This document shows positions 1 to 64,000 of a DNA stretch of 64,000 nucleotides, one piece after another. Each line of letters starts with the position of its first letter. The first letter of the stretch is position 1. The stretch is from the NCBI RefSeq assembly GCF_041915465.1, contig NZ_JAYSBK010000004.1, forward strand, positions 13,559 to 77,558, written 5' to 3'. The position numbers and the translations under genes are program-made. Under the pieces are notes generated by a model. It worked only from the letters and a program-made list of their open reading frames with translations, had not been told where the DNA came from and did no database searches. Source of the stretch: Novosphingobium sp. (lineage in GTDB: Bacteria > Pseudomonadota > Alphaproteobacteria > Sphingomonadales > Sphingomonadaceae).

Positions 1-142
1 CTGGATCGGCAATGTCCTGCGCGAAGGAATAGTGAATGCAGCCATCCTCGGCCAGCGTGGTGGCGACCATGACCTTGGCCTGATCGGCCAGTTTTGCGAA
101 TTCACCCGTTGCCAGCTTCAGCCAGCCTTCAATCAGCAGCAT
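1..142 (-). CDS. Antibiotic biosynthesis monooxygenase (ABM)/putative quinol monooxygenase family protein, 3' end outside window
   Basis: Manual translation from ATG 142: MLLIEGWLKLATGEFAKLADQAKVMVATTLAEDGCIHYSFAQDIADP; the ExGCxxY..D pattern is typical of ABM proteins; RBS-like GAGAGGA upstream. Confidence 0.75.
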   Translation of the reverse strand, partial: MLLIEGWLKLATGEFAKLADQAKVMVATTLAEDGCIHYSFAQDIADP

Positions 143-195
143 AGTTTTGTCCTCTCTCATGGCGCGAATCGCGCCGCGCTGGATCGGTAGCGCGC

Positions 196-585
196 TCACT
201 CGCGGCTTGCCAGCATCGCGCACCAGTTGCTGCGCCTGCCGTGCCAGGGTTCGGCCAGGCCTTCATCCACGAGCTGCGTCCCGATGCTCCGCCCGCCGCG
301 CTCGACCACGCGCAAGGAGCGACCATAACGGTCGGTGGTGCGGCTGCCGCTGACTTTGAGCTCGAACGGCCCGGCGTTGAGCAGCACGATCAGCCGCCTG
401 GTCGCGCGGTCGCCCAGTGCCTGTTCGGAAGCGCAGCCGGCGCCGTGGGTTTCGGGCGCGTTGATATCGGCAATGCGCACCTTTTCGCCATTGAGCCAGA
501 AGGTATCGCCATCGACGACGCAGGTGGTGCGAGGCCCCTCGGCGCAGAGCGCAAAGGTGGCGGCGGCAAGCATGATGATGTCCAT
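196..585 (-). CDS. Thermonuclease (SNase) family protein
   Basis: VVDGDT, RIADINAPE and DRYGRSL motifs; start taken at ATG 585. Confidence 0.9.
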   Translation of the reverse strand: MDIIMLAAATFALCAEGPRTTCVVDGDTFWLNGEKVRIADINAPETHGAGCASEQALGDRATRRLIVLLNAGPFELKVSGSRTTDRYGRSLRVVERGGRSIGTQLVDEGLAEPWHGRRSNWCAMLASRE

Positions 586-679
586 CCCCCTGCCAGACGG
601 CAAACGGGGGCGGAAATGTATTCGGGAAACTACCTGGTTTTGCTCGATTCCGGAGGTTTAAATGCCGGAATTCCGCGCC

Positions 680-1915
680 TTAGGCGAGGGAGAGGAACAG
701 CCCCGCCAGCGCCGCGCTCATCAGGTTAGAAAGGCTGCCAGCGGCTAGCGCCTTCAGCCCGAGCCGCGCGATCACCGGGCGCTGGTTGGGTGCAAGGCCC
801 CCCGTCACCGCCATCTGGATCGCGATCGAGCTGAAGTTGGCAAAGCCGCACAGCGCGAAAGTGACGATCCCCATGGTCTGCGGCGAAAGGTCCTTGGCCG
901 CGCCAAGGTCGATGAAGGCGACGAATTCGTTCAGCACCACTTTCGAGCCGAAAAAGCCGCCCGCGCGCATCGCTTCGGCCCAGTCGGGCGCGCCCAGCAG
1001 CAGGAACACCGGTGCGAAGACATAGCCCAGCACCATCTGGAACGAGAGGTCGGGATAGCCGGCGAGGCCGCCGAGCCAGCCCAGCACGCCGTTCGCCAGC
1101 GCCACCAGCGCCACGAAGGCCAGCACCATCGCGCCAACCGCAACGGCCAGCTTCACGCCGGTCTGCGCGCCCTGCGAAGCGGCCATGATGATGTTGGCGG
1201 GGCGTTCCTCGTCGAGGCTCTGCACCGGCACGTCGTCGGGCTCGATCAGCACTTCGCCTTTGGGATCGGGCATGATGATCTTGGCCATCAGGATCCCACC
1301 CGGGGCCGACATGAAGGCGGCAGCCACAAGGTAATCGATGCGGATGCCCATCGAGGCATAGGCCGCCAGAATCGTGCCCGCGACGCCCGCCATGCCCACG
1401 GTCATCAGGCAGAACAACTGGCTGGGCGTAAGCGCGGCAAGATAAGGCCGGATCACCAGCGGGCTTTCCGACTGGCCGACAAAGATATTCGATGCCGCCG
1501 ACAGGCTTTCGACCTTGGTGATCCCGGTGATCTTTTCCAGGCCCCCGCCAATCCACTTGATCACCAGCTGCATGATCCCGAGGTAGTAAAGCACGGAAAT
1601 CAGCGCGGCGAAGAAGATGATCACCGGCAGTGCCGAAATGGCGAAGCTCTTGCCGCCAATTTCGGGCGAGGCGAGCGGGCCGAACAGGAATTCGATCCCC
1701 GCATGGGCATATCCGAGCAGGCTTTCCACGCCGTGCGCCGCGCCCTGCAACATCGCATTGCCCCAGGGCACGTAGAGCACCAGCGCCGCGAACCCGGCCT
1801 GCAGCGCAAAGGCTGCGCCAACCACGCGCAGGCGGATCGCCTTGCGATCGGAGGAAAGCAGGAAGGCGACGGCAAGGATCAGCGCCATGCCGATCAGGCT
1901 CTTGACGATATGCAT
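680..1915 (-). CDS. nupC: NupC/NupG CNT-family nucleoside transporter
   Basis: Polytopic membrane protein with IFVGQSE, NEFVAF and CGFANFSSIAI CNT motifs; start MHIVKSL at 1915. Confidence 0.92.
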   Translation of the reverse strand: MHIVKSLIGMALILAVAFLLSSDRKAIRLRVVGAAFALQAGFAALVLYVPWGNAMLQGAAHGVESLLGYAHAGIEFLFGPLASPEIGGKSFAISALPVIIFFAALISVLYYLGIMQLVIKWIGGGLEKITGITKVESLSAASNIFVGQSESPLVIRPYLAALTPSQLFCLMTVGMAGVAGTILAAYASMGIRIDYLVAAAFMSAPGGILMAKIIMPDPKGEVLIEPDDVPVQSLDEERPANIIMAASQGAQTGVKLAVAVGAMVLAFVALVALANGVLGWLGGLAGYPDLSFQMVLGYVFAPVFLLLGAPDWAEAMRAGGFFGSKVVLNEFVAFIDLGAAKDLSPQTMGIVTFALCGFANFSSIAIQMAVTGGLAPNQRPVIARLGLKALAAGSLSNLMSAALAGLFLSLA

Positions 1916-2043
1916 GGGTAGGAGGGTTCCCCGAGGAGTTGCTGACCCCAGAGGTAGCGCCTTTCCAAATTCAGTCAATTTCCCGGGCATTCCCGGCTGT
2001 TGAGGACTTGCCCGCGTCCAGCCGCGCGCTAATCCTTTTGCCC

Positions 2044-2715
2044 ATGGAAACCCGCACCATCGCCATGCCGCGCTCGCTCTTCGCTTTTTCGCTGCTTTAC
2101 GGGGGGCTGGCCGTGCTCGCCGGGGTGCTCGGCACCAAGCTGGCATCGCTTGGCCATTGGCCGCTGCTGGGCGATCTGGCGGTGGAAAGCGGGATCTTCG
2201 CCTTCCTGCTGCTGGTGGTGATGTCGAGCGCGGTGGCCGAACTGTTCGGGCAGGACATGGCGAACAAGCTGGTGCGCTTTGGCTTCGTGCCGCTGATCGT
2301 TTCGATGATCATGCTCACGCTGGTGATCCACGCCGTGCCGCCAGCGCCGTTCTGGCAGGATCAGGAAGCCTTTGCCCGGCTGCTGGGGCAGGGGGCGCGG
2401 ATGCAGTTCGCGGGGCTGATTTCCTATGGCACTTCACAGACGCTCAACGTCTACCTGTTCAGCCGGATAGCGGGCGGGCAGGGCAAGGCACTGGTTTTGC
2501 GCGCTTGGATCGCCAGCCTGCTGTCGCAGATCGTCGACACGATCCTGTTCATCACGATCAGCTTCTATGGCCAGGACATGCCGCTGATGCAGATCATGGA
2601 AGGCCAGATCATTTCCAAGCTGGTGCTTTCCACCATCATGGTCCCGCCGCTGATCGTGGTGTTCGTGCGCCTGGGCAACTGGCTCGACCGCGCCCCCCTG
2701 CAGGCGAGGGCCTAA
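2044..2715 (+). CDS. yhhQ: Queuosine precursor transporter (YhhQ/VUT family)
   Basis: Hydrophobic protein with ELFG, SQTLNVYLF and SQIVDTILF motifs. Confidence 0.8.
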   Translation: METRTIAMPRSLFAFSLLYGGLAVLAGVLGTKLASLGHWPLLGDLAVESGIFAFLLLVVMSSAVAELFGQDMANKLVRFGFVPLIVSMIMLTLVIHAVPPAPFWQDQEAFARLLGQGARMQFAGLISYGTSQTLNVYLFSRIAGGQGKALVLRAWIASLLSQIVDTILFITISFYGQDMPLMQIMEGQIISKLVLSTIMVPPLIVVFVRLGNWLDRAPLQARA

Positions 2716-2758
2716 AAAAACTTCAATTCCGCGCGGAGGGGTCTAAAGGGCGCGCATT

Positions 2759-3655
2759 ATGTCAAACTCACACGATCCCGCTCTGCTGGCCAAGGCCGAA
2801 ACGCTGGTCGAGGCGCTGCCTTATCTCCAGCGCTATGCCGGGCGCACCTTCGTGGTGAAGTATGGCGGCCACGCAATGGGCGATCCCGACCTCGCGCACG
2901 ACTTTGCCGAAGACGTGGTGCTGATGAAGGCCGTGGGGATCAACCCGGTGGTGGTCCATGGCGGCGGTCCGCAGATCGGCGCGATGCTCAAGAAGCTGGG
3001 CGTCGAAAGCCGCTTCGTCGATGGCCTGCGGGTGACCGATAAGGCCACGGCGGAAGTCGCCGAAATGGTCCTCTCGGGCGCGATCAATAAGGAAATCGTG
3101 CGCTGGATCGCGGGTGCGGGCGGCAAGGCGCTGGGCATTTCGGGCAAGGACGGCGGGCTCGTCACCGCGCGCAAGGTGCAGCGCACCACCCGCGATCCGG
3201 GCAGCCAGATCGAACAGGTGGTCGACCTCGGCTTCGTGGGCGAACCGCAAACGGTCGATGCCAAGGTGATCAAGACCATTTCCGATGCCGGGATGATTCC
3301 CGTCATTGCGCCGATCGCGGTGGGCGAGGACGGCGAGACCTACAACATCAACGCCGATACCATGGCGGGTGCGATTGCGGCGGCGCTCGGTGCGGCGCGG
3401 CTGTTCCTGCTGACCGACGTTTCAGGCGTGCTCGACAAGAACAAGCAGCTCCTCACCGACCTGCGCCCGGCCGACATCGAAAAGCTGCAGCAGGACGGCA
3501 CGATCAGCGGGGGCATGATCCCCAAGCTGGAAACCTGCGTTCACGCGGTCGAGGCCGGGTGCGAGGCGGCGGTGGTGCTCGACGGGCGCGTGCCGCACGC
3601 AATGCTGCTCGAAATCTTCACCTCGCGCGGCGCGGGCACCCTGATCCGCGCATGA
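2759..3655 (+). CDS. argB: Acetylglutamate kinase
   Basis: [23 protein letters not shown] and YNINAD motifs. Confidence 0.97.
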
Positions 3656-4155
3656 TCCGGCGGGCCATCCCCGCGCTGGCGCTGCTCGTGCTGGCGGCCT
3701 GCGGGGACAAGGCCGAACAAGCGCCTTCGGCTCCCGCCACCACGGCGGCTGCGCCAGTTCCGGCACCGCCCGTTCCGGCACCGACCCCCAGCGCTGTGCC
3801 GCTTCCGTCCGAATCGCGCGATCCGCGCAAGGTGCTGCTCGAATGGGCCAAGGCCGTTTCGCTCAAGGACTGGGACGCGGCCTATCTCTATTGGGGCGAG
3901 CACGGCACGCGCAGCGGACAGAGCCTTGCCCAGTTCAAGGCGCGCTGGGGCAAGCTCAATGCCCCCGAACTCGAAGTGCGCGAAGGTCAGGCCGAAGGCG
4001 CGGCGGGATCGCTGTTCTATACCGCGCCGGTCACGATCATCGATGGCAAGCGGCGCATCATTGGCGAGGTCGTGCTGCGGCGGGTCAACAACGTGCCGGG
4101 CGCCAGCGCGGAGCAACTGCGCTGGCACATCGAAAGCGACAGTTTCGCATTCTGA
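3652..4155 (+). CDS. Putative lipoprotein with Pro/Ala-rich linker
   Basis: Signal peptide with lipobox LAAC; ATGA overlap with argB stop. Confidence 0.7.
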
Positions 4156-4286
4156 TTGCCGGCGCCAACGAGGACTGGACAAATTAGTAAGTGGTGCTTA
4201 CAAAATTGTGCAGGGAACTCCGGTTGCCGGTGCGCATGCCCTTGGGCTATCAGCGCAGCCTTGCAAACCGGAACGAGGATAGGCCT

Positions 4287-4583
4287 GTGCTCGCTTACAC
4301 ACTGATCGACATTATCGGTTATCTGATCTCGATCATCGTCACGCTGGTCATCATCCAGTTCGTGATGTCACTACTGTTGCAGTTCAACGTCATCAATTAT
4401 CACAACAATTTCGTGAATGCGGCCTGGCAGGCAATCAACGCGCTGCTGGAGCCGATCCTTGCCCCTGTTCGCCGGATCATGCCCGATACCGGCGCCATCG
4501 ACTTTTCGCCGATGGTGCTGATCGTTGGCCTGACCATCCTTCAGAAAGTCCTATACGGACTTGCGATTGCGAGTGTGCAATGA
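4287..4583 (+). CDS. yggT: YggT family membrane protein
   Basis: [18 protein letters not shown] motif; GTG start. Confidence 0.88.
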
Positions 4584-5476
4584 CGGCTTCGATTATCGAC
4601 GGGAAAGCTTTTGCAGCCGGGCTTCGTGCCCGTGTGGCGGACTATGCCGCCACCTTTGAACAGGCCGCTGGCCGCAAGGCGGGCCTCGCCGTGGTGCTGG
4701 TGGGCGAAGACCCGGCCAGCCAGGTCTATGTTGCCTCCAAGGGCAAGGCCACGGTCGAATGCGGCATGGCCAGCTTCGAACACAAGCTGCCCGAAAGCAC
4801 GACCCAGGAAGACCTGATCGCGCTGGTCGACCAGCTGAATGCCGATCCGATGGTCGACGGCATCCTCGTCCAGCTGCCGCTGCCAAAGCACCTCGACGAA
4901 CAGGCCGTGGTCGAACGGATCAGCCCCGACAAGGACGTCGATGGCTTGACGCCGACCAGCACCGGCCGTCTCGCGCTGGGCCTGCCGGGTCTCGTACCCT
5001 GTACGCCGCTCGGCAGCCTGATGCTGCTGAAGGATCAGCTCGGCAGCCTTTCGGGCCTCGATGCGGTGGTGATCGGCCGTTCGATCCTGGTCGGCAAGCC
5101 GATGGCGCAGTTGCTGCTCGCCGAAAGCTGCACCGTTACCATCGCGCACAGCCGCACGAAGAACCTGCCCGACGTGGTCCGCCGCGCCGACATCGTCGTG
5201 GCCGCGGTCGGCCGGCCGGAAATGGTCAAGGGCGATTGGCTCAAGCCCGGCGCGACCGTGATCGACGTCGGTATCAACCGCCTGCCGCCTGCCGAGGGCA
5301 AGACCAAGGGGCGCCTGGTGGGCGACGTCGATTATGCCGAGGCGCGCGAAGTCGCTTCTGCCGTTACCCCGGTGCCGGGCGGCGTGGGGCCGATGACCAT
5401 CGCCGTGCTGCTGCGCAATGCGCTGGTTGCCGCGCACCGCAATGCGGGGGTGGCGCTCGCCGAAGGGGCGCTCTAA
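4580..5476 (+). CDS. folD: Bifunctional methylenetetrahydrofolate dehydrogenase/cyclohydrolase
   Basis: [28 protein letters not shown] and [13 protein letters not shown] motifs. Confidence 0.97.
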
Positions 5477-5486
5477 ACAGGCGCGC

Positions 5487-6173
5487 ATGAAGCGTCTGTC
5501 TATAGCACTCGCCCTGGTTGCCCTATCGGGTGCCGCGATCGCCAAGGATCGCGGCCCGCAGGTCAATTATGCCAACCCCAGCGCCGCGATCGCGGCCGAG
5601 ATCGCTTTTGCCCAGCTCGCGCAGGACAAGGGCCAGTGGACGGCGTTTCGCGCCACCGCGACCAAGGACGCGGTGATGTTCGCGCCGCAGCTGGTCTATG
5701 CGCAGGACTTCCTCAAGGACAAGCCTGACCCTGCCGTTGCCGTGAAGTGGCAGCCGCATCAGGTCTGGTCGAGCTGCGACGGTTCGATCGCAGTGACGCG
5801 CGGGGCCTGGCAGCGCCCCGATTCGACCGGCTATTTCACCACTGTCTGGCAGCGCCAGAACGACGGGACCTACAAGTGGGTGATGGATCAGGGCGATAAC
5901 CTCGCCATGCCGCTCGACGCGCCGGAAATGATTGTCGCCAAGGTCGCCGATTGCCCCAAGGGCAAGCCTTCGCGTCCCATGAAGCGCGCCAAGATCAAGA
6001 AACTGCCACCGCTCGATCCCGCCCACCTCGCCGGTCAGTCGGATGACGGCACGCTGACCTATGAAGTCAACGTCCAGCCCAATGGCGCGCGTCAGTTCAC
6101 CGTCAGCCTGATGCTGGGCGGGCAGCTTGCGCCGGTCCAGATGGTCGAAGTCGCCGCGCCCGAAGGCAAATGA
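5487..6173 (+). CDS. Exported hypothetical protein, NTF2/DUF4440-like fold
   Basis: Signal peptide; YFTTVWQRQNDGTYKWVMD strand typical of NTF2-like proteins. Confidence 0.6.
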   Translation: MKRLSIALALVALSGAAIAKDRGPQVNYANPSAAIAAEIAFAQLAQDKGQWTAFRATATKDAVMFAPQLVYAQDFLKDKPDPAVAVKWQPHQVWSSCDGSIAVTRGAWQRPDSTGYFTTVWQRQNDGTYKWVMDQGDNLAMPLDAPEMIVAKVADCPKGKPSRPMKRAKIKKLPPLDPAHLAGQSDDGTLTYEVNVQPNGARQFTVSLMLGGQLAPVQMVEVAAPEGK

Positions 6174-6793
6174 TCGACCTGTTCCTCTCGGCCTTCGTCA
6201 CCCTGTTCGTGGTGATCGATCCACCCGGCTGCGCCCCGATCTATGCCGGTCTGGTCAGCGGTGCGAGCCACCGCCAGGCCGTGTCGATGGCAGTGCGGGC
6301 CTGCTTTATCGCGGCGCTGATCCTGCTGGTCTTTGCCTTGTTCGGCGAGAATCTGCTGGGTGCGCTGCACATCGAGCTCAATTCCTTCCGCATCGCGGGC
6401 GGCATCATGCTGTTCGTGATCGCGCTCGACATGGTCTTCGAAAAGCGCACCCAGCGCCGCGAGGAACGCGCCGACAAGATCCGCGAGGAGCATGTCGAGG
6501 ACGTGTCGGTTTTTCCGATGGCCATGCCGATGATCGCCGGGCCCGGATCGATCGCGACGGTCATGCTGCTCACCGCGCGCGCTCACGGGACCGAGGAAAC
6601 GCTGGTCGTGCTGGCCGCGCTTGGCGCGGTGCTGCTGCTGACGCTTGCCGCCCTCGCCGCGGCGGGGCCGTTGATGCGGCTGCTCGGCACGCGGGTCGAA
6701 GCGGTGATCACGCGCCTGCTGGGCGTGCTGCTGGCCGCGCTTGCCGCGCAATACGTGATCGACGGCGTCAAGGCCGTGCTGACCGCGGTTTGA
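6170..6793 (+). CDS. marC: MarC family membrane protein
   Basis: VIDPPG, FRIAGGIMLF, FPMAMPMIAGPG and TRLLGVLL motifs. Confidence 0.93.
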   Translation: MIDLFLSAFVTLFVVIDPPGCAPIYAGLVSGASHRQAVSMAVRACFIAALILLVFALFGENLLGALHIELNSFRIAGGIMLFVIALDMVFEKRTQRREERADKIREEHVEDVSVFPMAMPMIAGPGSIATVMLLTARAHGTEETLVVLAALGAVLLLTLAALAAAGPLMRLLGTRVEAVITRLLGVLLAALAAQYVIDGVKAVLTAV

Positions 6794-6796
6794 ACC

Positions 6797-7402
6797 TTAC
6801 TGCAAGGTAACCCGGTCGTCGTCGCTGTCGCGCCGGCCGAAGAACTGCATCAGCTGGATCAGCAATTCGCAGCGCTCCGTCAACGTCCGGGTCTCCAGCA
6901 GCGCCTGCTTTGACGCGGGATCGAACGGCACGATCTGGCTGGTGCCGTCGATCAGCGATTCGTCGTCAAGCCGCGTCACCGCGTCCCAGTCCACCGAATA
7001 GCCCTGCATATCGGCAAAGCGGCGCGCCTCGCGCTCAAACCCGGCGCGTTCGATCGCGGAGAGGGAGGCTCCTTCCTCGTCCTCGATCAGTTCGGCCTCG
7101 ACCTGCCGGAAGGGCGTGGTGACATCGAGCTCGCGAATGATGCGAAAACGCGCCTCGCCTTCCAGGATCAGGTTGAAGCGGCCATCCTCCAGCGCCTCGA
7201 CCTCGTCGATCCGGCCAAGGCAGCCCACGGCATAGAGCGGCGCGCCTTCTGCCGCGCGCTGCGGCTGGATCATCCCGATCCGCCGATCGCGCGCCAGCGC
7301 ATCCTTCACCAGAGCGCGGTAACGCGGCTCGAAGATGTGCAAGGGCAGCTGCAATCCCGGAAACAGGATCGCGCCCGGCAAGGGGAAGATCGAGATGCGC
7401 AC
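6797..7402 (-). CDS. LON peptidase substrate-binding domain protein
   Basis: IFPLPGAILFPGLQLPLHIFEPRYRALV motif; GTG start inferred. Confidence 0.9.
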   Translation of the reverse strand: MRISIFPLPGAILFPGLQLPLHIFEPRYRALVKDALARDRRIGMIQPQRAAEGAPLYAVGCLGRIDEVEALEDGRFNLILEGEARFRIIRELDVTTPFRQVEAELIEDEEGASLSAIERAGFEREARRFADMQGYSVDWDAVTRLDDESLIDGTSQIVPFDPASKQALLETRTLTERCELLIQLMQFFGRRDSDDDRVTLQ

Positions 7403-7419
7403 GGCCCGCGCCCCCGGGC

Positions 7420-8319
7420 CTATCCGAACAGGATCAGCGACAGGCGGCGGCGCTGGGCAGCGACCCATGGATCCTCAAGGCCGACGACCTCGAAGATCTG
7501 CAGCAGCTTGGCCCGCGCCGCACCATCATTCCACGCTCGGTCGGCGCCGATCATGGCAAGCAAGGTGTCGGCGGCAGCATCGCGATTGCCTGCCGCAAAG
7601 GCGGCGTTGGCAAAGGCCAACTGCGCCTCCATGTCGGCCGGGCTTGCCTCGGCGGCAAGACGCAGCGCGGCAAGTTCGCTGTCCTCGGGCTTGTCCTTGG
7701 CAAGATCGAGCGCGGCCTTGGCGCGGGCGATTTCGGCGTCTGCGGCCATTTCGGGCGCGACGGCGCCCAGCATGGCCTCGGCGTGTTCGATTTCGCCGGC
7801 AGCCACCAGCGCGCGAATCAGGCCCGCCTGCGCTGCCGGATTGGTCGGCGCGGCTTCGGCGATCTGGGCGAACATGCCCGCCGCCTGCCCGGCATCGCCG
7901 CCGGCCAGCACTTCCTCGGCCATGGCAAGCAACTGGCTGACGTCTTCCTCGATCCCGCCGCCCGGCTGGACCGGCAGCTTGGCGAGCAACTGATCCAGCA
8001 TCGACTTCAGTTGCGATTCGCTGCGCGCGTTGGTCAGGTCGGCAATCGGCTGGCCCTGGAACAGCGCATAGACCGTGGGGATCGAGCGCACCTGGAACTG
8101 CGCGGCAATGAACTGTTCCTCATCGACGTTGACCTTGGCCAGGACCACGCCCTTGTCGGCATATTCGGCCGCAACCTTTTCCAGCACCGGGGCCAGCGCC
8201 TTGCACGGTCCGCACCATTCAGCCCAGAAATCGAGGATGACGAGATTCGTCATCGAAGGTTCGACCACGTTCTTGCGGAATCGGTCGACCGCCTTCTGTT
8301 CGTCGAGGTTGAGGCCCAT
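7420..8319 (-). CDS. ybbN: Thioredoxin-TPR chaperedoxin (YbbN/CnoX)
   Basis: DFWAEWCGPCK active site followed by TPR-like helical C-terminus ending RRRLSLILFG. Confidence 0.92.
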   Translation of the reverse strand: MGLNLDEQKAVDRFRKNVVEPSMTNLVILDFWAEWCGPCKALAPVLEKVAAEYADKGVVLAKVNVDEEQFIAAQFQVRSIPTVYALFQGQPIADLTNARSESQLKSMLDQLLAKLPVQPGGGIEEDVSQLLAMAEEVLAGGDAGQAAGMFAQIAEAAPTNPAAQAGLIRALVAAGEIEHAEAMLGAVAPEMAADAEIARAKAALDLAKDKPEDSELAALRLAAEASPADMEAQLAFANAAFAAGNRDAAADTLLAMIGADRAWNDGAARAKLLQIFEVVGLEDPWVAAQRRRLSLILFG

Positions 8320-8511
8320 GCTTGCCAAGGGAAACTCCATCAGGATTTGGATGTCGGTCCCCAATGTGGGCCTTTGTGCGGGTTTGTGAAGGGAGAAAGC
8401 ACTTCTTGCGCTTTCAGGCAATTTTCCCCTTGGCAAGCACGAACCCCGATGCTAACCGCGCGCCTCACCCCGGCCCACCAGCCACAAGGCAGGCGGGCCG
8501 CGAACGTCAGA

Positions 8512-8586
8512 GCGGGCGTAGCTCAGGGGTAGAGCACAACCTTGCCAAGGTTGGGGTCGAGGGTTCGAATCCCTTCGCCCGCTCCA
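8512..8586 (+). tRNA. tRNA-Gly (anticodon GCC); probable ICE integration site
   Basis: GCGGGCG..CGCCCGC acceptor stem plus encoded CCA, TTGCCAA anticodon loop, GGTTCGAATCC T-loop. Confidence 0.97.
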
Positions 8587-8637
8587 GTTTTCTTCCACAA
8601 TATCAGTAATTTAAACTCAGGAACGGGCTTCCGTCTT

Positions 8638-8684
8638 CGCTTACAGTCATGCAGCAGAACTGCGGTGTAACCAGAATGTAAGCG
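8638..8684. repeat. Inverted and direct repeats next to the att site (candidate integrase arm-type sites)
   Basis: CGCTTACAGTC (8638-8648) and GAATGTAAGCG (8674-8684) form an 11-bp inverted repeat with one mismatch; TGTAA repeated at 8666 and 8677. Confidence 0.55.
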
Positions 8685-9201
8685 CGACAAAATGTGCTGA
8701 TTAAGCGGCGGATTGCTGCGAAGCTTTGGCAACATCCCGCATGCCAAAGCCGAAGAGCGATACTACGGGATGCTGGACGACACACCCATGGCCGCATAAT
8801 TTGAACCAAATGGCCTCCGGCAATCCCGGGGAGTGTGTGGATGCTCCTAGTTTAGCAAGATGATTTTCTGACGTAATGACGGCGTGGCGCTTCTATCGCT
8901 CGTGTGTCAGGCCCCTTGTTGTGGCCTGAAGGTTGCCACGGGCCGGTATGCAGTCCGAAGATCGCGGTCCACATCGGTTCAGCGAGCTTTTATGCTCGAG
9001 CCCCGGGACTGGTTTCCAGGTCCTGAACATTGAAGTCCTTGCCGCATAATCGTCAGTCGATCCCCTTGCGAGGGCTGCAAAGCCCTCAGGCGCGTAGCCC
9101 AATGGTTCGACCGCGAGGCGCACGGCCCCTGGCGGCAAGGCTGGTGAACGCCGACCTCGTCGAGGCGGACGTTCCGACTTCAGGCGTTATCACATTGCGC
9201 C

Positions 9202-9230
9202 TTGCCAATTAAGTCAGGCTAACTTACCAT
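9202..9230 (+). promoter_or_regulatory. Sigma70-type promoter with operator between -35 and -10
   Basis: TTGCCA-N17-TACCAT; contains 21-mer TAAGTCAGGCTAACTTACCAT (9210-9230), related to the sites at 14543, 20096 and 24943. Confidence 0.6.
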
Positions 9231-9273
9231 AAGGCATCTTGACGATAATGAGTCTTTTTCCGTGAGGGGAGCG

Positions 9274-10986
9274 ATGGAGCAGGGAATGATTGAAGATCGG
9301 CACTCAGCGCAGGTGCTGATCGTTGGCGGTGGCATGGTGGGTATGATCGCGGCGCTGGATCTGGCGCAACGCGGGGTGGATGTCATACTCGCCGAGCAGG
9401 ACTCCTCCGAGCCACCCATGGTCCCGCGCGCAAATCACTTGTCGGCGCGGACAATGGAGATTTTCCGTGGTCTCGGTATCGCGGACAAGGTTCGCAGCCA
9501 GGGTCTGCCGGACGGCTTCGCCAATGATGTGGCGTTTGTGACGACCCTAACCGGATACGAGCTTGCACGCCTTCGCATTCCCAGTCGGCGCAAGCGCTTT
9601 AACAGCATCGGCTATATTGATTCCGACTGGCCGACATCCGAACCGGCGCATCGTTGCAACCAGATGTATTTCGAGCCGACGGTTCGCCAGGAAGTCATCG
9701 GCAATCCCCGAATTCGCACGCTCTTTGGGACACGAATCGATAACTTCGAACAGGACGCCGCGGCGGTGTTCGCAACGGGGCGCAATGATGCTGAGAGGAA
9801 GGCGGTTAGCATCCGCGCCGACTACGTGATCGGATGCGATGGTGGCAGCTCGACGGTGCGCAAGAAGATCGGAGGGGTCTTCGAAGGCGTTGACGTCATT
9901 TCCCGCAATCGCATGGCCTTGGTGCGTTCGCCCGAGTTGCTTGGGCGGCTTACTATGGAGCCGGCCTGGATGACTTGGTTCATCCTGCCCGAGGGGCATG
10001 GTTCGGTTCACGCCATCGACGGTAAGGAACTGTGGTGCTTCCACTGCACGCTGCCCGAAGGCGAAGAGGACTTCGAGAAGCTGGATCGCGACAAGGTGAT
10101 CCGGGCGGCGATGGGGCAGGACATACCCTATGAAATCGTTCATACTGAGGACTGGTTCGGCCGCCGCCTGATTTCGGACAGGTTTTCCGATGGTCGCATT
10201 TTCCTGAGCGGCGATGCCTCGCATATCTGGATCCCCATGGCGGGCTACGGCATGAATGCCGGCGTTTCCGACGTCACCAACCTGACGTGGAAGCTGGCGG
10301 CCGTGCTCGATGGCTGGGCCGATCCGGCGATCCTCGACAGCTATGCGGTCGAGCGTCGGCCAGTTACCGAGCAGGTCTCAAAGTTCGTGGCCAACATCGC
10401 CTACGAGAATTACGACGTGGACTTGCGGCAGAACCCGCCGCCGGAACTCTATGAGGACAGTGTCGAGGGTGAAGCAGTGCGCGCCGAGGCGTCGCGCTTC
10501 CTGACCGACGCAAACATGGGCCAGTTCAACTGTCCGGGGCTCAATTTCGGCGCGGTTTACGAAGGATCGTCGATCATCGTCCCCGACGGCGAGGCCCCGC
10601 CGCCGTTCGAGCTGGGCACCTACACGCCCACGACCATCCCCGGATGCCGCACGCCCCATTTTACGCTGGCCGACGGCACGCCGCTCTATGACCGGATGGG
10701 GCCGGGCTATACGCTGCTGCGAACCGATCCCGCCATTGACGTCGCAGCGCTTGTTGCTGCGGCCGAGGCGCGGAGCGTTCCGCTGACCGTGCTGGATATT
10801 TCCGCTGGTGCCGCCGATGGTGCCTATGCGCACAAGCTCGTCCTTTCACGGCCGGACCAATACGTCGCCTGGCGTGGCAATGCCCTGCCCGACGACGTGA
10901 TGGCGCTCGTCGATGTCGTTCGCGGCGTCGTTCCGGCCAATGGCGGAGCCGGACGCAAAGCGGCCCTGGTGGCCACGGCTGGCTGA
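9274..10986 (+). CDS. Single-component FAD-dependent aromatic monooxygenase (PheA/TfdB/RdmE-like, group A)
   Basis: [10 protein letters not shown] Rossmann motif, [28 protein letters not shown] and C-terminal RPDQYVAWR thioredoxin-like domain. Confidence 0.9.
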
Positions 10987-11000
10987 AGCGGAGAAAAGCA

Positions 11001-12011
11001 ATGGGCAACAATCCCAAACTTCGGATCGAGGCCGAGGGCATCAACGGTCTCTGGCCGATCCTGTGCACGCCGGCGAAGGACAATGCGCCGGACTGGTCGC
11101 AGAGCGATACGGTCGACCTCGACGAGACGGCCCGCGTGGTCGAGGCGCTGATCGAAGCGGGCGTCGACGGGCTGCTGAGTCTCGGCACCTACGGCGAAGC
11201 GCACAGCCTCCTCTGGGAGGAAAAGAAGGCCCTTGTCGGCTGCATCCTGGAGACGATCCGGGGGCGCATTCCCTTCTTTGCCGGATCGACGGCGCTCAAC
11301 ACGCGCGAAGTGGTCGCCCAGACGCGTGCGTTCCACGACATGGGCGTCACCGGGACCATGCTCGGCGTGCCGATGTGGTGCAAGGCCGACGTGCCGACCG
11401 CCGTGCGCTTCTATCGGGACGTGACCGAGGCCTGCCCGGATACCGCGTTGGCGATCTATGCGAACAGCGAGGCGTTCAAGTTCGAGTTCGGCCGGCCGTT
11501 CTGGGCCGAGATCGGCAAACTGCCACAGGCAGTCGCGACCAAGTATCTCGGCATCGGGATGCTCGCGACCGATCTCGAACTCGCACCGCGCCTGCGCTTC
11601 CTACCGACCGAAGCCGATTACTATGCCGCCGCGCGGATTGATCCCGAACGGATCACGGCGTTCTGGTCGAGTGGCGCGTTGTGCGGTCCGGCGACGCAAC
11701 TGGCGCTGCGCGACCGCGTCGCGGATGCCAGGCGCACTGGCGACTGGGCACCGGCCAAGGCCGTGGCGGACAAGATCCGCGCGGCCGACGACGGCCTGTT
11801 CCCGAACGGCAGCTTCGCGGACTTTTCCAAGTACAATGTCGGGCTCGAGAAGGGGCGGATGAACGCTGCCGGCTGGATGAAGGCCGGTCCCTCGCGCCCG
11901 CCCTATCATGTCGTACCCGAAGCTTATCTGGAAGGCGCGCAGCGCTCGGGGCGGGCCTTCGCGGCGTTGCACGCGGAGTTCTCGGCGCAAACGGCGGCCG
12001 AACTGGCATGA
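11001..12011 (+). CDS. nahE: trans-o-hydroxybenzylidenepyruvate hydratase-aldolase-like protein (NahE/DHDPS family), copy 1
   Basis: [23 protein letters not shown] and Schiff-base Lys in ATKY. Confidence 0.88.
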
Positions 12012-12074
12012 AGACGAAAGATCGCACGGGCGCGGTTGTGCCCTGGCGGGGTGTCGCGGGGAGGGGAAAGAGGA

Positions 12075-13127
12075 ATGTCCGCAGTTCTCGATAACGACCG
12101 CAAGGCGCAACTGGCCGGGCTGTATGAAGAAATGCAGCCCGACCATCTCTTCCCCCTGTGGGAAGTGCTGGCGAAGCTGGTCGTCCCCGAGCCGCAATCG
12201 CCGGCCATGCCGGCCCGGTGGTCCTATGAAACGATCAGGCGCTTCCTGCTGCGTTCGGGCGACCTGATTTCGGCCGAGGAGGCCGAACGGCGCGTGTTGA
12301 TCCTCGAGAATCCGGGGCTGCCGGGGCAGTCGGCGATCACGCCGCGACTCTATGCCGGCCTGCAACTGATCCTGCCCGGCGAAATCGCGCCCTGCCACCG
12401 GCACAGCCAGTCGGCGCTGCGCTTCGTGATGGAAGGCGAGGGCGCCTATACGGCCGTGGACGGCGAGAAGGCGTTCATGAATCGCTTCGACCTGATCCTC
12501 ACGCCCAACGGCCGCTGGCACGACCATGGGCACCCCGGCAACAAGCCGATGATCTGGCTCGACGGGCTCGACATCCCGATCGTGCGCTACCTCGACGCCG
12601 GCTTTTCCGATCGTCTCGACCAGCCGAGCTTTCCCGAAAGCGCGCCGCCCGCGAGCACGCAGATGCACTATGGCCGCAACATGCGCCCGGTTCGCTCGAT
12701 GGCCGCCGCCGACAAAGCGCCCGACGTGCCCTTGTTCCACTATCCTTACGCGCAATGGTCCGAGGCGCTTGCCGCCGTCTCGGCGCATGACGCACCCGAT
12801 CCTTGGCTCGGCCACGCGCTCGAATTTCTCAACCCGGCCGATGGCGGACCGGTGATGGCGACCGTCTCGGTCGGTGTGCGGCTGATCCCGGCGGGCTTCG
12901 AGACCGGCCTGCGGCGCTCGACCGAAGGCGCCGTCTACGTCGTGGTCGAGGGGGCGGGACAGGTCGAGGTGGACGGCACGGCCATCGAACTGGCCGCTGG
13001 CGACATCGTCGTCGTGCCGAGCTGGTGCGCCGCGCGCTGGCAGGCGCGCCAGCAGCTCGTGCTGTTCACCTATTCCGATCGCGGCGTGCTGGAAAAGCTC
13101 AAACTCTACAAGGAAGCCCTTGCATGA
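12075..13127 (+). CDS. gtdA: Gentisate 1,2-dioxygenase (bicupin)
   Basis: AERRVLILENPG, APCHRHSQSALRF, WHDHG and WLDGLDIP motifs. Confidence 0.92.
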   Translation: MSAVLDNDRKAQLAGLYEEMQPDHLFPLWEVLAKLVVPEPQSPAMPARWSYETIRRFLLRSGDLISAEEAERRVLILENPGLPGQSAITPRLYAGLQLILPGEIAPCHRHSQSALRFVMEGEGAYTAVDGEKAFMNRFDLILTPNGRWHDHGHPGNKPMIWLDGLDIPIVRYLDAGFSDRLDQPSFPESAPPASTQMHYGRNMRPVRSMAAADKAPDVPLFHYPYAQWSEALAAVSAHDAPDPWLGHALEFLNPADGGPVMATVSVGVRLIPAGFETGLRRSTEGAVYVVVEGAGQVEVDGTAIELAAGDIVVVPSWCAARWQARQQLVLFTYSDRGVLEKLKLYKEALA

Positions 13128-13819
13128 CCCTTCTGTTCGCGCCGCCGCCGCCGGTTCTCGTGCCGACCTCCGACGGGCATGACTATCCCGTTCGGCGCAT
13201 ATTCTGCGTAGGCCGCAACTATGCGGAGCACGCCCGCGAGATGGGATTCGATCCCGATCGCGAGCCGCCGTTCTTCTTCACCAAGTGGGCCGAGACCGTG
13301 GTCCTGTCGGACGCTGCCGTGCCCTATCCGCAGGCGACGTCGGACTTCCAGCACGAAGTCGAACTGGTGGTGGCGATCGGGAGCAGCGGTCGCGACATTC
13401 CCGTCGATGCGGCGCTCGACCACGTCTGGGGCTATGCCGTCGGGCTCGACATGACCCGGCGCGATCTGCAGATGGCCGCGCGCGCCAAGGGGCGGCCCTG
13501 GGATACCGGCAAGAACGTCGAGGCGTCCTCGCCGATCGGCACGCTACATCCGCGCGCCGCGCTCGGCGATGCGGCGAGCGGCACCATTGGCTTGACTGTC
13601 AACGGTGCGGTCCGCCAGAGAGCCGATCTTTCCATGCTGATCTGGAGCGTGCCCGAGGTCGTGGCCTTCCTGTCCGGCCTGTACCGGCTCGAGCCGGGAG
13701 ACCTGATCTATACCGGTACGCCCGCCGGTGTCGCGCCGGTGGTTGCCGGCGACGTGCTCGAAGCCAGCATTGCCGGCCTTGCACCGTTGCGCGTCACGAT
13801 AGCCCCCCCCGCGCCATGA
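13124..13819 (+). CDS. Fumarylpyruvate hydrolase (FAH family, NagK-like)
   Basis: RRIFCVGRNYAEH, HEVELV, DMTRRDLQ and DLIYTGTPAGV motifs. Confidence 0.9.
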   Translation: MTLLFAPPPPVLVPTSDGHDYPVRRIFCVGRNYAEHAREMGFDPDREPPFFFTKWAETVVLSDAAVPYPQATSDFQHEVELVVAIGSSGRDIPVDAALDHVWGYAVGLDMTRRDLQMAARAKGRPWDTGKNVEASSPIGTLHPRAALGDAASGTIGLTVNGAVRQRADLSMLIWSVPEVVAFLSGLYRLEPGDLIYTGTPAGVAPVVAGDVLEASIAGLAPLRVTIAPPAP

Positions 13820-14469
13820 CAGGGCCAGTCGCCAACGGCGCCTTGACGCTGCACGGCTATTTCCGGTCGAGCGCTTCGTGGCGCGTGCGGATCGCGCTGG
13901 GCCTGAAGGGGCTGGCCTACGAGCAGCGGACATATCGGTTGCGCGAAGACGATCACCGCAGCGCGGAATTCCTCTCGATCAACCCGCAAGGGCTTGTGCC
14001 GGCCCTTGAGGTTGGTGGGATGGTGCTGACCCAGTCGCTCGCGATTTGCGAATATCTGGATGAGGCGGTGCCCGAACCGCCGCTGCTTCCTGACGGACTC
14101 GTCGAGCGAGCGCTGGTGCGGGCCTTCGCCCAGGTGATCGCATGCGACATTCATCCGGTGCAGAATCTCAAAATTCTGCGCCGACTCAGTTCGCTCTGCG
14201 TTGACGATGCGGCGGTGCAGGGCTGGGCGCGCGACGTCATCGGCGACGGACTGGAGGTTTGCCTGCGCCTTCTGCCCCGGGAACGCGGGCGCTTCTGCTT
14301 CGGCGACTCGCCAACGCTCGCGGACATCTGCCTAATTCCGCAGATGGCAAATGCACGGCGCTTTGGTGTCGAAATGATCTGGCCCGCTCTCGAGAGCATC
14401 GAACAGCATTGCATGGCGCTGCCTGCCTTCGCCGATGCCGTTCCCGGTCAACAACCAGATTGCGAATAA
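13816..14469 (+). CDS. maiA: Maleylpyruvate/maleylacetoacetate isomerase (GST zeta, NagL-like)
   Basis: YFRSSASWRVRIAL, NPQGLVP and CDIHPVQN motifs. Confidence 0.92.
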   Translation: MTGPVANGALTLHGYFRSSASWRVRIALGLKGLAYEQRTYRLREDDHRSAEFLSINPQGLVPALEVGGMVLTQSLAICEYLDEAVPEPPLLPDGLVERALVRAFAQVIACDIHPVQNLKILRRLSSLCVDDAAVQGWARDVIGDGLEVCLRLLPRERGRFCFGDSPTLADICLIPQMANARRFGVEMIWPALESIEQHCMALPAFADAVPGQQPDCE

Positions 14470-14529
14470 TATCAAGCCATAACGATATATTACGAATCTG
14501 TCGGGGCAGCTGGGCATCGAGAAAAATAT

Positions 14530-14594
14530 GTCAGGAAACCATATGGTCAGGTAACCTTTCTATATTGACGAAAGGACCGGAACTGGGGTAATCT
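14530..14594 (+). promoter_or_regulatory. Promoter with operator upstream of the meta-cleavage operon
   Basis: GTCAGGAAACC (14530) and ATGGTCAGGTAACCTTTCTAT (14543-14563) directly before TTGACG (14565)-N18-TAATCT. Confidence 0.65.
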
Positions 14595-14662
14595 TGAACA
14601 GTAGGAAAGCCGCCCTGGCTCGCATTGGAGCCGACAAGAACAAGGGCGGACGCTGGAGGAGG

Positions 14663-14956
14663 ATGGCTGTGAGCAGCTATACGATTGAGAGCATTCTCTT
14701 TTCCCTGCAGTCGGATCCAGACTTCATGGCGCGGTTCAAGGCCGATCCTGAAGCCTCGATTCGCGACTATCCGCTGCGCGACGACGAAAGACAGGCGATC
14801 CTCGATTGGGACGTGCGGGCGATGTCGGATGCCGGCGTCAGCGCCATGTTGCTGATGGTCGCCTTTACCGCGCTCAACGGCCAGCAGGCGATGCCTGACT
14901 ACATGCGGCGCATGAACATGCCCCCCTTGCGGCAGATCGCCAGCGTAACGGCATAA
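14663..14956 (+). CDS. LigA-like small (alpha) subunit of a class III extradiol dioxygenase
   Basis: 97 aa; RFKADPEASIRDYPLRDDERQAILDWDVRAM..GVSAMLL matches the LigA pattern; directly upstream of the LigB-like gene; RBS GGAGGAGG. Confidence 0.8.
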   Translation: MAVSSYTIESILFSLQSDPDFMARFKADPEASIRDYPLRDDERQAILDWDVRAMSDAGVSAMLLMVAFTALNGQQAMPDYMRRMNMPPLRQIASVTA

Positions 14957-14982
14957 GAATAAGGCGGAGAAGGAAACGGGAA

Positions 14983-15816
14983 ATGGCTCAGATCGTCGGT
15001 GGCTTCATTATGCCGCATGCACCCCACTCGGTGGCGACGCCACCGGCCCCGCCGCCGCAAGATAAGTTGGAAGCGTGCCAAGCGGCATTCGATCGGGTCA
15101 AGGAGCGCATACGGGAACTGGAGGTCGATACCGTCATCGTCATCGGTGATGACCATTACACTTTGCATGGCCCACACTGCATTCCGTCGGTCCTGATCGG
15201 GATTGGCGACGTATCTGGGCCGGTTGAACCATGGCTCGATGTACCGCGCGTACCGATCGTGAACAACGAACCGCTGGCGCGTCACATCATGAGTCATGGC
15301 CACAATCATGGTGTGGACTGGGCCTACGCGAAGTCGATGGTTCTTGATCACAGTTGCTATGTTCCATGGCATCACGCGATCCGCGGACTGGACGGCATCA
15401 GCATGATCCCAGTCTATCTAAACGCGGGCGTCGATCCGCTGATCCCGACGCGCCGGTGCTACGAAGTCGGTCAGGCAGTTGCTCGCGCTGTTGCCGAATA
15501 TGAAGGCGCGGACCGGGTCGCGATCTACGGTACTGGCGGCATGAGCCACTGGCCAGGAATGGCGCGGATGGGGCAAGTCAACGAGGAATGGGATCGCCAT
15601 CTCGTCGAATTGATCCGGGGCGGCGACGTCGAGGCGCTGATCGCACTGTCCGATCAGGCAATCCTTGCCGACGGCGGCAACGGCGGGCTCGAGCTGAAGA
15701 ACTGGGTTTGTGCGATGGGCGCCTTCGGCGAATGCACCGGCGACATCATCGCCTATCAGGCGATGTATGAATGGGTGTGCGGTTGCGCCTGGGCGGAACT
15801 GAAGGAGGCCGCATGA
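14983..15816 (+). CDS. Class III (LigB-family) extradiol ring-cleavage dioxygenase, PhnC-like
   Basis: MPH, GDDH, LDHS, GTGGMSHWPG and GGLELKNW metal and catalytic motifs. Confidence 0.9.
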   Translation: MAQIVGGFIMPHAPHSVATPPAPPPQDKLEACQAAFDRVKERIRELEVDTVIVIGDDHYTLHGPHCIPSVLIGIGDVSGPVEPWLDVPRVPIVNNEPLARHIMSHGHNHGVDWAYAKSMVLDHSCYVPWHHAIRGLDGISMIPVYLNAGVDPLIPTRRCYEVGQAVARAVAEYEGADRVAIYGTGGMSHWPGMARMGQVNEEWDRHLVELIRGGDVEALIALSDQAILADGGNGGLELKNWVCAMGAFGECTGDIIAYQAMYEWVCGCAWAELKEAA

Positions 15817-16427
15817 CCGACATTGTCTTCTATTTCGATTTCGGCAGTCCCTACGCCTATTTCGCCCGGCACAAGCTGGTCGAGATCGCCGCGCGGCATG
15901 GCTGCGGGATCGACTATCGTCCGATCGACCTGAAGCGCGCGAAGCTGGAGAGCGGTAACAATGGCCCGCCGACGGTGGCAATCCCCAACAAGCTGGCTTT
16001 CGCGAACAGGGATTTCGCGCGCTGGGCCGAACGGTATGGGGTGCCGTTCAAGTCGATCGGCGGGATCGAGGGCGTGCGCGAGCTCAATATCGGCGCGCTT
16101 TATGCGCTGAACCGGGGGCAGGGCGCGGCCTATATCGAACGTGTATTCGATCATTGCTGGGGCCATGGCGGCCGGCCGGACGACCAGGCATTCGTGGCCG
16201 GGCTGATCGCCGACATGGGCTGGGATGCCGACGATTTCCGCGCTTTCGTGGCCAGCGACGCGGCTGCCGCGAAGTACGAGAGCGTATTCCAGCTTGCCGT
16301 GGCCGATCACGTGTTCGGCGTGCCCGCTTTCGTGATCGGCGACGAGCTGTGGTGGGGCAACGACCGGCTGTTCATGGTCGACGAATACCTCGCCGAACGG
16401 GCGCCAGCGGTTCAGGCCGCCGGGTAA
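15813..16427 (+). CDS. nahD: 2-hydroxychromene-2-carboxylate isomerase (GST-kappa/DsbA family)
   Basis: FYFDFGSPYAYF, VFGVPAF and WWGNDRL motifs. Confidence 0.9.
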   Translation: MTDIVFYFDFGSPYAYFARHKLVEIAARHGCGIDYRPIDLKRAKLESGNNGPPTVAIPNKLAFANRDFARWAERYGVPFKSIGGIEGVRELNIGALYALNRGQGAAYIERVFDHCWGHGGRPDDQAFVAGLIADMGWDADDFRAFVASDAAAAKYESVFQLAVADHVFGVPAFVIGDELWWGNDRLFMVDEYLAERAPAVQAAG

Positions 16428-16443
16428 CATTCTGGAGAATGCA

Positions 16444-17448
16444 ATGACGAAGCGCCTTCGCGCCCCTGCCGACATCAATGGCGTCTGGGCCATCATTCCG
16501 ACGCCGGCCACGCCCGATGCGGGGGATTGGCGCGCGACCGACACGGTCGACGTCGACGAGACCGCGCGCATTGTCGAACTGCTGATCGAGGGCGGCATCA
16601 GCGGCATCCTCTCGATGGGAACGCTCGGCGAGTGCGCGACGCTGACCTGGCCGGAAAAGCAGAAGTTCATGGCGGCGCTGGTGGAATCGGCGCGCGGACG
16701 CGTGCCGGTCTTTGTCGGCACGACCGCGAGCAATACGCGCGATACGATCGAGCAGTCGCGCTATGCCTATGACCTTGGCGCCGATGGCACGATGCTGGGC
16801 CTGCCGCATTGGTGTGCGATCTCGTTGCCCAACGCCGTGCAGTTCTATCGCGACGTTGCCGAGGGCGTTCCCGACCTCAACATCGCCGTCTACGCCAATG
16901 TCGAGGCGTTCAAGTTCGACTTCCCGACGCACTTCTGGGCGCAGATCGCCGACATCCCGCAAGTCGTGACGGCCAAGTACAGCGGCCCCGCCACCCTGCT
17001 GCAGGATCTCCACGCGGTGCAGGGCAAGATCAAGTTCCTGCCCAACGAATACGCCTATTACGGTTGCGCGCGCATGGACGACCGGATCGACTCGTTCTGG
17101 TCGAGCGGCGCGGTCTGCGGTCCCAACGTCGCGATCAGGCTCTACGATCTTGTCGCCGAAGCGCGGCGCACGGGCGACTGGAGCGCGGCGCAGGCCTTCG
17201 CCGGACGGCTGGGGCCTTCGGGAGCAGTGCTGTTCCCCGAAGGCAGCTTCAAGATCTTCTCGACCTACAACATCGCGCTCGAGAAGGTCCGCATGGCGGC
17301 GGGCGGGCTGATCAATCCCGGCCCGGTGCGCCCGCCCTATCGCATCACGCCCGAGCCCTATCTGCAGGGCGCGCGCCGCTCCGGCGAAATGTGGGCGGAA
17401 ATCTCGAAGAGTCTGATTGCCGACGAACAGACCGTCGCGGCTGAGTGA
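16444..17448 (+). CDS. nahE: trans-o-hydroxybenzylidenepyruvate hydratase-aldolase, copy 2
   Basis: GVWAIIPTPA, GTLGECATL, YANVEAFKF and TAKY; follows nahD. Confidence 0.9.
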   Translation: MTKRLRAPADINGVWAIIPTPATPDAGDWRATDTVDVDETARIVELLIEGGISGILSMGTLGECATLTWPEKQKFMAALVESARGRVPVFVGTTASNTRDTIEQSRYAYDLGADGTMLGLPHWCAISLPNAVQFYRDVAEGVPDLNIAVYANVEAFKFDFPTHFWAQIADIPQVVTAKYSGPATLLQDLHAVQGKIKFLPNEYAYYGCARMDDRIDSFWSSGAVCGPNVAIRLYDLVAEARRTGDWSAAQAFAGRLGPSGAVLFPEGSFKIFSTYNIALEKVRMAAGGLINPGPVRPPYRITPEPYLQGARRSGEMWAEISKSLIADEQTVAAE

Positions 17449-17467
17449 AGCACAGGAAAGGCAGATC

Positions 17468-18982
17468 ATGTCCGAAGTCATGGAACAGAAGGCCCCGGCC
17501 GCAGCGAACCCCTTCCAGGCCGAATACGGCCACCTGATCGGCGGCCAGTGGGTCGGTGGTTCGAGCGGCAAGCTGATCGACCAGTTCAACCCGGCGACCG
17601 GGCAGTTGCTCGGCCGGATCCAGGCGGGCAGCGTCGAGGATGCCCGCCGAGCGGTCCAGGCGGCAGCCGATGCCTTCCCGGCATGGTCGAAGACCTCGGC
17701 GGCGGAACGCCAGGCGATCCTGTTCGAAATGCTCCGCCGGCTGAAGGCGCGGGAAGCCGATTTCGCGCGCATGGAAACGCTCGGCAATGGCAAGCACATC
17801 GTCGAATCGACGCACTTCGACCTGGCGATGACCATCGACACGTTCGAATATTTCGCCGGTACGCCGTTCCTTGCCAACAGCGGCGACCTCGAGGCGACGA
17901 AGGACTACACGGCGATGATCTTCCGCCAGCCGATTGGCGTGTGCGCGCAGATCATCCCCTGGAACGTCCCGCTGCTGATGATGTCGATGAAGATCGCTCC
18001 GGCGCTGGCCTGCGGCAACACCGTGGTGCTCAAGCCTGCCGAAACGACCTCGCTGTCGGTGCTCGAGTTCTTCCGCGAAATGGAGGATCTCATCCCGCCC
18101 GGCGTGATCAACGTGCTGACCGGTTACGGCTCGGAGATCGGCGAGGCGCTGGTCACCAATCCGACGGTGCGCAAGGTTGCATTCACCGGCTCGACCATGA
18201 CCGGCCGCAAGATCATCGAATACGCTTCGAAGAACATCATTCCCCAGACGCTCGAGCTAGGCGGGAAGTCGGCGCAGATCGTCTGCAAGTCGGCCAATAT
18301 CGACGCCGCCGTCGAAGGCGTGACGGCCTCGACGGTGTTCAACAAGGGCGAGGTGTGCCTGGCTGGGTCGCGCGTTTTCGTGCACGAGGCGGTGCGCGAC
18401 GAGTTCGTCGAGAAGCTGGTCGCGCAGATCCGCAAGATCCGCATCGGCGATCCGCTCGAGTGGAGTACGCAGCTTGGCGCGATGGCCTCGAAGGCCCAGT
18501 TCGAAAAGGTCAGTTCCTACCTCGACCTGGCGCAGGAGGAAGGCGCGGTGGCGCTGACCGGCGGCAGGCCCGCAGCGGTCGAGGGGCAGGAGCAGGGCTA
18601 TTTCATCGAGCCGACCATCCTCGACAACGTCAACAACCAGATGCGCGTCGCGCGCGAGGAGATCTTCGGCCCCGTCACCAGCCTGCTGACCTGGTCGGAC
18701 GAGGGCGACGTCGTGCGTCAGGCCAACGATTCGCCGTTCGGTCTGGGCGGCGGCGTGTGGAGCCGCGACATCACCGAGGCCAATCGCATTGCGCGCGGGC
18801 TCGACACCGGCTGCGTCTGGATCAACCGCTACTACAACATGAAGTCGGGCATCCCGATCGGCGGTTTCAAGATGAGCGGCTTCGGACGCGAAGGATCGCG
18901 CGAAGTGCTGCAGCACTACACCATTTGCAAGTCCGTCGTGATGAGCACGGACGACGAACCCATGGGTATTTTCGCTCACTGA
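17468..18982 (+). CDS. NAD-dependent aromatic aldehyde dehydrogenase
   Basis: IIPWNVP, FTGST, LELGGKS, catalytic FNKGEVC and EEIFGPV motifs. Confidence 0.93.
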   Translation: MSEVMEQKAPAAANPFQAEYGHLIGGQWVGGSSGKLIDQFNPATGQLLGRIQAGSVEDARRAVQAAADAFPAWSKTSAAERQAILFEMLRRLKAREADFARMETLGNGKHIVESTHFDLAMTIDTFEYFAGTPFLANSGDLEATKDYTAMIFRQPIGVCAQIIPWNVPLLMMSMKIAPALACGNTVVLKPAETTSLSVLEFFREMEDLIPPGVINVLTGYGSEIGEALVTNPTVRKVAFTGSTMTGRKIIEYASKNIIPQTLELGGKSAQIVCKSANIDAAVEGVTASTVFNKGEVCLAGSRVFVHEAVRDEFVEKLVAQIRKIRIGDPLEWSTQLGAMASKAQFEKVSSYLDLAQEEGAVALTGGRPAAVEGQEQGYFIEPTILDNVNNQMRVAREEIFGPVTSLLTWSDEGDVVRQANDSPFGLGGGVWSRDITEANRIARGLDTGCVWINRYYNMKSGIPIGGFKMSGFGREGSREVLQHYTICKSVVMSTDDEPMGIFAH

Positions 18983-19012
18983 ACCGCGGGTTCCATCGAA
19001 AGGATCTGATTG

Positions 19013-20053
19013 ATGCCCTTTGTCCAGAACGCCTGGTACGTGGCCGGCTGGAGCAACGAGGTCGGCAAGGAAGCACCCTGGGGGCGTGTGATCGCTGGTC
19101 GGCCGATTGTCTTCTATCGTGGCGAGGACGGTTCCGTGGTCGCATTGGAGGACCGCTGCAGCCACCGCTGCGCGCCGCTGTCGAAGGGGCGCGTGGAAGG
19201 CGACGCGGTACGCTGCTGGTATCACGGGCTGCTCTTCGGGAACAACGGAGCCTGTCTCGAAATGCCGGGGCAGGACCGGGTGCCGTCGGGCTTCGGGATT
19301 CACGCCTATCCGGCCGTCGAGAAAGAAGGCTGGATATGGGTCTGGCTTGGCAGTGCCGCAGCGGCCGACGAGGCGCTGATTCCCGCCTGCGGCCTGGATG
19401 AGGGCGGGATCGACTATCGGACCGGTCATCTCGACTACGCGGCGAACTACGAACTCATCAACGACAATCTGTGCGACCTCTCGCACGTCGCTTACGTGCA
19501 CGAGCAGACGTTGGCCCGCGATGCGACGGACTGGGTGCAGCGCGAAGCGACCTACACCAACATCGACAATGGCGTGGGCGTGGCCCGGTGGATTCCCGGC
19601 TCGCAGCCGCTGCCATTGCCCGGACTGCCCGAACGGGTCGACATCCGGTCGAGCTATTCGTTCTACGTTCCCGGCGCGATGTCGCTGCTCATCGCCTACT
19701 ATCCGGTCGGCACTGCCGCCGCTGTGGAATACGGCGAGCCGCACGATGCGCCGCTGTTCGCGCTGCGCAACGTTCATGGTATCACGCCGACCGACGAGAA
19801 GTCGTCGCGCTATCATTTCGGGGTGTCGCTGCCGGTCAATCCCTGTCCGCCCGAAGCGCTCGATGCGGCGATCGCGATGGTCACCTTTGCCTTTGGCGAG
19901 GACAAGCAGACGATCGAGGACCAGCAGCGCGCGCTTGACCTGTTTCCCGACGTGGTCCTGCGCAACACGGTTCACGATACCGCGCTCATGCGCATTCGCC
20001 GGCTGATTGCCAACCAGATCAAACGGGAGACGACGATATCGTCGGAAGTCTGA
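19013..20053 (+). CDS. Rieske non-heme iron monooxygenase, VanA/TsaM/DdmC-like (O-demethylase or methyl hydroxylase)
   Basis: Rieske CSH-x16-CWYH and mononuclear iron DNLCDLSHVAYVH; no beta subunit gene adjacent. Confidence 0.88.
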   Translation: MPFVQNAWYVAGWSNEVGKEAPWGRVIAGRPIVFYRGEDGSVVALEDRCSHRCAPLSKGRVEGDAVRCWYHGLLFGNNGACLEMPGQDRVPSGFGIHAYPAVEKEGWIWVWLGSAAAADEALIPACGLDEGGIDYRTGHLDYAANYELINDNLCDLSHVAYVHEQTLARDATDWVQREATYTNIDNGVGVARWIPGSQPLPLPGLPERVDIRSSYSFYVPGAMSLLIAYYPVGTAAAVEYGEPHDAPLFALRNVHGITPTDEKSSRYHFGVSLPVNPCPPEALDAAIAMVTFAFGEDKQTIEDQQRALDLFPDVVLRNTVHDTALMRIRRLIANQIKRETTISSEV

Positions 20054-20095
20054 CTGGGGCTGCGGCGATACGGGTTCTCGACTTTATTCGTCAAT

Positions 20096-20116
20096 ATAGA
20101 CAGGCAGCATGATCAT
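20096..20116. promoter_or_regulatory. Operator copy upstream of the TonB-dependent receptor
   Basis: ATAGACAGGCAGCATGATCAT; the minus strand continues TCTATATTGAC, as at 14559-14569. Confidence 0.55.
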
Positions 20117-20196
20117 CTGGCTATCTTCCAGAATTGGCGGGAGCCGCGATCGGAACGAAGCAGACATTCCAAGCAAGTGACATTGGGGAGGAAAAC

Positions 20197-22602
20197 GTGG
20201 GAAAGTCGATAACAAGTAAGGCATCTTTGACCACCATTGCGATCGCCCTGCTGGCGTGCACGGGGACACCCGCTTTTGCAGAACGGGCCGATGACCAGGC
20301 GCCCGTCGATCAGGGTGATCAGAAGATCGAGGAGATCGTCGTGACGGCGCAGCACCGAACGGAGTCTCTGCAGAAGAGTTCGGTCGACCTCGACGTGCTT
20401 TCCTCTCGGGATCTTGACCGGGCCGGCATTTCCAGTCCCGATGACCTGACGCGTATTGCGCCGACGCTGACCATCGGCACTGCGGCGGTGTCGCCGCAGA
20501 TCTATGTGCGCGGCGTCGGCGATTTCGCGGCTACGCAGGTCAACAACCCGGCGATCGCGGTCAACGTCGACGGTGTCTATGTCGCGCGCACGGCGTCGCT
20601 CTCGACGCAGATGTACGATCTTGAGCGCGTCGAGGTGCTCAAGGGGCCGCAGGGCACGCTCTATGGGCGCAATGCATCCGGCGGCGCCGTCAACCTCATC
20701 ACGCGCGGACCCAGGCTGGGCGTTTTCGAAGGCGACGCGAGCGTCGAGATCGGCAATCTCAACGCGCTCAACCTGACGGCCGCGATCAATATCCCGATTT
20801 CCAGCGACCTTGCGGTGCGCATTGCCGGCAATCATGTACGCCGGGACGGCTACACGTCGGTGGGTCGCGGTGACGCGCAAACCGACGGCGCGCGCGTGCG
20901 CGTGCTGTGGGAGCCGTCGTCGTCGGTGTCGCTGACGGTCAACGGCAGCTATGGCCATGTCGGCGGGCGCGGCCCGGGCAGCGTGATCATCAACGGCCCG
21001 CAGGGACTCGATCCCTATACCGACAACACCAGCCCGGCGGGCATCGCCTATGTCGATTCCAAGGTCTATGTCGGTTCGGGCGTGGACCTGCGCCCGCTGG
21101 TGACCTCGCCGAATTCCGACGACGCCTTCACCGACATGACCTTCTGGACCGCGTCCGCGAAACTTGTCGCGAACCTTGGTTTCGCCGACCTGACGATCAT
21201 CCCGTCGTACCAGAACATGTCGGCGAGTTCGTTTGCCTATCCCTTCCTGAAGGTCGGTTTTGGCGCTGGCTTCGGCAGTTTCCCGGCAAAACCGGAGACG
21301 TCTGATGCCTATACGCTCGAGGTTCGCCTGTCGCGCGATACCGATCACCTGAAGTGGGTCGTCGGCGGCTATTTCTATGACGAGACCCAGCACCTCCAGT
21401 ATACCGCGAACGCCGGTCTGCTGCAGAACACGGGCCGCCTGGCGAATTTCGCCACGCGCGCCTACGCGGTCTTCGGCCAGACCACCGTCAGCCTCACCGA
21501 CACGCTGCGCCTGATCGGGGGCCTGCGCTACACGACCGACCGGCGCGAGATGACGGACGGTGCGACCTATTTCCTCAATCCGTCCTATCTCGGCCTGATT
21601 CCGCTGGATCCGACGCAGCCGGTGGGCCCCACCAATCCGCTCGTCCCGAACATCTTCGCCAGCCCGGATCCGAATGCGACGATCCTTGCAGAGACCTATT
21701 CGGGGAAGAAGACCTTCAACAATACCTCGTGGAAGGTCGGCGTCGAGTTCGACGCCGCGCCGGAAGTGATGCTGTTCGCAACCGCGAGTTCGGGTTTCAA
21801 GGCGGGCGGCTTCAATACCCAGCAGAAGCTCGGTGCGCCCGCCGGCAGCGACGAAGCCTCCTATTTCGAACCGGAAAAGCTCTATTCCTACGATTTCGGG
21901 TTCAGGAGCCGAATGTTCGGGGATCACCTTCAGGTCAATGGCGGCATCTACTACTGGAACTACAAGAACCAGCAGTTCAACCTGTTCGCCATCGGCAACC
22001 GGGGCAACCTGAGCGTGATTTTCGCCAATGCGCAGAAATCGCGCATGTATGGCGCCTACATCGATGTGGAAGCGCACCCGTGGCGCAACGGCGCTTTCAA
22101 TTTCAGCGTTGAGTACGACAACGCCAAGTACCTTCAGTTCACCTACCAGACCGCGCAGTTGCTGCCGGGCGCCACGGGCTGCGTCGCGGCGCCGGCCCAG
22201 CCGGTCGTGATCGGCCCTTCGGGACCGATCATGGCGGTCGACTGCACGGGCAAGCCGGTTCCGCGGGCACCGCGCTGGGCCGGAGCCGCCGGCTACACGC
22301 ACACGCTCGACCTGGCCACCGGCGGCTCGGTCGCGCTGCACGGGGACATGACGTTCGCGTCCGCGCGGGAGCTGACGACCGACTTCATCGCGGCCTCGCG
22401 TGTCGGCGGCTATGCGCTGTTCAACGCGAACGTCAGTTATACCAGTCCCGACGGACATTTCTCGTTGATGGCCTTCGTGCGCAACATCACCGACCAGGCG
22501 CTTTACAACGACGGTGCGGAGCCCAACTATGCGCCGGGCGTCGTCATCGGTTCGATCGGACTGCCGCGCACCTACGGCGCGCGGTTGAGCGTGAAGTTCT
22601 AG
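20197..22602 (+). CDS. TonB-dependent outer membrane receptor
   Basis: Signal peptide, EEIVVTAQ TonB-box region, ERVEVLKGPQGTLYGRNASGG plug, terminal PRTYGARLSVKF. Confidence 0.95.
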   Translation: MGKSITSKASLTTIAIALLACTGTPAFAERADDQAPVDQGDQKIEEIVVTAQHRTESLQKSSVDLDVLSSRDLDRAGISSPDDLTRIAPTLTIGTAAVSPQIYVRGVGDFAATQVNNPAIAVNVDGVYVARTASLSTQMYDLERVEVLKGPQGTLYGRNASGGAVNLITRGPRLGVFEGDASVEIGNLNALNLTAAINIPISSDLAVRIAGNHVRRDGYTSVGRGDAQTDGARVRVLWEPSSSVSLTVNGSYGHVGGRGPGSVIINGPQGLDPYTDNTSPAGIAYVDSKVYVGSGVDLRPLVTSPNSDDAFTDMTFWTASAKLVANLGFADLTIIPSYQNMSASSFAYPFLKVGFGAGFGSFPAKPETSDAYTLEVRLSRDTDHLKWVVGGYFYDETQHLQYTANAGLLQNTGRLANFATRAYAVFGQTTVSLTDTLRLIGGLRYTTDRREMTDGATYFLNPSYLGLIPLDPTQPVGPTNPLVPNIFASPDPNATILAETYSGKKTFNNTSWKVGVEFDAAPEVMLFATASSGFKAGGFNTQQKLGAPAGSDEASYFEPEKLYSYDFGFRSRMFGDHLQVNGGIYYWNYKNQQFNLFAIGNRGNLSVIFANAQKSRMYGAYIDVEAHPWRNGAFNFSVEYDNAKYLQFTYQTAQLLPGATGCVAAPAQPVVIGPSGPIMAVDCTGKPVPRAPRWAGAAGYTHTLDLATGGSVALHGDMTFASARELTTDFIAASRVGGYALFNANVSYTSPDGHFSLMAFVRNITDQALYNDGAEPNYAPGVVIGSIGLPRTYGARLSVKF

Positions 22603-22726
22603 ATGGCGTGTCTATGACGGCACGCTTGTCCGGGGCAAATTGCGCAAGCGGGTGTCCCAGGTTGACCAAAAGCCTGGGACAACGCAGTCTGGCGCTCGTT
22701 CGCATTCAGCTAATGATCATGATGTA

Positions 22727-23215
22727 ATGAGCAAGACGGAAAAACCAGCCACTCCAGCCCTTTCGGTCGGCGATCTGGCATGGCGTCATCGCAGTATGGC
22801 GCGCCTGATGAACCTGGCCGTCCAGCGCCAGCAGGAGCGCGTGATCGCGCTGATGGTCAGCGCGGGTTACACCAAGATGCGGCTTGCCCACGTCAACCTG
22901 ACGCGCAACCTCGATCTGGAAGGGAACACGATCACCGAACTGGCGTTGCGCGCGGCGATGACCAAGCAGGCGATGGGCGAACTGGTCGATCAGTGCGAGA
23001 AGATCAGGATCGTCGAACGGACGGCCGATCCTAAGGATCGGCGCGTCTGGATCGTCAAGTTCACCGATCGCGGCCTTGACTGGCTGAACGAGCTCAAGAA
23101 GGCGGTCGACCGAGTCGAGGCCGAAATGGTCGGCGTCGTCGGCGCGGAGGACTTCCACACGATCGCCGCAGCGCTGATGACCTACAATCGCACCGAGCTT
23201 CCGCCGATCGAATAG
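22727..23215 (+). CDS. MarR family transcriptional regulator
   Basis: ITELALRAAMTKQAMGELVDQCE..VER.ADPKDRR winged-helix motif. Confidence 0.9.
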   Translation: MSKTEKPATPALSVGDLAWRHRSMARLMNLAVQRQQERVIALMVSAGYTKMRLAHVNLTRNLDLEGNTITELALRAAMTKQAMGELVDQCEKIRIVERTADPKDRRVWIVKFTDRGLDWLNELKKAVDRVEAEMVGVVGAEDFHTIAAALMTYNRTELPPIE

Positions 23216-23324
23216 CGACGGCACGGATGTGAGGCATTGCCAACGTCGCGACCGGACCCGCAGGCGGCTCGCCTGCACCGATCCGGTCGCGACGCCGCTT
23301 TCCGCTTCAGTCCCCGCTTTCGCT

Positions 23325-24425
23325 TCAGTCCATGCGCAGGACGGGCTTGACCGCCGTGCCCTTCTCGGCATCGGCGATCGCATCGTTGATCGCCGCGAAG
23401 GAATAGTAGCTGATCAGCCGGTCGAACGGGAATCGGCCTTCGCGCCACAGGCCGATCAGGCGGGGAATGAGCTGCTGTGGATCAGCGCTGCCTTCGACGA
23501 TGCCCATGACCGCGCGCCCGCCCGACATCAGATAGGTCGTATCGAGATCGAGCTTGCTGCCCGGCGGCATCGCTCCGATCAGGCCGCACTTGCCGCGCGG
23601 TGCAAGTGCCGCGACCGCCGTGTGAATCACCCCGAGATTGCCGGTCGTGTCGAGCACGTAGTCGACGCCGACGGGCGAGATCGCGTTGATCGCTTCGAGC
23701 ACGTCCGACGTGCCGGCATTGATGGTGTGCGTCGCGCCAAGGCTGGTGGCCAGCTCCAGGCGATCCGCGTTGAGGTCCACGGCCATGATCGCCGCCGCGC
23801 CCACGACCCTGGCGGCCATGATCGCGCTGAGACCGACCGCGCCGACCCCGAACACCGCGATCGAACGCCCTGCGCGCAATTCGAGGCTGTTGAACACCGA
23901 TCCGGCGCCGGTCAGCACGCCGCAACCCAGCGGGCCGAGCATGTGAAGGTCGAGATCCTTGTCGACCTTCACGACGTTGCGTTCGTTGCACAACGCGTGG
24001 GTCGCGAACGACGACTGGCCGAAGATGTTACCGTGCACCGGACCAGAGGCACCCGAAAGCGGCGTCGAGCCGTCGAGCCGCGCTCCAAGGATGTTGAGCG
24101 GAAAGAAGGCGTGGCAATAGCTCGGCGCGCCATCGACGCAGGCGGGACAGCGCCCGCAGCTATTGAACGACATGACCACGTGATCACCCGGTTCGACCGA
24201 CGTCACCGCCGCGCCGACTCGCTCGACGATGCCGGCGCCTTCGTGGCCGAGGACGGCGGGATGTGGCGTAGGCAGGGCATGGTCGCGCATCACCACGTCG
24301 GTGTGGCAGATGCCGGTGCCGACCACGCGCACGAGGATCTCGTCCGCGCGGGGGTCCTCCAGCTCAAGCTCCTCGATGTCCATCGGCGCGTGTGCCGCAT
24401 GCGTGACGGCAGCCTGAATTTTCAT
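23325..24425 (-). CDS. Zn/NAD-dependent aryl-alcohol dehydrogenase (XylB-like)
   Basis: GICHTD, LGHEGAG, structural CGRCPAC..C, PLGCGVLTGAG, GVGAVG and AVKPVL motifs. Confidence 0.9.
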   Translation of the reverse strand: MKIQAAVTHAAHAPMDIEELELEDPRADEILVRVVGTGICHTDVVMRDHALPTPHPAVLGHEGAGIVERVGAAVTSVEPGDHVVMSFNSCGRCPACVDGAPSYCHAFFPLNILGARLDGSTPLSGASGPVHGNIFGQSSFATHALCNERNVVKVDKDLDLHMLGPLGCGVLTGAGSVFNSLELRAGRSIAVFGVGAVGLSAIMAARVVGAAAIMAVDLNADRLELATSLGATHTINAGTSDVLEAINAISPVGVDYVLDTTGNLGVIHTAVAALAPRGKCGLIGAMPPGSKLDLDTTYLMSGGRAVMGIVEGSADPQQLIPRLIGLWREGRFPFDRLISYYSFAAINDAIADAEKGTAVKPVLRMD

Positions 24426-24494
24426 AGCCTTGAGCCTCTTCCAAGTATCCTGGGGAACTGTCGTGTCGGGACCGGACGCCCGCCCGCCTTGTGG

Positions 24495-24848
24495 TCAGCC
24501 GTCCGGCCGGCCCGCGGATCCATCAGGCGAGGCGATGGTAATCCATCCATCCTCGATCTCGACCGGGTAGGTGCGCACGGGCGTCTGGCAGGGAAACACC
24601 ATCGCTTCGCCGGTACGGATATTGAACGCGCCGCCGTGGAACGGGCACTCGATCTGGCCGCCGTCCTGAAAACCCTCGCTCAGCAATCCGTTGCCGTGGG
24701 TGCATTGGTTGTCGGTCACGAAATAGTCGCCGTCGATCTCGTAAACCGCCAGCGACGGAAAACCGTCGAGGTCGATCGCGACGGGCGCGCCTTCCTCCAC
24801 GTCGGTTGCCGGGCAGAGCCGGACACGATCTGCGGTCGAATTGTGCAA
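24495..24848 (-). CDS. Rieske [2Fe-2S] ferredoxin
   Basis: CTHG..IECPFHGGAF motif. Confidence 0.93.
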   Translation of the reverse strand: MHNSTADRVRLCPATDVEEGAPVAIDLDGFPSLAVYEIDGDYFVTDNQCTHGNGLLSEGFQDGGQIECPFHGGAFNIRTGEAMVFPCQTPVRTYPVEIEDGWITIASPDGSAGRPDG

Positions 24849-24928
24849 ATGCAGGCCTCTGTCTCGCCATGGGCCGGCCTTGCTGGCCGATGCCCTTCGG
24901 AACGAGCAATGATGGACTCGGAAATTTT

Positions 24929-24971
24929 TGTCAAGCCGTAGGATAGTCAGGCAACCTTTCTATACTTGACA
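24929..24971. promoter_or_regulatory. Divergent promoters sharing one operator
   Basis: TTGACA on the minus strand (24929-24934) and plus strand (24966-24971) flank ATAGTCAGGCAACCTTTCTAT (24943-24963). Confidence 0.65.
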
Positions 24972-25068
24972 TAGCTTCAGCGCCTTGGCAGGTTTCGGTT
25001 CGGATCGGGGAAAGCCCCGGCGTTGGCCGGGCCTGTCGTCGGCCGTCAAGGTTGAGGAGATGGAGCAG

Positions 25069-26457
25069 GTGAGCGCTGATATGAATGGCCGGTCCGGTCC
25101 GCTTGACCGGATCAGGGACGGGCTGGACGCCTGGCTGCTGAAGGACGAGGCATCGGGCCGCTATCGGCTCGATCGCGAAGTCTTTACCGACCCGGACCTG
25201 TTCGAGCTCGAGATGAAATACATCTTCGAGCGCAACTGGGTCTTTGTCGCGCACGAGAGCCAGCTTCCCCATACCAATGACTTCCTGGCGACCTATGTCG
25301 GCCGGCAGGCGGTGTTGCTGACGCGCGACCGGCAGGGCAAGCTCGGCTGCTTCATCAATGCCTGTGCGCATCGCGGCGCGCGCGTCTGTCGCCAGCGTCG
25401 CGGCAACAGCCGCAACTTCACCTGTCCATTCCATGGCTGGACCTACGGTAGCAACGGCGCGCTGCTCGACGTGACGGACGAGGCGGAAGGCGGTTACGCT
25501 CAAGGGTTCGACCGCAAGGATCTGGGGCTCGAACCGGTGGCGCGGCTGGAATCCTATCGCGGCTTCCTTTTCGCCAGCCTTTCGCCCGATGTGCCGCCGC
25601 TCACCGATTATCTCGCGGGGGCGACGACATTCATCGACCTGCTGATTGACCAATCCCCGACCGGCGAGCTGGAAGTGCTGCGCGGTTCCACGCGCTATAC
25701 CTACAACGGGAACTGGAAACTGCAGGCCGAGAACGGGCTCGATGGCTATCACGTGGGCTCAGTTCACGGCAACTACGTGATGACGGTGATGCGCCGGGTC
25801 AGCGGCGATTCGTCGAATGACACGCGCACATTCGACTTCACCAAGGTGCCGCAGGCAGAAGGCGGCTTCTTCTCCTTCGACCATGGCCATGCGGTGCTGT
25901 GGGTCGACTATGCCAATTACCGCGACCGGCCGAATTTCGAGCTGCTCGAGGTGCTGCGCGAAAAGCGGGGCGAGCAGAAGGCGAAGTGGATGACCGAGCG
26001 GCTGCGCAACCTGCTGCTGTTCCCCAACCTGTTCCTCATGGACCAGACCAGCACGCAGTTGCGCATCATCCGGCCGATCTCGGTCGACGAGACCGAAGTG
26101 ACGACCTATTGCATCGCGCCGGTCGGCGAGAGCGCCAGGGCGCGGGCAATCCGCATCCGCCAGTACGAGGATTTCTTCAACGCCAGCGGCATGGCGACGC
26201 CGGACGATCTGGCCGAGTTCAACAACTGCCAGATCGGCTTCGGCCGTGGCGGGGGGCGTTACAACGACATGTCGCGCGGTGCTGTGCGCTGGGTGCAGGG
26301 GGCGGGCAAGTATGGCGCGGACCTGAACGTCAACGCGGTGATGAGCAGTTCGGCGCCGGCGGACGAGGGCCTCTACATCTCGATCCACGACGACTGGGCG
26401 AACCGGATGAAGGCCGCCGTCGACCGGGAAATGCTCGACCGGGAGGACGCGGAATGA
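25069..26457 (+). CDS. Ring-hydroxylating dioxygenase alpha subunit, benzoate/toluate/anthranilate 1,2-type (BenA/XylX-like)
   Basis: NACAHRG..TCPFHGW Rieske site, NWKLQAENGLDGYHVGSVH, IRQYEDFFNASGMATPDDLAEF; start uncertain (25060, 25069 or 25081). Confidence 0.92.
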   Translation: MSADMNGRSGPLDRIRDGLDAWLLKDEASGRYRLDREVFTDPDLFELEMKYIFERNWVFVAHESQLPHTNDFLATYVGRQAVLLTRDRQGKLGCFINACAHRGARVCRQRRGNSRNFTCPFHGWTYGSNGALLDVTDEAEGGYAQGFDRKDLGLEPVARLESYRGFLFASLSPDVPPLTDYLAGATTFIDLLIDQSPTGELEVLRGSTRYTYNGNWKLQAENGLDGYHVGSVHGNYVMTVMRRVSGDSSNDTRTFDFTKVPQAEGGFFSFDHGHAVLWVDYANYRDRPNFELLEVLREKRGEQKAKWMTERLRNLLLFPNLFLMDQTSTQLRIIRPISVDETEVTTYCIAPVGESARARAIRIRQYEDFFNASGMATPDDLAEFNNCQIGFGRGGGRYNDMSRGAVRWVQGAGKYGADLNVNAVMSSSAPADEGLYISIHDDWANRMKAAVDREMLDREDAE

Positions 26458-26948
26458 GTGTCGACGATGCCGGCTGGTTGTCGGTGCAGCGGTTTCTGGC
26501 GCGCGAGGCGCTGGCGCTCGATGACAAGGACTGGGACGCCTGGCTGGCGCTCTACCTGCCCGAAGCGGAATACTGGGTGCCCGCCTGGGACGATCTCGGT
26601 GGGCTCACCACCGATCCGCAGACCGAGATCTCGCTCATCTACTACCCCAATCGCGGCGGCCTGGAAGATCGGGTCTTCCGCATCCGCACCGGCCGGTCTT
26701 CCGCGACCATGCCGCTGATGCGGACCTGCCACACGTTCACTCTGCTCGATGTCGAACAGCGTGACGGTGGGGTGCGCGCCCGGACGTCATGGACCGTGCA
26801 GTCGTTCCGCGAGACGGACACGCTCACCTACTTCGGGCATGCGGATTATGATCTGGCGAAGCACGACGAGGGATGGCGGATTGCGCGCAAGAAGACGATC
26901 GTCCTCAACGACATCGCCCGCTCGCTGCTCGACATCTACAGCATCTAG
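26454..26948 (+). CDS. Ring-hydroxylating dioxygenase beta subunit (BenB/XylY-like)
   Basis: EYWVPAWDD..TDPQTEISLIYYPNRGGLEDRVFRIRTGRSSAT motif. Confidence 0.92.
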   Translation: MSVDDAGWLSVQRFLAREALALDDKDWDAWLALYLPEAEYWVPAWDDLGGLTTDPQTEISLIYYPNRGGLEDRVFRIRTGRSSATMPLMRTCHTFTLLDVEQRDGGVRARTSWTVQSFRETDTLTYFGHADYDLAKHDEGWRIARKKTIVLNDIARSLLDIYSI

Positions 26949-26957
26949 GCGGCTGGC

Positions 26958-27944
26958 ATGATGGACCCGCATCGTCCGGTCGTGGGGACGGTCATCGGCG
27001 ATCCCGCCGGTATCGGGCCGGAAGTCGTCGCCATGGCGCTGACCAGCGGCCGCGTGCACGCCTGCTCGGTCCCGCTGCTGATCGGAAGCGCCGCCGCGAT
27101 GGAGCGCGCGGTCATGGCGACCGGCGGCACTGCGCGGGTCCGCGCGATGCGCAGCGTCGAGCCGCTGAGCGACGATCCCGCGATCATCGACATCCTCGAT
27201 ACCGGCGCGCTGCCGGACGATGATCTGCCGCTGGGCGAAGACACCGCGCGTGGTGGCGAGGCGACGGCGCAGTGGCTCGACGAGATGGACCGGCTAGCGC
27301 GCGACGGGACCATCGCGGCCACCGTGCTTGCCCCTATCAGTACCGGATCGCTCAAGCAGGTCGGCAAGCTTTCCAAGGTCATCAGTCCGGCGCCGGGCGA
27401 GACCTATCTGGTGCTCGTCACCGGGCCGTTGCGTGTCGCGCACCTGACCGACCACATGCCGCTGCGGCAGGTCTGCGAGATCATCACCCCCGACCTGATC
27501 CTGCGCGCGTTGCGTGCGCTTGATGCGGCGATGCGCGGTTGGGGACTACCACGGCGACGAATCGCGGTTGCGGGACTCAATCCACACGCCGCGGGCAGCG
27601 AGGAGCTTGACGGCATTGCGCCCGGCATCGAACGCGCGCGCGCCGAGGGGATCGACGCCATTGGCCCGGAGAGCCCCGACGCGGTGTTCCGCCAGTGCAT
27701 CGAGGGCCGGTATGACATGGTGCTCGCGATGTATCACGACCAGGGACACATCGCGGTCAAGACTTGGGGCTTTTCCGGCAACAGCGTGATCATGGTCGGC
27801 GCGCCCTACATCCATGTCTCCGTCGCGCACGGCACCGCCTACGACATCGTCGGAACGGGCAAGGCCGATCCGGCGATGATGCTCAATGCGATGCGCATCG
27901 GCGGCACGCTCGCGAGCGGCGCGGGCTTCCCGGACGATGTCTGA
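26958..27944 (+). CDS. PdxA-family dehydrogenase; candidate decarboxylating cis-dihydrodiol dehydrogenase (TphB-like)
   Basis: GDPAGIGPEV, VAGLNPHA, MYHDQGHI and SVAHGTAYDIVG motifs; co-transcribed with the dioxygenase genes. Confidence 0.8.
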   Translation: MMDPHRPVVGTVIGDPAGIGPEVVAMALTSGRVHACSVPLLIGSAAAMERAVMATGGTARVRAMRSVEPLSDDPAIIDILDTGALPDDDLPLGEDTARGGEATAQWLDEMDRLARDGTIAATVLAPISTGSLKQVGKLSKVISPAPGETYLVLVTGPLRVAHLTDHMPLRQVCEIITPDLILRALRALDAAMRGWGLPRRRIAVAGLNPHAAGSEELDGIAPGIERARAEGIDAIGPESPDAVFRQCIEGRYDMVLAMYHDQGHIAVKTWGFSGNSVIMVGAPYIHVSVAHGTAYDIVGTGKADPAMMLNAMRIGGTLASGAGFPDDV

Positions 27945-29181
27945 CAGCGTTCCCGAAAGCATCGCGATCGTCGGCGCCAACCTTGCCGGCGGCCGTGCCG
28001 CGGAGGAGCTGCGACGGTCTGGGTACGAAGGCAGGCTGGTGCTGATCGGGGAAGAACCCTGGCCGCCCTACGAACGCCCGCCGTTGTCCAAGGAATTCCT
28101 GTGGAACGGCGGCGTGCCGCCCGACCCCTTCTTCCTGCACGACGAGGCTTGGTATCGCAACAATGCCATCGACGTGCGGCTTGGCATGCGGGCCGACGCG
28201 CTCGATCTGGCCGGCGGCGGCGTGCAGCTCGCATCGGGAGAACTGGTCCGCGCCGATCGCATCATGCTGGCGACCGGTGCAAGCGCGCGGCGCTTGCCTG
28301 TTGCCGGTGCTGAGGCCGAAAACGTTCATCACCTGCGTACCCGAAGCGATGCCGAAGGACTGGTCGCCGCGCTGAGGCCCGGCGCGCGCATCGTCGTCGT
28401 CGGGATGGGTGTCATCGGTGCCGAAATCGCCGCGAGTGCGCGCAAGCTCGGCTGCGAGGTCACTGCTATCGAGCCGGGGGCTGCACCGATGGCGCGGATG
28501 CTGGGCGCGCGCTTCGGGACCTGGCTGGCCGGGCTGCACGAAGCACAGGGTGTGTCGCTGCGGCTGGGCGTCGTGCCCGAGGCACTGGTGGTCGACGACG
28601 GCTGGGTGCGGGCGGTCGATTGCTCGGACGGCAGCCGCGTGGACTGCGACGCGGTCGTGGTCGGCATCGGCGTCGCGCCGCGCGTGGAACTGGCGCGCGC
28701 CGCGGGCATCGCGACCGGCAACGGGATCATCGTCGACCGGGCCTGTCGCACCAGCCACCCCGCTGTCTTCGCCGCGGGCGACGTTGCCGATCAGCCCGGC
28801 TTCTTCGGCGGACGGGCGCGGCTCGAAACCTTTCAGAACGCATCCGATCAGGCGACGGCGGCGGCGCAGGCGATGCTGGGCCGTCCGGTCGAATACGTGA
28901 GCTCGGGCTGGGCCTGGACCGACCAGTACGACGTCAATCTCCAGGTCGTCGGACGGGTCGGGGACGGTTTGTCCACGGTCATCAGGGGCTCTGCCGAAGC
29001 GCGCGATTTCTCGGTCTTCTGCCTTGAAGGAAATGTCGTGGTAGGCGCGTTGACGGTCAATCGCCCGCGCGACATGAGCGCCGGCCGCCGTATGGTTGAG
29101 CGCCGTCATGTCGTGGACCGGGCGATGCTGGCGGACGAGGCGGTTCCTCTCATGCAGGTGCTCAAGGCGGCCCGCGGGTGA
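27937..29181 (+). CDS. Glutathione-reductase-type ferredoxin reductase
   Basis: IVGANLAG, PYERPPLSK, VVVGMGVIGAE, FAAGDVA and WTDQYD motifs. Confidence 0.92.
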   Translation: MSDSVPESIAIVGANLAGGRAAEELRRSGYEGRLVLIGEEPWPPYERPPLSKEFLWNGGVPPDPFFLHDEAWYRNNAIDVRLGMRADALDLAGGGVQLASGELVRADRIMLATGASARRLPVAGAEAENVHHLRTRSDAEGLVAALRPGARIVVVGMGVIGAEIAASARKLGCEVTAIEPGAAPMARMLGARFGTWLAGLHEAQGVSLRLGVVPEALVVDDGWVRAVDCSDGSRVDCDAVVVGIGVAPRVELARAAGIATGNGIIVDRACRTSHPAVFAAGDVADQPGFFGGRARLETFQNASDQATAAAQAMLGRPVEYVSSGWAWTDQYDVNLQVVGRVGDGLSTVIRGSAEARDFSVFCLEGNVVVGALTVNRPRDMSAGRRMVERRHVVDRAMLADEAVPLMQVLKAARG

Positions 29182-29440
29182 TGCCGCCCGAACGAACGAT
29201 CCTCGCGCTGCTGCTTGAGCCGCTTGCGGTTCGCGGCAAGACCTTGCCCAATCGAATCATCATGTCGCCGATGTCGCGCACGATTTCGCCCGATGATGTG
29301 CCGGGGGCAGGCCTAGCCGATTTCTATGCCAAGCTCGCCGAAGGCGGCGTTGGCACGATATTCACTGAAGCCGCGCGAATCGAACACATCGGTGCGATCG
29401 GTTACATCGGGCTCAGCGACAACATTGCGCCGTACACTGG
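29178..29440 (+). pseudogene. Truncated NADH:flavin oxidoreductase (Old Yellow Enzyme family), N-terminal fragment only
   Basis: LPNRIIMSPMSR..FYAKLAEGGVGTIFTE matches the OYE N-terminus; similarity is lost after about 85 codons and the ORF is far shorter than an OYE. Confidence 0.75.
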
Positions 29441-29848
29441 GCAGCACCTGCATGATAGCGAGCATCATCGAGAGGTGCTCGCTGTGTTTTCTGGCCCGGC
29501 CACAACCGATGGCCAAGCAGCTACTGAAACCGGTGAACCGACACCGCGAAGTGCTGAGGCTACGGTTTCGTCGAAGCCAGCCATCGAGGTCTGGTACAAT
29601 GAAACGACACTCAGCCCGACACAAGCAGCCTAGTCGACATCCTCGAAGAACTACGACGTCACGATCATTGCAGTCGCGCGATCGTTCACACCGCCGGCAT
29701 TACGTGAAGCGGCATTCTGCGGACGCGTGGCTTACTGTGCGATGGCAGTGCCAGACCTGCATTGAGCGATTGCGCCGGCTTCTATTGCGGCAACGATTGC
29801 GTTGTTGACGCGGGTATGAGTGTTACGAGCCATTGGTAGGGTATGTGC

Positions 29849-30739
29849 ATGGAACTTCGGCAACTGCGATATGCCGTGACAACTGCCGATACGCAGAGCT
29901 TTTCGCGGGCGGCTGACATGCTCAAAGTGAAGCAATCAACTTTGAGCCGACGAGTCATGCAATTGGAGCACAGGCTGGGAATAAAGCTGTTCGAACGGAC
30001 TACGCGTGGTGCAGAGCCGACCGAGACGGGACGAGTCTTCCTGGAGGCTGCGCGTCGCATCCTGATCGACGTAGAGGACCTCCAAACGACTGCTCGCGCG
30101 GTAAACAGTGGCGAACATGGGCGACTTACGATCGGGTATTGCTCGTCGCTCATGGCCGGCCCGTTGAGACTTGCGTTCTCAGACTATTTGACGCGATATC
30201 CCGACGTCCAGTTCGATGGAATCGAAGCTGGAACAGAGAAACTCTTGAACGGCCTGCAAGCGCGTACGATCGATGTTGTGATTGCGCCGGCGGGAAATGA
30301 ACAAAGCGATGTTCAGACGCGCCCGCTTTGGTCCGAGCGCCTGATGGCCGTCCTGACCGGCGAAAACCGGCTGCACGAGAACAAACGCATCTATTGGCAG
30401 GATCTCCGCCGCGAAGTGTTCGTTGTGCCGTCGAACGGCATTGGCCCGAACCTCGCCAACCTGCTTTCCGCACGTTTGTCTGAGCAGGGCTATCGCCCCA
30501 AGATCGTCATCCAGGACACCAGTCTCGAAAGCGCGATCAGCATGGTCGCAGTCAATCGTTACATCACAATCGCGACCGAGGCCTCGCAGGGCGTGACCTG
30601 GCCCAACCTCCACTTCCGCGAAATCTATGATCCCAGCGGTCCGGCGCGCCTCGAATTCGCGCTCTATTGGCGCGAGGGCAACCAAAATCCCGCGCTCCTG
30701 CGCTTCTTCGAACTGATTGAGGAACGCTACCCGGGCTGA
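29849..30739 (+). CDS. LysR family transcriptional regulator
   Basis: MELRQLRY..SFSRAA..QSTLSRRVMQLE..LFERTTRG HTH; position after DUF2274 typical of these ICEs. Confidence 0.93.
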   Translation: MELRQLRYAVTTADTQSFSRAADMLKVKQSTLSRRVMQLEHRLGIKLFERTTRGAEPTETGRVFLEAARRILIDVEDLQTTARAVNSGEHGRLTIGYCSSLMAGPLRLAFSDYLTRYPDVQFDGIEAGTEKLLNGLQARTIDVVIAPAGNEQSDVQTRPLWSERLMAVLTGENRLHENKRIYWQDLRREVFVVPSNGIGPNLANLLSARLSEQGYRPKIVIQDTSLESAISMVAVNRYITIATEASQGVTWPNLHFREIYDPSGPARLEFALYWREGNQNPALLRFFELIEERYPG

Positions 30740-30954
30740 GCGGCGCGCCGGGCCTTGGCAAAGCTGCGATCGGTGGCGATGAACCGCTCTATCATTGGCG
30801 GAATCAACCTTTCTGGCGTGGGAGCTCCCTTAGCTTCTCCGCAATTGAGAACCGTGCCATAGGCGAGCAGCTCCCGGTTCAACCGCGCTGAGACCTCCAC
30901 CGTGAGGCGCACGGGCTTCTCGTCTGCAAGATCGGCCAGCTTCAATCGAGTCAT
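30727..30954 (-). CDS. DUF2274 domain protein
   Basis: MTRLKLADLADEKPVRLTV..LIPPMIERFIATDRSF; usual position after trbI. Confidence 0.85.
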   Translation of the reverse strand: MTRLKLADLADEKPVRLTVEVSARLNRELLAYGTVLNCGEAKGAPTPERLIPPMIERFIATDRSFAKARRAAQPG

Positions 30955-32156
30955 TGCCTGCCTCCCAGAGCCAGGTCGCGGGTCACCAGCACGCGGACCG
31001 GATAACCGGGGCGAATCGTGATTGTCGGCCTGACTTGCAGCTCGCGGCTTACAATCTGCTCGCCGGCCCGGTTGGCGCTGTCCTGGCTCCCTCGGCGCAA
31101 GGCGCGCGTCAGACTGCTATCGCTGCCCGAGCCAAGTTCCGATCCGACACCGAGCAAGGTAGAGACCAGCGCCGCCTTGAGCACACCGCCCCAATGATAG
31201 TCTGTGCCGTCCTGCAAGCCGGCATAGCCGCGCGGGTCGGACGCGGGCTGGCGTTCGAGCACGATAGAGCGGCCATCGGGGAAGATTAGCCGGTTCCAGG
31301 CGAGCAGGATCCGGCTTTGCCCGAACGCGACATCGGCATCATAATCGCCGATCAGCCGCGAGCCCTGTGGAATGAGCAGGATGCGCCCGGTCGGGCTGTC
31401 ATAGACATTCTGGGTGACCTGTGCGGTCACCAGGCCCGGCAGGTCGGAGCGGATGCCGGTGATCAGCGCTGCCGGAATGACCGAACCCGCCTGCAGGATC
31501 GAAGGCGATGCCAGCCCAGTCAGCCGCTCGGCCGACACGGTGCGCCGGTCGCTGGCCCGTTCCAGAAACGCCTGCTTGCGGGCAGCATCGGACTGCGACG
31601 CATCGGACGGCGTTGCAGGTGGGGCCTCAGCGGGCGGCGGAAGTCCGACCAGTCCACCACTCCCACTTCCCGGCGACCCGCCGCCGAAGAACAGGCGACT
31701 GCTGCGCGCGGCTTCACGTTCCTGTTCGGCACGCTGGCGGGCAGCATCGGCGGCAGTGGCTGCGGGGCCCGCCGGAGCCAGAGGTGGTTGCGCTCCGATC
31801 GGCGGCAGGGCTGCTACGTCCCCGCGTCGCTGGGCATCGAGGATCGGTTTACCGAGATCGCCGGGTAGAGGCGGCCCAAGCTTGGGTACCTGGCCGTAAT
31901 CCTTGGGTGCACCCGCGAGGTTGTCGGCCACCGCAACGCCATCGGTGTTGTAGAGTTCCTCCGCGTTCTTCCGGCCTGCAGGCTGGAGCGCATAGATCAG
32001 CGCACCGCCGACCAGTGCAAAGCCACAAGCTGAGGCGATGCCGATGGCTTTCCTCGATAGCCGCATCACGCGCGGCGGATCGCCGCGCAGCTTGACCGCT
32101 GCATCGGGATCGACGGACACTGGCTCGGCGCGTTCGTCCTGGTCCTCGCCCGTCAT
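30951..32156 (-). CDS. trbI: Conjugal transfer protein TrbI/VirB10
   Basis: AGSVIPAALITGIRSDLPG and PTITIRPGY motifs. Confidence 0.95.
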   Translation of the reverse strand: MTGEDQDERAEPVSVDPDAAVKLRGDPPRVMRLSRKAIGIASACGFALVGGALIYALQPAGRKNAEELYNTDGVAVADNLAGAPKDYGQVPKLGPPLPGDLGKPILDAQRRGDVAALPPIGAQPPLAPAGPAATAADAARQRAEQEREAARSSRLFFGGGSPGSGSGGLVGLPPPAEAPPATPSDASQSDAARKQAFLERASDRRTVSAERLTGLASPSILQAGSVIPAALITGIRSDLPGLVTAQVTQNVYDSPTGRILLIPQGSRLIGDYDADVAFGQSRILLAWNRLIFPDGRSIVLERQPASDPRGYAGLQDGTDYHWGGVLKAALVSTLLGVGSELGSGSDSSLTRALRRGSQDSANRAGEQIVSRELQVRPTITIRPGYPVRVLVTRDLALGGRQ

Positions 32157-33187
32157 GCCCGCCCCCGCCGATTGGAGACGATTCGTACCGTCTGCTGGCC
32201 CTTGCGTCCGCCAAGGCGCAGTTCGGCGCGGGCGAACAGCCGATCGACGATCATGTAGCGGCCAGAGACGCGATAGTTGACCAGTTCAGCTTCGCCTTTG
32301 GCGCCGATCACGAACAGCGGCGGCAGTTCGCCTTGGGCGATGCTCTCGGGGAACTCGACGAACACGCGCACCCCGTCGTCGAAGGCGCGCAGCGGTCGCC
32401 ATTCGGGCCGGTCACCCTCGATCGCATAGCGGAAATTGAGCAGCGACAAGTCCATGCCTGCCGCCACCGGTGCCGCGCGTTCGGCTTCGGCGCGCACCTG
32501 GCGCAAGGCAATCAGTTGATCCTGCGGGTAGGTCCAGGAGACCGACGCCATGTAGACCGACGGGTTTGCGCGCAGCTCGAGGTGGTAGGTCCGCCGGTCG
32601 GTGTTGATTACAAGGTTGGTCGCTATGTCGGGCCGGATGGGCTTGACCAGAATGTGGACCCGGGCGGCGGGGCCGATGCCGCTCACCGTATCGCCGATCA
32701 TCCAGCGAACCGTATCCCCGGCCGCGACCGGGCCGGAACCAACCAGCTGCTCTCCTTCTTGCAGCGCGATGTCGCTGACCTGTCCGGGCTTGGCGTAGAT
32801 CTGGTAGAGCGCGCCTTCTGTGAAGGGGAAGACCTGGATCGCGTTGATAAACCCTGTGCGCTCGGGCTGGATGCGTGCCGCCTCCATCGCCGCTCCCACC
32901 CTGTCCTGGAGAGTGGGGCGACTCTGGGACGGGCGGGAGCGGCCCGCAGCGTGGGGAGGGGTGCGCTGCGGAAACGCTTTGAGCTGACCGGGAAGTGGCA
33001 GCGGCACGGGGATCGCAACCACATCGGGCTTGGGATAGGTCGCCTGCGGTGCCTCATTGGGAGCCGCAGGCGATGCAGGCTGGTGCGTTGTTCGATCTTG
33101 GGCCTGCGTAGGGGAAGCAAGCGCCGTGCTTGCGGCAAGCACGGCGGCGGCGACGCGGCGGTTCGCCGCAAAAAGTTTGCTGATCAT
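32153..33187 (-). CDS. trbG: Conjugal transfer protein TrbG/VirB9
   Basis: AAGDTVRW, TNLVINTDRRTYHLEL and YMIVDRLF motifs. Confidence 0.95.
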   Translation of the reverse strand: MISKLFAANRRVAAAVLAASTALASPTQAQDRTTHQPASPAAPNEAPQATYPKPDVVAIPVPLPLPGQLKAFPQRTPPHAAGRSRPSQSRPTLQDRVGAAMEAARIQPERTGFINAIQVFPFTEGALYQIYAKPGQVSDIALQEGEQLVGSGPVAAGDTVRWMIGDTVSGIGPAARVHILVKPIRPDIATNLVINTDRRTYHLELRANPSVYMASVSWTYPQDQLIALRQVRAEAERAAPVAAGMDLSLLNFRYAIEGDRPEWRPLRAFDDGVRVFVEFPESIAQGELPPLFVIGAKGEAELVNYRVSGRYMIVDRLFARAELRLGGRKGQQTVRIVSNRRGRA

Positions 33188-33867
33188 GATCCGAGTTCCT
33201 TCGACCAGTTGATGGCGTTGACGAAAATGCCGAGCGGGTTCTTGCGCAGGGCATCGGGAGTGCGGGGGACCTGAACGACGATCGTCAGGATCGCGGTCCA
33301 GCGGCTCGTTTCGGCAAGGCTGCCGTCGCGGTAGCGGCGTTCGACCCAGGCGACACGGAAGCTCGTCGGCGAGGCGCGGATAACGCTCGTCACGTCCACT
33401 CCGACCTGTTCCCGCCCGATCAGGGCGAACGGATCGTTGGTCCGCGCATAGTCGTTGAGCGCGAGCGCGCCCTTGTCGGTGGCGAAGTCATAGGCGCGCA
33501 ACCAGTTCTGCCGGACGATGATCGGATCGTCGGGCACGGCCCGGACCTGCTCGATGAACCGCGCCAGATGGAACGCGACCTGCGGGTCCGAGGGCGTGTA
33601 GCCGACATCAGCGGGGGCGACGGCCTGCGCCTCGCCGAGCTTGTCTACCTGGACCACCCAGGGCACGATCAATCCGCGCGCGCCCTGCCAGATGATCCCG
33701 ACGGTGAGGAGGCCCGTGAGCCCGAGCGCACCGAAGAAGGCAAGCCGCCAGCTGCGCGCCTGGACGCGGGCCGAGCCAATCCGGTCATCCCAGACCTGTG
33801 CAGCGCGCTGGTAGGGTGTTTCGGGTTCGGGGGTCTTGCCGTAGCGGATCGAGGGTCGTCGAAACAT
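33184..33867 (-). CDS. trbF: Conjugal transfer protein TrbF/VirB8
   Basis: TPYQRAAQVWDDRIG and KNPLGIFVNAINWS motifs. Confidence 0.95.
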   Translation of the reverse strand: MFRRPSIRYGKTPEPETPYQRAAQVWDDRIGSARVQARSWRLAFFGALGLTGLLTVGIIWQGARGLIVPWVVQVDKLGEAQAVAPADVGYTPSDPQVAFHLARFIEQVRAVPDDPIIVRQNWLRAYDFATDKGALALNDYARTNDPFALIGREQVGVDVTSVIRASPTSFRVAWVERRYRDGSLAETSRWTAILTIVVQVPRTPDALRKNPLGIFVNAINWSKELGS

Positions 33868-33870
33868 GCG

Positions 33871-35187
33871 TCAGTCCTTTTCGGAAGTGTCGATGGAAGC
33901 CCCGCCGCCATGGCTGTCGCCGGACTTGAGCGTGTGGGCGGCGATGGTGGCGCCGTGCGCGATGGTCTGCCGGTCCTTCATCGCCTTGGCCCATGCAGGC
34001 TTGCCTTGATCGGCATCGGCGGGCGGCTTGGGCGGCGTATTGCGTCCGGGCGTAATCGTGCCGCCGGTGTTGGTTATCGCGGCGCGGCTGCCTTCGCGGA
34101 ACGACTGTTTCATGCCGTCACCTGCCTTGCGCAGCGGTGAGGTCGCCACACCGACGGCGGCGTCGCCGACCGCAGTCATGCCAGAGCCGACTGCAGCTGC
34201 GCCTGATTTACCTGCCGAGCCCAGTGCATAGGCCATGGTGGCCCCGCCCGCGGCGCGCGAAGTGCCGTGCGCCACGTTGGATGCGGCACTGGCGACCGCG
34301 CCGCCGGCCATCCGCGCGCCGGCAACCGCACCGGCTGCGGCACCGCCAGCAAGCAGCGCGGTTCCTGCGGCAGCACCTGCTCCCAGCTGCGGTCCGCCCG
34401 AGACGATGCCATTGGCAATGCCGGGGCCGAAGATGCCGAGACCGAGCAGCGACAGGCTGGCGAGCACGATCGACAGCGCATCCTCGATGGTGGGTTCGGC
34501 GCCGATCGCGCTGGTAAATTCGGTGAAGATGGTCGAACCGATGCCGACGATCACCGCGAGGACGAGCACCTTGATGCCGGATGAGACGACATTGCCGAGC
34601 ACCCGTTCGGCCATGAACGCGGTCTTGCCGAACAACCCGAACGGGATCAGCACAAAGCCGCAAAGCGTTGTCAGCTTGAACTCGATCAGGGTGATGAACA
34701 GCTGGATTGCAAGGATGAAGAAGGCGATGATCACGATCGCCCAGGCGAGCAGCAGGATCACAATCTGCAGGAAGTTCTCGAAGAAGCTGACGAACCCCAT
34801 CAAGTCCGAGATCGCGTCGATCAACGGGCGGGCGGCATCCATTCCGACCTGCGCCACCCGGCCCGGTTGTAGCAGCTCGGCAGCGGTAAAGCCGGTGCCG
34901 CTGGCCTTGAGGCCCAATCCGGCGAAGCTCTCGAACACGATGCGTGCAAGGTTGTTCCAGTTGCCGATGATGTAAGCGAACACGCCGACAAACAGTGTCT
35001 TCTTGACGAGGCGCGCGAGCACGTCGTCCGTCTCGCCCCAGGACCAGAACAGGGCGGCGAGCGTCACGTCGATGACGATCAGCGTGGTCGCGATAAACGC
35101 GACCTCCCCCGACAGGAGCCCGAACCCACTGTCGATATAGCGTGAGAAGATGTCGAGGAAGTGGTCGACGACGCCGGTGCCACCCAT
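33871..35187 (-). CDS. trbL: Conjugal transfer protein TrbL/VirB6
   Basis: YIDSGFGLL, TLIEFKLTTL and Gly/Ala-rich C-terminus. Confidence 0.95.
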   Translation of the reverse strand: MGGTGVVDHFLDIFSRYIDSGFGLLSGEVAFIATTLIVIDVTLAALFWSWGETDDVLARLVKKTLFVGVFAYIIGNWNNLARIVFESFAGLGLKASGTGFTAAELLQPGRVAQVGMDAARPLIDAISDLMGFVSFFENFLQIVILLLAWAIVIIAFFILAIQLFITLIEFKLTTLCGFVLIPFGLFGKTAFMAERVLGNVVSSGIKVLVLAVIVGIGSTIFTEFTSAIGAEPTIEDALSIVLASLSLLGLGIFGPGIANGIVSGGPQLGAGAAAGTALLAGGAAAGAVAGARMAGGAVASAASNVAHGTSRAAGGATMAYALGSAGKSGAAAVGSGMTAVGDAAVGVATSPLRKAGDGMKQSFREGSRAAITNTGGTITPGRNTPPKPPADADQGKPAWAKAMKDRQTIAHGATIAAHTLKSGDSHGGGASIDTSEKD

Positions 35188-35188
35188 G

Positions 35189-35545
35189 TCAACGGCCTCC
35201 GGTTCCGGACGGCACGACGACCGGTTGTGACTGGGATGGCCGCCCGGAATTGCCGATCATCGGACTGGCTTGCGGGAATCGTTCCATGGGTCGCGCGCCG
35301 GGAGCCAGAAAACGGTGCCGATTCTCGGCCCAGGCCAGACGGCATTCGTTAGTTGTTTCGGCAAGCTGACCGAGTTCGGAGCAAAGCCGCAGCATTTCCG
35401 GCAATGGATCGCCATCGGGTTCGTTGACGGTGACTGCCTCGGTGAGCTCAGGCTTGCGCTCTTCGCGCAGCTGGAGCGCGGTCGTTGTCAGCGCAATGGC
35501 AACGAAGGCTACCGCCCCGATCCGCGCGAAGAGCTTGGTGTCCAT
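35189..35545 (-). CDS. trbK: Putative entry exclusion protein (TrbK-alt)
   Basis: MDTKLFARIGAVAFVAIA..C..LG..C..AWAENRHRFL; lies between trbJ and trbL. Confidence 0.8.
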   Translation of the reverse strand: MDTKLFARIGAVAFVAIALTTTALQLREERKPELTEAVTVNEPDGDPLPEMLRLCSELGQLAETTNECRLAWAENRHRFLAPGARPMERFPQASPMIGNSGRPSQSQPVVVPSGTGGR

Positions 35546-35549
35546 CGTC

Positions 35550-36323
35550 TCAGTTCCGGAACATCTGAGCGGTGGTCGGGACATAGCCCCGTCCTGGCGC
35601 AAGGAAGCGGCGGAGTTGCTCGCGCGCCTGCGCCTTGGCGGCGGCATCGTTGGCGGCATCGAGTGTCTGTGCCCGGCCCATTGCCGTGACACTGGCGATG
35701 AGGTCGGTGAGCTGCTGCGACTGGACGGCGAGCAACTGATTGCCGGCTTGTGCTGCCTGCAGCGCGCCCGTTGCCGATTGGCTCGCGGTGACGATATCGT
35801 TCACCGCGCTCCGGGTGCCTTCGATGTTGGCGACGGCGCCGGCCTGCACCTTCAGCGCATCTTCGAAGGCGGCGACGCTGTTCTGCCAGCGCCCCTCCGC
35901 GCCATCGACCATCGCGCGTTGCGGCGCGGTCAGGTCCATCGACTTGTACTGCCGCAAGAACTCGGTCTGGATCTGCTGGACGTTGTAGGCCATCCGCTGC
36001 GCTTCACCGAGCAGTTGCTGGGTCTGCCGGATCTGCTGCTGGAGCGGCGCGAGTACGCTGGTCGGCAGGCTGGCGAGGTTGCGCGCCTCGTTGATCAGCG
36101 ATGTCGCCTGGTTCTGCAGCTGCCGGATCTGGTTGTTGATCTGCTCGAGCGTGCGCGCGGCGGTCAGCACGTTCTGCGCGTAGTTCGAAGGATCGTAAAC
36201 GATCCCGCCAAACTGGGCATAGGCCGGCGCAGGGACGAGCGCGGTGACGGTCATCGACAGCACGGCGGTGCCGGCGGCGAGCATCTGGCGGAAACCCAGA
36301 GACTTTTGGGGACGCGACTTCAT
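35550..36323 (-). CDS. trbJ: Conjugal transfer protein TrbJ/VirB5
   Basis: VYDPSNYAQNVLTAARTLEQINNQI and GALQAAQAGNQLLA motifs. Confidence 0.95.
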   Translation of the reverse strand: MKSRPQKSLGFRQMLAAGTAVLSMTVTALVPAPAYAQFGGIVYDPSNYAQNVLTAARTLEQINNQIRQLQNQATSLINEARNLASLPTSVLAPLQQQIRQTQQLLGEAQRMAYNVQQIQTEFLRQYKSMDLTAPQRAMVDGAEGRWQNSVAAFEDALKVQAGAVANIEGTRSAVNDIVTASQSATGALQAAQAGNQLLAVQSQQLTDLIASVTAMGRAQTLDAANDAAAKAQAREQLRRFLAPGRGYVPTTAQMFRN

Positions 36324-36327
36324 GGCA

Positions 36328-38784
36328 TTACTCCTTTGGTTGGCCCAATTGGGCGGGGACAATGGGATCGGGGTCTGGGAGCATGTCAGCGGCCCAGCCG
36401 AGGCCGCGATGGCGCAGCCAGGCGGCAGCGAAGCCTGCTGGCCCAAGCGCTTCGGTCAGTTCGGCAATCGCCAGCTGGTCGGTCTTCGACGAGGTGGCGG
36501 TGAAGGCGAGCGCAACTTCGCCCAGTCCCAGCTCGAACAGCCGGTTGCCGCGCGCCGACTGGCAGTAATAGTCGCGCTTGGGGGTCGCCCGTGCGACGAT
36601 CTCGATCTGCCGGTCGTTGAGCCCGAAGCGACGATAGATGCTCAAGATTTGCGGCTCGACTGCGCGCTCATTGGGCAGGAAGATGCGGGTTGGGCAACTT
36701 TCGATGATGGCTGGCGCAATCGCCGAAGTCTCGACGTCAGCAAGGCTTTGGGTCGCAAAGACAACGCTTGCATTCTTCTTGCGCAGCGTCTTCAGCCATT
36801 CGCGCAACTGCGCGGCGAATGCGGGACTGTCGAGCACTAGCCAGCCCTCGTCGATGATGATCATCGTCGGCGAGCCGTCGAGCCTCCCCTCGATCCGGTG
36901 GAACAGGTAGGATAGCACGGCGGGCGCTGCCGCCGATCCGGTCAGGCCTTCGGTCTCGAAGGCCTGGAAGCTGGCTTCGCCCAGATGTTCGACTTCGGCA
37001 TCAAGTAGCCGCCCGAAAGGACCGCCAATGCAATAGGGCGCGAGCGCCTGTTTCAGTGCCTGCGACTGGAGCAGCACCGCAAGGCCGGTCAGCGTGCGCT
37101 CGCCGATTGGTGCAGTTGCAAGCGAAGACAGCGCCGACCAGAGATGCTCCTTGGTGGCAGGATCGACCGTGACGCCCTCGGCGGCCAGGATCGCCTGCAG
37201 CCATTCGGCTGCCCAGTTGCGCTCGGCAGGTTCATTGATCCGTGCCAGCGGCTGCAACAGCACCGCGCCGACACCATCATCGGCCAGACTGGCTCCCAAA
37301 TCCTGCCAGTCGCCGCCGCAGGCGAGAGCGGCCGCCCGGATCGAACCGCCGAAATCAAAGGCGAAAACCTGGGCGCGATCGTAGCGGCGGAACTGCAAGG
37401 CCATCAGCGCGAGCAGCACCGATTTGCCCGCTCCGGTTGGCCCGACGATTAGCGTATGGCCGACATCGCCGACATGGAGCGAAAACCGGAATGGGGTCGA
37501 ACCTTCGGTCCGCGCATAGAAGAGCGGGGCGCTGCGGAAATGCTCATCCCATTCCGGCCCGGCCCACACCGCCGAGAGCGGGATCATGTGGGCAAGATTG
37601 AGCGTGGAGATCGGGGGCTGACGGACATTGGCATAGACATGGCCGGGGAGCGAGCCGAGCCAGGCCTCGACCGAGTTCATACCTTCGGCGATCACGGTGA
37701 AATCGCGGCCCTGGATGATCTTCTCGACGAGGCGCAGCTTCTCGGCGGCAAGCGCAGCGTCCTCGTCCCAGACGGTGACGGTCGCGGTGACATAGGCCTG
37801 GCCGACATGATCGGCGCCCAATTCTTGCAGCGCCGCGTCGGCATCGGCCGCCTTGTTCGAGGCATCGCTATCAACCAGGACCGAAGTCTCGTTGGTCATC
37901 ACCTCCTTGATGATCGCGCCCAACGACTTGCGCTTGGCGAACCATTGCCGCCGGATCTTGCCGAGAAGCTGAGTCGCATCGGTCTTGTCGAGCATCACCG
38001 CGCGGGTCGACCAACGATAGGCGAAGGCGAGCCGATTGAGCTCGTCGAGCAGGCCCGGAAAGGTCGCGCTCGGAAACCCGACCACGGTGAGTGTGCGCAG
38101 ATGCGCACGGCCCAGGCGCGGTTCGAGTCCGCCGGTGAGCGGCTCGTCAGTGAGCAGCGCGTCGAGATGCATCGGCGTTTCGGGCACGCGGACCCGATGG
38201 TTGCGGGTCGAGATGCAACTGTGAAGATAGGTCAGCGTCTCGCTGTCATCGAGCCAGGCGACCTCGGGAACGAAGCCTTCGACTAGGCGCAGCAGCCGGT
38301 CGGTGCGGTCGATGAAGAGGTCGAGCAGCTCCTTCGGGTTGATGCCCTTCTCGGCCTTGCCCTCGTAGAGCCAGCTCTCGGCGCGTGCGGCGTCTTCGGC
38401 GGGCGGCATCCATAGAAGGGTGAGAAAATACCGGCTCTCAAAATGCGCACCTTCCTCGGCGAACTGCGCAGCGCGTTCGCGCTCGACCAGCGCCGAGGCC
38501 GGATCGGGAAAGTCGCTTTCCGGATAGTCCTGCGCTGGGCGGCGCACCGCCTCGACGAAGATTGCCCAACCCGAGCCCAGACGCCGCAGTGCGCTGTTGA
38601 GCCGGGCCGTCGTCGCGATCAGTTCGGCAGGCGTGGCGCTGTCGAGGTCCGGCCCCCGGAAGCGCGCCGAACGCTGGAAGCTACCGTCCTTGTTGAGCAC
38701 GACGCCCGGTGCGACCAGCGCCGCCCAGGGCAGGAAGTCTGCAAGCCGGTCGGCCTTGTCTCTGTATTCGCGAAGCGAGAGCAT
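36328..38784 (-). CDS. trbE: Conjugal transfer ATPase TrbE/VirB4
   Basis: Walker A GPTGAGKS, IIIDEGW and WLKTLRKKN motifs. Confidence 0.96.
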   Translation of the reverse strand: MLSLREYRDKADRLADFLPWAALVAPGVVLNKDGSFQRSARFRGPDLDSATPAELIATTARLNSALRRLGSGWAIFVEAVRRPAQDYPESDFPDPASALVERERAAQFAEEGAHFESRYFLTLLWMPPAEDAARAESWLYEGKAEKGINPKELLDLFIDRTDRLLRLVEGFVPEVAWLDDSETLTYLHSCISTRNHRVRVPETPMHLDALLTDEPLTGGLEPRLGRAHLRTLTVVGFPSATFPGLLDELNRLAFAYRWSTRAVMLDKTDATQLLGKIRRQWFAKRKSLGAIIKEVMTNETSVLVDSDASNKAADADAALQELGADHVGQAYVTATVTVWDEDAALAAEKLRLVEKIIQGRDFTVIAEGMNSVEAWLGSLPGHVYANVRQPPISTLNLAHMIPLSAVWAGPEWDEHFRSAPLFYARTEGSTPFRFSLHVGDVGHTLIVGPTGAGKSVLLALMALQFRRYDRAQVFAFDFGGSIRAAALACGGDWQDLGASLADDGVGAVLLQPLARINEPAERNWAAEWLQAILAAEGVTVDPATKEHLWSALSSLATAPIGERTLTGLAVLLQSQALKQALAPYCIGGPFGRLLDAEVEHLGEASFQAFETEGLTGSAAAPAVLSYLFHRIEGRLDGSPTMIIIDEGWLVLDSPAFAAQLREWLKTLRKKNASVVFATQSLADVETSAIAPAIIESCPTRIFLPNERAVEPQILSIYRRFGLNDRQIEIVARATPKRDYYCQSARGNRLFELGLGEVALAFTATSSKTDQLAIAELTEALGPAGFAAAWLRHRGLGWAADMLPDPDPIVPAQLGQPKE

Positions 38785-38788
38785 TGGC

Positions 38789-39064
38789 TCAGACCCTCAG
38801 ATAGGTTGGAAAGCGCAGATGCCGCCGAGCGACATCGACGAACTGGGGATCGCGCCGCGCCGCCCAGACCGAGACCGCATGGCCAAGCGCGAAGATCACC
38901 ACGCCCGCGATCCACAGCCGCAGGCCCAGCCCGATCGCGGCGGCCAGCGTCGCATTCGCGATCGCAAGGCCCCGCGGTGCGCCGCCGAGCAGGATATGCT
39001 CGGTCAGCGCGCGGTGAACCGGGACGACAAAGCCGGGCACAGCTTCGGGCGGCGCGGTTTCCAT
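38789..39064 (-). CDS. trbD: Conjugal transfer protein TrbD/VirB3
   Basis: VPVHRALTEHILLGGAPR..DPQF motif. Confidence 0.92.
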   Translation of the reverse strand: METAPPEAVPGFVVPVHRALTEHILLGGAPRGLAIANATLAAAIGLGLRLWIAGVVIFALGHAVSVWAARRDPQFVDVARRHLRFPTYLRV

Positions 39065-39396
39065 CAGACGAGCGCTCCGCCGCCGAACGAGAAGAACGAC
39101 AGGAAGAAGGACGAGGCGGCGAAGGCGATCGACAGGCCGAACACGATCTGGATCATCCGGCGCGCACCGCCCGAGGTGTCGCCGAACGCGAGCGCAAGGC
39201 CGGTGGCGATGATGATCATGACCGCGACGATCTTGGCGACCGGTCCCTGGATCGATTCGAGGATCGACTGGAGCGGCGCTTCCCACGGCATTGACGAACC
39301 CGCCGCATGGGCGGGCGTCGCCACGGAAAGGGCAATGAAGCCGCCGAGCATGGCAGCGGACAGGCGGTCACGGGCGCGCGAAATGGTCTGGAACAC
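39064..39396 (-). CDS. trbC: Pilin TrbC/VirB2
   Basis: AGSSMPWEAPLQSILESIQGPVAK..LAFGD motif; GTG start inferred. Confidence 0.92.
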   Translation of the reverse strand: MFQTISRARDRLSAAMLGGFIALSVATPAHAAGSSMPWEAPLQSILESIQGPVAKIVAVMIIIATGLALAFGDTSGGARRMIQIVFGLSIAFAASSFFLSFFSFGGGALV

Positions 39397-39400
39397 GAGT

Positions 39401-40378
39401 TCAATCTCCTTGGGCTTGGGGGGTGACGGGAAGGATGCGGTAGTCGCCTCGGCTATCGAGCCCGGTGACCTCGGCGAGTTCGGCGAGCCGCCGCCCGGTT
39501 CCGTCGCGGACCAGCACGGCGATGACGTCGATGGTCTCGGCAATGAGCGCGCGCGGCACGGTCACCACGCTTTCCTGGATCAGCTGTTCCATGCGCCGCA
39601 GGGTGCCGAGCGCTGATCCGGCATGGATCGTTCCAACCCCGCCGGGATGGCCGGTGCCCCAGGCTTTGAGCAGGTCGAGCGCTTCAGCGCCGCGCACCTC
39701 GCCGATGGGGATACGGTCGGGCCGCAGGCGCAGGGCGGAGCGGACCAGGTCGGAGAGGGTGGCAACGCCGTCCTTGGTGCGCAGCGATACGAGGTTAGGT
39801 GCGGCGCATTGCAGCTCGCGGGTATCCTCGATCAGGACCACCCGGTCGTCGGTCTTGGCAACTTCGGCGAGCAGCGCGTTGGTTAGTGTGGTCTTGCCGG
39901 TCGATGTGCCGCCGGCGACCAGAATGTTCTTGCGGCCCGCAACCGCGCGGGCCAGCGCGTCAGCCTGCCAACGATCCATGATCCCTGCGGCGACGTAGTC
40001 GGCGAGCGCGAACACCGCTACGGCGGGCTTACGGATGGCGAAGCTGGGCGCGGCCACGACCGGCGGCAACAGCCCCTCGAACCGCTCCCCCGTCTCGGGT
40101 AGCTCGGCCGAAACCCGCGGGGCTTTGGCATGGACCTCGGTCCCAACATGGTGCGCGACCAGGCGGATGATCCGCTCGCCATCGGCGGCGGACATTCCGC
40201 TCCCCGTATCGGCGATCCCGGTTCCCAGCCGGTCGATCCACAGCCGCCCGTCGGGATTGAGCATGACCTCGATGACCGAGGCGTCTTCAAGCCAGGCGGC
40301 AATCTCCGGCCCGAGCGCCGTGCGCAGCATACGCGCGCCGCGCGATGATGCTTGGCTTTGGATCGGGATGACGCTCAT
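39401..40378 (-). CDS. trbB: Conjugal transfer ATPase TrbB/VirB11
   Basis: [23 protein letters not shown] and WGTGHPGG motifs. Confidence 0.96.
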
Positions 40379-40665
40379 GAAATGCCTCGTGTGCGCGGAG
40401 CAACCGACCATCGGCTGCGCTCGCGAGGCAGATCAAAAGGGCATCAGAATGGGGGAATGCAACAGCTTGTTGCGGTCAGGGTAGTGTGGCGAAATGGGAG
40501 AAACGGACGGCGACGCTGTGAACTACCCAATGGTAGGTCCCGCCTGAACAGCAGCCATCGTGAAGCCGTTCGTATATCCCCGTTACCTGTCATAGGTTGA
40601 CGCTTGCGCTGCTAGGGATTGGAGTAGACTTACGGGCGCGGACGCCTCGCATTTGCGCAGGCGCG

Positions 40666-43656
40666 TCAATGCTTGGTCTCGGGCCCACCCCATTCCCGTT
40701 TCATCTGCTCGAGTTCACGTTCTGCAATCCGCTGTTCCCATGCCATAGACTGCACCGCCGAGCGCGCCTGGGTTCTGGCGAACGCGGCAACCTTTTCGCG
40801 AGGGTCGTTGATCCAGGCTTGAAGGCGTCCGTGCTGTTCGACCTCAGCCTCGACCCGGCCGAACTGCCCCGTGACCACGCCCGTCTCGCCGAGTACGGCG
40901 ATGACCCGCCCCAGCATGTCGTCGCCCTGCTCAAGACGGTCGACGACGTCCATGCAGACGGCGTAAACCTCTTCGGCACCTTCATAGGGCTGTAGCGTCG
41001 AGAGCACGAACGAAAGGTCGTCGCGATCGCCGTTCGCGACGAAACGTCTCAGAGGATCTGCAATTTCCGGTATGAGCTGGGGGAAGATGTTTGCCACCAG
41101 CTTGCCGCCGAGGAAACGGTGGAGCGAAGGCTTCAGGCCGTACATGCGGCGCGCGGATCGCAGCAGCGTCTCGGGATGGCGCGACAACGGCCGCGGAAGT
41201 TCGTGGAGCCTGAACGGAACGGCGTCGAAGTAGCCACCGTCGCCGCGTCCGCGACCGATCCGGAACTCGAAGAATTCGAGCACCTGCACTGGAAAATTAT
41301 CAGCCGTCCGAGCAAGCGCATACTCGGCATTATGGTCTATCTTGGGCAGCTCGAGAAAAGACACCAAGAAGGCCGCGGTCTGGGCCTCATCCAAGGCCGC
41401 CACCATGCCGCTGTGGGACACCCACCATGCATTGACGATCCAGCCAGGCTGGCGCGCATCAGTAAACGAAGCGACTGCCGGCATCAGCACGTCGGCGATG
41501 AGTGATGGATCACCCTTCTTTTTGAAAGCCTGACCCGCAGCATTGACGAGCGCCAGTACTCCATCGTGCTCGCCAAGCTCACGCGCTCGCATCGAAAGGG
41601 AAGAAAGGCGCTCGGATCCATCACCGTCGCGCTCGCCGAGCCACGCGGCCATTTCCTGGAAGTATCGTCCCTGTCCCGAAAAGCGCGCCACTGCTAGATC
41701 AATGGCGTCGAGCCGCCCTGCAGCCTCGAGGCCGTGGAGCAGCGGCGTCAGTATGAGGCGGAGTGCATCGTCCATCTGATAAAGCAGGTGAACTGCTATA
41801 TCGGGTCTCGTCTCGGCAAGGTGGCGCGAAAAGCCCGACAAGGGAAGCCAATCCCCGATCCCGATCGGCTCTGCAAGATATCGACGCACCAACGCAGTCC
41901 AGGCCTCGGCGCCATCCGTGTCGATCTGCGCGACGATCGCGGGAAAGCCTTCCTCCCGCCACTTCTGCAAGCGCTCGGGGTCAAAATGCTCGGCGTCCCA
42001 CGCATCTGGGTGCACCGAATCGTGCCCTATTAGCGTCTTGTAGAGGATGAAATCCGGATCGGCGTTGAGCGTATCCCTGAGAGCCAGCAGTTCGCCCACG
42101 ATGGCCGTCTGCGCTCCGACCAATTCAGCGTTCGCAACCATGTCTTCGGGCAGTACGTGATACCAGGAATGCACATGGATGGCGTCTACCTCTATCTGCC
42201 TGCGTATCTCCAGGCGGCATTGCGGTGCCAATACGCGCTGGATCGCGGCGACCCGCGCTGCATCGTTCATAACGAGGACCCGAACCGCCTCGCTACCGCC
42301 ATAGTAAGGCGGTCGGCTCGCCTCGCGCAGCGCCGACAATATCTCGCCGCGTTCCTGATCGTCGGCCGAGACAGCAAGCAGGCTCTCGAGCAACCCGATC
42401 GCGTCGGAGCGAACCTGGCGGACGGCATCGGACGCGTTGACCGAGCCCTTGGCAATCTGGAACGTGTGAAAGTCGCCGCGGCTGATTCCGCCGACTTCTG
42501 ACGAAAGCACCTGCTGCATCATTGTGACGACGAGCTCGCGCGCGGCGGTCAAAGCATCAGTGCCGAGAGCGGCGAACACGTTTAGGATGAGGCGCTGAAC
42601 CGCAGGGCCATGTGTCCGCCATGTCCCGACGTCGTTCTCCGCCAAGCGTCGGCCAAGATCAAGCCAGAGGCGCCTTTCCTCGCCTTCCGATCGGCTGAAC
42701 AGGCGGATAAGCGCGTCGAGCGTGCGCGTCGGATCATAAAGCGAGTGGTGCTCGATGACTGGCGCCACCTTGCGCGCGACATCTAACCCATTCTCCCCGT
42801 CGAAAGTGCCGCTCGGATCGACGATCGGCTCCGCCGGCGATCTCCGGGTTCGCTCCACGACGTCGATCAGCACCGGCAGCTGTTCCAGGAAGCGGTCGCC
42901 TCTGTTCTCGAGGCGGGGGAGGACGACGTCGCTCAGCGTGTCCAGGGCCGCCGATAGGGCATTGTTGCTCTTCGAGGTCGAGATCGCCTCGATACACGGC
43001 TCGAAGTTTTGATCGGCCTGAATCAAGAGGGCAAAGTCGCGCGCGATCATGTCGAAGTCGTGCCCTGCGGGGAGCAGATGTTCGCGCATTACAGCGTCCA
43101 TCCGCTCCTTGATGCGTTCAAGCTGCTGCTTGTCCACATGCTTAAGGTCGGGCTCCTTGTAGATGGTGTCGTGACCCATCTCGGCCCAAGCATGCTTGAG
43201 CAGGGTCTGGACTTGGATTTCGATCTTGAGACCCGCGAACGGGCGATATTCCGCGAGAGCGGTTCGGTCGGGCTTGAGCTGGGCGGTATAGTTGGTGCTG
43301 TCGAACAGCCGAGTCTCTGTCTCTGTGCCAGGCACCGGGTGGTGCACGTTCACGTTCGAGACCTCAAAATTCTCGTGAATGATGCCTGATGCCAGGAAGC
43401 GCTCGACCTGCGTATTGGTCAGGAAGACGAGGCGAACGCCGGCCAAATCCCTGAGCTGCTCGTTGATCGCGGTGTCGAGCGAGATGCCGTGCTTCTCGAG
43501 CTTCTTCCTCAAGGATACCGCATCCTTCGCTCGCCCCGTGATGGCATGCGGCGTCATCGCATTCGCTTTGACGGCTCCCGCCAGGATCTGGCGGACCGCT
43601 TCGACAAATTCCGCGTAGAGGGCGCGTCCGCCGAGCTGATATTCCTCGAACGTCAC
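40666..43656 (-). CDS. 996-aa protein with N-terminal RelA/SpoT-type synthetase domain and long helical C-terminal region
   Basis: GRAK..S, DLAGVR, EIQVQT and HAWAEMGHDTIYK motifs in the first 170 aa; GTG start with GGAGG RBS overlapping the upstream stop. Confidence 0.85.
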   Translation of the reverse strand: MTFEEYQLGGRALYAEFVEAVRQILAGAVKANAMTPHAITGRAKDAVSLRKKLEKHGISLDTAINEQLRDLAGVRLVFLTNTQVERFLASGIIHENFEVSNVNVHHPVPGTETETRLFDSTNYTAQLKPDRTALAEYRPFAGLKIEIQVQTLLKHAWAEMGHDTIYKEPDLKHVDKQQLERIKERMDAVMREHLLPAGHDFDMIARDFALLIQADQNFEPCIEAISTSKSNNALSAALDTLSDVVLPRLENRGDRFLEQLPVLIDVVERTRRSPAEPIVDPSGTFDGENGLDVARKVAPVIEHHSLYDPTRTLDALIRLFSRSEGEERRLWLDLGRRLAENDVGTWRTHGPAVQRLILNVFAALGTDALTAARELVVTMMQQVLSSEVGGISRGDFHTFQIAKGSVNASDAVRQVRSDAIGLLESLLAVSADDQERGEILSALREASRPPYYGGSEAVRVLVMNDAARVAAIQRVLAPQCRLEIRRQIEVDAIHVHSWYHVLPEDMVANAELVGAQTAIVGELLALRDTLNADPDFILYKTLIGHDSVHPDAWDAEHFDPERLQKWREEGFPAIVAQIDTDGAEAWTALVRRYLAEPIGIGDWLPLSGFSRHLAETRPDIAVHLLYQMDDALRLILTPLLHGLEAAGRLDAIDLAVARFSGQGRYFQEMAAWLGERDGDGSERLSSLSMRARELGEHDGVLALVNAAGQAFKKKGDPSLIADVLMPAVASFTDARQPGWIVNAWWVSHSGMVAALDEAQTAAFLVSFLELPKIDHNAEYALARTADNFPVQVLEFFEFRIGRGRGDGGYFDAVPFRLHELPRPLSRHPETLLRSARRMYGLKPSLHRFLGGKLVANIFPQLIPEIADPLRRFVANGDRDDLSFVLSTLQPYEGAEEVYAVCMDVVDRLEQGDDMLGRVIAVLGETGVVTGQFGRVEAEVEQHGRLQAWINDPREKVAAFARTQARSAVQSMAWEQRIAERELEQMKREWGGPETKH

Positions 43657-44912
43657 GCAGCGCCTCCGCCTATGTAAATGGGCTCGTAAAGAGCGCCGGA
43701 CTCGTCACCCGTCCAAGTTTCCCCGCTAAAGCCGGTGGACCCGTCCTCGAAGCCGCTTGCGAGCCATAGCGCGTCCAGCATTCGCCGCAGCGCACCTGGC
43801 TGCACGGCATCAGATGAGGGAAGGTCGACCATACCGAGTTCGAGCCCGGGAATCCGGAGCATACGACTCGTAGTGCGAGCGCCCCTGATCTTCACATCCT
43901 GGAGATCATGCACGCTGGCCTCTAACGAAACAGGGCCTGAGGCACCGAGTTCCTTCAGCAGCGCTGCCAGTCGGCGCGCAGTCTCTACAATCGTTCCTTC
44001 CAAACGCCGCCCGTCGACAACGATATCAGGATCGTCCTGGATTCTAGCACCCACCGTGAGCGAGGCTTCGAGGCAACCCGGCTCAACGAGCCTTGTATAC
44101 CAACGGGCTTCGGGATTGAGCCCATCACTCCGCTGTTTGACAGGATCGTAGCTGGCCCATTGCCCGAGGCTCGTGATCGCCTCGGCACGCTCATAGGCTT
44201 CAGGCACGAAATGCAACTTCAGCTTCTTGATCGCTACGGGGTCAAGGTAGGCCACGGGCTTTGCAGGTGCCATCCGCATCACAAGTCTAGGGCCAGGAAC
44301 GATCGCCGGCACATCACCGCGACCCGTACGATTCCGGAGATCGGCTATCATTTCATGGGCAGCGCGCATTGCATCGGGCTGGACAGCGCCAGCCGCGCGC
44401 TTGGCCAGCGCATGGTCTATTGATGCAGCGAGATAGTCTTCCATCTTTTTAGCGAAGACCCCGCGTACCTTGCGCCGCTCGCCATCGGAAGCGCCTTCCG
44501 CAAGTCGCCACGATGCTGGGTGACGCAAATGGGCGAGGTCGAAGGGAAGCGCCGTAGGCTCCCCGAAAGCGGTGTTCATCACCAGGATGATCTGCTCGTC
44601 ATCCAGCAACGCGCGTGCGTACCCATATTCGGTCAAGACGTTCGGATTCGGCACCAGTTTCCCACCGCTTGTTTCGGCAACAAACGAGACATCGCCAACG
44701 AAGACCGCGCAGCGTCGGATCTTGCGAAGAATTGTCTCGCTGACAGGGGGCGTACCGGCGACACCGGCCGTATCGGAGTCGAGCATTAGGTCGAAGGGAA
44801 ACCGGCTCTGGATTGCCCCGATCGCTTCGTTGAGCGCGATGCGGCCGAATCGCCGGCAGACGTCGTCGTCACGATCGCTCTGCCATGAATAAAAGATACG
44901 AATCTCGTCCAA
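43653..44912 (-). CDS. TIR-like/nucleotide-binding domain protein with C-terminal domain of unknown function
   Basis: IFYSWQSD..FVGDVS..PNPNVLTEYGYA..IILVMN..LPFDL flavodoxin-like signature; TTG start at 44912 inferred. Confidence 0.7.
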   Translation of the reverse strand: MDEIRIFYSWQSDRDDDVCRRFGRIALNEAIGAIQSRFPFDLMLDSDTAGVAGTPPVSETILRKIRRCAVFVGDVSFVAETSGGKLVPNPNVLTEYGYARALLDDEQIILVMNTAFGEPTALPFDLAHLRHPASWRLAEGASDGERRKVRGVFAKKMEDYLAASIDHALAKRAAGAVQPDAMRAAHEMIADLRNRTGRGDVPAIVPGPRLVMRMAPAKPVAYLDPVAIKKLKLHFVPEAYERAEAITSLGQWASYDPVKQRSDGLNPEARWYTRLVEPGCLEASLTVGARIQDDPDIVVDGRRLEGTIVETARRLAALLKELGASGPVSLEASVHDLQDVKIRGARTTSRMLRIPGLELGMVDLPSSDAVQPGALRRMLDALWLASGFEDGSTGFSGETWTGDESGALYEPIYIGGGAA

Positions 44913-45108
44913 ATACCTACACCTCTCATTCGATCCTGCGATGATAGGATTGTCACCCGCAAGCACGCAGCGATCGGTATCTTGCCAGATCGGAAGGAGT
45001 TTTCCTGCGCTTTCTATGCACTCGTGTACGCATGTGGGACCGTAGTGCTCATAATCACGGAATTTCAACGCGATTTTGGCATAATGTTTGGCCACGCTCG
45101 CACGCGCG

Positions 45109-46557
45109 TTAGCGCGACAAATCGCTGGGGCGTGCGAGGCCTCCTTGGAGCAGGCAGGTAACAACATAAATCGGACTCGTACCGGTCTCGACCGGGATGA
45201 TCGTCAATCCGTCCGTCACAGGAAACGGAGGGGTTGATTTCACGCTGCAATCCAGCACGCACAACAAGGCGACACGACGGCCGCTTCCAACCGCGTAGCT
45301 CGCCGCTTGCCCGGCAAACTGCTTACAATCGTCCGGTAGGAGACGCTTCGATTGCTCGGATTTAAGCTCGATCCTTATACCCCTGAACGTCAGGTCGACC
45401 TTGCCTCCGGTGACCTGTCCCTGAACCTCAAGCTCACTGCCAATGGCGGCGTTGGCACGCAGGAATGACTGAAAATCGGCTTGGAAAGCGGCTTCATCGA
45501 TGGGCTTGGGATAGCGTTTGTCCTGGACCGCTTGTCCCATCAGATTGCCGACTGGGGTGAGAAGCGCCAAGAGGTCGCAAATATCCGTCTCCGAGATTAG
45601 CGGTTCGAGCCGCAACCGCTCGCGTAACTGAACGATCTTCGCGTCCAGTTCGCCATAACCGGTAAGCGGATGGCGCGACGTGTCGGTCCCATCGAGGCGC
45701 AACGTTCGCTGTCCCGCGACGACGACAGTTTCGTCGCGTTCGAGCCGAGGCTGAAACTCGGCCGCGTAGCGAAATTCGAGCGGTCGCGCGTTGAAGCCCT
45801 GTGACGCATGCAGCGCCATCCGGCCCTGGCGCTGAAATGTGAAGGGCGCGGGTCCGTCAGGGCGGGGAAATTCGAAGGTCGGGAAATCCCATGTGCTTGT
45901 CGGCTCGATTGAAACCGGCGCAATAACCAATCGCTCGGCGTCGTCGGGCCAGCGCGAAACACGGATAGTCAGATCGAGATCGTGAACCTGCCCCGCTGAA
46001 AGACTGTGGCATGTCTCGGCGGGTTTGCCGTCAATAGAAAATTCCAGAAACGCGACGGCAATCTCGTCCGGTTTCACGGGCAGGTCGTCTGCGGCAGGCG
46101 GGCCGAACCCGCCGCGATCCTCGATACCGAAAATTGCGACGGGCATTTCAAGCTCCGCTATCGCGGCGCCGAGAATTGGCACAGCGTCGACGTCGAGCTC
46201 GCCGTCAATGGGCGCGAGGGCCGTGACGAGCGCCACAGCATAGGCACCATGGGCATCGTCGCTAGCGAGACTGCGATAGCGGAGCCGGGCGGCGCGCAGG
46301 AACCGATCAGCGTCGACTGCGGCTATATGGACGGCTTCGCTCCAGTCGGCGAGCAGGCCGAGGATTTCGAGCGCGGCGGCGAAGGTTCGCCAATCCTTCG
46401 CGGCCTCCGCCTTGCCATAGAGCTCGGCCGCTGCCGCAACCGCTTCGGCCCGCGCACGCAACTCGGCGCCCCCGGCATAGCGCGGCTGTGCTGTGACCGC
46501 TTCGATCGCAGCGACCCTAGAAGGGAAGGTTTGAGCGAGCACGACGTTCACGCTCAT
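45109..46557 (-). CDS. Hypothetical protein with C-terminal PD-(D/E)XK nuclease-like domain
   Basis: DEAAFQADF..GGKVDLTF.GIRIELKSE..QAASYA fits the E..D..ExK..QxxxY restriction-like nuclease motif; beta-rich middle region. Confidence 0.65.
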   Translation of the reverse strand: MSVNVVLAQTFPSRVAAIEAVTAQPRYAGGAELRARAEAVAAAAELYGKAEAAKDWRTFAAALEILGLLADWSEAVHIAAVDADRFLRAARLRYRSLASDDAHGAYAVALVTALAPIDGELDVDAVPILGAAIAELEMPVAIFGIEDRGGFGPPAADDLPVKPDEIAVAFLEFSIDGKPAETCHSLSAGQVHDLDLTIRVSRWPDDAERLVIAPVSIEPTSTWDFPTFEFPRPDGPAPFTFQRQGRMALHASQGFNARPLEFRYAAEFQPRLERDETVVVAGQRTLRLDGTDTSRHPLTGYGELDAKIVQLRERLRLEPLISETDICDLLALLTPVGNLMGQAVQDKRYPKPIDEAAFQADFQSFLRANAAIGSELEVQGQVTGGKVDLTFRGIRIELKSEQSKRLLPDDCKQFAGQAASYAVGSGRRVALLCVLDCSVKSTPPFPVTDGLTIIPVETGTSPIYVVTCLLQGGLARPSDLSR

Positions 46558-49123
46558 CCTCCTTATCCCGTGCGTCCGCTGCAGCGGCTTGCGCCCAAGC
46601 GCGGCCGGCCGCCTCGATCGCGTCGAGGTCCCGCGCGGCAACCGCCGCTTCGAAACGGAGCGCGAGCTGCGGCCATTGCAGCAGCGTGCGCCGCCTGCGC
46701 AGCCGCACCGAATCGCCGTTGCTGCTCACCAGGGCAGTCACAAGCGCGTCCGCCTGTTGTGTCATTCCTGCAGCCAGAAATGCGTCGACGACGCCCAGCG
46801 CGGTTTGCAGCTCGATGTCGAGAACCGAGATCGCAGCGTCGTGAAAGGCTTGCGCGTTGGCCTCCAGCCCTTCCGGGCTTACCTTGTGCAGGAGGTTGAG
46901 TGCTTTATCCGAGTTATTGTAGCGGTCCGCCAGATGGGGGATCATGCGCGCGGCTAGCGTGGCAAATTCAGGCTCTGTACCAAGGCTGTAAGAGAGGGAC
47001 AGGATGTCGGATCGCAGGAAGAGCGGGTCGACATCCATCGCGACCTCGATCAGATAGCGCCTGACCGCGCCGCTCGCGTTTCCGAACAGATCGGCCATCC
47101 CGGCGAGGATACGCACGCATTTCGCTAGAAAATGATCCTCGTTGGACTGGACTCGATAATAACGGATCAGGTTCAAAATGGCGTGAGCCGCGTTGACCCG
47201 GTAGGGTTCGGGAAGGATCGACCGGTGAAAGGCTTCAACGGCGGTTTTGTGAACCGCAACATATTGGTCCCACAGCAGTGCGCCGAACGCCTCAAACAGA
47301 AGGTCGGGAACATTAGCCCGACTACGATAAGGGAGTTCACCGACTGCCGTCGCTGCATAAGAGCGACCAAGCACCGACGGTCCGACAAGGGCGGCGTAGA
47401 GATGGGGTAAAAGCTGTTTCAGCCCCGCCAAGTCACGCGAAAGCTCCTTCGTCGCTCCCAATAGGGCACCTCGAAGATTGTCGCGTCCTTCCGGAATCGT
47501 CTCGAACATGCCGATGATTTTCGCCACCGACGGTTCGTCGCCGGCGGCGCCCTCACTCGCCCATTCGACCAACTGCTCCATCAGGCCGCGCATCACCGAG
47601 CGGCGGGTATTTCGTTCGATTGCGACCAGCGTGTTCTCAGCCGGCTCGGTCATCGCCACGTCAAGCTCAGCCAGTCGATCGTCGAGTAGGAACAGAGCAC
47701 CGATGAAGGCCTCGAGCTGTGCGCGAACCACATGCTCCAGCCCTTTCGAACCGGCGCGAAAGGCCGAGGTGACCTCCTCGAGGACCCTGTCATCATGTTC
47801 GATCGTCGGCGCCCAAACGAGCCGGGTCAGCGCGAGCGCGTGCCGATTGGAGGTCGCCGGGACGGAGGGCTTGTCATAGCCCACATGGACGGCAAGCGCA
47901 TAAACTTTCAGGATCCGGGCGCGATGCGATGCGGGCGCCCCCTCGTTCAGCGCTTGGAGCTGCGCGTCGACATCCTCCGGCGCGGCATCGAAAGCATCGT
48001 TCAGCGCCTCGGCGAGATCGGGCAACCGATCATCCTCATCCTTCAGATCGGCGACAAGGCTGGGCGCGCGGACATAGACCGATGTCAAGGTGAGAAGAAT
48101 CGGGGCCGCCGCCTTCGGGTCCTCAGCGTGCAAGACATGGAGACCTCGACCGGCGCGTTCGAGGGAGGACCGCTTTCCGCTCAGCAACATCTGTTCGATG
48201 GCCGCGATGACGGCCGCGGGAAATCGGGAATAGAGCGCGTAAAGGAATGCGGGATCGCGCGGAATCCTGGGCTCGTCATCACCGTAGAAAAATTCTCGAT
48301 CGTCTGGGTCGGCGAGATCGATGGCGGTAGTAAGAATGGACGCGACGCGATCGGGGGAGACGGCGTCGAGACGCGGAAGCAGCTTTTCCACGGCAATGCG
48401 TGCAGGATAGCCGCGACGCAGGACAGTCATCGCCAGCTCGACGATCATGCCATCCTCGGCGCCAACCGCATCGAGAATGACAAGTGCGGCCTCAGCGAAC
48501 CAAGGCTGACTGCCAGCCAGCGCGAAGACATATTGGACCAGCTCGGGCGTGAAATGCTCGGGAGCCAAGCGCGCACTTTGCGTCACGCGTTCGAAATTTT
48601 CTTTTGACCGATCGGCGTCGAACCCGCCGATGTCCTCCAGCAAGGTGCGTGCGATGGGGCCAAGTGTGGGCAACAATCCTGCACGGATTCCCTTGCGTTC
48701 CTCGAGAGCTTGCGCCGCAAGGCGCGCCTCGGTCTCCGCCCGGGCTTCGAGGACAGCTTTCTCACGATCGCGATCAGCAATGATCTCCATGAGGTTCGGC
48801 AACCTAAGAGGCTTGCGATGACCGCAATTCGCGCAATTTCGATCATAGAATTCGACGATGGCGTCCCGCAGATCCCAGCATGCCATGCCGCCCTCGGGTG
48901 CATGGTCGCAGCGCATGCCATGATGGCCGATCGGAAGACCGGTCATCTGCTCGATCATCCCCGTTCCGCCGAACTTCTCCACGCGGGCGTGCGCGCAGTA
49001 ATTGCGGACAAGCGCCATGGTGTCGCGATTACGCTCCCCGGCTTTGATGGTGTCTGCAATGTCGCGCATCTGCCCCGTCGAAATCGTTCCGTGGGATATC
49101 GGTTCGACAGGGCTCGTCTTCAA
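46517..49123 (-). CDS. Large hypothetical protein: Cys/His-rich N-terminus, coiled coil and HEAT-like helical repeats
   Basis: 868-aa open frame with CAH..CDH..C..CANC cluster and Leu/Ala-rich amphipathic helices; start may be ATG 49069. Confidence 0.65.
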   Translation of the reverse strand: MKTSPVEPISHGTISTGQMRDIADTIKAGERNRDTMALVRNYCAHARVEKFGGTGMIEQMTGLPIGHHGMRCDHAPEGGMACWDLRDAIVEFYDRNCANCGHRKPLRLPNLMEIIADRDREKAVLEARAETEARLAAQALEERKGIRAGLLPTLGPIARTLLEDIGGFDADRSKENFERVTQSARLAPEHFTPELVQYVFALAGSQPWFAEAALVILDAVGAEDGMIVELAMTVLRRGYPARIAVEKLLPRLDAVSPDRVASILTTAIDLADPDDREFFYGDDEPRIPRDPAFLYALYSRFPAAVIAAIEQMLLSGKRSSLERAGRGLHVLHAEDPKAAAPILLTLTSVYVRAPSLVADLKDEDDRLPDLAEALNDAFDAAPEDVDAQLQALNEGAPASHRARILKVYALAVHVGYDKPSVPATSNRHALALTRLVWAPTIEHDDRVLEEVTSAFRAGSKGLEHVVRAQLEAFIGALFLLDDRLAELDVAMTEPAENTLVAIERNTRRSVMRGLMEQLVEWASEGAAGDEPSVAKIIGMFETIPEGRDNLRGALLGATKELSRDLAGLKQLLPHLYAALVGPSVLGRSYAATAVGELPYRSRANVPDLLFEAFGALLWDQYVAVHKTAVEAFHRSILPEPYRVNAAHAILNLIRYYRVQSNEDHFLAKCVRILAGMADLFGNASGAVRRYLIEVAMDVDPLFLRSDILSLSYSLGTEPEFATLAARMIPHLADRYNNSDKALNLLHKVSPEGLEANAQAFHDAAISVLDIELQTALGVVDAFLAAGMTQQADALVTALVSSNGDSVRLRRRRTLLQWPQLALRFEAAVAARDLDAIEAAGRAWAQAAAADARDKEDERERRARSNLPF

Positions 49124-49255
49124 TGGTGAGGCGATTTAGCCGGGCGCTCCCTCGTTCATCTTTATCGTCAGGTGCGAAGCCAGGCTAACGATCAGCTGCT
49201 ATCCTGATTTGCTCCTCAATTCCGATCAGTCGCCAAGGTCCAACAGAGCGGGCAA

Positions 49256-49669
49256 TTATCTCCCCTTTCGGCCCATTTCCTCAAACACCCCTTTTCCATT
49301 CTCCAATTTCCGCGCCAACGCCTCGACAAAGCCCTCGTAGCGTTCCCTGCCTTGGGCCTGCGCCGCCGCCATCGCGGATTCCGGTAACGGCGGGTTGGCA
49401 GTGAGCCAGAACCTCACGAACAGCGCCAGAGCCTCATTCGTCACCTCGATCTGAAACTCCAGCCGCTCGTTCTGCTTGGTCAGCCGGTCAAGGCGCCTTG
49501 TGACGGCCGCCTCCATGCGCTCAGAGCCATCGGGCGAAAGGAACGAGGCAATGGCGGCCTCGACAATCGACGCCTGCGTCGCGCGCTTGCGGATCGCGAA
49601 CTCCGCAAGTTGCCGGGAGATGTCCGGCGGTAGACGGAACGTGTGCTTGATGCGGTTGCCGGATTTCAT
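49256..49669 (-). CDS. CopG/ribbon-helix-helix protein of the ICE backbone
   Basis: SIVEAAIASFLSPD..TRRLDRL..EALALFVRFWLT motif; GTG/ATG start overlaps the traG stop. Confidence 0.85.
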   Translation of the reverse strand: MKSGNRIKHTFRLPPDISRQLAEFAIRKRATQASIVEAAIASFLSPDGSERMEAAVTRRLDRLTKQNERLEFQIEVTNEALALFVRFWLTANPPLPESAMAAAQAQGRERYEGFVEALARKLENGKGVFEEMGRKGR

Positions 49670-51660
49670 AGCGCGATCCCATCATCGGGATCGAGGGAGG
49701 CGCGGCGGGCGTTGCCGCGCATCCGCTCCTGCAGGCGTTGGTTGCGCGCGGCATCGTCATCGCCTTGCTCGTCGCGGTCGAAATCGAATTCCCTAGCGAC
49801 CGGCTTAGGCGACGGCGCGATGTCCTCATGGATCGGCAATTCGGGTTCGGTCCGTATCCCAGCATTCTCCGGGTCGGTATCGGGCTGGTCTTTGGGGGTC
49901 GTCCTGCGCTTCGAAGCCGCAGGCGTCCTGGCAATCATGTCCTGCCAATCGTGGGGCGATGCTGCTGCCTTGCCGGCAGCACTGACCTTGGGCGACGAAA
50001 TTACCCGTGCGGCAAGTCGCCTGTCCCGATAATATTGCGCCTTCTTCGCCCGGATCGGATGGGTGCCGGCCATCATCACGATCTCGTCAGTCACAGGCAG
50101 TTCCTGGATTTCGCCAGGAGTAAGGAGCGCGCGGGCGGTTTCCGACTTCGAAATCATCAGGTGGCCCAGCCAGGGCGACAGCCGGTGGCCGGCATAGTTC
50201 TTCATGGCGCGAAGCTCGGTTGCCGTGCCCAGCGATTCCGACACCCGCTTGGCTGTACGCTCGTCGTTGGTCGCAAAACACACCCGGACATGGCAATTGT
50301 CGAGGATCGCGTTGTTCTGACCGTAGGCGTGCTCGATCTGATTGAGGGACTGGGCGATCAGAAAGGCCTTCATCCCGTACCCGGCCATGAACGCCAAAGC
50401 GCTTTCGAAAAAGTCGAGCCGTCCGAGGGCCGGGAACTCATCGAGCATGATCAGCACGCGCTGGCGCTTGGCATCGGGTGCCAGTTCCTCGGTCAGCCGC
50501 CTTCCGAGCTGGTTGAGCAGCAGCCGGATGAGCGGCTTGGTCCGGCTGATGTCGGATGGCGGAATGACGAGATAGAGGGTGGCTGGCCGCTTGGCGTCGA
50601 TGAGATCGGCGATCCGCCAGTCGCACCGGCGCGTCACCTGTGCCACCACCGGATCGCGGTAGAGACCGAGGAACGACATAGCGGTGGAAAGCACACCGGA
50701 TCGTTCATTTTCGGACTTGTTGAGCAGCTCGCGCGCAGCGCTCGCGACCACCGGATGGACACCGCCTTCGCCAAGATGCGGGGTCATCATCATCGCGGCG
50801 AGCGTCGATTCGAACGAGCGCTTGGGATCGGAAAGGAAGGCCGCGACCCCGGCGAGCGTCTTGTCGGGCTCGGCGTAGAGAACGTGGAGGATTGCGCCGA
50901 CCAGCAGCGAATGGCTGGTCTTCTCCCAGTGGTTGCGCTTCTCGAGACTGCCTTCGGGGTCGACCAGTACGTCGGCGACATTCTGGACATCGCGCACCTC
51001 GCAAACGCCGCGCCGCACTTCGAGCAGCGGGTTGTAGGCAGCGGATGCGGAATTGGTCGGGTCGAACAGCAGCACGCGGCTGAACGAAGAGCGGTAGCCC
51101 GCGGTCAGTGTCCAGTTCTCGCCCTTGATGTCATGGACGATGGCCGAGCCCGGCCAGGTGAGCAGGGTCGGGATGACGAGGCCGACTCCCTTGCCGCTGC
51201 GGGTCGGCGCAAAGCAGAGGACATGCTCGGGACCATCATGGCGCAGATACTCGTTGTTGAATTGCCCCAGCACGACACCCTTGTCGTCGAAGAGGCCAGC
51301 GGCCTTGATTTCCTGCCGGTCGGCCCAGCGTGCGGTGCCATAGGTGGCAGCCGTCTTCATTTCGCGAGCCCGCCAGACCGACATGCCGAAGGCGACGACG
51401 ATGGACGTAAAACCGCCCGACGCCGCGATCATCCCGCCGGTGTCGAACACCTTCGGCGCATAGGCATCATAGCTGAACCACCAGCAGAAGAAGTCATAGG
51501 GCCGATAGACCGGCCAACCCAGCAGCATGAACCAGGGGCGGCCGAGTTCGGGCTGGTAGCCAAGCGCTGCAGCAGTCCACTGCGTTGCGGACCAGATCCC
51601 GGTCAACACGAGCAGGAAGACGGCGAGGATCTGTCCCCAGAGGATCTTGATCGCGGCCAT
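49666..51660 (-). CDS. traG: Type IV coupling protein TraG/VirD4
   Basis: APTRSGKGVG, DIKGENW and MLDEFPALG motifs. Confidence 0.95.
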   Translation of the reverse strand: MAAIKILWGQILAVFLLVLTGIWSATQWTAAALGYQPELGRPWFMLLGWPVYRPYDFFCWWFSYDAYAPKVFDTGGMIAASGGFTSIVVAFGMSVWRAREMKTAATYGTARWADRQEIKAAGLFDDKGVVLGQFNNEYLRHDGPEHVLCFAPTRSGKGVGLVIPTLLTWPGSAIVHDIKGENWTLTAGYRSSFSRVLLFDPTNSASAAYNPLLEVRRGVCEVRDVQNVADVLVDPEGSLEKRNHWEKTSHSLLVGAILHVLYAEPDKTLAGVAAFLSDPKRSFESTLAAMMMTPHLGEGGVHPVVASAARELLNKSENERSGVLSTAMSFLGLYRDPVVAQVTRRCDWRIADLIDAKRPATLYLVIPPSDISRTKPLIRLLLNQLGRRLTEELAPDAKRQRVLIMLDEFPALGRLDFFESALAFMAGYGMKAFLIAQSLNQIEHAYGQNNAILDNCHVRVCFATNDERTAKRVSESLGTATELRAMKNYAGHRLSPWLGHLMISKSETARALLTPGEIQELPVTDEIVMMAGTHPIRAKKAQYYRDRRLAARVISSPKVSAAGKAAASPHDWQDMIARTPAASKRRTTPKDQPDTDPENAGIRTEPELPIHEDIAPSPKPVAREFDFDRDEQGDDDAARNQRLQERMRGNARRASLDPDDGIAL

Positions 51661-51782
51661 CTCATTCTCCTTCCGGCTATGTCCAATCGCGGTCGGCGCA
51701 AGTGCGCAAGGTCGGGAAGCCTGCCGGCGCAACCTGGCGAAGAACGACGAGGGCTGGCGAAGGGGCGAGGCGGAACCATCAC

Positions 51783-53537
51783 CTACAACCCCAGCGTGCG
51801 GCTGCGGGTGAAGCTCCAGTCGACTCCGCCGCGCGCATTGATCGTCCCGGCAACCGCCTGCCCCAGATGCCGTTCAAGACTGGGGCGCCATGGCACGAGC
51901 TGGAACCCCGTTCCATCGTCGATCATAGCAAAGCGGCCCGAGGACAGCGTGACGCGTTCCCTGTAGATACCCGCCAGATGGTCGCCGGGTTGTGCGGGCC
52001 TATGGTCCAGCCCCGTTTGCGCGGCAACGGACCTGGCGGTGCCGGCCAGCTCTCGGCTGCGCAGTTCATTGAGCAGGTCTTTGGCAAACACGAACCGCTG
52101 GCCCTGCCGCCGCGCCAGACCTTCGGCTGCCAGATGCTCCGACCGCGCCGCAAGCGCATCGCGCACTTCCGTGCCGAACCCACCGGCGGTCTCGACGGGT
52201 TCGCGGGAAACGAGCTGGCGGTCCAGCCAGGTCGCGCCGGGGGCATGGATCTGCTCGGCAAGCGACAGGTCCGAACGGACAGACAGTGACTGCCGCTCGT
52301 TCCCGTGGGTATCGCGCCACTGGCCAAGCTCGACAATGGCGCCGGGTTTGGCATCGCTCGTCTGGTCGATATCGTCGAACCGGAGATAGTGGGTTCGTCC
52401 ATCGGTCCCATCGACCACGGCATAGGCGCTGCCGCTGAGCTCATCGTGAAGACCGCGCTCGACCAGGCGTCCGATCACGGGATCGGCGGCAAGCCCCTCG
52501 TACAGCGCAAAGCGTCCGGTGTCGGGCCGATGTCCCCCTGCACTCATCGCGCGGTGCATGGTCTTGATGATGTCGCCGCGGATCGAGAGGTCGCGCAATG
52601 TATCCTCAAGGCCGGGCCTCAAGGTCCAGCAGGCGGGGCCGACACGCTCGGCCAGGCCCAGGCGCTCCAGCTTGGCGGCGCGGCCGAGCAAATGATTGTG
52701 GTCGGCGCGGTCATAGCCCGATGGACTGGGGCGCAGGTCGACCACGCCGACTCCTGAGCCTGTCGAAGGATCGTCGGCCAGGCGTTGTAGCGAGCGGTCG
52801 AGACCGGTCCAGCGTTCCGCATCGACCTCGCGGGCCATGGCCCGGGCGATCTCCCGCTCGCTGCGCCGCCCCAGTTCGATGGTGGCCCGCTCCTCGGCGC
52901 GCGATCGGAGCCCCGCGCGAATATAATCGCGGTCGATGACGATGTCCTTGCCGTCCTCGGCGCGGCCCCGGACGAGCACATGGACGTGGGGATTGTTGGT
53001 GTTCCAGTGATCGACGGCCACCCAGTCGAGCCGGGTGTCGAGATCATGGGCCATGTCGTCCATCAGCTCGCGGGTGAAAGTCCGGATGTCTTCGAGTTCG
53101 GCGGCATCCTCGGGCGAGACGATAAAGCGGAAGTGGTGGCGATCCTCTTCGCAGCGCCCGGCGAAGGCATCTCCATCGGCCGCGTCGGACCGGGCATCGA
53201 ATAGCCCTGCGTCCTTGCCGTCGCGGGTGACGCCATCGCGCTTGAGATAGGCGATGTGCCGCGCCAACGGTGCCGCCCGGAAGCGCGCGCCTTTGTGCCG
53301 GACCACGCGCGCTTTGACGATGACGCGCCGATTGGCCCCACAGGACCGTGCCGCAAGTCCGGCTCGCCGCCCGCGCGCCGTCCGCCCCGTCCCGGAATTA
53401 CGCGATCGTGCAGGCCGGTGCCCGCCTTTCATCGAATGGCTGACGACCTGGCCTATGAAGGATTGCGCTCGTCGACCGCTGCCACTGCCCCGGCTGCGCC
53501 CCTTGCCGGGCCGGATATGGAAATCGTCTTCGCTCAT
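51783..53537 (-). CDS. rlxS: VirD2-like relaxase (DUF3363, RlxS)
   Basis: HIAYLKRDGV, HHFRFIVSPED and HWNTNNPHVHVLVRG HUH motif. Confidence 0.93.
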   Translation of the reverse strand: MSEDDFHIRPGKGRSRGSGSGRRAQSFIGQVVSHSMKGGHRPARSRNSGTGRTARGRRAGLAARSCGANRRVIVKARVVRHKGARFRAAPLARHIAYLKRDGVTRDGKDAGLFDARSDAADGDAFAGRCEEDRHHFRFIVSPEDAAELEDIRTFTRELMDDMAHDLDTRLDWVAVDHWNTNNPHVHVLVRGRAEDGKDIVIDRDYIRAGLRSRAEERATIELGRRSEREIARAMAREVDAERWTGLDRSLQRLADDPSTGSGVGVVDLRPSPSGYDRADHNHLLGRAAKLERLGLAERVGPACWTLRPGLEDTLRDLSIRGDIIKTMHRAMSAGGHRPDTGRFALYEGLAADPVIGRLVERGLHDELSGSAYAVVDGTDGRTHYLRFDDIDQTSDAKPGAIVELGQWRDTHGNERQSLSVRSDLSLAEQIHAPGATWLDRQLVSREPVETAGGFGTEVRDALAARSEHLAAEGLARRQGQRFVFAKDLLNELRSRELAGTARSVAAQTGLDHRPAQPGDHLAGIYRERVTLSSGRFAMIDDGTGFQLVPWRPSLERHLGQAVAGTINARGGVDWSFTRSRTLGL

Positions 53538-53690
53538 CGCGACCGGGTCGCGGATCTGAGCCCGCCAGCAGAAGACGGCGCATTTTGCTCTGAAAATATT
53601 GTAGAAATTGAAGGGGGAGCCAGCAGGCTGTTTCGAGCGACGGCTGTCGAAGCCGAGCAATTCCGAGCCTCACCATCCACACCGACGGCG

Positions 53691-53707
53691 GCGCTTTTAT
53701 CTGGCCA
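53691..53707 (+). other. Candidate oriT nick-site motif
   Basis: GCGCTTTTATCTGGCCA resembles the MOBP/IncP YATCCTG^Y nic consensus; in the intergenic region just upstream of the relaxase. Confidence 0.4.
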
Positions 53708-53796
53708 TCCTCCTGAACCTGCTCCTTCTCCTGCTGCCCTTCCGGACTTTCCCACGTCAATCGACGCCATGACACGATCAGGGATCGAAAAGGCGG

Positions 53797-54498
53797 TCAC
53801 TGCGAACGGCTCCCCGAGACGGGCGGGAAGAGGCCGTTCAGGGGAGCGGGCGAAGCGAGAATGGAGGTCTGTGGCGCGGCAGCAGCGAAGCTGCCGGATG
53901 CGGCTGCCGTTGCATCTCCGCGCACGGCAAAAAGCTGGCCCTGTACCCAGGATGTGCGGACCGGCAGCACGGGCGACGCGCTGGCAACGACGGTTGCCGC
54001 ACTGCCCGATTGCAGCATCGGTGCAATCCTGGCGACATAGGCGCGGGTCTCGGCGGGGAGCGCTCGCCCGCGGTCGCGCCAGTCTTCGTAGCGACCCGGC
54101 CCGGCATTATAGGCCGCGAGCATTCCGGTGGTACCGTAGTTTTCGTACATTTCGCGAAGGTAGCTGGTTCCCGCCATGATGTTGTCGCGCGGATCGAACG
54201 GGTCAGCGCCAAGCCCGAACCGGGCGCGCTGACGCGCCCAGGTTCCGGGCATAAGCTGCATCAGCCCCATCGCCCCGGCTGACGAGACTGCGCCGATCCG
54301 GCCCGCACTCTCGGTGCGCATCACCGCATAGATCCAGCCTTCGGGAATGCCGAAGCGCTGCGAGGCTTCGGCTACGTGCGAAGCGATGTCGACGACTTGG
54401 CGCTGCGCCTGTTCGGCAGCGGCCTGCCCGAAGGCAGGCGCGTCACCGAACAGGACAGCTGTGAGGAACGCGGCAAAGCCCAGGCGATTCCAGCGCAT
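53797..54498 (-). CDS. Lytic transglycosylase (SLT)
   Basis: AVMRTES, GAMGLMQLMP and AAYNAGPG motifs. Confidence 0.93.
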   Translation of the reverse strand: MRWNRLGFAAFLTAVLFGDAPAFGQAAAEQAQRQVVDIASHVAEASQRFGIPEGWIYAVMRTESAGRIGAVSSAGAMGLMQLMPGTWARQRARFGLGADPFDPRDNIMAGTSYLREMYENYGTTGMLAAYNAGPGRYEDWRDRGRALPAETRAYVARIAPMLQSGSAATVVASASPVLPVRTSWVQGQLFAVRGDATAAASGSFAAAAPQTSILASPAPLNGLFPPVSGSRSQ

Positions 54499-54502
54499 CG
54501 GC

Positions 54503-54832
54503 TCAGTCCGCCTTGTCGTGCCGGGACGGGCGTGACCAGACCAGGACATGGCCGGCGCCATCGTCGTGGAACAGGTTGGCGCGCAGCGGCTGGACGAACG
54601 AGGGATCGTCGATCTGGAGCGCGACATAGTCGCCGGCCTTCTCGCCCGTGCGCTTCCAGCCCGCGCCGATCTCGCGCGCCTCGTCGCCATCGCCGACGAT
54701 CACCCGGAAGTCGGGTGCGTTCTCGTTGTCGGAAGCATCGGTAGGGAGCAGTACAACTCCAACGTCGAGCGTCAGCGTCGTGATGTGTCCGGCAAAGCCA
54801 TCTTCATCGGTAACAAAATAGCCGATCTTCAT
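54503..54832 (-). CDS. DUF736 family protein, copy 1
   Basis: NAPDFRV..EIGAGW..DYVALQIDDPSF motif. Confidence 0.88.
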   Translation of the reverse strand: MKIGYFVTDEDGFAGHITTLTLDVGVVLLPTDASDNENAPDFRVIVGDGDEAREIGAGWKRTGEKAGDYVALQIDDPSFVQPLRANLFHDDGAGHVLVWSRPSRHDKAD

Positions 54833-55413
54833 CGTTCAGTCTCCTTCGGTTGTTGAACTGGTGGGTGGAGTTGCCGCGGATCGGCGAACCATTTGTGGTC
54901 GCCATCGCCCGCTTCATCGGTCCAGACGGGCGTCGCGCGGCCGATGACATCGGCGAGGCGCAGCACGCCGAAATAGCGGCCATCGAAGCTGTCGGGCGCG
55001 GCCGGGTTCATCACGAACAGCTCGCCCGACTTCATGACGTGGCAGCCCGCCCAGACGGGGAGAGGGCGTCCGAGCCGGTCACGGGCGCGCGCCGCGCCGA
55101 CAAATGCGCCGTCGATGTTTACGCCGTGCGCGAAGCGGCAGACGCGCTGGCCGCTGACGGCGGCGATACTCTTGAGCAGTGGAACGCCGGTCGGCAGGTA
55201 GTGGCGCTCGGCGAGCAGGCGGCGCAGCGGCGGTGGCGGTTCGATCGCCACACGCTCGCCCACGTGTAGGCTCGCCTTGCCGCGGATGGCGTAGAGCCCG
55301 GTCGGCACGGAAGCTGTCGCGTTCCACACCGCGTAGCGCGACACTGGGACGATCATCGTCGCGAGTGTGGCTGCAGCAACGACGCCAGCGAGGAAGTAAC
55401 GACGCCGGATCAT
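54829..55413 (-). CDS. traF: S26 peptidase TraF (pilin maturation)
   Basis: WNATASVPTGLY, LLKSIAA and SFDGRYFG motifs. Confidence 0.92.
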   Translation of the reverse strand: MIRRRYFLAGVVAAATLATMIVPVSRYAVWNATASVPTGLYAIRGKASLHVGERVAIEPPPPLRRLLAERHYLPTGVPLLKSIAAVSGQRVCRFAHGVNIDGAFVGAARARDRLGRPLPVWAGCHVMKSGELFVMNPAAPDSFDGRYFGVLRLADVIGRATPVWTDEAGDGDHKWFADPRQLHPPVQQPKETER

Positions 55414-55949
55414 GGCAAGAGCGCCTTGCGCTGGAGCCAGGCGCGGTGGCGCGCGAGGCTGTAGCCGCGTGGGAGTTCGCGTCCCGCCATGCGATTGTGG
55501 ATGTGCCGCCAATGATCGGGCGCTACCTCACAAGGGTCGATGCCCGATGCCTCGATCGCGTCGATCAGGCGAAAGACCTGGTTGACCTTGGGCCAGCCCC
55601 GGACGGAGAGGAGTAGCTCACCGCCGGGATCGACCTGCGCGATCGGGGTGCAGGACTCGTGCGCTCCGACGGCGCGCACGATGTCGAGCGTCGAGCGGAT
55701 CGTGCCGTAATCGTTGGCAGCCCAGCGCACCAGGCCGAACACCTGGCCTGCCGCATAGCTTTCGACGCGCTGCCTGCGGTCGATGATCCTAGTCGCAACC
55801 GGCTTGCCGAACTTGAGCCAGTCTTCCTGGCTGCCTTCACGCCAGACGAGCGTGACATGGGTCAACTTTGGCCCATCGCTCAACCTCGTCTCGGCTGGCC
55901 TGCGCGGTGGAGCGGCGCCATCCGTCCACAGGCGCTCTGACGTTAGCAA
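55410..55949 (-). CDS. DUF2840 domain protein
   Basis: LTHVTLVW..WLKFG..RWAANDYGT..DPCEVAPDHWRHIHNR motif; start uncertain. Confidence 0.85.
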   Translation of the reverse strand: MLTSERLWTDGAAPPRRPAETRLSDGPKLTHVTLVWREGSQEDWLKFGKPVATRIIDRRQRVESYAAGQVFGLVRWAANDYGTIRSTLDIVRAVGAHESCTPIAQVDPGGELLLSVRGWPKVNQVFRLIDAIEASGIDPCEVAPDHWRHIHNRMAGRELPRGYSLARHRAWLQRKALLP

Positions 55950-56095
55950 GAATCCGAAGGATTCTATGTTAGCATAGTTAAGGGAGCAGGAACGCGAGGC
56001 AATCTGCGGGTTTGCGGGCCATTTCGGTTCCCGATAGTCCGAACTTTGGGTTCCTGATCGTCCGAGTCCGCCGGTTCCTGATAGTCCGTGTTGCA

Positions 56096-56974
56096 TCACG
56101 ACATATCCACAGTGCTAAAGCCCACGCGCCGCATAGCCGCGTCAAACGGATCGACCGGGAGCGCGACGAACATCAGCCGCTCGCGACCGAGCGCGTGTTC
56201 GATGGTGAGCTGGTATCCCGGGAGCGCCTGACGCCGCACGATGTCGCGCAGCTCGAAGGCGAAGCGTTTGGGCGGCGACAGCGCGCCGGACTTCAAATGC
56301 AGGTGCTGGAAGTCGAAGCTCCAGCCACCTTTCTGCTTGCCGCCGTGCTTGCGTACGAGCCGGTAAAGCCAGCGTTCGAGCCCGCCAGTCAGCGCGAAAT
56401 AATCGGGGTCGATGGTCAGGACGAGCGCCTGGTCGATCACGCCTTCGTAGAACCAATCGGGCACGATCATTTCGATCCCGAGAGCGCGGCCCGAATGGTC
56501 GAGGCGTTCCTTCCACTCATTGATCCACGAGAAGCGGTGCCGCCGCCGCGCATCGCGCTGGCGGATCGAGGTCGCGATCGTCGTCGATTGCAGCCGGTCG
56601 AGGCCGGCCTTGAGGCGCTCGTAGCTGGCCTTCCCAGTGCCGCGGCGGGTGAACGCAAGGATCTCATGCGGCGTGGCGGCGATCAGTCGCGAGGTCGGGC
56701 GGCCCATGTCGCGTGCCTCGACGATCTGGCTCGCGACCCAGATCAGAACATCGGCGTCCCAGATGGTCGCCATGCCATGTTCGGCGGTGGCCTCGACCAG
56801 AATTGAGACCTCACCCATCCGGAAGTCGATCGGGCGCACCCGTTTCGATTTGGCGAGGCTGAAAAACGGCCAGGCCATCAGGTCCTGCGCATCACGGGCG
56901 GCGATGTTGCCGCCGTGACTGACGAACAGGTCGAGCTGCTGCGTGCTGGCGGGAAAGGCGGACATGCGACGCAT
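56096..56974 (-). CDS. repA: Replication initiator protein A
   Basis: QDLMAWPFFSLAK, GMATIWDADVLIW and GGLERWLYRLVRKHGG motifs. Confidence 0.92.
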   Translation of the reverse strand: MRRMSAFPASTQQLDLFVSHGGNIAARDAQDLMAWPFFSLAKSKRVRPIDFRMGEVSILVEATAEHGMATIWDADVLIWVASQIVEARDMGRPTSRLIAATPHEILAFTRRGTGKASYERLKAGLDRLQSTTIATSIRQRDARRRHRFSWINEWKERLDHSGRALGIEMIVPDWFYEGVIDQALVLTIDPDYFALTGGLERWLYRLVRKHGGKQKGGWSFDFQHLHLKSGALSPPKRFAFELRDIVRRQALPGYQLTIEHALGRERLMFVALPVDPFDAAMRRVGFSTVDMS

Positions 56975-56982
56975 GGGTTCGC

Positions 56983-57255
56983 TCAGCGCCGCACCGGCGG
57001 AGTGTAGCCGTCGAGCCGCTTGGCAGGATGGACAATCCCCTTGCCCGGATCGCTGGTCGAGCGACGCAGGCCCTGTTCGGCCCAGGCATCGAGATCGGCG
57101 ACCGAGTAGACGATCCGCCCCCCGAGCTTGCGGTAGACCGGCCCGGTCCCGAAGCAGCGGTGCTTCTCAAGCGTGCGGGCAGATAGTCCCAGATGCACAG
57201 CGGCATCGGGTGTTCGCAGGAATCTGGCTATTACAGGTGTGGGTCTGGCATCCAT
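56983..57255 (-). CDS. rdfS: AlpA/MerR-like HTH excisionase (recombination directionality factor)
   Basis: FLRTPDAAVHLGLSARTLEKHRCFGTGPVYRKLGGRIVY..DLDAW; first gene of the repA-traF-rlxS operon. Confidence 0.85.
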   Translation of the reverse strand: MDARPTPVIARFLRTPDAAVHLGLSARTLEKHRCFGTGPVYRKLGGRIVYSVADLDAWAEQGLRRSTSDPGKGIVHPAKRLDGYTPPVRR

Positions 57256-57340
57256 GGGCGGCCTCCGCTGAGGTTCGACCACAGCGGCGGGCTGCCGCTG
57301 GTCGCAGGCAGCATTGGCGAAACTGGAATGGGCTGACGGA

Positions 57341-57371
57341 GTGACAGATTGAGCCGGATGAATTCTGTCAC
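57341..57371. promoter_or_regulatory. Inverted repeat upstream of rdfS (candidate FseA-binding site)
   Basis: GTGACAGA-N15-TCTGTCAC perfect 8-bp arms, 86 bp upstream of the rdfS ATG. Confidence 0.6.
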
Positions 57372-57385
57372 CCCACCGGGTTCGC

Positions 57386-58157
57386 TCAGTCGTGGCGAAG
57401 CAGCTTGCGGTATCCGCCGTTAGCCAGGCGGCGCGCTTCTGCAATCAGTCGGAGAGTGTGTCGGCGTTCTCCCGAACCCTTCCAGGTCGCGCCGACCAGC
57501 GGGTGCTGCCGCGGGAAAACGAGGCTGAAGGCGAGATCGCGAGGGCCAGCGCCGGCGTCAAGCGCGTCATGGATGCTCAGCAGCAAGGCGAGCCGTGAAC
57601 GCCGATAGGCGGACGGCGAGGCCGACCGGTCAGGCCCGAGGCGAATTCCGCGCGTCACCCGCTCGAAGCGGGTCGCAGCGGCGAGCCGGGTAGCCGCGCT
57701 CCGATCGTGCTGAATGATCAAGCAATCGGAGAAACCCGAGGGTGCAGCGCGGAGGCACAGGCGAAGCCTTGCCGCGCCGTAGGCCATGACCAGGTGATGT
57801 TCGGTAGGACTGCTCTCATTTGCCAGCGGCTCAAGGCCGGGCGGCAGCGGGATTGCGGCGATGTCTCTGGTTGCGACAACGACGACGTCGGGCGATGCAA
57901 GCGGTGACCAGAGCGCCGGTGTTCTCCGCGGATCGGCGTCCGGCAAGGTGGGGAAAGCTCAGCCCCCATCGTCCGGCCAGACCCTCCTCTTCGGCTTTAG
58001 CGCTTGCGGAATCTCTGGCGATCCGGTCCTGTGTCTCGGCATAATCTTGCAAGTAGGCGGAATTGCGCTGCAGAAACTCCTGCGCAAAGTCTGCGTAATC
58101 GTGGTGCGCGTATCTCTCTGATACATTTGGCGATCGCCAAGATGATCCACCCGACAC
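57386..58157 (-). CDS. fseA: FseA-like transcriptional activator: DUF6499 ORF (58157-57831) and DUF2285 ORF (57952-57386) joined by a +1 programmed frameshift, about 256 aa
   Basis: WRS..DYADFAQEFLQRN and RWGLSFP in frame 0; DUF2285 HTH (IHDALDAGAGPRDLA..ERRHTLRLIAEARRLANGGYRKLL) in the +1 frame; slippery motif CGA TGG GGG CTG AGC TTT CCC. Confidence 0.85.
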
Positions 58158-58311
58158 ATCCGATCTCCGCGAGTTCAGGTGAAACGGTCTTATGTAAGTA
58201 TTTGAATATCAGAATTTCTTGGCAAGGTCCGTGACTGCAGCGAGTTCTCCGCGCAAAGGTAGAACTATGCAGTCACCTTTCGCGCTTCGATGAGATCCGG
58301 CAGGATGATCA

Positions 58312-58566
58312 TCACTTCTGGAGCAGGTGCCGGAACCCGCTGTCACGCATCCAGTGCGCGCGATCCAGGTGGCTGGAAAAAATGAGCCTTGCATGTTCTG
58401 TGTCTGCATCAGGTTCGATCTCGAAGACGATGCGCACGATCTCGCGCCAGTCCGCCCCTTCAGCCTCGGCATCGAGCAAGCGCAGGTATGTGACGAGGTT
58501 TTGCTCGTCATAAGCGGTTATGCCATCGCCTTGCGGCGGTTCAGTCAGGAAATGCATTTTTGCCAT
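58312..58566 (-). CDS. qseM: QseM-like antiactivator (small DUF2285 protein)
   Basis: EPP..ITAYDE..YLRLLDAEAEGADWREIVRIV..SSHLDRAHWM..GFRHLL. Confidence 0.85.
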   Translation of the reverse strand: MAKMHFLTEPPQGDGITAYDEQNLVTYLRLLDAEAEGADWREIVRIVFEIEPDADTEHARLIFSSHLDRAHWMRDSGFRHLLQK

Positions 58567-58615
58567 TGGACCCGCCGGAGTGGCTCACCCGAATCACGCC
58601 ACCACGCTGATCGTG

Positions 58616-58790
58616 GTGTATACACGATATCAGTGGCTCATACTTAGCCCAGACAGGGGATAAAGACCCCCAACTGAGGGACAACGTCGCTCTCGCGTTG
58701 CGATGAAGCGGACTCGCTGCACGACCACCGGTCGTCTGGCCACTGCCTGAATCAATCGGAGCGACGAGTATACTCCGTGGTTAAATACTC
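58616..58790. promoter_or_regulatory. Palindromic candidate QseC operators in the qseM-qseC intergenic region
   Basis: GTGTATACAC (58616-58625) and GAGTATACTC (58766-58775), plus a second TACTC half-site 15 bp further on (58786-58790). Confidence 0.55.
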
Positions 58791-58813
58791 TGCAATGGCC
58801 GTCATTGCGTGCA

Positions 58814-59023
58814 ATGACTTTGCGCGAGGTCCTTGCAGAGAATTTGAAACGGCACCGGTTGGCAGCGGGTTTGTCGCAGGAAGAGCTCGCCCATCGCGCC
58901 GACATCGACCGGACCTACGTCAGCAGCCTCGAACGCTGCCAATACGCGGCTACCGTTGACGTCATCGAAAAGCTTGCGCGTGAGTTGAAGGTCGACGCCT
59001 CACTTCTGCTGCAGCAGCCCTGA
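58814..59023 (+). CDS. qseC: XRE-family HTH control protein, QseC-like
   Basis: NLKRHRLAAGLSQEELAHRADIDRTYVSSLER; divergent from qseM. Confidence 0.85.
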   Translation: MTLREVLAENLKRHRLAAGLSQEELAHRADIDRTYVSSLERCQYAATVDVIEKLARELKVDASLLLQQP

Positions 59024-59054
59024 GCTTCCGGCGCTGCCGATGAACACGCCGAAG

Positions 59055-59080
59055 CCCCGCCCGGCAGGTGCCGAGCGGGG
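59055..59080 (-). terminator. GC-rich hairpin downstream of DUF736 copy 2 and qseC
   Basis: CCCCGCCCGGCAGGTGCCGAGCGGGG stem-loop between convergent genes. Confidence 0.5.
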
Positions 59081-59092
59081 TTGGCTTGGCGG

Positions 59093-59413
59093 TCAGTCGC
59101 CGTTGGTGCGGCGGGCGCGGGACCAGATCAGGTTGAAGCTCTTGCCGTCTTCGTCGTCGAACAGGTTGGCGAAGATCGGGGCGGTGAAGCTGGGATCGTC
59201 GAGCTTGACCGAGAGATAGTCGCGGCCTTCGTTCGAGGTCTTGGTCCAGGCGGCGCCGATTTCCGCGCGGCCGACGAAGACCCGGTGCGACGGTGCGTTC
59301 TCGTTGTCGCTGGCTTCGGGGACGATGCGGACGTTCTTCTGCTGCACCGACATGGTGACGATCTCGCCCTTGTATTCGTTGCCGGTCTTGGTGAAAGTTC
59401 CGATGTTGGCCAT
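59093..59413 (-). CDS. DUF736 family protein, copy 2
   Basis: MANIGTF..NAPSHRVF..EIGAAW..DYLSVKLDDPSF..LIWSR. Confidence 0.92.
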   Translation of the reverse strand: MANIGTFTKTGNEYKGEIVTMSVQQKNVRIVPEASDNENAPSHRVFVGRAEIGAAWTKTSNEGRDYLSVKLDDPSFTAPIFANLFDDEDGKSFNLIWSRARRTNGD

Positions 59414-59982
59414 GATGATTTCCTTCAAGTTGGTCGAACCCGCGCCCATCGCGGCCTCGATGGCTGGTTGAAGGCAGGGGCTTGTGCCCGCTGCACCGGA
59501 ACGGCCGAAACAGAGTGGAGGACGGTGGCCAGACGGCTTTCTTGCCTCGCGAGGAATGGGCGGCACGCCCAGGGGAAGAAAGTCGGCGCAGGCGGCGTTG
59601 CAGCAAGGGATCAAGCGGCGAAGCCATCCCCTGCCAACCAAAGCCATTGAAGAGGCGGCATTGGGCTCGGGTCGCACTTGACCGGGCGTCATGGCACTTC
59701 CCGGACTTCGCAGACCGGGCTTCGACCGGGCGGATATCGTCACTCAGCGCGCTAGCTGGTCGTTACCGCAGATCCAGACATCGGCAACGGTGATGCGCCA
59801 CCTTCTGCCCTGATCGTGATCCGCGCATTCGGCCCGTTATGGCCCGGACTCCAACTGGCTTGAATTCTCGGTCGCGCTCGGCCCCGGACACCGACCTGAC
59901 CCATCCCAACCGGAACGAGAAAGGCCGAACCTGCCACCTGATCGCAACGCCTGCCTCCTAACGGCTGAACTGACCGCGCCAG

Positions 59983-60008
59983 CCCCGCCCGGCACCTGCC
60001 GGCCGGGG
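59983..60008 (-). terminator. GC-rich hairpin nearly identical to the 59055-59080 hairpin (reverse orientation)
   Basis: CCCCGCCCGGCACCTGCCGGCCGGGG just downstream of the 60026 stop. Confidence 0.45.
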
Positions 60009-60025
60009 CTCGGAAAATGACGAAG

Positions 60026-60430
60026 CTATTGGCGGGCGCGGCTCCACTGTGTCCAGGATGCCGCGGTGACAACTGCAGCGCCGAGCAGCGAAACGGTTGG
60101 CTGCCATGCACCTTGGGGCATGGTCGCAACGGCGATGCCGTGGACGGCGTTATAGCCGGCGACTGCGGCGGGAGCAGCGAAAGCGAAGCCGATCGCTGCC
60201 CGCGTCATCTCGGACTTCGCGAAGGCCAATGCGAGCTGAACGGCAGCGAGCAGGACGACCGCAGCAATGGCTGCGGCGGCGAGCGCAGCGACGATGCCAC
60301 TGTCACTGCGGTAGGTCGCCGAACCAGCCAGAAAGGCCACAAACAGCGGCAGCGCGTAGATCGAAAGGCGGAAAAGCAGCGCGCAGCACATGAAAACCGC
60401 GACAATTATCAGGGCAAAGCCGATCAGCAT
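60026..60430 (-). CDS. Conserved ICE membrane protein
   Basis: Four hydrophobic segments; YALPLFVA and FAAPAAVAGY motifs; GGAGG RBS. Confidence 0.7.
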   Translation of the reverse strand: MLIGFALIIVAVFMCCALLFRLSIYALPLFVAFLAGSATYRSDSGIVAALAAAAIAAVVLLAAVQLALAFAKSEMTRAAIGFAFAAPAAVAGYNAVHGIAVATMPQGAWQPTVSLLGAAVVTAASWTQWSRARQ

Positions 60431-60573
60431 GGCGTCCTCCTTGAAGCCAAGGGCAAGGGACGCGCTCTCCACCTCCACCGCAGCGCATTGTGCAGGAAAT
60501 CCATAGCAGAGACGCCTACCGGCTGGAATACCCGAAGGGCATCCAGCCGTGCGGTACTGCGCGATTTGCGCGG

Positions 60574-60738
60574 TCAGGGATTGAACGGGTCATATTCGCG
60601 AACGATGCTGTCGGCATTGCCATCGAATTCTGAGGTCGGAACGGCGGCGTAGCCGTTGCCGGCGTGGAACAGGGTGACGCAGACCATCAGTGTGCGGGCG
60701 AGGCTCCAGGCGTGACGCTGTGCGATGGTGAGTGACAT
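60574..60738 (-). CDS. Small conserved hypothetical protein
   Basis: 54 aa, AWSLARTLMVCVTLF..EFDGNADSIVREYDPF; GGAG RBS upstream. Confidence 0.65.
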   Translation of the reverse strand: MSLTIAQRHAWSLARTLMVCVTLFHAGNGYAAVPTSEFDGNADSIVREYDPFNP

Positions 60739-60955
60739 GTTCGAGCTCCTGTCTCGAAGCAGGGACCATCCCCGCTCGACAGGCCCCGGACAGACGGCGC
60801 AAAGCCGCAATCACCACGAAGGCGTAGACGCAGTGGCCGCACGCGCAGCGTAGCGGACCCTTCACGGGTTGATTGAAGGAGGCTTTGAGGCGGCCAACGG
60901 ATTGGCCGATGAGAGTGGGGTGGATTCCATGCTTCGAGTTGGATCGAAGTTGGGT

Positions 60956-61657
60956 CTACGTTAGTTTTAGCCAGTCCCAGCCCAGCCAAGCCACCACCCA
61001 AAGCGCAAGTGCGAATCCAATCGGCTTGAGTATAGAAAGAAACGACGCCGTGACGAAGGTGCGGGCTCCGAAGCTTGCTATCCCCAGCAAAACGCTCCAA
61101 CCGGGCGCCTTCCGAAATTTGCCGCCTTCACCGCGACTGCAAACTCGGCGCAACAACCAAATCCGCCATCGCTCACCCAGCGTCGCAGTCATATCAATGC
61201 TTGAGACATGAGCGTAAGCGACTAAGATCTTGAGATCGCGTTCCATCCCTTCGATAATTTTTATGCCGCTGGTAGCGCCGATCTGAAGGAACAAGTGATC
61301 CTCAAAAGTTCGAGCCAAGTCTGATTTGGCGGGATAGAGAATGGTCGCAAATCCAATATCACCCAAGCTGTACACCAATGTTGGGCCATTCTCGGCCGCG
61401 GTCTTTGATCTGTCGGTTGTCAGCCGAAACATGGAGCGATTGCCAAAACTGAACTGAAGTGTGTCGGGGTTTGAGCGATCAATCCAAAAGCTATAGATAC
61501 GCTCAAGTTCGTCAAAGCCTGATACCCGGTGGGCCCTTTCCAGAATTGCCTCATCACTTTGGTTTTGCAGCAATGAAATCTCGTGCCGCATGTCGCGTCG
61601 GCGCTGCCACATTGCTAAAAGCGGGTTACGTCGCGGATCTGGTGAGTGCGCATTCAT
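60956..61657 (-). CDS. Hypothetical protein with C-terminal transmembrane segments (AT-richer than the backbone)
   Basis: 233-aa ORF starting 28 bp after the DUF2493 stop; hydrophobic C-terminus. Confidence 0.6.
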   Translation of the reverse strand: MNAHSPDPRRNPLLAMWQRRRDMRHEISLLQNQSDEAILERAHRVSGFDELERIYSFWIDRSNPDTLQFSFGNRSMFRLTTDRSKTAAENGPTLVYSLGDIGFATILYPAKSDLARTFEDHLFLQIGATSGIKIIEGMERDLKILVAYAHVSSIDMTATLGERWRIWLLRRVCSRGEGGKFRKAPGWSVLLGIASFGARTFVTASFLSILKPIGFALALWVVAWLGWDWLKLT

Positions 61658-61684
61658 AGTCGCTTTCTTGGACCAAAAGCGGGA

Positions 61685-62596
61685 TTATTCAATCGCCCAA
61701 ACCGAAATCCCCATCTTGCGCGCCTTGTCGACTAGGTTGGCATTGATGCCATTGCCCGGACAGGCGACCACGGCCTTGGGCAGCACTTCGAGCATCTGAT
61801 CGTTGCGGCGGAACGGTGCGGCCTTCTTGAACCGCTCCCAGTCCGGCCGGAACGGGACGTGGGTGATCTTGCGTGCGCGTGCCCAGAGCGAGGCGATATG
61901 TTCGCCGCCGGTCGGGTTGCCGCCATGGAACAGGACCATGTCGGGATATTTGGCGAGAACCTTGTCGAGCACGGCCCAGATGCGGCCATGATCCTGATAG
62001 GCAGGTCCGGAGGTGAACGCGATGCGGGTGCCGGTCGGGAGCAAAGGTTCGGTTTCCGCACGACGCTTGGCGGCGAGGAAATCTCGGCTGTCGATCATCG
62101 CGGCAGTCAAGGTGCGGTGATTCACGAGTGATCCGGAGCGCGGGGTCCAGGCCTTGCGGAAATGGGCTTCGAACTGGTCGGAAGCAGCCTCGCGCATGAA
62201 CTCCATCGCGTTGCGCCGTTCGATCAAGCCGATGCCTTCGTTGACGAGACGTTCAAGCTCGACCGATTTGACCTCGGAGCCATCCTGTTCGCGCTGACTG
62301 CGCTTCTGGGCGTCCTCGTTGTCGTCGAGCTCGCGCTGGATGCGACCTTCGGCGCGGTGGAAGAGGTTGGCGAGCGACCAGCACAGGTCTTCAAGGTCGG
62401 GTTCGAGCCTGGTGTCGATCATGGTGGCGATGAGGGCGTCGAACATGTCGGCGACAGCGCCAGCGGCGATGCGCTCTTCGGGCAGTGGCCGGGGGTCGGC
62501 TTCATCCGAGAAGGGGCGATAGCCGTAGAGGGCGACTTCATCGAGGAGATGGGCGGTGGGTGACAATTCGTGATTGGGTTCTTGCTGGTAGGCCAT
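61685..62596 (-). CDS. DUF2493 / YspA-like SLOG domain protein
   Basis: RIAFTSG..LFHGG..WARARKI..PFRRNDQML..VACPGNGINANLVDKARKMGI SLOG motif. Confidence 0.88.
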   Translation of the reverse strand: MAYQQEPNHELSPTAHLLDEVALYGYRPFSDEADPRPLPEERIAAGAVADMFDALIATMIDTRLEPDLEDLCWSLANLFHRAEGRIQRELDDNEDAQKRSQREQDGSEVKSVELERLVNEGIGLIERRNAMEFMREAASDQFEAHFRKAWTPRSGSLVNHRTLTAAMIDSRDFLAAKRRAETEPLLPTGTRIAFTSGPAYQDHGRIWAVLDKVLAKYPDMVLFHGGNPTGGEHIASLWARARKITHVPFRPDWERFKKAAPFRRNDQMLEVLPKAVVACPGNGINANLVDKARKMGISVWAIE

Positions 62597-62830
62597 GATT
62601 GCGGTCCTTGAGGATCTGAGCCGGACACCTCGCCCGGCCTTCCGGCGATCCCTCTGAGCGGTGGCGGGGTGGCCGCACCCTTGTGGTCGCAACGCAGTGG
62701 AGCATGGCGCAGCCATTGCGGCCGCCCCGCCGCCGGTCTTCAGATCGCCCCCAAAGAAGGCCGGGTGCACGGTGTGATGCCCGGACCTGCCTATGCCGCG
62801 GGTCCTGACCCGATCCCGTCTCGGCCAGCC

Positions 62831-63883
62831 TCAGCGACGAAGAAACCTGACCCGGTCGGCGTCGTGCAATTGGGCGATCAAGCGCTCGCCAAGTAACGAT
62901 GACCCATCGCGCCGCAAGTCATCGTTGAAGTCGCCCAGCTCCGGCATGAGCGGGAGAAGTTCGATCCCCACCGCCTGTGCCCGCTCGGCCAGGATCGCAA
63001 AGGCCGCGTCGCCTGCCGCATCGCGATCGCGCGCGACGTAGAGGCGGCGCAGTGTCAGCGGAAACAGGATGGCGGCAAGGTGCGAAGAAGACGTGGCGGC
63101 AGCGAGTGGCAAAGTCGGCAGGACTTGGCGCAACGAGAGCATGGTTTCGATGCCCTCGCCCGCGACCATCATGTCCTCGCACTGGCCGAACCGGATGGCA
63201 TTGCCGAGGATATTGCCCATTGCCCGGCGTGGCGACGCAACATTGGCCTTAGCAGAACCTGCCGGGTCCAGCCAGGTTCGATGTGTGCCGGTTTGGGTGC
63301 CGTCGAGATCGGTGACCTCCGCGATCAGGGCAGGAAATGCTCCGGGCGTTCCTGGCACATCGTCGTCATTGGGCCGATAGAAACAACGCGGATGGAACCG
63401 CAAGGCTGGCAGGTCGGCAAGCTGCGTAATCCCGCGATTTTGCAGGTATCGCGCCGCCAGCGTGCCGATGAGTGGCTTCGACGCAGCGAACAGTTTCTGC
63501 GCGGCAGTGGGCGACCCTGGGCGTGCCGGTGGACCGGGCACAAGTTTGCGCTGCTCGTCGTCATCGTCTGTCGGAGGCAGCGAAAGAAAGCGTTCAGCCT
63601 CCTTAATGGTCTCGGCGAGCCGTCCATGCCGTTGATTTAGCCGGATCAGATCGATGAGATCGCCGTGTTCGCCAGTCGCGGCATCGACCCAGTTTCCGAT
63701 CGCACCGCGCTCGGTCTCGGACAGGCGGACATAAAGACTGCGCCCCGGCGTTCCGACGACATCGCCGATCATCCAGTAGCGCCCCTCGCGCCGCCCGGCG
63801 GGAAGGTAATGGCGGCAGACGGCCTGCGCATTCTGGGCAAGCCGTTCTGACAGGTCTGCCGCGCGGGTGGAAATCCGACTCAT
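62831..63883 (-). CDS. Toprim domain protein (ICE primase-like)
   Basis: N-terminal VCRHYL..GRYW..G region, GTHRTWLDP, VAGEGIETMLS and GDFNDDL motifs. Confidence 0.88.
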   Translation of the reverse strand: MSRISTRAADLSERLAQNAQAVCRHYLPAGRREGRYWMIGDVVGTPGRSLYVRLSETERGAIGNWVDAATGEHGDLIDLIRLNQRHGRLAETIKEAERFLSLPPTDDDDEQRKLVPGPPARPGSPTAAQKLFAASKPLIGTLAARYLQNRGITQLADLPALRFHPRCFYRPNDDDVPGTPGAFPALIAEVTDLDGTQTGTHRTWLDPAGSAKANVASPRRAMGNILGNAIRFGQCEDMMVAGEGIETMLSLRQVLPTLPLAAATSSSHLAAILFPLTLRRLYVARDRDAAGDAAFAILAERAQAVGIELLPLMPELGDFNDDLRRDGSSLLGERLIAQLHDADRVRFLRR

Positions 63884-63884
63884 G

Positions 63885-64000
63885 TCACGCGGCCTTCCGG
63901 TCGATGATGCGCGCGAGTGGATGACGTTCGAACAATCGCTGGATCACTGCCGAACCTGTCACCGCATCGTCAGGGACGAAGAGGCGCAGTTTCCAGCTGA
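63885..64000 (-). CDS. C-terminus of a strawberry-notch-like helicase/methylase ICE protein (partial)
   Basis: Manual translation SWKLRLFVPDDAVTGSAVIQRLFERHPLARIIDRKAA*; usual position upstream of the toprim gene. Confidence 0.65.
   Translation of the reverse strand, partial: SWKLRLFVPDDAVTGSAVIQRLFERHPLARIIDRKAA

What the first reader, a model, noticed from the sequence alone, without database searches (positions are those of the whole stretch)
40666..49123. Four-gene cassette (helical sensor, PD-(D/E)XK nuclease, TIR-like, RelA/SpoT fusion) in the copG-trbB slot: candidate undescribed anti-phage system
Four co-oriented non-backbone genes (868, 482, 419 and 996 aa) interrupt the traG-copG-trbB backbone, a known variable slot in such ICEs. 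They form two overlapping pairs (41-nt and 4-nt overlaps) separated by 196 bp. Three carry domain classes typical of abortive-infection effectors (DNA cleavage, NAD or nucleotide cleavage, alarmone synthesis or tRNA pyrophosphorylation), each fused to a large unknown region that could act as a sensor. I cannot match the combination to CBASS, Thoeris, Pycsar, Avs or CapRel: no cyclase, STAND NTPase or SIR2 domain is visible.
Basis: partly seen in the sequence, partly recalled or inferred. Interest (0 to 1): 0.88.

Follow-up and report, generated by a model that had tools for sequence, protein, structure and literature searches.

The report
Defence island: Olokun plus two loners
The four genes are real cargo in a conjugative element, but they are a small anti-phage island of three separate modules: the known Olokun pair, a stand-alone TIR-like protein, and a stand-alone alarmone-synthetase/HEAT-repeat fusion from an undescribed modular family.

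Summary
Four co-oriented minus-strand genes (868/850, 482, 419 and 996 aa) sit between traG-copG and trbB, with the stated overlaps and 196-bp gap.

The interpretation as one undescribed four-gene system does not hold.
- Genes 1-2 match PADLOC OloA (1e-54) and OloB (5e-39), so they are the named Olokun system.
- Genes 3 and 4 do not co-occur with each other or with Olokun beyond relatives 80-94% identical. None of 80 loci with gene-4 homologues has Olokun, and only one has a non-adjacent gene-3-like domain. None of 15 gene-3 loci and none of 4 other Olokun loci has the other genes.

Gene 3 is a CAP12/Pycsar-type TIR-like domain plus an unknown C-terminal domain. It lies alone in defence islands.

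Gene 4 is a RelP/RelQ-like small alarmone synthetase fused to a ~800-aa HEAT solenoid. That solenoid is homologous (hhalign E 7e-143) to stand-alone ~800-aa proteins. These always follow a PIN_12, DUF4365-nuclease or other effector gene carrying a shared adaptor tail, which indicates effector swapping.

The 8.7-kb block moved as one piece, inverted, into the same slot of a diverged ICE. A related plasmid carries QatABCD in that slot.

Verdict: a defence hotspot holding one known system and two plausible but untested single-gene candidates.

The parts
40555..49244 (-). 8.7-kb cargo block (defence island) that moves as one piece
   Evidence: blastn to L081 is 90-94% identical exactly over 40555-49244. 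Beyond these borders the ICE backbone is only ~64% identical, and the block is inverted relative to it. G+C is lower than in the flanks. No terminal repeats of 9 nt or more at the borders.
46517..49123 (-). oloA (Olokun subunit A, helical/adaptin-like); 868 aa from TTG, or 850 aa from ATG 49069
   Evidence: PADLOC OloA 1.2e-54, residues 35-743 on model positions 11-497 of 596. 33% identical to the OloA next to an OloB in another genome, L210.
45109..46557 (-). oloB (Olokun PD-(D/E)XK nuclease subunit), 482 aa, overlaps oloA by 41 nt
   Evidence: PADLOC OloB 5e-39, model positions 30-551 of 556. C-terminal motif VDL...IELK. OloB model match in the own genome 9.7e-39.
44913..45108 (.). 196-bp spacer between Olokun and gene 3
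   Evidence: Sequence read. GAGAGG/AGGTG lies upstream of TTG 44912. No promoter or terminator above the shuffle expectation.
44403..44912 (-). gene 3, N-terminal TIR-like (CAP12/Pycsar-effector type, NDT-like) domain, residues 1-170, invariant Glu95 in PNPNVxxExGYA
   Evidence: AlphaFold model with pLDDT 89.8. Foldseek hits: SfSTING TIR 1.6e-4, DNPH1 7e-4, nucleoside 2'-deoxyribosyltransferase 1e-3. BFVD CAP12/Pycsar TIR protein 4.2e-8. Pfam CAP12-PCTIR_TIR is below threshold at 0.042. Invariant columns.
43656..44315 (-). gene 3, C-terminal alpha/beta domain of unknown family, residues ~200-419, probable sensor
   Evidence: Confidently modelled but without a Pfam, PADLOC, NCBIfam or PDB sequence match. 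The N-terminal domain occurs with many other C-termini.
43147..43656 (-). gene 4, N-terminal RelA/SpoT-homologue (small alarmone synthetase) domain, residues 1-170
   Evidence: Pfam RelA_SpoT 2.7e-10. PDB profile hits RelP/RelQ (YwaC 1.4e-9). Foldseek SAS1/RelQ with TM 0.74-0.77. Family-invariant R42, K44, D70, R75, E146, Q148, H155, E159, H162, Y166.
40669..43122 (-). gene 4, long helix plus ~800-aa HEAT/ARM alpha-solenoid, residues 179-996, probable sensor/autoinhibitor
   Evidence: Model with pLDDT 88.3. Foldseek hits MMS19, CAND1, transportins and importins at 1e-5 to 1e-6. hhalign to solenoid-only proteins gives probability 100, E 7e-143 over 787 columns.
49256..49669 (-). CopG-like backbone gene; the block starts ~11 bp after its stop codon
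   Evidence: tblastn finds 198 plasmids, annotated as CopG family and next to traG. Border read.
39401..40411 (-). trbB (T4SS ATPase), backbone gene downstream of the block
   Evidence: Pfam T2SSE 6.3e-36.

Best explanation
The 8.7-kb block is a compact anti-phage defence island in the cargo hotspot that follows traG-copG in this family of conjugative elements. It holds three functionally independent modules.

1. Olokun (OloA-OloB). An adaptin-like helical subunit forms a complex with a PD-(D/E)XK nuclease that cuts DNA. The mechanism is taken from the literature, not shown here.

2. Gene 3, a single-protein module. A CAP12/Pycsar-type TIR-like domain with an invariant Glu is the effector. By analogy it is an NAD+ or nucleotide glycohydrolase. 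A family-specific C-terminal alpha/beta domain would hold it inactive until a phage cue is sensed. This mechanism is inferred.

3. Gene 4, a single-protein module. A RelP/RelQ-like pyrophosphokinase domain is fused through a long helix to a ~800-aa HEAT solenoid. The solenoid would act as phage-protein sensor and autoinhibitor. Once triggered, the synthetase would stop growth by making a toxic alarmone, (p)ppGpp or (pp)pApp with ATP drain, or by pyrophosphorylating tRNA 3' ends, as in CapRel-type abortive infection. This mechanism is inferred.

Shown here: the family identities, the folds, the independence of the three modules, the homology of the gene-4 solenoid to the partner of separately encoded nuclease effectors, and the mobility of the block as a unit. 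Not shown: any protection, any enzymatic product, any trigger.
For: Olokun: PADLOC OloA 1.2e-54 and OloB 5e-39, adjacent, co-oriented and overlapping. The same order and a 50-nt overlap are seen in L210. Literature on the OloA-OloB complex and nuclease: bioRxiv 10.1101/2025.07.10.664194.

Independence: 80 genome loci with gene-4 homologues (27-55% identity, +-10 kb) contain no OloA or OloB. One contains a gene-3-like N-terminal domain, 5 kb away on the other strand. No neighbour family occurs in more than 7 of 80 loci. Flanking genes vary in distance and strand. 15 loci with full-length gene-3 homologues have no gene 4, no Olokun and no shared partner. 4 other OloB-bearing genomes have no gene 3 or 4 within 10 kb.

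Defence context: gene-3 homologues lie next to type III R-M, AbiJ + Gabija, NERD, DUF4365-TPR, MNT-HEPN and NACHT-like genes. The nearest neighbours of gene-4 homologues include SIR2-pAgo, DISARM DrmD/DrmMII, Dsr2, PifA, type I and II methylases, SIR2_2, KAP NTPase and integrases. The same ICE slot carries QatABCD in a Sphingobium plasmid. In L081 the block abuts a DNA methyltransferase gene.

Modularity of gene 4: its residues 179-996 align end to end with ~800-aa solenoid-only proteins (E 7e-143). The gene immediately upstream of those proteins (1-5 nt gap or 4-nt overlap) encodes PIN_12 (5 distinct contexts), DUF4365 (1) or another domain (L193). All of these share a ~100-aa C-terminal adaptor.

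Modularity of gene 3: its TIR-like domain is joined to many different C-termini.
Against: No experiment supports defence by genes 3 or 4, and neither matches a validated PADLOC system. Enrichment of defence genes near gene-4 homologues was not compared with a background. Many neighbours are housekeeping genes or have no Pfam hit. The commonest variant (P0085) sits between imuAB-dnaE2 and czc efflux genes, not next to defence genes. Genes 3 and 4 overlap by 4 nt and all four genes travel together in L081 and L093, so some functional coupling in this lineage is not excluded. By sequence the RSH domain resembles housekeeping RelP/RelQ and no solved toxSAS. Its acceptor-site and ExQxRT motifs differ from the canonical ones (EIQVQT), so the product is unknown. 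PADLOC-DB here is the 2023 version, and newer catalogues could already name genes 3 or 4.
Confidence: 0.72

Rival explanations
1. Genes 3 and 4 form a two-gene signalling system, with Olokun beside it. On sensing phage, the RSH domain of gene 4 makes a nucleotide messenger. The C-terminal domain of gene 3 binds that messenger and switches on its TIR-like NADase, in the manner of CBASS, Pycsar or Thoeris.
For: 4-nt GTGA overlap suggests translational coupling. The pair is kept in L081 and L093. The gene-3 TIR is of the CAP12/Pycsar effector type, which in known systems is fused to a ligand sensor. In relatives of gene 4, an effector gene sits in exactly this upstream position.
Against: No adjacency outside 80-94%-identical copies: 0 of 80 gene-4 loci and 0 of 15 gene-3 loci. 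Gene 3 lacks the C-terminal adaptor shared by the genuine upstream partners of the solenoid. Gene 4 already carries its own fused effector.
Confidence: 0.1
2. All four genes are one integrated system.
For: They are co-oriented, tightly packed and transferred as one 8.7-kb block between ICEs whose backbones are only ~64% identical.
Against: Genes 1-2 are a complete, already named two-gene system that occurs elsewhere without genes 3 and 4. The three modules never co-occur at family level. A 196-bp spacer separates the pairs. Defence islands commonly move as blocks without functional linkage (general knowledge).
Confidence: 0.04
3. Genes 3 and/or 4 are not immune genes. Gene 4 would be an element-borne alarmone synthetase that tunes host stringent physiology or ICE transfer. 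Gene 3 would be a nucleoside 2'-deoxyribosyltransferase/DNPH1-like nucleotide-salvage enzyme.
For: The RSH domain is closest to housekeeping RelP/RelQ. The P0085 variant lies among stress and metal-resistance cargo. Gene 3 also matches NDT/DNPH1 folds. Many neighbours of gene-4 homologues are ordinary genes.
Against: Distribution is patchy and rare (2 of 401 and 9 of 401 sampled genomes), with variable accessory contexts. Solenoid homologues pair with PIN_12 and Mrr-like nucleases, which fits a toxic-effector logic. Gene 3 repeatedly lies inside clear defence islands, and its C-terminal domain is swapped among relatives. These are hallmarks of conflict systems.
Confidence: 0.14

Closest known systems
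Olokun (OloA/OloB; named in Millman et al. 2022, my recollection; biochemistry in bioRxiv 10.1101/2025.07.10.664194)
   Same: Genes 1-2 match both PADLOC models strongly. They have the A-then-B order, overlapping reading frames, a large helical subunit A, and a subunit B with an N-terminal region plus a C-terminal PD-(D/E)XK motif.
   Different: A divergent member: bit scores are modest (185 and 133), and identity to another proteobacterial Olokun is only 33-39%. It is carried on an ICE. Nothing suggests a different mechanism.
CapRel(SJ46)-type fused toxSAS toxin-antitoxin defence (PMC9712102)
   Same: Gene 4 is a single polypeptide with an N-terminal RelA/SpoT-homologue synthetase and a C-terminal non-catalytic region that could sense phage proteins and autoinhibit. 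It stands alone without a separate antitoxin gene.
   Different: By sequence the RSH domain matches RelP/RelQ but no solved toxSAS. The C-terminal part is an ~800-aa HEAT solenoid, not a small pseudo-zinc-finger domain. The protein is about three times larger. Substrate and trigger are unknown.
PADLOC candidate PDC-S33
   Same: The RSH domain of gene 4 matches this single-gene candidate model (1.2e-9).
   Different: Only model positions 41-175 of 349 are matched. The solenoid (80% of the protein) is not part of that model.
TIR-domain effectors of CBASS/Pycsar (CAP12, PF10137) and TIR-STING
   Same: The N-terminal domain of gene 3 has this fold, and its best hits are these proteins. Family members give repeated weak hits to PF10137 and to PADLOC CBASS TIR effectors. 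It has a conserved Glu in an NDT/TIR-like motif.
   Different: Below Pfam threshold (14.3 vs 24.7 bits). No cyclase or any conserved partner gene. The C-terminal domain is not SAVED, STING or a cNMP-binding domain by sequence search.
PIN_12 (PF16289/DUF4935) proteins, e.g. the integron cassette Brc24 'Cosus' with anti-phage activity (bioRxiv 10.1101/2024.07.02.601719)
   Same: PIN_12 proteins are the commonest separately encoded partner of homologues of the gene-4 solenoid.
   Different: Cosus is described as a single PIN12 protein. Here PIN_12 carries an extra adaptor tail and is paired with an ~800-aa solenoid. In gene 4 the PIN_12 role is taken by a fused RSH domain.

Membership tests
Olokun | Protein matching the OloA model | tested here: met
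   PDLC03925 OloA 1.2e-54, 184.7 bits, residues 35-743
Olokun | Protein matching the OloB model | tested here: met
   PDLC03926 OloB 5e-39, model positions 30-551 of 556; also 9.7e-39 in the whole-genome search
Olokun | Two genes adjacent and co-oriented, A upstream of B | tested here: met
   46517-49123 then 45109-46557 on the minus strand, 41-nt overlap; the same layout in L210
Olokun | PD-(D/E)XK active-site motif in OloB | tested here: met
   C-terminal ...GGKVDLTFRGIRIELKSEQ... gives D-x9-E-x-K, read from the translation; no structural check
Olokun | Adaptin-like alpha-solenoid fold of OloA and 2:2 OloA-OloB complex | not tested
This rests on the HMM match and the literature.
Olokun | Protection against phage | not testable with these tools
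   Needs a plaque assay
CapRel / toxSAS fused toxin-antitoxin | RelA/SpoT-homologue synthetase fold with conserved catalytic residues | tested here: met
   Pfam 2.7e-10; Foldseek TM 0.70-0.77 to SAS1/RelQ; invariant R42, K44, D70, R75, E146, Q148
CapRel / toxSAS fused toxin-antitoxin | Sequence membership in a toxSAS subfamily (CapRel, FaRel, PhRel, Tas1) | tested here: not met
   Profile and single-sequence searches of all PDB chains up to E = 10 return only RelP/RelQ-type SAS. This test is limited to solved structures.
CapRel / toxSAS fused toxin-antitoxin | Small C-terminal pseudo-zinc-finger antitoxin/sensor domain | tested here: not met
   The C-terminal 800 aa form a HEAT/ARM solenoid
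CapRel / toxSAS fused toxin-antitoxin | tRNA 3'-CCA pyrophosphorylation or (pp)pApp synthesis, phage-protein trigger | not testable with these tools
   Biochemistry and escape mutants are needed
CBASS / Pycsar / Thoeris signalling systems | Signal-generating cyclase or ThsB-type partner conserved next to the TIR effector | tested here: not met
   No cyclase or SIR2 in the block. Gene-3 homologues have no conserved neighbour. The gene-4 RSH is adjacent only in 80-94%-identical copies of the block.
CBASS / Pycsar / Thoeris signalling systems | TIR domain of the CAP12/Pycsar effector family (PF10137) | tested here: inconclusive
   14.3 bits against a cutoff of 24.7. Relatives score up to 19.7 bits. 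At fold level the best viral match is a CAP12/Pycsar TIR protein, 4.2e-8.
PADLOC PDC-S33 | Full-length match to the candidate model | tested here: not met
   Only model positions 41-175 of 349 are matched, on residues 11-158 of 996
   they are together only in L081 and L093, which are 80-94% identical copies of the same block

The most novel reading that the evidence does not exclude
Gene 4 represents an undescribed, widespread family of modular immune systems built on one ~800-aa HEAT-solenoid sensor. The solenoid alone finds 911 clusters (50% identity level) at E <= 1e-3. The sensor is armed with interchangeable effectors. Either an alarmone-synthetase domain is fused to it (as here), or the gene just upstream encodes a PIN_12 RNase-like, Mrr-like (DUF4365) or other effector that docks through a shared ~100-aa adaptor tail. 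In addition, gene 3 would be a new single-gene TIR-like abortive-infection protein with a swappable sensor domain.
Probability: 0.4. Interest if true: 0.65.

Novelty: new variant of a known kind. Interest (0 to 1): 0.45.

Why it matters
If the reading is right, three things follow.

1. The site after traG-copG in this ICE/plasmid family is a defence hotspot that can be mined. It holds Olokun plus two candidates here, QatABCD in a Sphingobium plasmid, and an ATPase/helicase set in Methylocystis.

2. The RSH-solenoid protein would extend the CapRel principle, a synthetase toxin held in check by its own sensor, to a much larger HEAT-repeat sensor and a different RSH lineage.

3. The same solenoid partnered with PIN_12 or Mrr-like nucleases gives a natural effector-swap series. 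Such a series is useful for asking what the solenoid senses and how it gates chemically unrelated toxins.

The Olokun part adds only another divergent, ICE-borne member of a known system.

Tried and rejected
- One four-gene system: rejected by co-occurrence.
- The gene-4 solenoid as a relative of OloA: hhalign A4 vs OloA gave probability 0.6%. One solenoid-only protein has a weak OloA hit of 2e-4. This is not enough to claim homology.
- The NERD 1089-aa protein downstream of a gene-3 homologue as a solenoid relative (effector swap for a g3 partner): blastp found nothing.
- Terminal repeats or att-like sites at the block borders: none of 9 nt or more.
- Promoter/terminator scan of the block: not above the shuffle expectation.
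- The C-terminal domain of gene 3: no hit in Pfam, PADLOC, NCBIfam or PDB sequences. Whole-model Foldseek hits were dominated by the N-terminal domain.
- Random sampling of 400 genomes was inefficient for these rare families.
- A background control for PADLOC hits among random genes was prepared but not run.
- Literature searches for PDC-S33, for an alarmone synthetase with HEAT repeats in defence, and for DUF4935 in defence found no description of these modules.
- The 184-aa fragment flanking L081 had no PDB match. It is 75% identical to plasmid genes annotated as DNA methyltransferase.
Full report
**1. Observation**

The four ORFs exist on the minus strand as described (translations).
- Gene 2 starts at ATG 46557, with AAGGAGG directly upstream.
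- Gene 3 starts at TTG 44912, which matches the N-terminus of 66 aligned homologues.
- These starts give 482 and 419 aa, overlaps of 41 nt and 4 nt, and a 196-bp spacer.
- Gene 1 may start at ATG 49069 (850 aa), as called in a 94%-identical relative, rather than at TTG 49123.

The flanks are conjugation backbone: relaxase, TraG coupling protein, a CopG-like gene (annotated as CopG in 198 plasmids), then TrbB, a VirB3-like gene and TrbE. G+C drops from 0.64-0.68 in the flanks to 0.57-0.63 in the block.

**2. Genes 1-2 are Olokun**

PADLOC models OloA and OloB match at 1.2e-54 and 5e-39, with near-full coverage of the OloB model. The order, co-orientation and overlap are those of the system. OloB ends with a D-x9-E-x-K motif.

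A search with the OloB model found it in 6 of 401 sampled Pseudomonadota genomes, including this one.

**3. The modules are independent**

- Gene 4 has a well-defined family of ~1000-aa proteins (116 hits). In 80 genome loci with 27-55% identical homologues and 10-kb flanks, tblastn found no OloA or OloB. It found a gene-3-like N-terminal domain in one locus only, 5 kb away on the other strand.
- Clustering all flanking ORFs gave no neighbour family present in more than 7 of 80 loci. The nearest genes vary in distance and strand.
- Full-length gene-3 homologues (36-57% identity) in 12 metagenome loci and 3 genome or assembly loci have neither gene 4 nor Olokun nearby, and share no partner.
- Four other OloB-bearing genomes have no gene 3 or 4 within 10 kb.
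- The four-gene arrangement recurs only in L081 and L093 (a fragment holding only genes 2-4), where the genes are about 80-94% identical to the window's.

**4. The block moves as a unit into a defence hotspot**

L081 matches the window at 90-94% exactly over 40555-49244. Outside this stretch its CopG-like and TraG genes are only 63% and 55% identical in protein. They also abut the opposite end of the block, so the block sits in the same place, about 11-13 bp after the copG stop, but inverted. No terminal repeats were found. On its other side in L081 lies the start of a gene 75% identical to plasmid DNA methyltransferases.

In the closest plasmid (Sphingobium sp. YC-XJ3, CopG 65% identical), the slot after traG-copG carries the annotated QatABCD anti-phage system. 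In Methylocystis parvus it carries an AAA ATPase, a DUF2235 protein and a DEAD/DEAH helicase.

**5. Gene 3**

The AlphaFold model is confident (pLDDT 89.8).
- Residues 1-170 form a TIR/nucleoside-deoxyribosyltransferase-like flavodoxin fold. The best PDB matches are the TIR domain of SfSTING (1.6e-4), DNPH1 and nucleoside 2'-deoxyribosyltransferases. The best viral-protein match is a CAP12/Pycsar-effector TIR protein (4.2e-8).
- Pfam CAP12-PCTIR_TIR is below threshold for gene 3. It recurs weakly among relatives, as do PADLOC CBASS TIR-effector models.
- Invariant residues include D13, D45/D47 and E95 within PNPNVxxExGYA. By analogy with TIR/NDT enzymes, E95 is the candidate catalytic Glu (inference).
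- Residues ~200-419 form an alpha/beta domain with no detectable relatives.
- The N-terminal domain is joined to many different C-termini in ~410-540-aa proteins, the pattern of a conserved effector with a swappable sensor.
- Contexts are defence islands and mobile elements: type III R-M and a PDC-M54A-like giant protein (L173); AbiJ + Gabija + a trypsin-like protease on a repABC plasmid (L174); an ICE relaxase and a NERD protein (L176); DUF4365-TPR, MNT-HEPN, and an HNH/NACHT-like 1467-aa protein.

**6. Gene 4**

The model is confident (pLDDT 88.3).
- Residues 1-170 are a small-alarmone-synthetase fold, with TM 0.70-0.77 to RelQ/SAS1 and 2be3. Profile hits go to RelP/RelQ (1.4e-9).
- The nucleotide- and Mg-binding residues are invariant across 57 sequences (R42, K44, D70, R75, E146, Q148), so the enzyme is probably active.
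- The motif is EIQVQT instead of ExQxRT, and the acceptor loop differs (alignment), so the product cannot be predicted.
- No solved toxSAS (CapRel, FaRel2, Tas1) is retrieved even at E = 10.
- A long helix (residues 176-227) leads into ~770 aa of HEAT/ARM solenoid resembling MMS19, CAND1 and karyopherins.

An exhaustive phmmer search with residues 200-996 found 911 representative clusters. Most are ~1000 aa with the solenoid starting near residue 200. There is also a class of 790-820-aa proteins that lack the RSH domain. At least 75 further clusters of this class come from Woeseia, Variovorax, Nevskia, Methylophilus, Nitrospirae and a Nitrososphaera MAG. Profile-profile alignment shows that gene-4 residues 179-996 equal the whole solenoid-only protein (probability 100, E 7e-143).

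In every solenoid-only locus with upstream sequence, the preceding gene ends 1-5 nt before, or overlaps by 4 nt, the solenoid gene.
- It encodes a PIN_12 (PF16289) protein in six distinct contexts: L183/184, L185/186, L194, L195, L196 and viral contig L192.
- It encodes a DUF4365 Mrr-like nuclease in L189.
- It encodes a protein with a different N-terminus in L193.
- All of these share a ~100-aa C-terminal adaptor region.

None of these proteins is in PADLOC v2. PIN_12 is a VapC-like PIN nuclease family (PMC5499597), and a PIN12 integron protein protects against phage. Gene 4 is thus the fused-effector form of a modular 'effector + HEAT solenoid' family. Gene 3 lacks the adaptor, which argues against it being the solenoid's partner.

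**7. Context of gene-4 homologues**

Among 114 nearest neighbours of at least 180 aa, PADLOC found the following: SIR2-pAgo (E reported as 0), type I methylase (4e-274), DrmD (4e-189), Dsr2 (7e-160), DrmMII, PifA, PDC-S35, Hp1, mad2 and cytosine methylases.

Pfam found integrases (3), SIR2_2 (2), C5 methylases (2), KAP NTPase and N6_Mtase, but also ordinary metabolic genes. The most widespread variant sits between imuAB-dnaE2 and czc genes on sphingomonad plasmids. The association with defence and mobile DNA is clear but was not tested against a background.

**8. Mechanism**

The Olokun mechanism is taken from the literature. For genes 3 and 4 the proposal is single-protein abortive infection: sensor-gated TIR-like glycohydrolase, and sensor-gated pyrophosphokinase. 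It rests on the following:
- domain architecture;
- conservation of the catalytic residues;
- absence of partner genes;
- swapping of the sensor (gene 3) or of the effector (gene-4 family);
- genomic context.

It is an inference. The main rivals are a lineage-specific g3-g4 signalling pair, supported only by the 4-nt overlap and joint transfer, and non-immune roles.

**9. Comparison and novelty**

Half of the cassette is an already named system. Gene 4 works most like CapRel but fails two of its defining features (toxSAS lineage and the small C-terminal sensor), so it is not a member. Its N-terminus matches only part of PADLOC candidate PDC-S33. Gene 3 is a TIR-like protein of the CAP12/Pycsar effector type, without a signalling partner.

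I found no paper describing an RSH-HEAT fusion or a PIN_12 + solenoid pair as a defence system. However, PADLOC-DB here dates from 2023 and the paper library is incomplete.

Overall this is a defence island with one known system and two candidate variants of known themes. The modular solenoid family is the most interesting lead.

Noticed in passing
L183:5013-8391, L185:3875-7391, L194:4976-8418, L195:4935-8430, L196:5051-8382, L189:1032-4204, L192:783-4102, L193:4141-7349: A conserved two-gene module. An effector protein (PIN_12 in most, DUF4365 in L189, an unknown N-terminal domain in L193) ends in a shared ~100-aa adaptor. It is followed within 0-5 nt (18 nt in L193) by an ~800-aa HEAT solenoid homologous to the C-terminus of gene 4. 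The module is not in PADLOC v2. It occurs from Gammaproteobacteria to Nitrospirae and on two IMG/VR contigs.
   Followed up: partly
L197 (Sphingobium sp. YC-XJ3 plasmid NZ_CP117472.1) 7133-14602; L199 (Methylocystis parvus pMpar-1) 4952-14345: The slot right after traG-copG holds QatABCD in one relative, and an AAA ATPase + DUF2235 + DEAD/DEAH helicase set in another. The site behaves as a defence hotspot of this ICE/plasmid family.
   Followed up: partly
window 42673-43020 (gene 4 residues 213-328): The family profile gives a weak match (E 4.5e-4) to the HeLo domain of the fungal HET-s/HET-S 'small s protein' (2wvq, 2wvn). This may be helical-composition noise. It did not appear among the top 50 Foldseek hits.
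   Followed up: no
L177-L182 (e.g. AP018520.1 15768-34755): One gene-4 variant (P0085, 43% identical) is listed in 356 blocks of the contig collection, in many Sphingomonadaceae. It always lies between an imuA/imuB/dnaE2 mutagenesis cassette and czc heavy-metal efflux genes on plasmid-like DNA.
   Followed up: no
window 49069-49123: The start of oloA is ambiguous. TTG 49123 (868 aa) has no visible ribosome-binding site. ATG 49069 (850 aa, MRDIADT...) is the start called in the 94%-identical relative L081.
   Followed up: partly
L176:5965-12570: In another ICE of this type, a gene-3 homologue (54% identical) sits directly after the DUF3363 relaxase. A 1089-aa NERD-domain protein follows it, 22-28 bp downstream. 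This protein has no PADLOC hit and may be a further cargo defence candidate.
   Followed up: partly
L081:3-554 (minus strand): In the relative that carries the inverted block, the gene on the far side begins a protein 75% identical to plasmid-annotated DNA methyltransferases that often lie next to VapC or HigA genes. The island there is probably larger than the four genes.
   Followed up: partly
L173:7082-7876 and 9270-10064: In Sphingopyxis sp. EG6 the gene-3 homologue is flanked on both sides by co-oriented 264-aa genes with no Pfam or PADLOC hit, downstream of a type III R-M-like pair.
   Followed up: no

Follow-up and report, generated by a model that had tools for sequence, protein, structure and literature searches.

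CapRel, DSR2 and Avs are single-protein immune sensors, in which recognition of an invader is coupled directly to a toxic enzyme. In DSR2 (defence-associated sirtuin 2), a protein of about 1000 aa, an enzymatic head is followed by a HEAT-like sensor tail. In CapRel, a toxSAS toxin-antitoxin fusion (CapRel-SJ46, PDB 7ZTB; PMC9712102, PMC11782079), a single polypeptide starts with a pyrophosphokinase of the RelA/SpoT type and ends with a part that serves as regulator and sensor. In the DsRel SAS-TPR protein of Treponema denticola (Tde-SAS), a RelP/RelQ-like SAS head precedes helical repeats, and the TPR tail inhibits the head (PMC10434055). The toxSAS-type defence effector Pag1B/GRel of PANGU type I makes the alarmone pppGpp (bioRxiv 10.64898/2026.04.06.716658), while Olokun combines the adaptin-like protein OloA with the PD-(D/E)XK nuclease OloB (bioRxiv 10.1101/2025.07.10.664194). 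We describe here a gene that, like CapRel and Tde-SAS, joins a synthetase head to a C-terminal extension in one protein.

The gene lies in a 64,000-nt stretch of DNA (the window; all coordinates are positions in it), for which the list of reading frames and the translations were checked. An earlier reading made from the letters of the DNA (the sequence-only reading) had proposed a 996-aa RelA/SpoT synthetase fusion at 40666-43656, without saying on which strand; the gene is on the minus strand, as are all features given below. This ORF is indeed present (40666..43656): the reading frame and its translation, a RelA_SpoT Pfam match, homologues and dN/dS agree on a 996-aa protein made of a RelA/SpoT head and an alpha-solenoid. 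The GTG start codon is at 43656-43654, a position at which the homologues also start, and the stop codon is at 40666-40668. Direct reading of the sequence revealed a Shine-Dalgarno-like GGAGG (43663..43667) 6 nt 5' of the GTG, and a GTGA (43653..43656) in which the GTG start overlaps the TGA stop of a TIR-like gene. This overlap was found only in the window and in a locus that is its 92% twin (L013); in other loci the fusion gene has its own upstream intergenic region. A scan of the region for promoters and terminators gave no signal above the expectation from shuffled sequences. Full-length homologues of the protein numbered 116, with identities of 27-92%, and the whole-gene dN/dS against the twin, a single pair, was 0.15 (omega of 0.34 for residues 411-700, from the same single pair). 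On the basis of these homologues and of this dN/dS, the fusion gene is real and intact and not a chance ORF.

The sole Pfam domain of the protein was RelA_SpoT (PF04607), at residues 41-168, with a score of 41 bits (cut-off 27) and an E of 2.7e-10. NCBIfam gave sub-threshold matches only, to SAS and RSH models. Neither collection revealed an HD hydrolase, TGS or ACT domain, just as the sequence-only reading had stated, and the protein is thus not a long RSH. From Pfam, PDB profile matches and Foldseek, residues 1-170 (43147..43656) were assigned as a SAS-type (RelP/RelQ-like) nucleotidyl/pyrophosphotransferase head. Its best matches in both sequence and fold were RelP and RelQ (PDB 6EWZ, 6FGK, 5DEC): the PDB profile search of the head reached E values down to 5e-10, and Foldseek, for which an AlphaFold2 model of pLDDT 91 was used, returned target-normalised TM values of 0.6-0.72 with an E of about 1e-6. 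The structure prediction proposed earlier as a check thus gave an RSH-like fold. The Foldseek match to CapRel (7ztb) had an E of 1e-5 and a target TM of just 0.35-0.39, indicating that at most the CapRel head is covered. The fusion head therefore resembles RelP/RelQ more closely than it does CapRel/FaRel2, which target tRNA. Positions 41-175 of the PADLOC candidate profile PDC-S33 matched head residues 11-158 (E 1.2e-9). This match is partial with respect to a profile of 349 positions and does not extend over its full length, so that the protein was not assigned to PDC-S33. Our literature search returned no paper on a RelA/SpoT-HEAT fusion and nothing on PDC-S33.

All the motifs quoted in the sequence-only reading could be located, and several were mapped onto the donor site of RelP. 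R42-A-K44 (43525..43533), invariant in the family, corresponds in the profile alignment to Syn1 and to R78/K80 of SaRelP, which take part in ATP adenine stacking and phosphate binding (PMC5794853). Profile and family alignments equate D70 of D70-LAGV-R75 (43432..43449) with RelP D107, which binds Mg, and R75 with R112, the second adenine-stacking Arg (PMC5794853). Alignments of the same two kinds set the catalytic Glu E146, in the strand E146-IQVQ-T151 (43204..43221), against RelP E174, and H162, in the helix H155-AWAEMGHDTIYK-167 (43156..43194), against RelP His190, which contacts the ribose (PMC5794853). Overall, R42, K44, S48, K52 and K55 align with SaRelP R78, K80, S84, K88 and R91, and D70, R75, E146 and H162 with D107, R112, E174 and H190. 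In the aligned family, eight of these nine donor-ATP/Mg residues show no variation or are conserved to at least 90%; the exception is K55, which stands opposite R91. The ATP-Mg donor positions thus correspond to those of RelP/RelQ and, as judged from the alignments, the donor site of the head is complete.

RelP and RelQ keep the G-loop Tyr and His and the Arg of EIQIRT, whereas the canonical acceptor pocket (the Tyr of GYxSxH and the EIQIRT Arg) is absent from the window protein, which has F118, N122 and Q150. The profile alignment to RelP/RelQ set L117-FDSTNY-123 with LFDSTN opposite GYRSLH, and EIQVQT opposite EIQIRT; in the HMM alignment the G-loop F118-D-S-T-N122 (43291..43305) is opposite Y-x-S-x-H, with Phe in the place of the Tyr that stacks on the acceptor base and Asn in that of the His. 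Both motifs had been described in the sequence-only reading as non-canonical. In a family alignment that sampled 37 sequences, this held throughout for EIQVQT, as Gln150 took the place of the Arg in 37 of 37 members (E146, Q148 and T151 being invariant too), but not for the G-loop: Phe118 and Asn122 are restricted to the clade of the window, and distant members read RYRAVHY, with the canonical Tyr and His. The Tyr-carrying and Phe-carrying relatives have all other features in common. In the model, the G-loop had a low pLDDT (56-64). The EIQIRT Arg would be placed on the acceptor side and, to go by the residues of the SAS head, its acceptor or its product may differ from those of (p)ppGpp synthetases and of known tRNA-targeting toxSAS.

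The same substitutions could mean that the head is a pseudo-enzyme, as had also been suggested: the changes of Tyr to Phe and of Arg to Gln would have abolished the pyrophosphokinase activity, leaving an ATP-binding or scaffolding module. In studies of toxSAS, a G-loop Phe is the usual substitution for impairing catalysis, and it is the change by which experimenters crippled FaRel2, PhRel2 and FaRel (PMC11782079); the replacement of the EIQIRT Arg, for its part, extends to every aligned member. However, across identities of 27-92%, conservation is complete or reaches at least 90% at the catalytic Asp, at the catalytic Glu and at every other ATP contact bar K55, and the head is the best-conserved part of the protein, with a mean pairwise identity of 52% versus 34-37% for the remainder. 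The omega of the head against the twin was 0.11, which indicates purifying selection, and loss of activity also fits poorly with Tyr and Phe relatives being otherwise alike. We therefore regard a pseudo-enzyme as highly improbable.

AlphaFold2 modelled the full-length protein with a mean pLDDT of 88.6 and a pTM of 0.71, and with a helical C-terminus, in line with the helical region of about 800 aa that had been noted earlier. In this model, residues 171-410 (42427..43146) are predicted to form the start of a solenoid, built from long linker helices and helical repeats along with two small beta-hairpins; their Foldseek matches were ARM-repeat-like only. Residues 411-996 (40669..42426) were assigned, from Foldseek, the conservation profile and a profile search, as a HEAT/ARM-type alpha-solenoid, a putative sensor/regulatory module. 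The solenoid matched CAND1, importin-beta, MMS19 and PP2A-A in Foldseek, and its conserved blocks are around residues 521-560 and 921-960. The C-terminal profile search returned at least 1809 clusters (50% identity). A likeness of residues 213-329 to HeLo/HET-s (PDB profile E of 1e-4, 2e-3 with a sub-alignment) was rejected as helical-composition noise; no HeLo structure was among the 50 Foldseek matches listed for a model of residues 1-420, which were to SAS and, weakly, to ARM repeats.

As the sequence-only reading had remarked, this architecture is unlike that of long RSH, short SAS and CapRel, according to both the domain searches and the solenoid model. RelP and RelQ are tailless core genes of Firmicutes. 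CapRel and the fusion gene are both found on mobile elements, but CapRel has about 350 aa and a small pseudo-zinc-finger sensor with a YXXY plug, whereas the fusion protein has an 800-aa alpha-solenoid and no such domain. Tde-SAS, a protein of 410 aa with four TPR motifs, keeps the Syn motifs in their canonical form and is the alarmone source of its organism (PMC10434055); by comparison, the fusion protein has 996 aa, a HEAT/ARM solenoid with no Pfam match to TPR, and an altered acceptor pocket, and its gene is accessory and mobile and occurs alongside a long RSH. The layout and overall size match those of DSR2, which has a toxic-enzyme head of about 200 aa and a long helical-repeat tail in a single gene, although the head is a SIR2 (NADase) in DSR2 and has a RelA/SpoT fold here. 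The PDB profile search gave no sign of sequence similarity to DSR2, which was also absent from the 50 Foldseek matches listed.

From sequence, models and these analogies, we hold with moderate confidence that the fusion unites the sensor and the effector of a defence module in one protein, much as CapRel and DSR2 do. The head would be an intact enzyme of the small-alarmone-synthetase type using ATP-Mg as pyrophosphate donor, and the solenoid of about 800 residues a regulatory/sensor part that would hold it inactive. A trigger, most likely a phage or invader component, would release the head by binding the solenoid or by altering its assembly. Once released, the head would use ATP to pyrophosphorylate an acceptor at its 3'-OH. 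With a purine nucleotide in this role, (pp)pGpp or (pp)pApp would be formed and ATP drained; the alternative would be the CCA end of tRNA, which the sequence-only reading had named, like (pp)pApp, as an example of a shifted product. In either case growth would stop and the infection would be aborted. Autoinhibition, trigger, product and toxicity are features that we only infer for the fusion protein. Several observations run against such a module: many loci are among housekeeping genes, the head is nearest to the housekeeping RelP/RelQ and not to known toxic SAS, and the G-loop Phe of the clade is the very change that cripples FaRel2, PhRel2 and FaRel (PMC11782079).

In the window, the fusion gene is located between IncP-type TraG/relaxase and TrbB/TrbE genes, with the TIR-like gene directly 5' and an Olokun-like pair one gene away. 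Olokun follows a similar logic, in that a large helical-repeat protein is combined with a toxic effector, but the effector in the fusion protein is a SAS instead of a nuclease and is part of the same polypeptide. The OloA model of PADLOC did not match the fusion protein, which places it outside Olokun. The fusion could nevertheless be the fourth part of an interdependent four-gene cassette, together with the helical OloA-like protein, the PD-(D/E)XK nuclease and the TIR-like protein. The four genes are on the same strand and tightly packed, down to the GTGA start/stop overlap, and occur all together in the 92% twin; no internal promoter was predicted, promoter matches across the region being at or below the shuffled expectation. 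However, when 5594 ORFs from 81 loci were clustered all-versus-all, the three neighbours did not recur in the other 80 loci. The fusion gene is alone in contigs of Labrenzia, Sphingomonadaceae, Aquidulcibacter and Sedimenticola, and, conversely, Shinella carries an OloA/OloB-like pair without the TIR-like gene and without the fusion gene. Homology of the solenoid to the neighbouring OloA-like protein is not supported: BLASTP found nothing, and the two families compared by hhalign reached a probability of just 1.8%. We give such a cassette hardly any credence: the Olokun-like pair and the TIR-like gene are modules separate from the fusion gene.

The same clustering revealed no conserved partner or antitoxin in the 81 loci, apart from antisense shadow ORFs inside the fusion gene itself. 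Pag1B, in contrast, whose C-terminal domain is small and acidic, depends on a nucleoid-associated protein encoded by a separate gene. Gene contexts differ completely between relatives; at one other locus (L010), for instance, no neighbour is related to one in the window. Matches in 172 species were scattered over Alpha-, Beta-, Gamma- and Deltaproteobacteria and Nitrospirota. In the taxonomic family of the window, the fusion family was found in 4 of 300 species, with identities of 32-50%, and in the same genus in none of 4 species. The fusion family is thus horizontally spread, patchy and inherited as a single gene. At other loci it adjoins a pAgo-associated SIR2, PifA, a DrmD-like helicase, an OLD/AriA-like ATPase or a Type I methylase, or is inside an ICE or an integrase island. 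In generic terms, the family fits the profile of a defence gene: it belongs to the accessory genome, spreads horizontally and is found in mobile elements or defence islands. Many loci, however, are among housekeeping genes (purH, purL, tsf, dus, metE), so that the association with defence is no more than suggestive.

These housekeeping neighbours would also suit a regulated alarmone synthetase serving physiology. Such an enzyme would be the counterpart of DsRel SAS-TPR on a larger scale: its tail would adjust (p)ppGpp/(p)ppApp synthesis to a signal of the cell or of the element, as in the control of stress tolerance or of ICE maintenance. The closeness of the head to RelP/RelQ in sequence and structure points the same way, as do the canonical Tyr and His that distant members retain in the guanosine-binding loop and the precedent of Tde-SAS, in which braking by a helical-repeat tail has been demonstrated (PMC10434055). 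Such a role is difficult to reconcile with the extreme patchiness of the family, with copies only 32-50% identical within one bacterial family, with the separate canonical long RSH already present elsewhere in the genome, or with the locations in ICEs, integrase islands and beside defence genes. It appears rather unlikely to us, the more so in view of the solenoid relatives described below.

The fusion family is large and unnamed. It is common, with close to a thousand strong clusters, yet annotated just as "RelA/SpoT domain-containing protein", and its members could therefore be mistaken for stringent-response genes. A sensor-effector module of the kind favoured above would represent a third mode of control for a RelA/SpoT-type toxin, in which a giant solenoid takes the part played elsewhere by a partner protein or by a small plug resembling a zinc finger. 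With an acceptor pocket already altered by nature, the family lends itself to testing what determines substrate choice in alarmone synthetases.

An N-terminal-only search for other architectures (548-1743 aa) returned head relatives that were all of about 1000 aa or fragments. With the C-terminal profile, on the other hand, we found headless solenoid relatives of about 800 aa. A gene for a PIN_12 protein (Pfam) was immediately 5' of the headless solenoid gene in three of the four loci looked up, one of which adjoins a Type III R-M system; at the fourth, the likeness of the partner to PIN_12 proteins is confined to its C-terminal 90 aa or so. The position of headless solenoids directly after a PIN_12 gene shows effector swapping. 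Comparison by hhalign yielded no equivalent of the head-solenoid linker in the PIN_12 partner (probability 0.3%). The replacement of the synthetase by a PIN_12 RNase-type protein beside the same solenoid is hard to square with a tail devoted to nucleotide signalling. Together with the patchy single-gene spread and the mobile and defence neighbours, these pairings fit the earlier proposal that the C-terminus is a regulatory/sensor module. As a tentative extension, which we put forward as less probable than not, the solenoid would be the hallmark of an unnamed superfamily of immune sensors, large in size, whose effectors are interchangeable, either a SAS head in cis or an upstream PIN_12-type protein, the acceptor or product of the head being possibly unusual. 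This would amount to a new sensor scaffold, swappable between a nucleotide/tRNA pyrophosphokinase and a PIN nuclease. At one locus head and solenoid are split. One of the headless relatives matched the OloA model of PADLOC, at 2e-4.

The 996-residue RelA/SpoT-type fusion protein (P0001) was recovered by ORF listing and translation at 43656-40666 on the reverse strand. Direct reading of the sequence placed its GTG start codon at 43656-43654 (reverse strand), preceded by GGAGG at a spacing of 6 nt and sharing nucleotides, as GTGA, with the TGA that ends the gene upstream of it; its start residue is also that of the aligned homologues. Each motif quoted in an earlier, sequence-only reading (R42-A-K44, D70-LAGV-R75, L117-FDSTNY, E146-IQVQT and H155-AWAEMGHDTIYK) was found in the protein. 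Pfam detected a single domain, RelA_SpoT, at residues 41-168 (41 bits, cut-off 27), and all NCBIfam matches to SAS/RSH families were sub-threshold. Neither scan revealed an HD hydrolase, TGS or ACT domain, as that reading had stated. A separate canonical long RSH lies on another contig of the same genome (Pfam E 8e-43, 724-aa frame).

Structure prediction, which had been proposed as a check, gave the head an SAS (RSH-like) fold. The full-length AlphaFold2 model, built from a 37-sequence family alignment, was confident (mean pLDDT 88.6, pTM 0.71). In this model the SAS fold (residues 1-170) is followed by a long helix (residues 176-227), by helical repeats with two small hairpins, and by an alpha-solenoid unbroken from about 410 to 989, bearing out the helical C-terminus predicted earlier. 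Foldseek searches against the PDB matched the head of this model to RelP/RelQ (target-normalised TM 0.66-0.70) and the tail to CAND1, importin-beta family members, MMS19 and PP2A-A. With a second model restricted to residues 1-420 (pLDDT 91.2), RelP/RelQ were again the best matches (E about 1e-6, TM 0.6-0.72), followed by weaker ones to CapRel (7ztb, 1e-5), an exported Streptomyces SAS, FaRel (2e-3), FaRel2 (0.03) and long RSHs; for the middle region the only matches were designed ARM repeats. A sequence-profile match to HET-s/HeLo was rejected, as no HeLo structure was among the 50 Foldseek matches listed for the 1-420 model.

HMM alignment to S. aureus RelP, with residue roles taken from PMC5794853 and PMC7983052, shows the ATP donor side of the head to be complete. 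R42 and R75 correspond to SaRelP R78 and R112 (adenine sandwich), K44, S48, K52 and K55 to K80, S84, K88 and R91 (phosphate contacts), D70 and E146 to D107 and E174 (Mg), and H162 to H190 (ribose). Except for K55, these residues were invariant or at least 90% conserved among 37 sequences sharing 26-56% identity with the window protein. The head was the best conserved part of the family alignment (mean pairwise identity 52%, versus 34-37% for the rest of the protein), and dN/dS against a 92% twin was 0.11 for the head and 0.15 for the whole fusion gene. Because of this conservation and low dN/dS, the head is unlikely to be a pseudo-enzyme, an option raised on account of its non-canonical motifs and to which we give slight credence. 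The observations of the sequence-only reading stood; its interpretation did so in part.

On the acceptor side, HMM alignment set LFDSTN opposite GYRSLH, with Phe118 for the base-stacking Tyr and Asn122 for the His, and EIQVQT opposite EIQIRT. Both non-canonical motifs are present in the window; Gln150 is invariant across the whole family alignment (37 sequences), whereas the G-loop Phe/Asn is limited to the window's clade, distant members having RYRAVHY or LYISNHY. In the AlphaFold2 model E146, Q148 and Q150 occupy alternate positions on one beta-strand (residues 145-151), so that their side chains should face a common cleft. The Tyr-to-Phe change has been used experimentally to cripple FaRel2, PhRel2 and FaRel, and the positive patch at the acceptor site is reported to be larger in alarmone synthetases than in tRNA-targeting toxSAS enzymes (PMC11782079). 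Loss of the Arg and His would shrink this patch in the fusion protein, which is suggestive only. Since the head is nearest to RelP/RelQ, we lean slightly towards a nucleotide rather than tRNA as its acceptor.

Exhaustive searching of 1.84 billion representatives with a profile of the solenoid (C-terminal 790 residues) yielded 1809 clusters at E<=1e-3, of which 967 reached E<=1e-30. Most of the top matches carry a RelA_SpoT head and are about 1000 aa long, and about 16 of the top 150 were headless solenoids of roughly 800 aa. In three of four headless relatives looked up, a PIN_12 (PF16289) gene of about 330 aa abuts or overlaps the solenoid start, forming two-gene units in other contigs (L097 2344-5756, L099 4976-8418 and L102 2029-5419). 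PADLOC matched neither gene of these pairs to any model, save one weak OloA match, and we regard them as a candidate unnamed defence pair. One of the three loci adjoins a Type III R-M system, a PDC-S32-like gene and an MNT/MazE pair. In the fourth relative the partner has 292 aa and resembles the PIN_12 proteins over its C-terminal ~90 aa alone (BLASTP 8e-4), a hint that different effectors may share an adaptor; profile-profile comparison detected no region like the head-solenoid linker in the PIN_12 partner. Conserved solenoid blocks, such as TGVVxGEFG near the C-terminus, are kept in the PIN-partnered proteins. Such effector swapping, in which a large module is conserved while the toxic enzymes combined with it change, is what usually marks sensor-effector immune systems. 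At locus L103 (5444-8454), head and solenoid are separate genes, of 190 aa (RelA_SpoT) and 817 aa, the first running 16 nt into the start of the second; either a natural split or a frameshift could explain this. Another family member (P0245, 1108 aa) carries HTH_3 at its N-terminus, and its head is degenerate, with EVQVYS where the family has EIQVQT.

We consider it somewhat probable that the fusion protein is a self-contained sensor-effector. The solenoid would hold the head in check until a trigger arrives; the head would then consume ATP in pyrophosphorylating an acceptor, bringing growth to a halt. Three precedents support this reading: the TPR brake of Tde-SAS (PMC10434055), CapRel (PMC11782079), and Pag1B/GRel, an alarmone-making defence effector (bioRxiv 10.64898/2026.04.06.716658). 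Tde-SAS is itself one of the DsRel (SAS-TPR) enzymes, and the fusion protein may instead be a physiological, DsRel-like regulated synthetase, an alternative that we find doubtful. The single-protein sensor-effector plan is known; the new element is a putative solenoid sensor on a toxSAS-type head, uncharacterised in the literature searched, where no paper on this fusion architecture or on PDC-S33 was found.

In the window, four tightly packed genes share a strand, and the fusion gene comes last among them. The block lies between IncP-type TraG/RlxS relaxase and TrbB/TrbE (Pfam, NCBIfam) and is therefore cargo of a conjugative element; its GC content is 0.59-0.63, versus 0.64-0.68 in the flanks. 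The backbone around this slot (TrbE, TrbB, IncP-type TraG, RlxS-like relaxase) occupies 36328-40411 and 49666-53660 (reverse strand), and the traG-trbB gap serves as a landing site for defence genes in this ICE. Genes 1 and 2 matched PADLOC OloA (1e-54) and OloB (5e-39); in Olokun, OloA is adaptin-like and OloB is a PD-(D/E)XK protein (bioRxiv 10.1101/2025.07.10.664194). This Olokun-like pair (45109-49123, reverse strand) comprises an 850/868-aa HEAT-type OloA-like protein and an overlapping ~480-aa OloB-like protein; throughout the OloA-like family the N-terminus is invariant and rich in Cys and His (C54, C79, C82 and others). No homology of the solenoid to the OloA-like protein was detected by sequence or profile comparison. 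Gene 3 (43653-45167, reverse strand; 458-504 aa) is TIR-like, with an N-terminal FYSWQSD motif and a stop overlapping the fusion-gene start; its sole family match was weak (CAP12-PCTIR_TIR, E 0.04; CAP12/Pycsar), and it is probably an independent single-gene module.

All four genes occur together on one other contig only, the 92% twin. ORF clustering of 81 loci revealed no neighbour common to the fusion-gene loci, and the OloA/OloB-like pair is present in Shinella without the TIR-like and fusion genes; the block in the window thus comprises three independent modules rather than a single cassette. These data contradict the idea that the fusion gene works as part of a four-gene cassette, which is very improbable. 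In Labrenzia the homologue occurs by itself, in two chromosomal settings unrelated to each other; in Aquidulcibacter it adjoins an AAA_15/OLD-like ATPase, in a Sedimenticola symbiont it lies within an ICE, and in many Sphingomonadaceae it is flanked by imuB/dnaE2 and czc genes. At locus L010 it belongs to an integrase island that also carries a kinase-helicase, the island genes being unrelated to the window neighbours.

A pattern scan of one genome per species found relatives in 172 species, dispersed among Alpha-, Beta-, Gamma- and Deltaproteobacteria and Nitrospirota. Of 300 other species from the taxonomic family to which the window belongs, 4 have one (50, 33, 32 and 33% identity), and none of four species of the same genus does. 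This patchy presence at 32-50% identity indicates horizontal spread of the fusion family. Neighbours at 44 diverse loci, scanned against Pfam and PADLOC, were heterogeneous, with many housekeeping genes and also strong defence matches. By raw count, five of ten large immediate neighbours were defence-related: a pAgo-associated SIR2-APAZ, a DrmD-like helicase, PifA, an OLD/AriA-like ATPase and a Type I methylase. At L010 (2196-7948), a 1156-aa fusion of protein kinase and SF1 helicase (AAA_11/AAA_12) and two unannotated genes (458 and 278 aa) lie directly upstream of the 54%-identical homologue, and this group may be another defence module.

Follow-up and report, generated by a model that had tools for sequence, protein, structure and literature searches.

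The window, by which we mean the whole 64-kb stretch of DNA that was analysed, contains on its minus strand at 57386-58157 two overlapping reading frames that lie between two small candidate regulatory genes on one side and an excisionase-like gene followed by a conjugation backbone on the other. The gene order can be written as qseC / qseM-fseA-rdfS-repA-traF-relaxase-traG, and the features of this region are the following.

58805-59023, plus strand: qseC-like XRE/C-protein-type regulator (HTH_3, 72 aa), divergent from qseM
58312-58566, minus strand: qseM-like antiactivator candidate (84 aa, PF10074 only with E 2.7e-8, pI 5.0, charge -7)
58197-58225, minus strand: sigma-70-like promoter match TTGCCA-17-AATACT between qseM and fseA, a weak one (consensus match 9/12)
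57831-58157, minus strand: frame-0 ORF, msi172-like (GTG start, 108 aa, PF20109/DUF6499 at residues 7-69)
57951-57971, minus strand: conserved +1 shift motif CGA TGG GGG CTG AGC TTT CCC, with the slippery UUU_C at 57956-57953
57386-57952, minus strand: +1-frame part, msi171-like (linker, middle beta domain and PF10074/DUF2285 DNA-binding domain), ending with TGA 57388-57386
57944-57946, minus strand: TTG from the ORF list, the ORF-caller start of a separate 186-aa DUF2285 protein
57341-57371, no strand assigned: candidate FseA box GTGACAGA-N15-TCTGTCAC, starting 14 nt past the fseA stop and ending 85 nt before the rdfS ATG
56983-57255, minus strand: rdfS-like excisionase/recombination directionality factor (HTH_17, 90 aa, ATG 57255, GGAGG 6 nt upstream)
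49666-56974, minus strand: conjugation/maintenance backbone downstream of rdfS, comprising RepA (RPA), DUF2840, S26 peptidase TraF, SLT transglycosylase, DUF3363 relaxase and TraG coupling protein

Reading frames, shift site and domains

The first-pass annotation had read the minus strand at 57971-57951 as CGA TGG GGG CTG AGC TTT CCC and had taken the locus for FseA of an ICE in its +1-frameshift form. These letters were confirmed; they lie in frame with GTG 58157 and encode R W G L S F P. The motif pattern SRVTGGGGNNTNNNNTTTCSY has a single match in the 64-kb window, compared with 0.01 expected from shuffles. Translation from GTG 58157, which is preceded by the Shine-Dalgarno-like sequence GGAG 8 nt upstream, runs through the site in frame 0 as ...RWGLSFPHLAGR..., and the 108-aa protein that results is the product if the ribosome does not shift. 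When C 57953 is skipped within the local site UUU CCC C, the translation becomes ...RWGLSFPTLPDADPRRTPALW... and stays open to TGA 57388-57386, with a total length of 256 aa. The fused product across the junction is ...RWGLSF-PTLPDADPRRTPALW..., and the conceptual fusion was translated by reading CCCC as P at this point. A UUU-to-UUC slip that moves translation from the DUF6499 frame into the DUF2285 frame, to give about 256 aa, had been described with the right frames, site and length, and the junction peptide proposed for it, WGLSFPTLPDADPR, was also correct. An in-frame TTTC is also found at codon 28, earlier than the shift site.

The gene is indeed divided by ORF callers, as had been predicted; an example is the 176-aa 'DUF2285 domain-containing protein' of Sphingobium sp. 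H39-3-25. The start codon of fseA also varies among relatives. The window and its two closest relatives (loci L001 and L028) start the gene with GTG (58157-58159) in the context gATGTG, and ATG is the start in 42 of the 44 other relatives that could be read cleanly. A weak GTG start would add another damper on fseA expression.

The two domains named earlier, DUF6499 and DUF2285, were both recovered, one on each frame. PF20109 (formerly DUF6499 and now 'Trans_reg_dom') matches residues 7-69 with an E value of 3.5e-17 and stops at the shift codon, and PF10074 (formerly DUF2285 and now 'RovC_DNA-bd') matches residues 151-254 with an E value of 8e-23, both matches being well above the curated cut-off. 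The pI and charge computed from the sequence of residues 151-256 are 11.8 and +12. The helix motif of DUF6499 reads FAQEFLQRN, and its residues A25, Q26, E27, L29, R31 and N32 are invariant in the clade; compared with the motif published for FseA (AWEFLRRN), the sequence AQEFLQRN found here has Q in place of W and of one R.

A structure model was obtained with AlphaFold for a natural single-ORF homologue that is 72% identical, from an alignment of 12 sequences (mean pLDDT 80.6, pTM 0.73). The model consists of a helical N-domain (10-63), a beta middle domain (92-147) and a helical C-domain (154-252), a layout that matches the three-domain description of FseA, and the junction maps to the linker directly after the last DUF6499 helix. 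Its sole significant Foldseek match was RovC of Yersinia (PDB 6xz5; E 9.7e-5), which is also matched by the family profile through both halves (E 3.9e-7). In RovC the WG motif and the DUF2285 domain are contiguous in a single chain. However, RovC is encoded by a single ORF without a frameshift, and it regulates type VI secretion instead of a conjugative element; sequence identity amounts to about 18%, and the global TM-score reaches only 0.33-0.38.

Single-ORF relatives and conservation of the split

A database search with the fusion returned 10 natural single-ORF proteins of 256-257 aa, 45-72% identical and with both domains present, together with many DUF2285-only fragments under separate annotation. 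The fusion aligns with the 10 single-ORF homologues without any gap, and R63, W64, G65, L66, P69, P72, P76, P80, A81, L82 and W83 are invariant across the junction. At the DNA level two of the fused homologues read AGC TTT CCC ACC at the junction, whereas AGC TTT C CCC ACC stands in the window and in the split loci closest to it, so that these fused and split genes are one C apart.

A scan of one genome per species gave 77 loci, nearly all of them from Sphingomonadales, and the frame relation of each locus was determined by tblastn with the two halves run separately. Among the 75 loci in which both halves were present (window counted) the +1 relation was found at the identical nucleotide in 68, six were in frame and one was aberrant. 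Leaving the window aside, 67 of 74 two-half loci, mostly from different species, share the +1 shift at the same nucleotide, and in the split loci the identity of the C-terminal part to the query falls from 80% down to about 34%. The consensus of the site in the split loci of this clade is TGG GGN YTN NGC TTT C CCY, in which TGGGG is invariant, TTT is present in 67/68 loci and the following C in 68/68. In a maximum-likelihood tree the +1 state occurs in every deep clade and the in-frame forms are scattered tips, with 9 changes by parsimony; the share of in-frame tips is biased upward, as these tips come in part from a protein database that is blind to split forms. This distribution suggests that the split has persisted across deep divergences and that the loss of one C has repeatedly produced single-ORF forms.

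In a wider sample 401 Pseudomonadota genomes were screened for PF20109, of which 32 were positive, and in 18 of the 29 loci fetched the DUF2285 part lies in the +1 frame. The motif SRV.TGG.GGN.NTN.NNN.TTT.CSY, on which the original reading of the site had relied, reappeared in 17 of these 18 split loci as TGG GGN NTN NNN TTT C with the same spacing, an independent confirmation of it. TTT C is followed in the wider sample by CC, CG, GC-type letters or, once, AC. At the fourth position after TTT the family as a whole shows G, A or C; the 68 loci of the sphingomonad clade have C (63) or T (5) there and never G or A. This bias after TTT CCC stands out, as CCG is the commonest Pro codon (57%) and nearby synonymous sites vary freely; the constraint may reflect decoding by tRNA-Pro(GGG) or a second slip codon.

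From the sequence comparisons, the two overlapping frames almost certainly specify a single protein, an activator of element transfer of the FseA type. The reading of the locus as FseA of an ICE in the +1-frameshift form is supported by the motif, the domains, the frames, the conservation, the colinearity and the synteny. Moreover, the comparative data make a programmed shift appear far more likely than a broken gene, because the +1 site is kept in 67 other loci and the single-ORF homologues are colinear with the fusion. The locus is an ordinary member of a published family, whose mechanism, motif, partner proteins and wide distribution have already been reported; 4,709 FseA homologues have been collected, about 61% of them with a conserved +1 site (PMC10359603).

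The probable slip at UUU_C and its alternatives

A programmed +1 ribosomal shift at UUU_C that yields a 256-aa FseA-type activator is highly probable. Most ribosomes starting at GTG 58157 would keep the frame and produce the 108-aa DUF6499-only protein, and a minority would slip at UUU_C (57956-57953), where the P-site tRNA-Phe(GAA), wobble-paired on UUU, would re-pair on UUC. Reading would then resume with CCC ACC TTG... and the 256 aa would join DUF6499, the middle beta domain and DUF2285. TTT makes up 17.6% of the Phe codons of the genome, in which a single tRNA-Phe(GAA) was found; a scarce UUU with this lone tRNA fits a wobble-paired UUU slipping to a fully paired UUC, as in ICEMlSymR7A, where the efficiency of the UUU-to-UUC slip is 4-13% (PMC4755241). 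In 46 of the 68 loci the +1 frame meets a TGA stop two codons ahead of TTC, and in these the shift is therefore possible within only a few codons.

The type of slip is that of prfB, the gene for release factor 2, in which a +1 P-site slip to a better-pairing overlapping codon also takes place with a G-rich tract upstream. The G-tract of prfB lies 3 nt from the slip codon, whereas the upstream G-run here is 7 nt from UUU; in addition, there is here no in-frame stop in the A site and no autoregulatory logic via termination.

Several candidate stimulators of the shift were considered. An RBS-like UGGGGG has been discussed for the family (PMC10359603). It is not specifically conserved in the sphingomonad clade, where the third base of the Gly codon is mostly C, and a Shine-Dalgarno-like stimulator is unsupported in this clade, that third base following ordinary usage (GGC in 52/68 loci). 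A hungry-codon explanation was rejected, the frame-0 A-site codon CCC not being rare (33% of Pro codons). The search for a downstream RNA structure with covariation found none and predicted only an invariant GGGG/CCCC pairing around the slip codon; this pairing, uninformative either way, was rejected as evidence of a downstream stimulatory structure.

The clade site UUU CCC C (U UUC CCC) may go further than the slip at UUU_C and be doubly +1-slippery, with re-pairing of tRNA-Phe and then of tRNA-Pro(GGG), so that the frameshift would be tuned differently from that of Mesorhizobium; the plentiful unshifted 108-aa DUF6499 protein might also act as a decoy titrating QseM. This proposal is unlikely; if it were true, transfer would be held back by nothing but the frameshift and QseM, fseA being wired between qseM and rdfS without quorum sensing.

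It is improbable that the slip is instead made by tRNA-Pro on CCC_C (57953-57950), one codon past UUU, or that both codons contribute. After decoding CCC in frame 0, tRNA-Pro(GGG) would re-pair perfectly on the overlapping CCC, and the protein sequence would be identical. In bacteria CCC_N is known to be prone to +1 shifts, the genome has a gene for tRNA-Pro(GGG), and in the 68 loci the site reads TTT CCC C (63) or TTT CCC T (5) although CCG amounts to 57% of the Pro codons. Nevertheless, the split loci L064 and L066 read TTT CGC and TTT CGT, and those of the wider sample mostly have TTT CGC, TTT CGT, or TTT CCC followed by G or A. Because many split loci are without CCC_C, UUU_C is the sole element common to all, and since many members have TTT CGC or TTT CGT a slip by tRNA-Pro cannot be the mechanism of the whole family. 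Moreover, the published slip has been assigned to tRNA-Phe (PMC4755241).

Another explanation dispenses with the fusion and lets the 108-aa DUF6499 protein and the DUF2285 protein started at TTG 57946 act together as separate subunits. The two ORFs were reported apart by the gene callers, DUF6499 and DUF2285 touch each other in the published models (PMC10359603) and the TTG, unlike the situation in most relatives, lies three codons past the site. However, this TTG is present in only 3/68 split loci, and elsewhere the first start mostly loses the invariant stretch P69-W83, the commonest being a GTG 23 codons past the site and downstream of that stretch. Inspection of the sequence upstream of TTG 57946 found no Shine-Dalgarno sequence within 5-10 nt, and the single-ORF homologues are colinear with the fusion. 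A frame relation fixed at one nucleotide in 68 loci would be purposeless for separate genes, and the unfused genes of ICEMlSymR7A gave 0.8% of the activity of the fused gene (PMC4755241). Separate subunits are consequently very improbable.

An extremely improbable route to the same protein is transcriptional slippage, in which RNA polymerase would drop one C in the C4 run and the frame would be restored in the mRNA. There is a homopolymer at the junction in this clade, and protein data alone cannot separate this process from ribosomal slippage; against it, the runs for which productive transcriptional slippage is known are far longer than four residues, and many split members are without the run (TTT CGC C, TTT CGT C). 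That the locus is a pseudogene through a recent inactivating mutation, or a true single ORF in which a homopolymer sequencing error turned CCC into CCCC, has next to no probability: the fused and split forms are one C apart in a C-run and the genome is a 191-contig draft, but the identical extra base is found in 67 independent assemblies, mostly of different species and with 34-80% protein identity to the query, and each frame has stayed open and conserved on its side of the site.

Regulatory neighbourhood and host element

The genes around fseA recur with it. An rdfS-like gene is found downstream of fseA in 72/75 loci, a qseM-like gene upstream and on the same strand in 66/75, and a qseC-like gene divergent upstream in 62/75. 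The QseM-like protein has weak pairwise similarity to the C-terminus of FseA (26%, E 0.62). The acidic DUF2285-only protein and the divergent XRE-type regulator together form a predicted QseM/QseC-type arrangement. The candidate box is found at the same place in 64/74 loci when up to 3 mismatches and a 15-nt gap are allowed, and the sequence of its spacer varies, as is expected of a protein-binding site. The published FseA box consists of two hexamers in inverted orientation, separated by 15-16 bp and located upstream of the rdfS -35 (PMC10359603). In the present locus no -35/-10 pair was identified for rdfS.

The likeness to FseA (msi172-msi171) of ICEMlSymR7A from Mesorhizobium japonicum/loti R7A extends over the whole arrangement. 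Both loci have a DUF6499 ORF and a DUF2285 ORF in +1 relation (PMC4755241, PMC10359603), and in both the UUU_C shift is preceded by the W-G-L codons, UGG GGN in the first two. In each case rdfS is the likely target, the arms of the inverted repeat are separated by about 15-16 bp, and a QseM paralogue that has DUF2285 only is found close by together with a divergent QseC. Each locus also belongs to a conjugative element that has genes for TraF, SLT, a relaxase of the DUF3363 type, TraG and Trb proteins. There are, however, differences. Here fseA lies directly behind qseM on the same strand and beside rdfS, whereas R7A has a traI2-msi172-msi171 operon convergent with qseM. The GTG start and the UUU CCC C site are further differences. 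The conserved repeat here is GTGAC-N21-GTCAC. The genome, 95.7% complete and with one fseA and one qseM, yielded neither LuxI nor LuxR-AHL domains, unlike R7A; many such ICEs with FseA and QseM lack quorum sensing (PMC4755241).

The occurrence of the shift and its low efficiency, the DNA binding, the activation of rdfS and the antiactivation by QseM are inferred from ICEMlSymR7A. With the slip at UUU_C as the source of the full-length protein, an FseA dimer would bind the inverted repeat GTGACAGA-N15-TCTGTCAC just 3' of its own stop and activate the rdfS-repA-traF-relaxase-traG operon, upon which excision and transfer would begin. The acidic QseM-like DUF2285-only protein would block FseA via the DUF6499 domain, and the divergent QseC-like repressor would set the levels of QseM.

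The host had been taken to be a sphingomonad, and the chromosomal flank bears this out, being Novosphingobium-like; the best named relatives of its thioredoxin-TPR protein are from Novosphingobium (81-84% identity). Housekeeping genes lie to the left of tRNA-Gly(GCC) at 8512-8586, and to its right follow catabolic genes, trbI-trbB, a cargo block and the conjugation backbone. The element has a relaxase, TraG, TrbB/E/L/I and the rdfS-like gene, it carries in the window an aromatic-degradation cluster, and the contig ends within it. Exact 48-52-nt copies of the 3' end of tRNA-Gly(GCC) adjoin tyrosine integrases (Arm-DNA-bind_3 and Phage_integrase) on two other contigs, at C12:31804-31855 (locus L078, 5805-5856) and C6:66990-67037 (locus L079, 6991-7038). 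These copies suggest att sites belonging to a single ICE or to two, perhaps arranged in tandem at tRNA-Gly, which the draft assembly leaves unlinked to the window. The element is likely an integrated ICE whose far end is unlinked in the assembly.

A second trbI gene was found on C12, across the tRNA-Gly copy from the integrase. Within the window, four large ORFs at 40666-49123 between trbB and traG are without a Pfam match, except for RelA_SpoT in a 996-aa ORF, and they constitute the cargo block inside the conjugation backbone. A 'tRNA-Pyl(CUA)' of 85 nt reported by ARAGORN at C58:6221-6305 is probably a false positive: its acceptor stem is mismatched, its D stem is 3 bp long, and several of its pairs are G-U.

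Current annotation presents the gene either as a pair of hypothetical proteins or as a 'DUF2285 domain-containing protein' that is truncated, and through this split annotation the master switch of a large family of catabolic sphingomonad ICEs is hidden in databases. The scientific gain of the present analysis is small and its practical value is for annotation. To the published picture it adds the clade consensus of the shift site given above, the candidate operator, and evidence that the split state is kept despite deep divergence with single-ORF forms appearing repeatedly from the loss of one C.

Some loci of the scan depart from the usual arrangement. In the MAG Sphingomonadales JN15.011 (locus L059) rdfS lies about 1.9 kb past fseA, compared with about 135 nt elsewhere, and the inverted repeat was not found after fseA; an insertion has probably split the activator from its target promoter. 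In two metagenome contigs (loci L113 and L114) that encode the single-ORF homologue P0002, a convergent alpha/beta-hydrolase gene takes the place of rdfS-repA behind the fused fseA, so the element that houses the nearest in-frame relative may be rearranged or decaying. Porphyrobacter sp. SLTP has two qseC-qseM-fseA-rdfS-repA modules (loci L041 and L043) about 76 kb apart on one contig, both with the +1 site, and this strain therefore carries two related elements.
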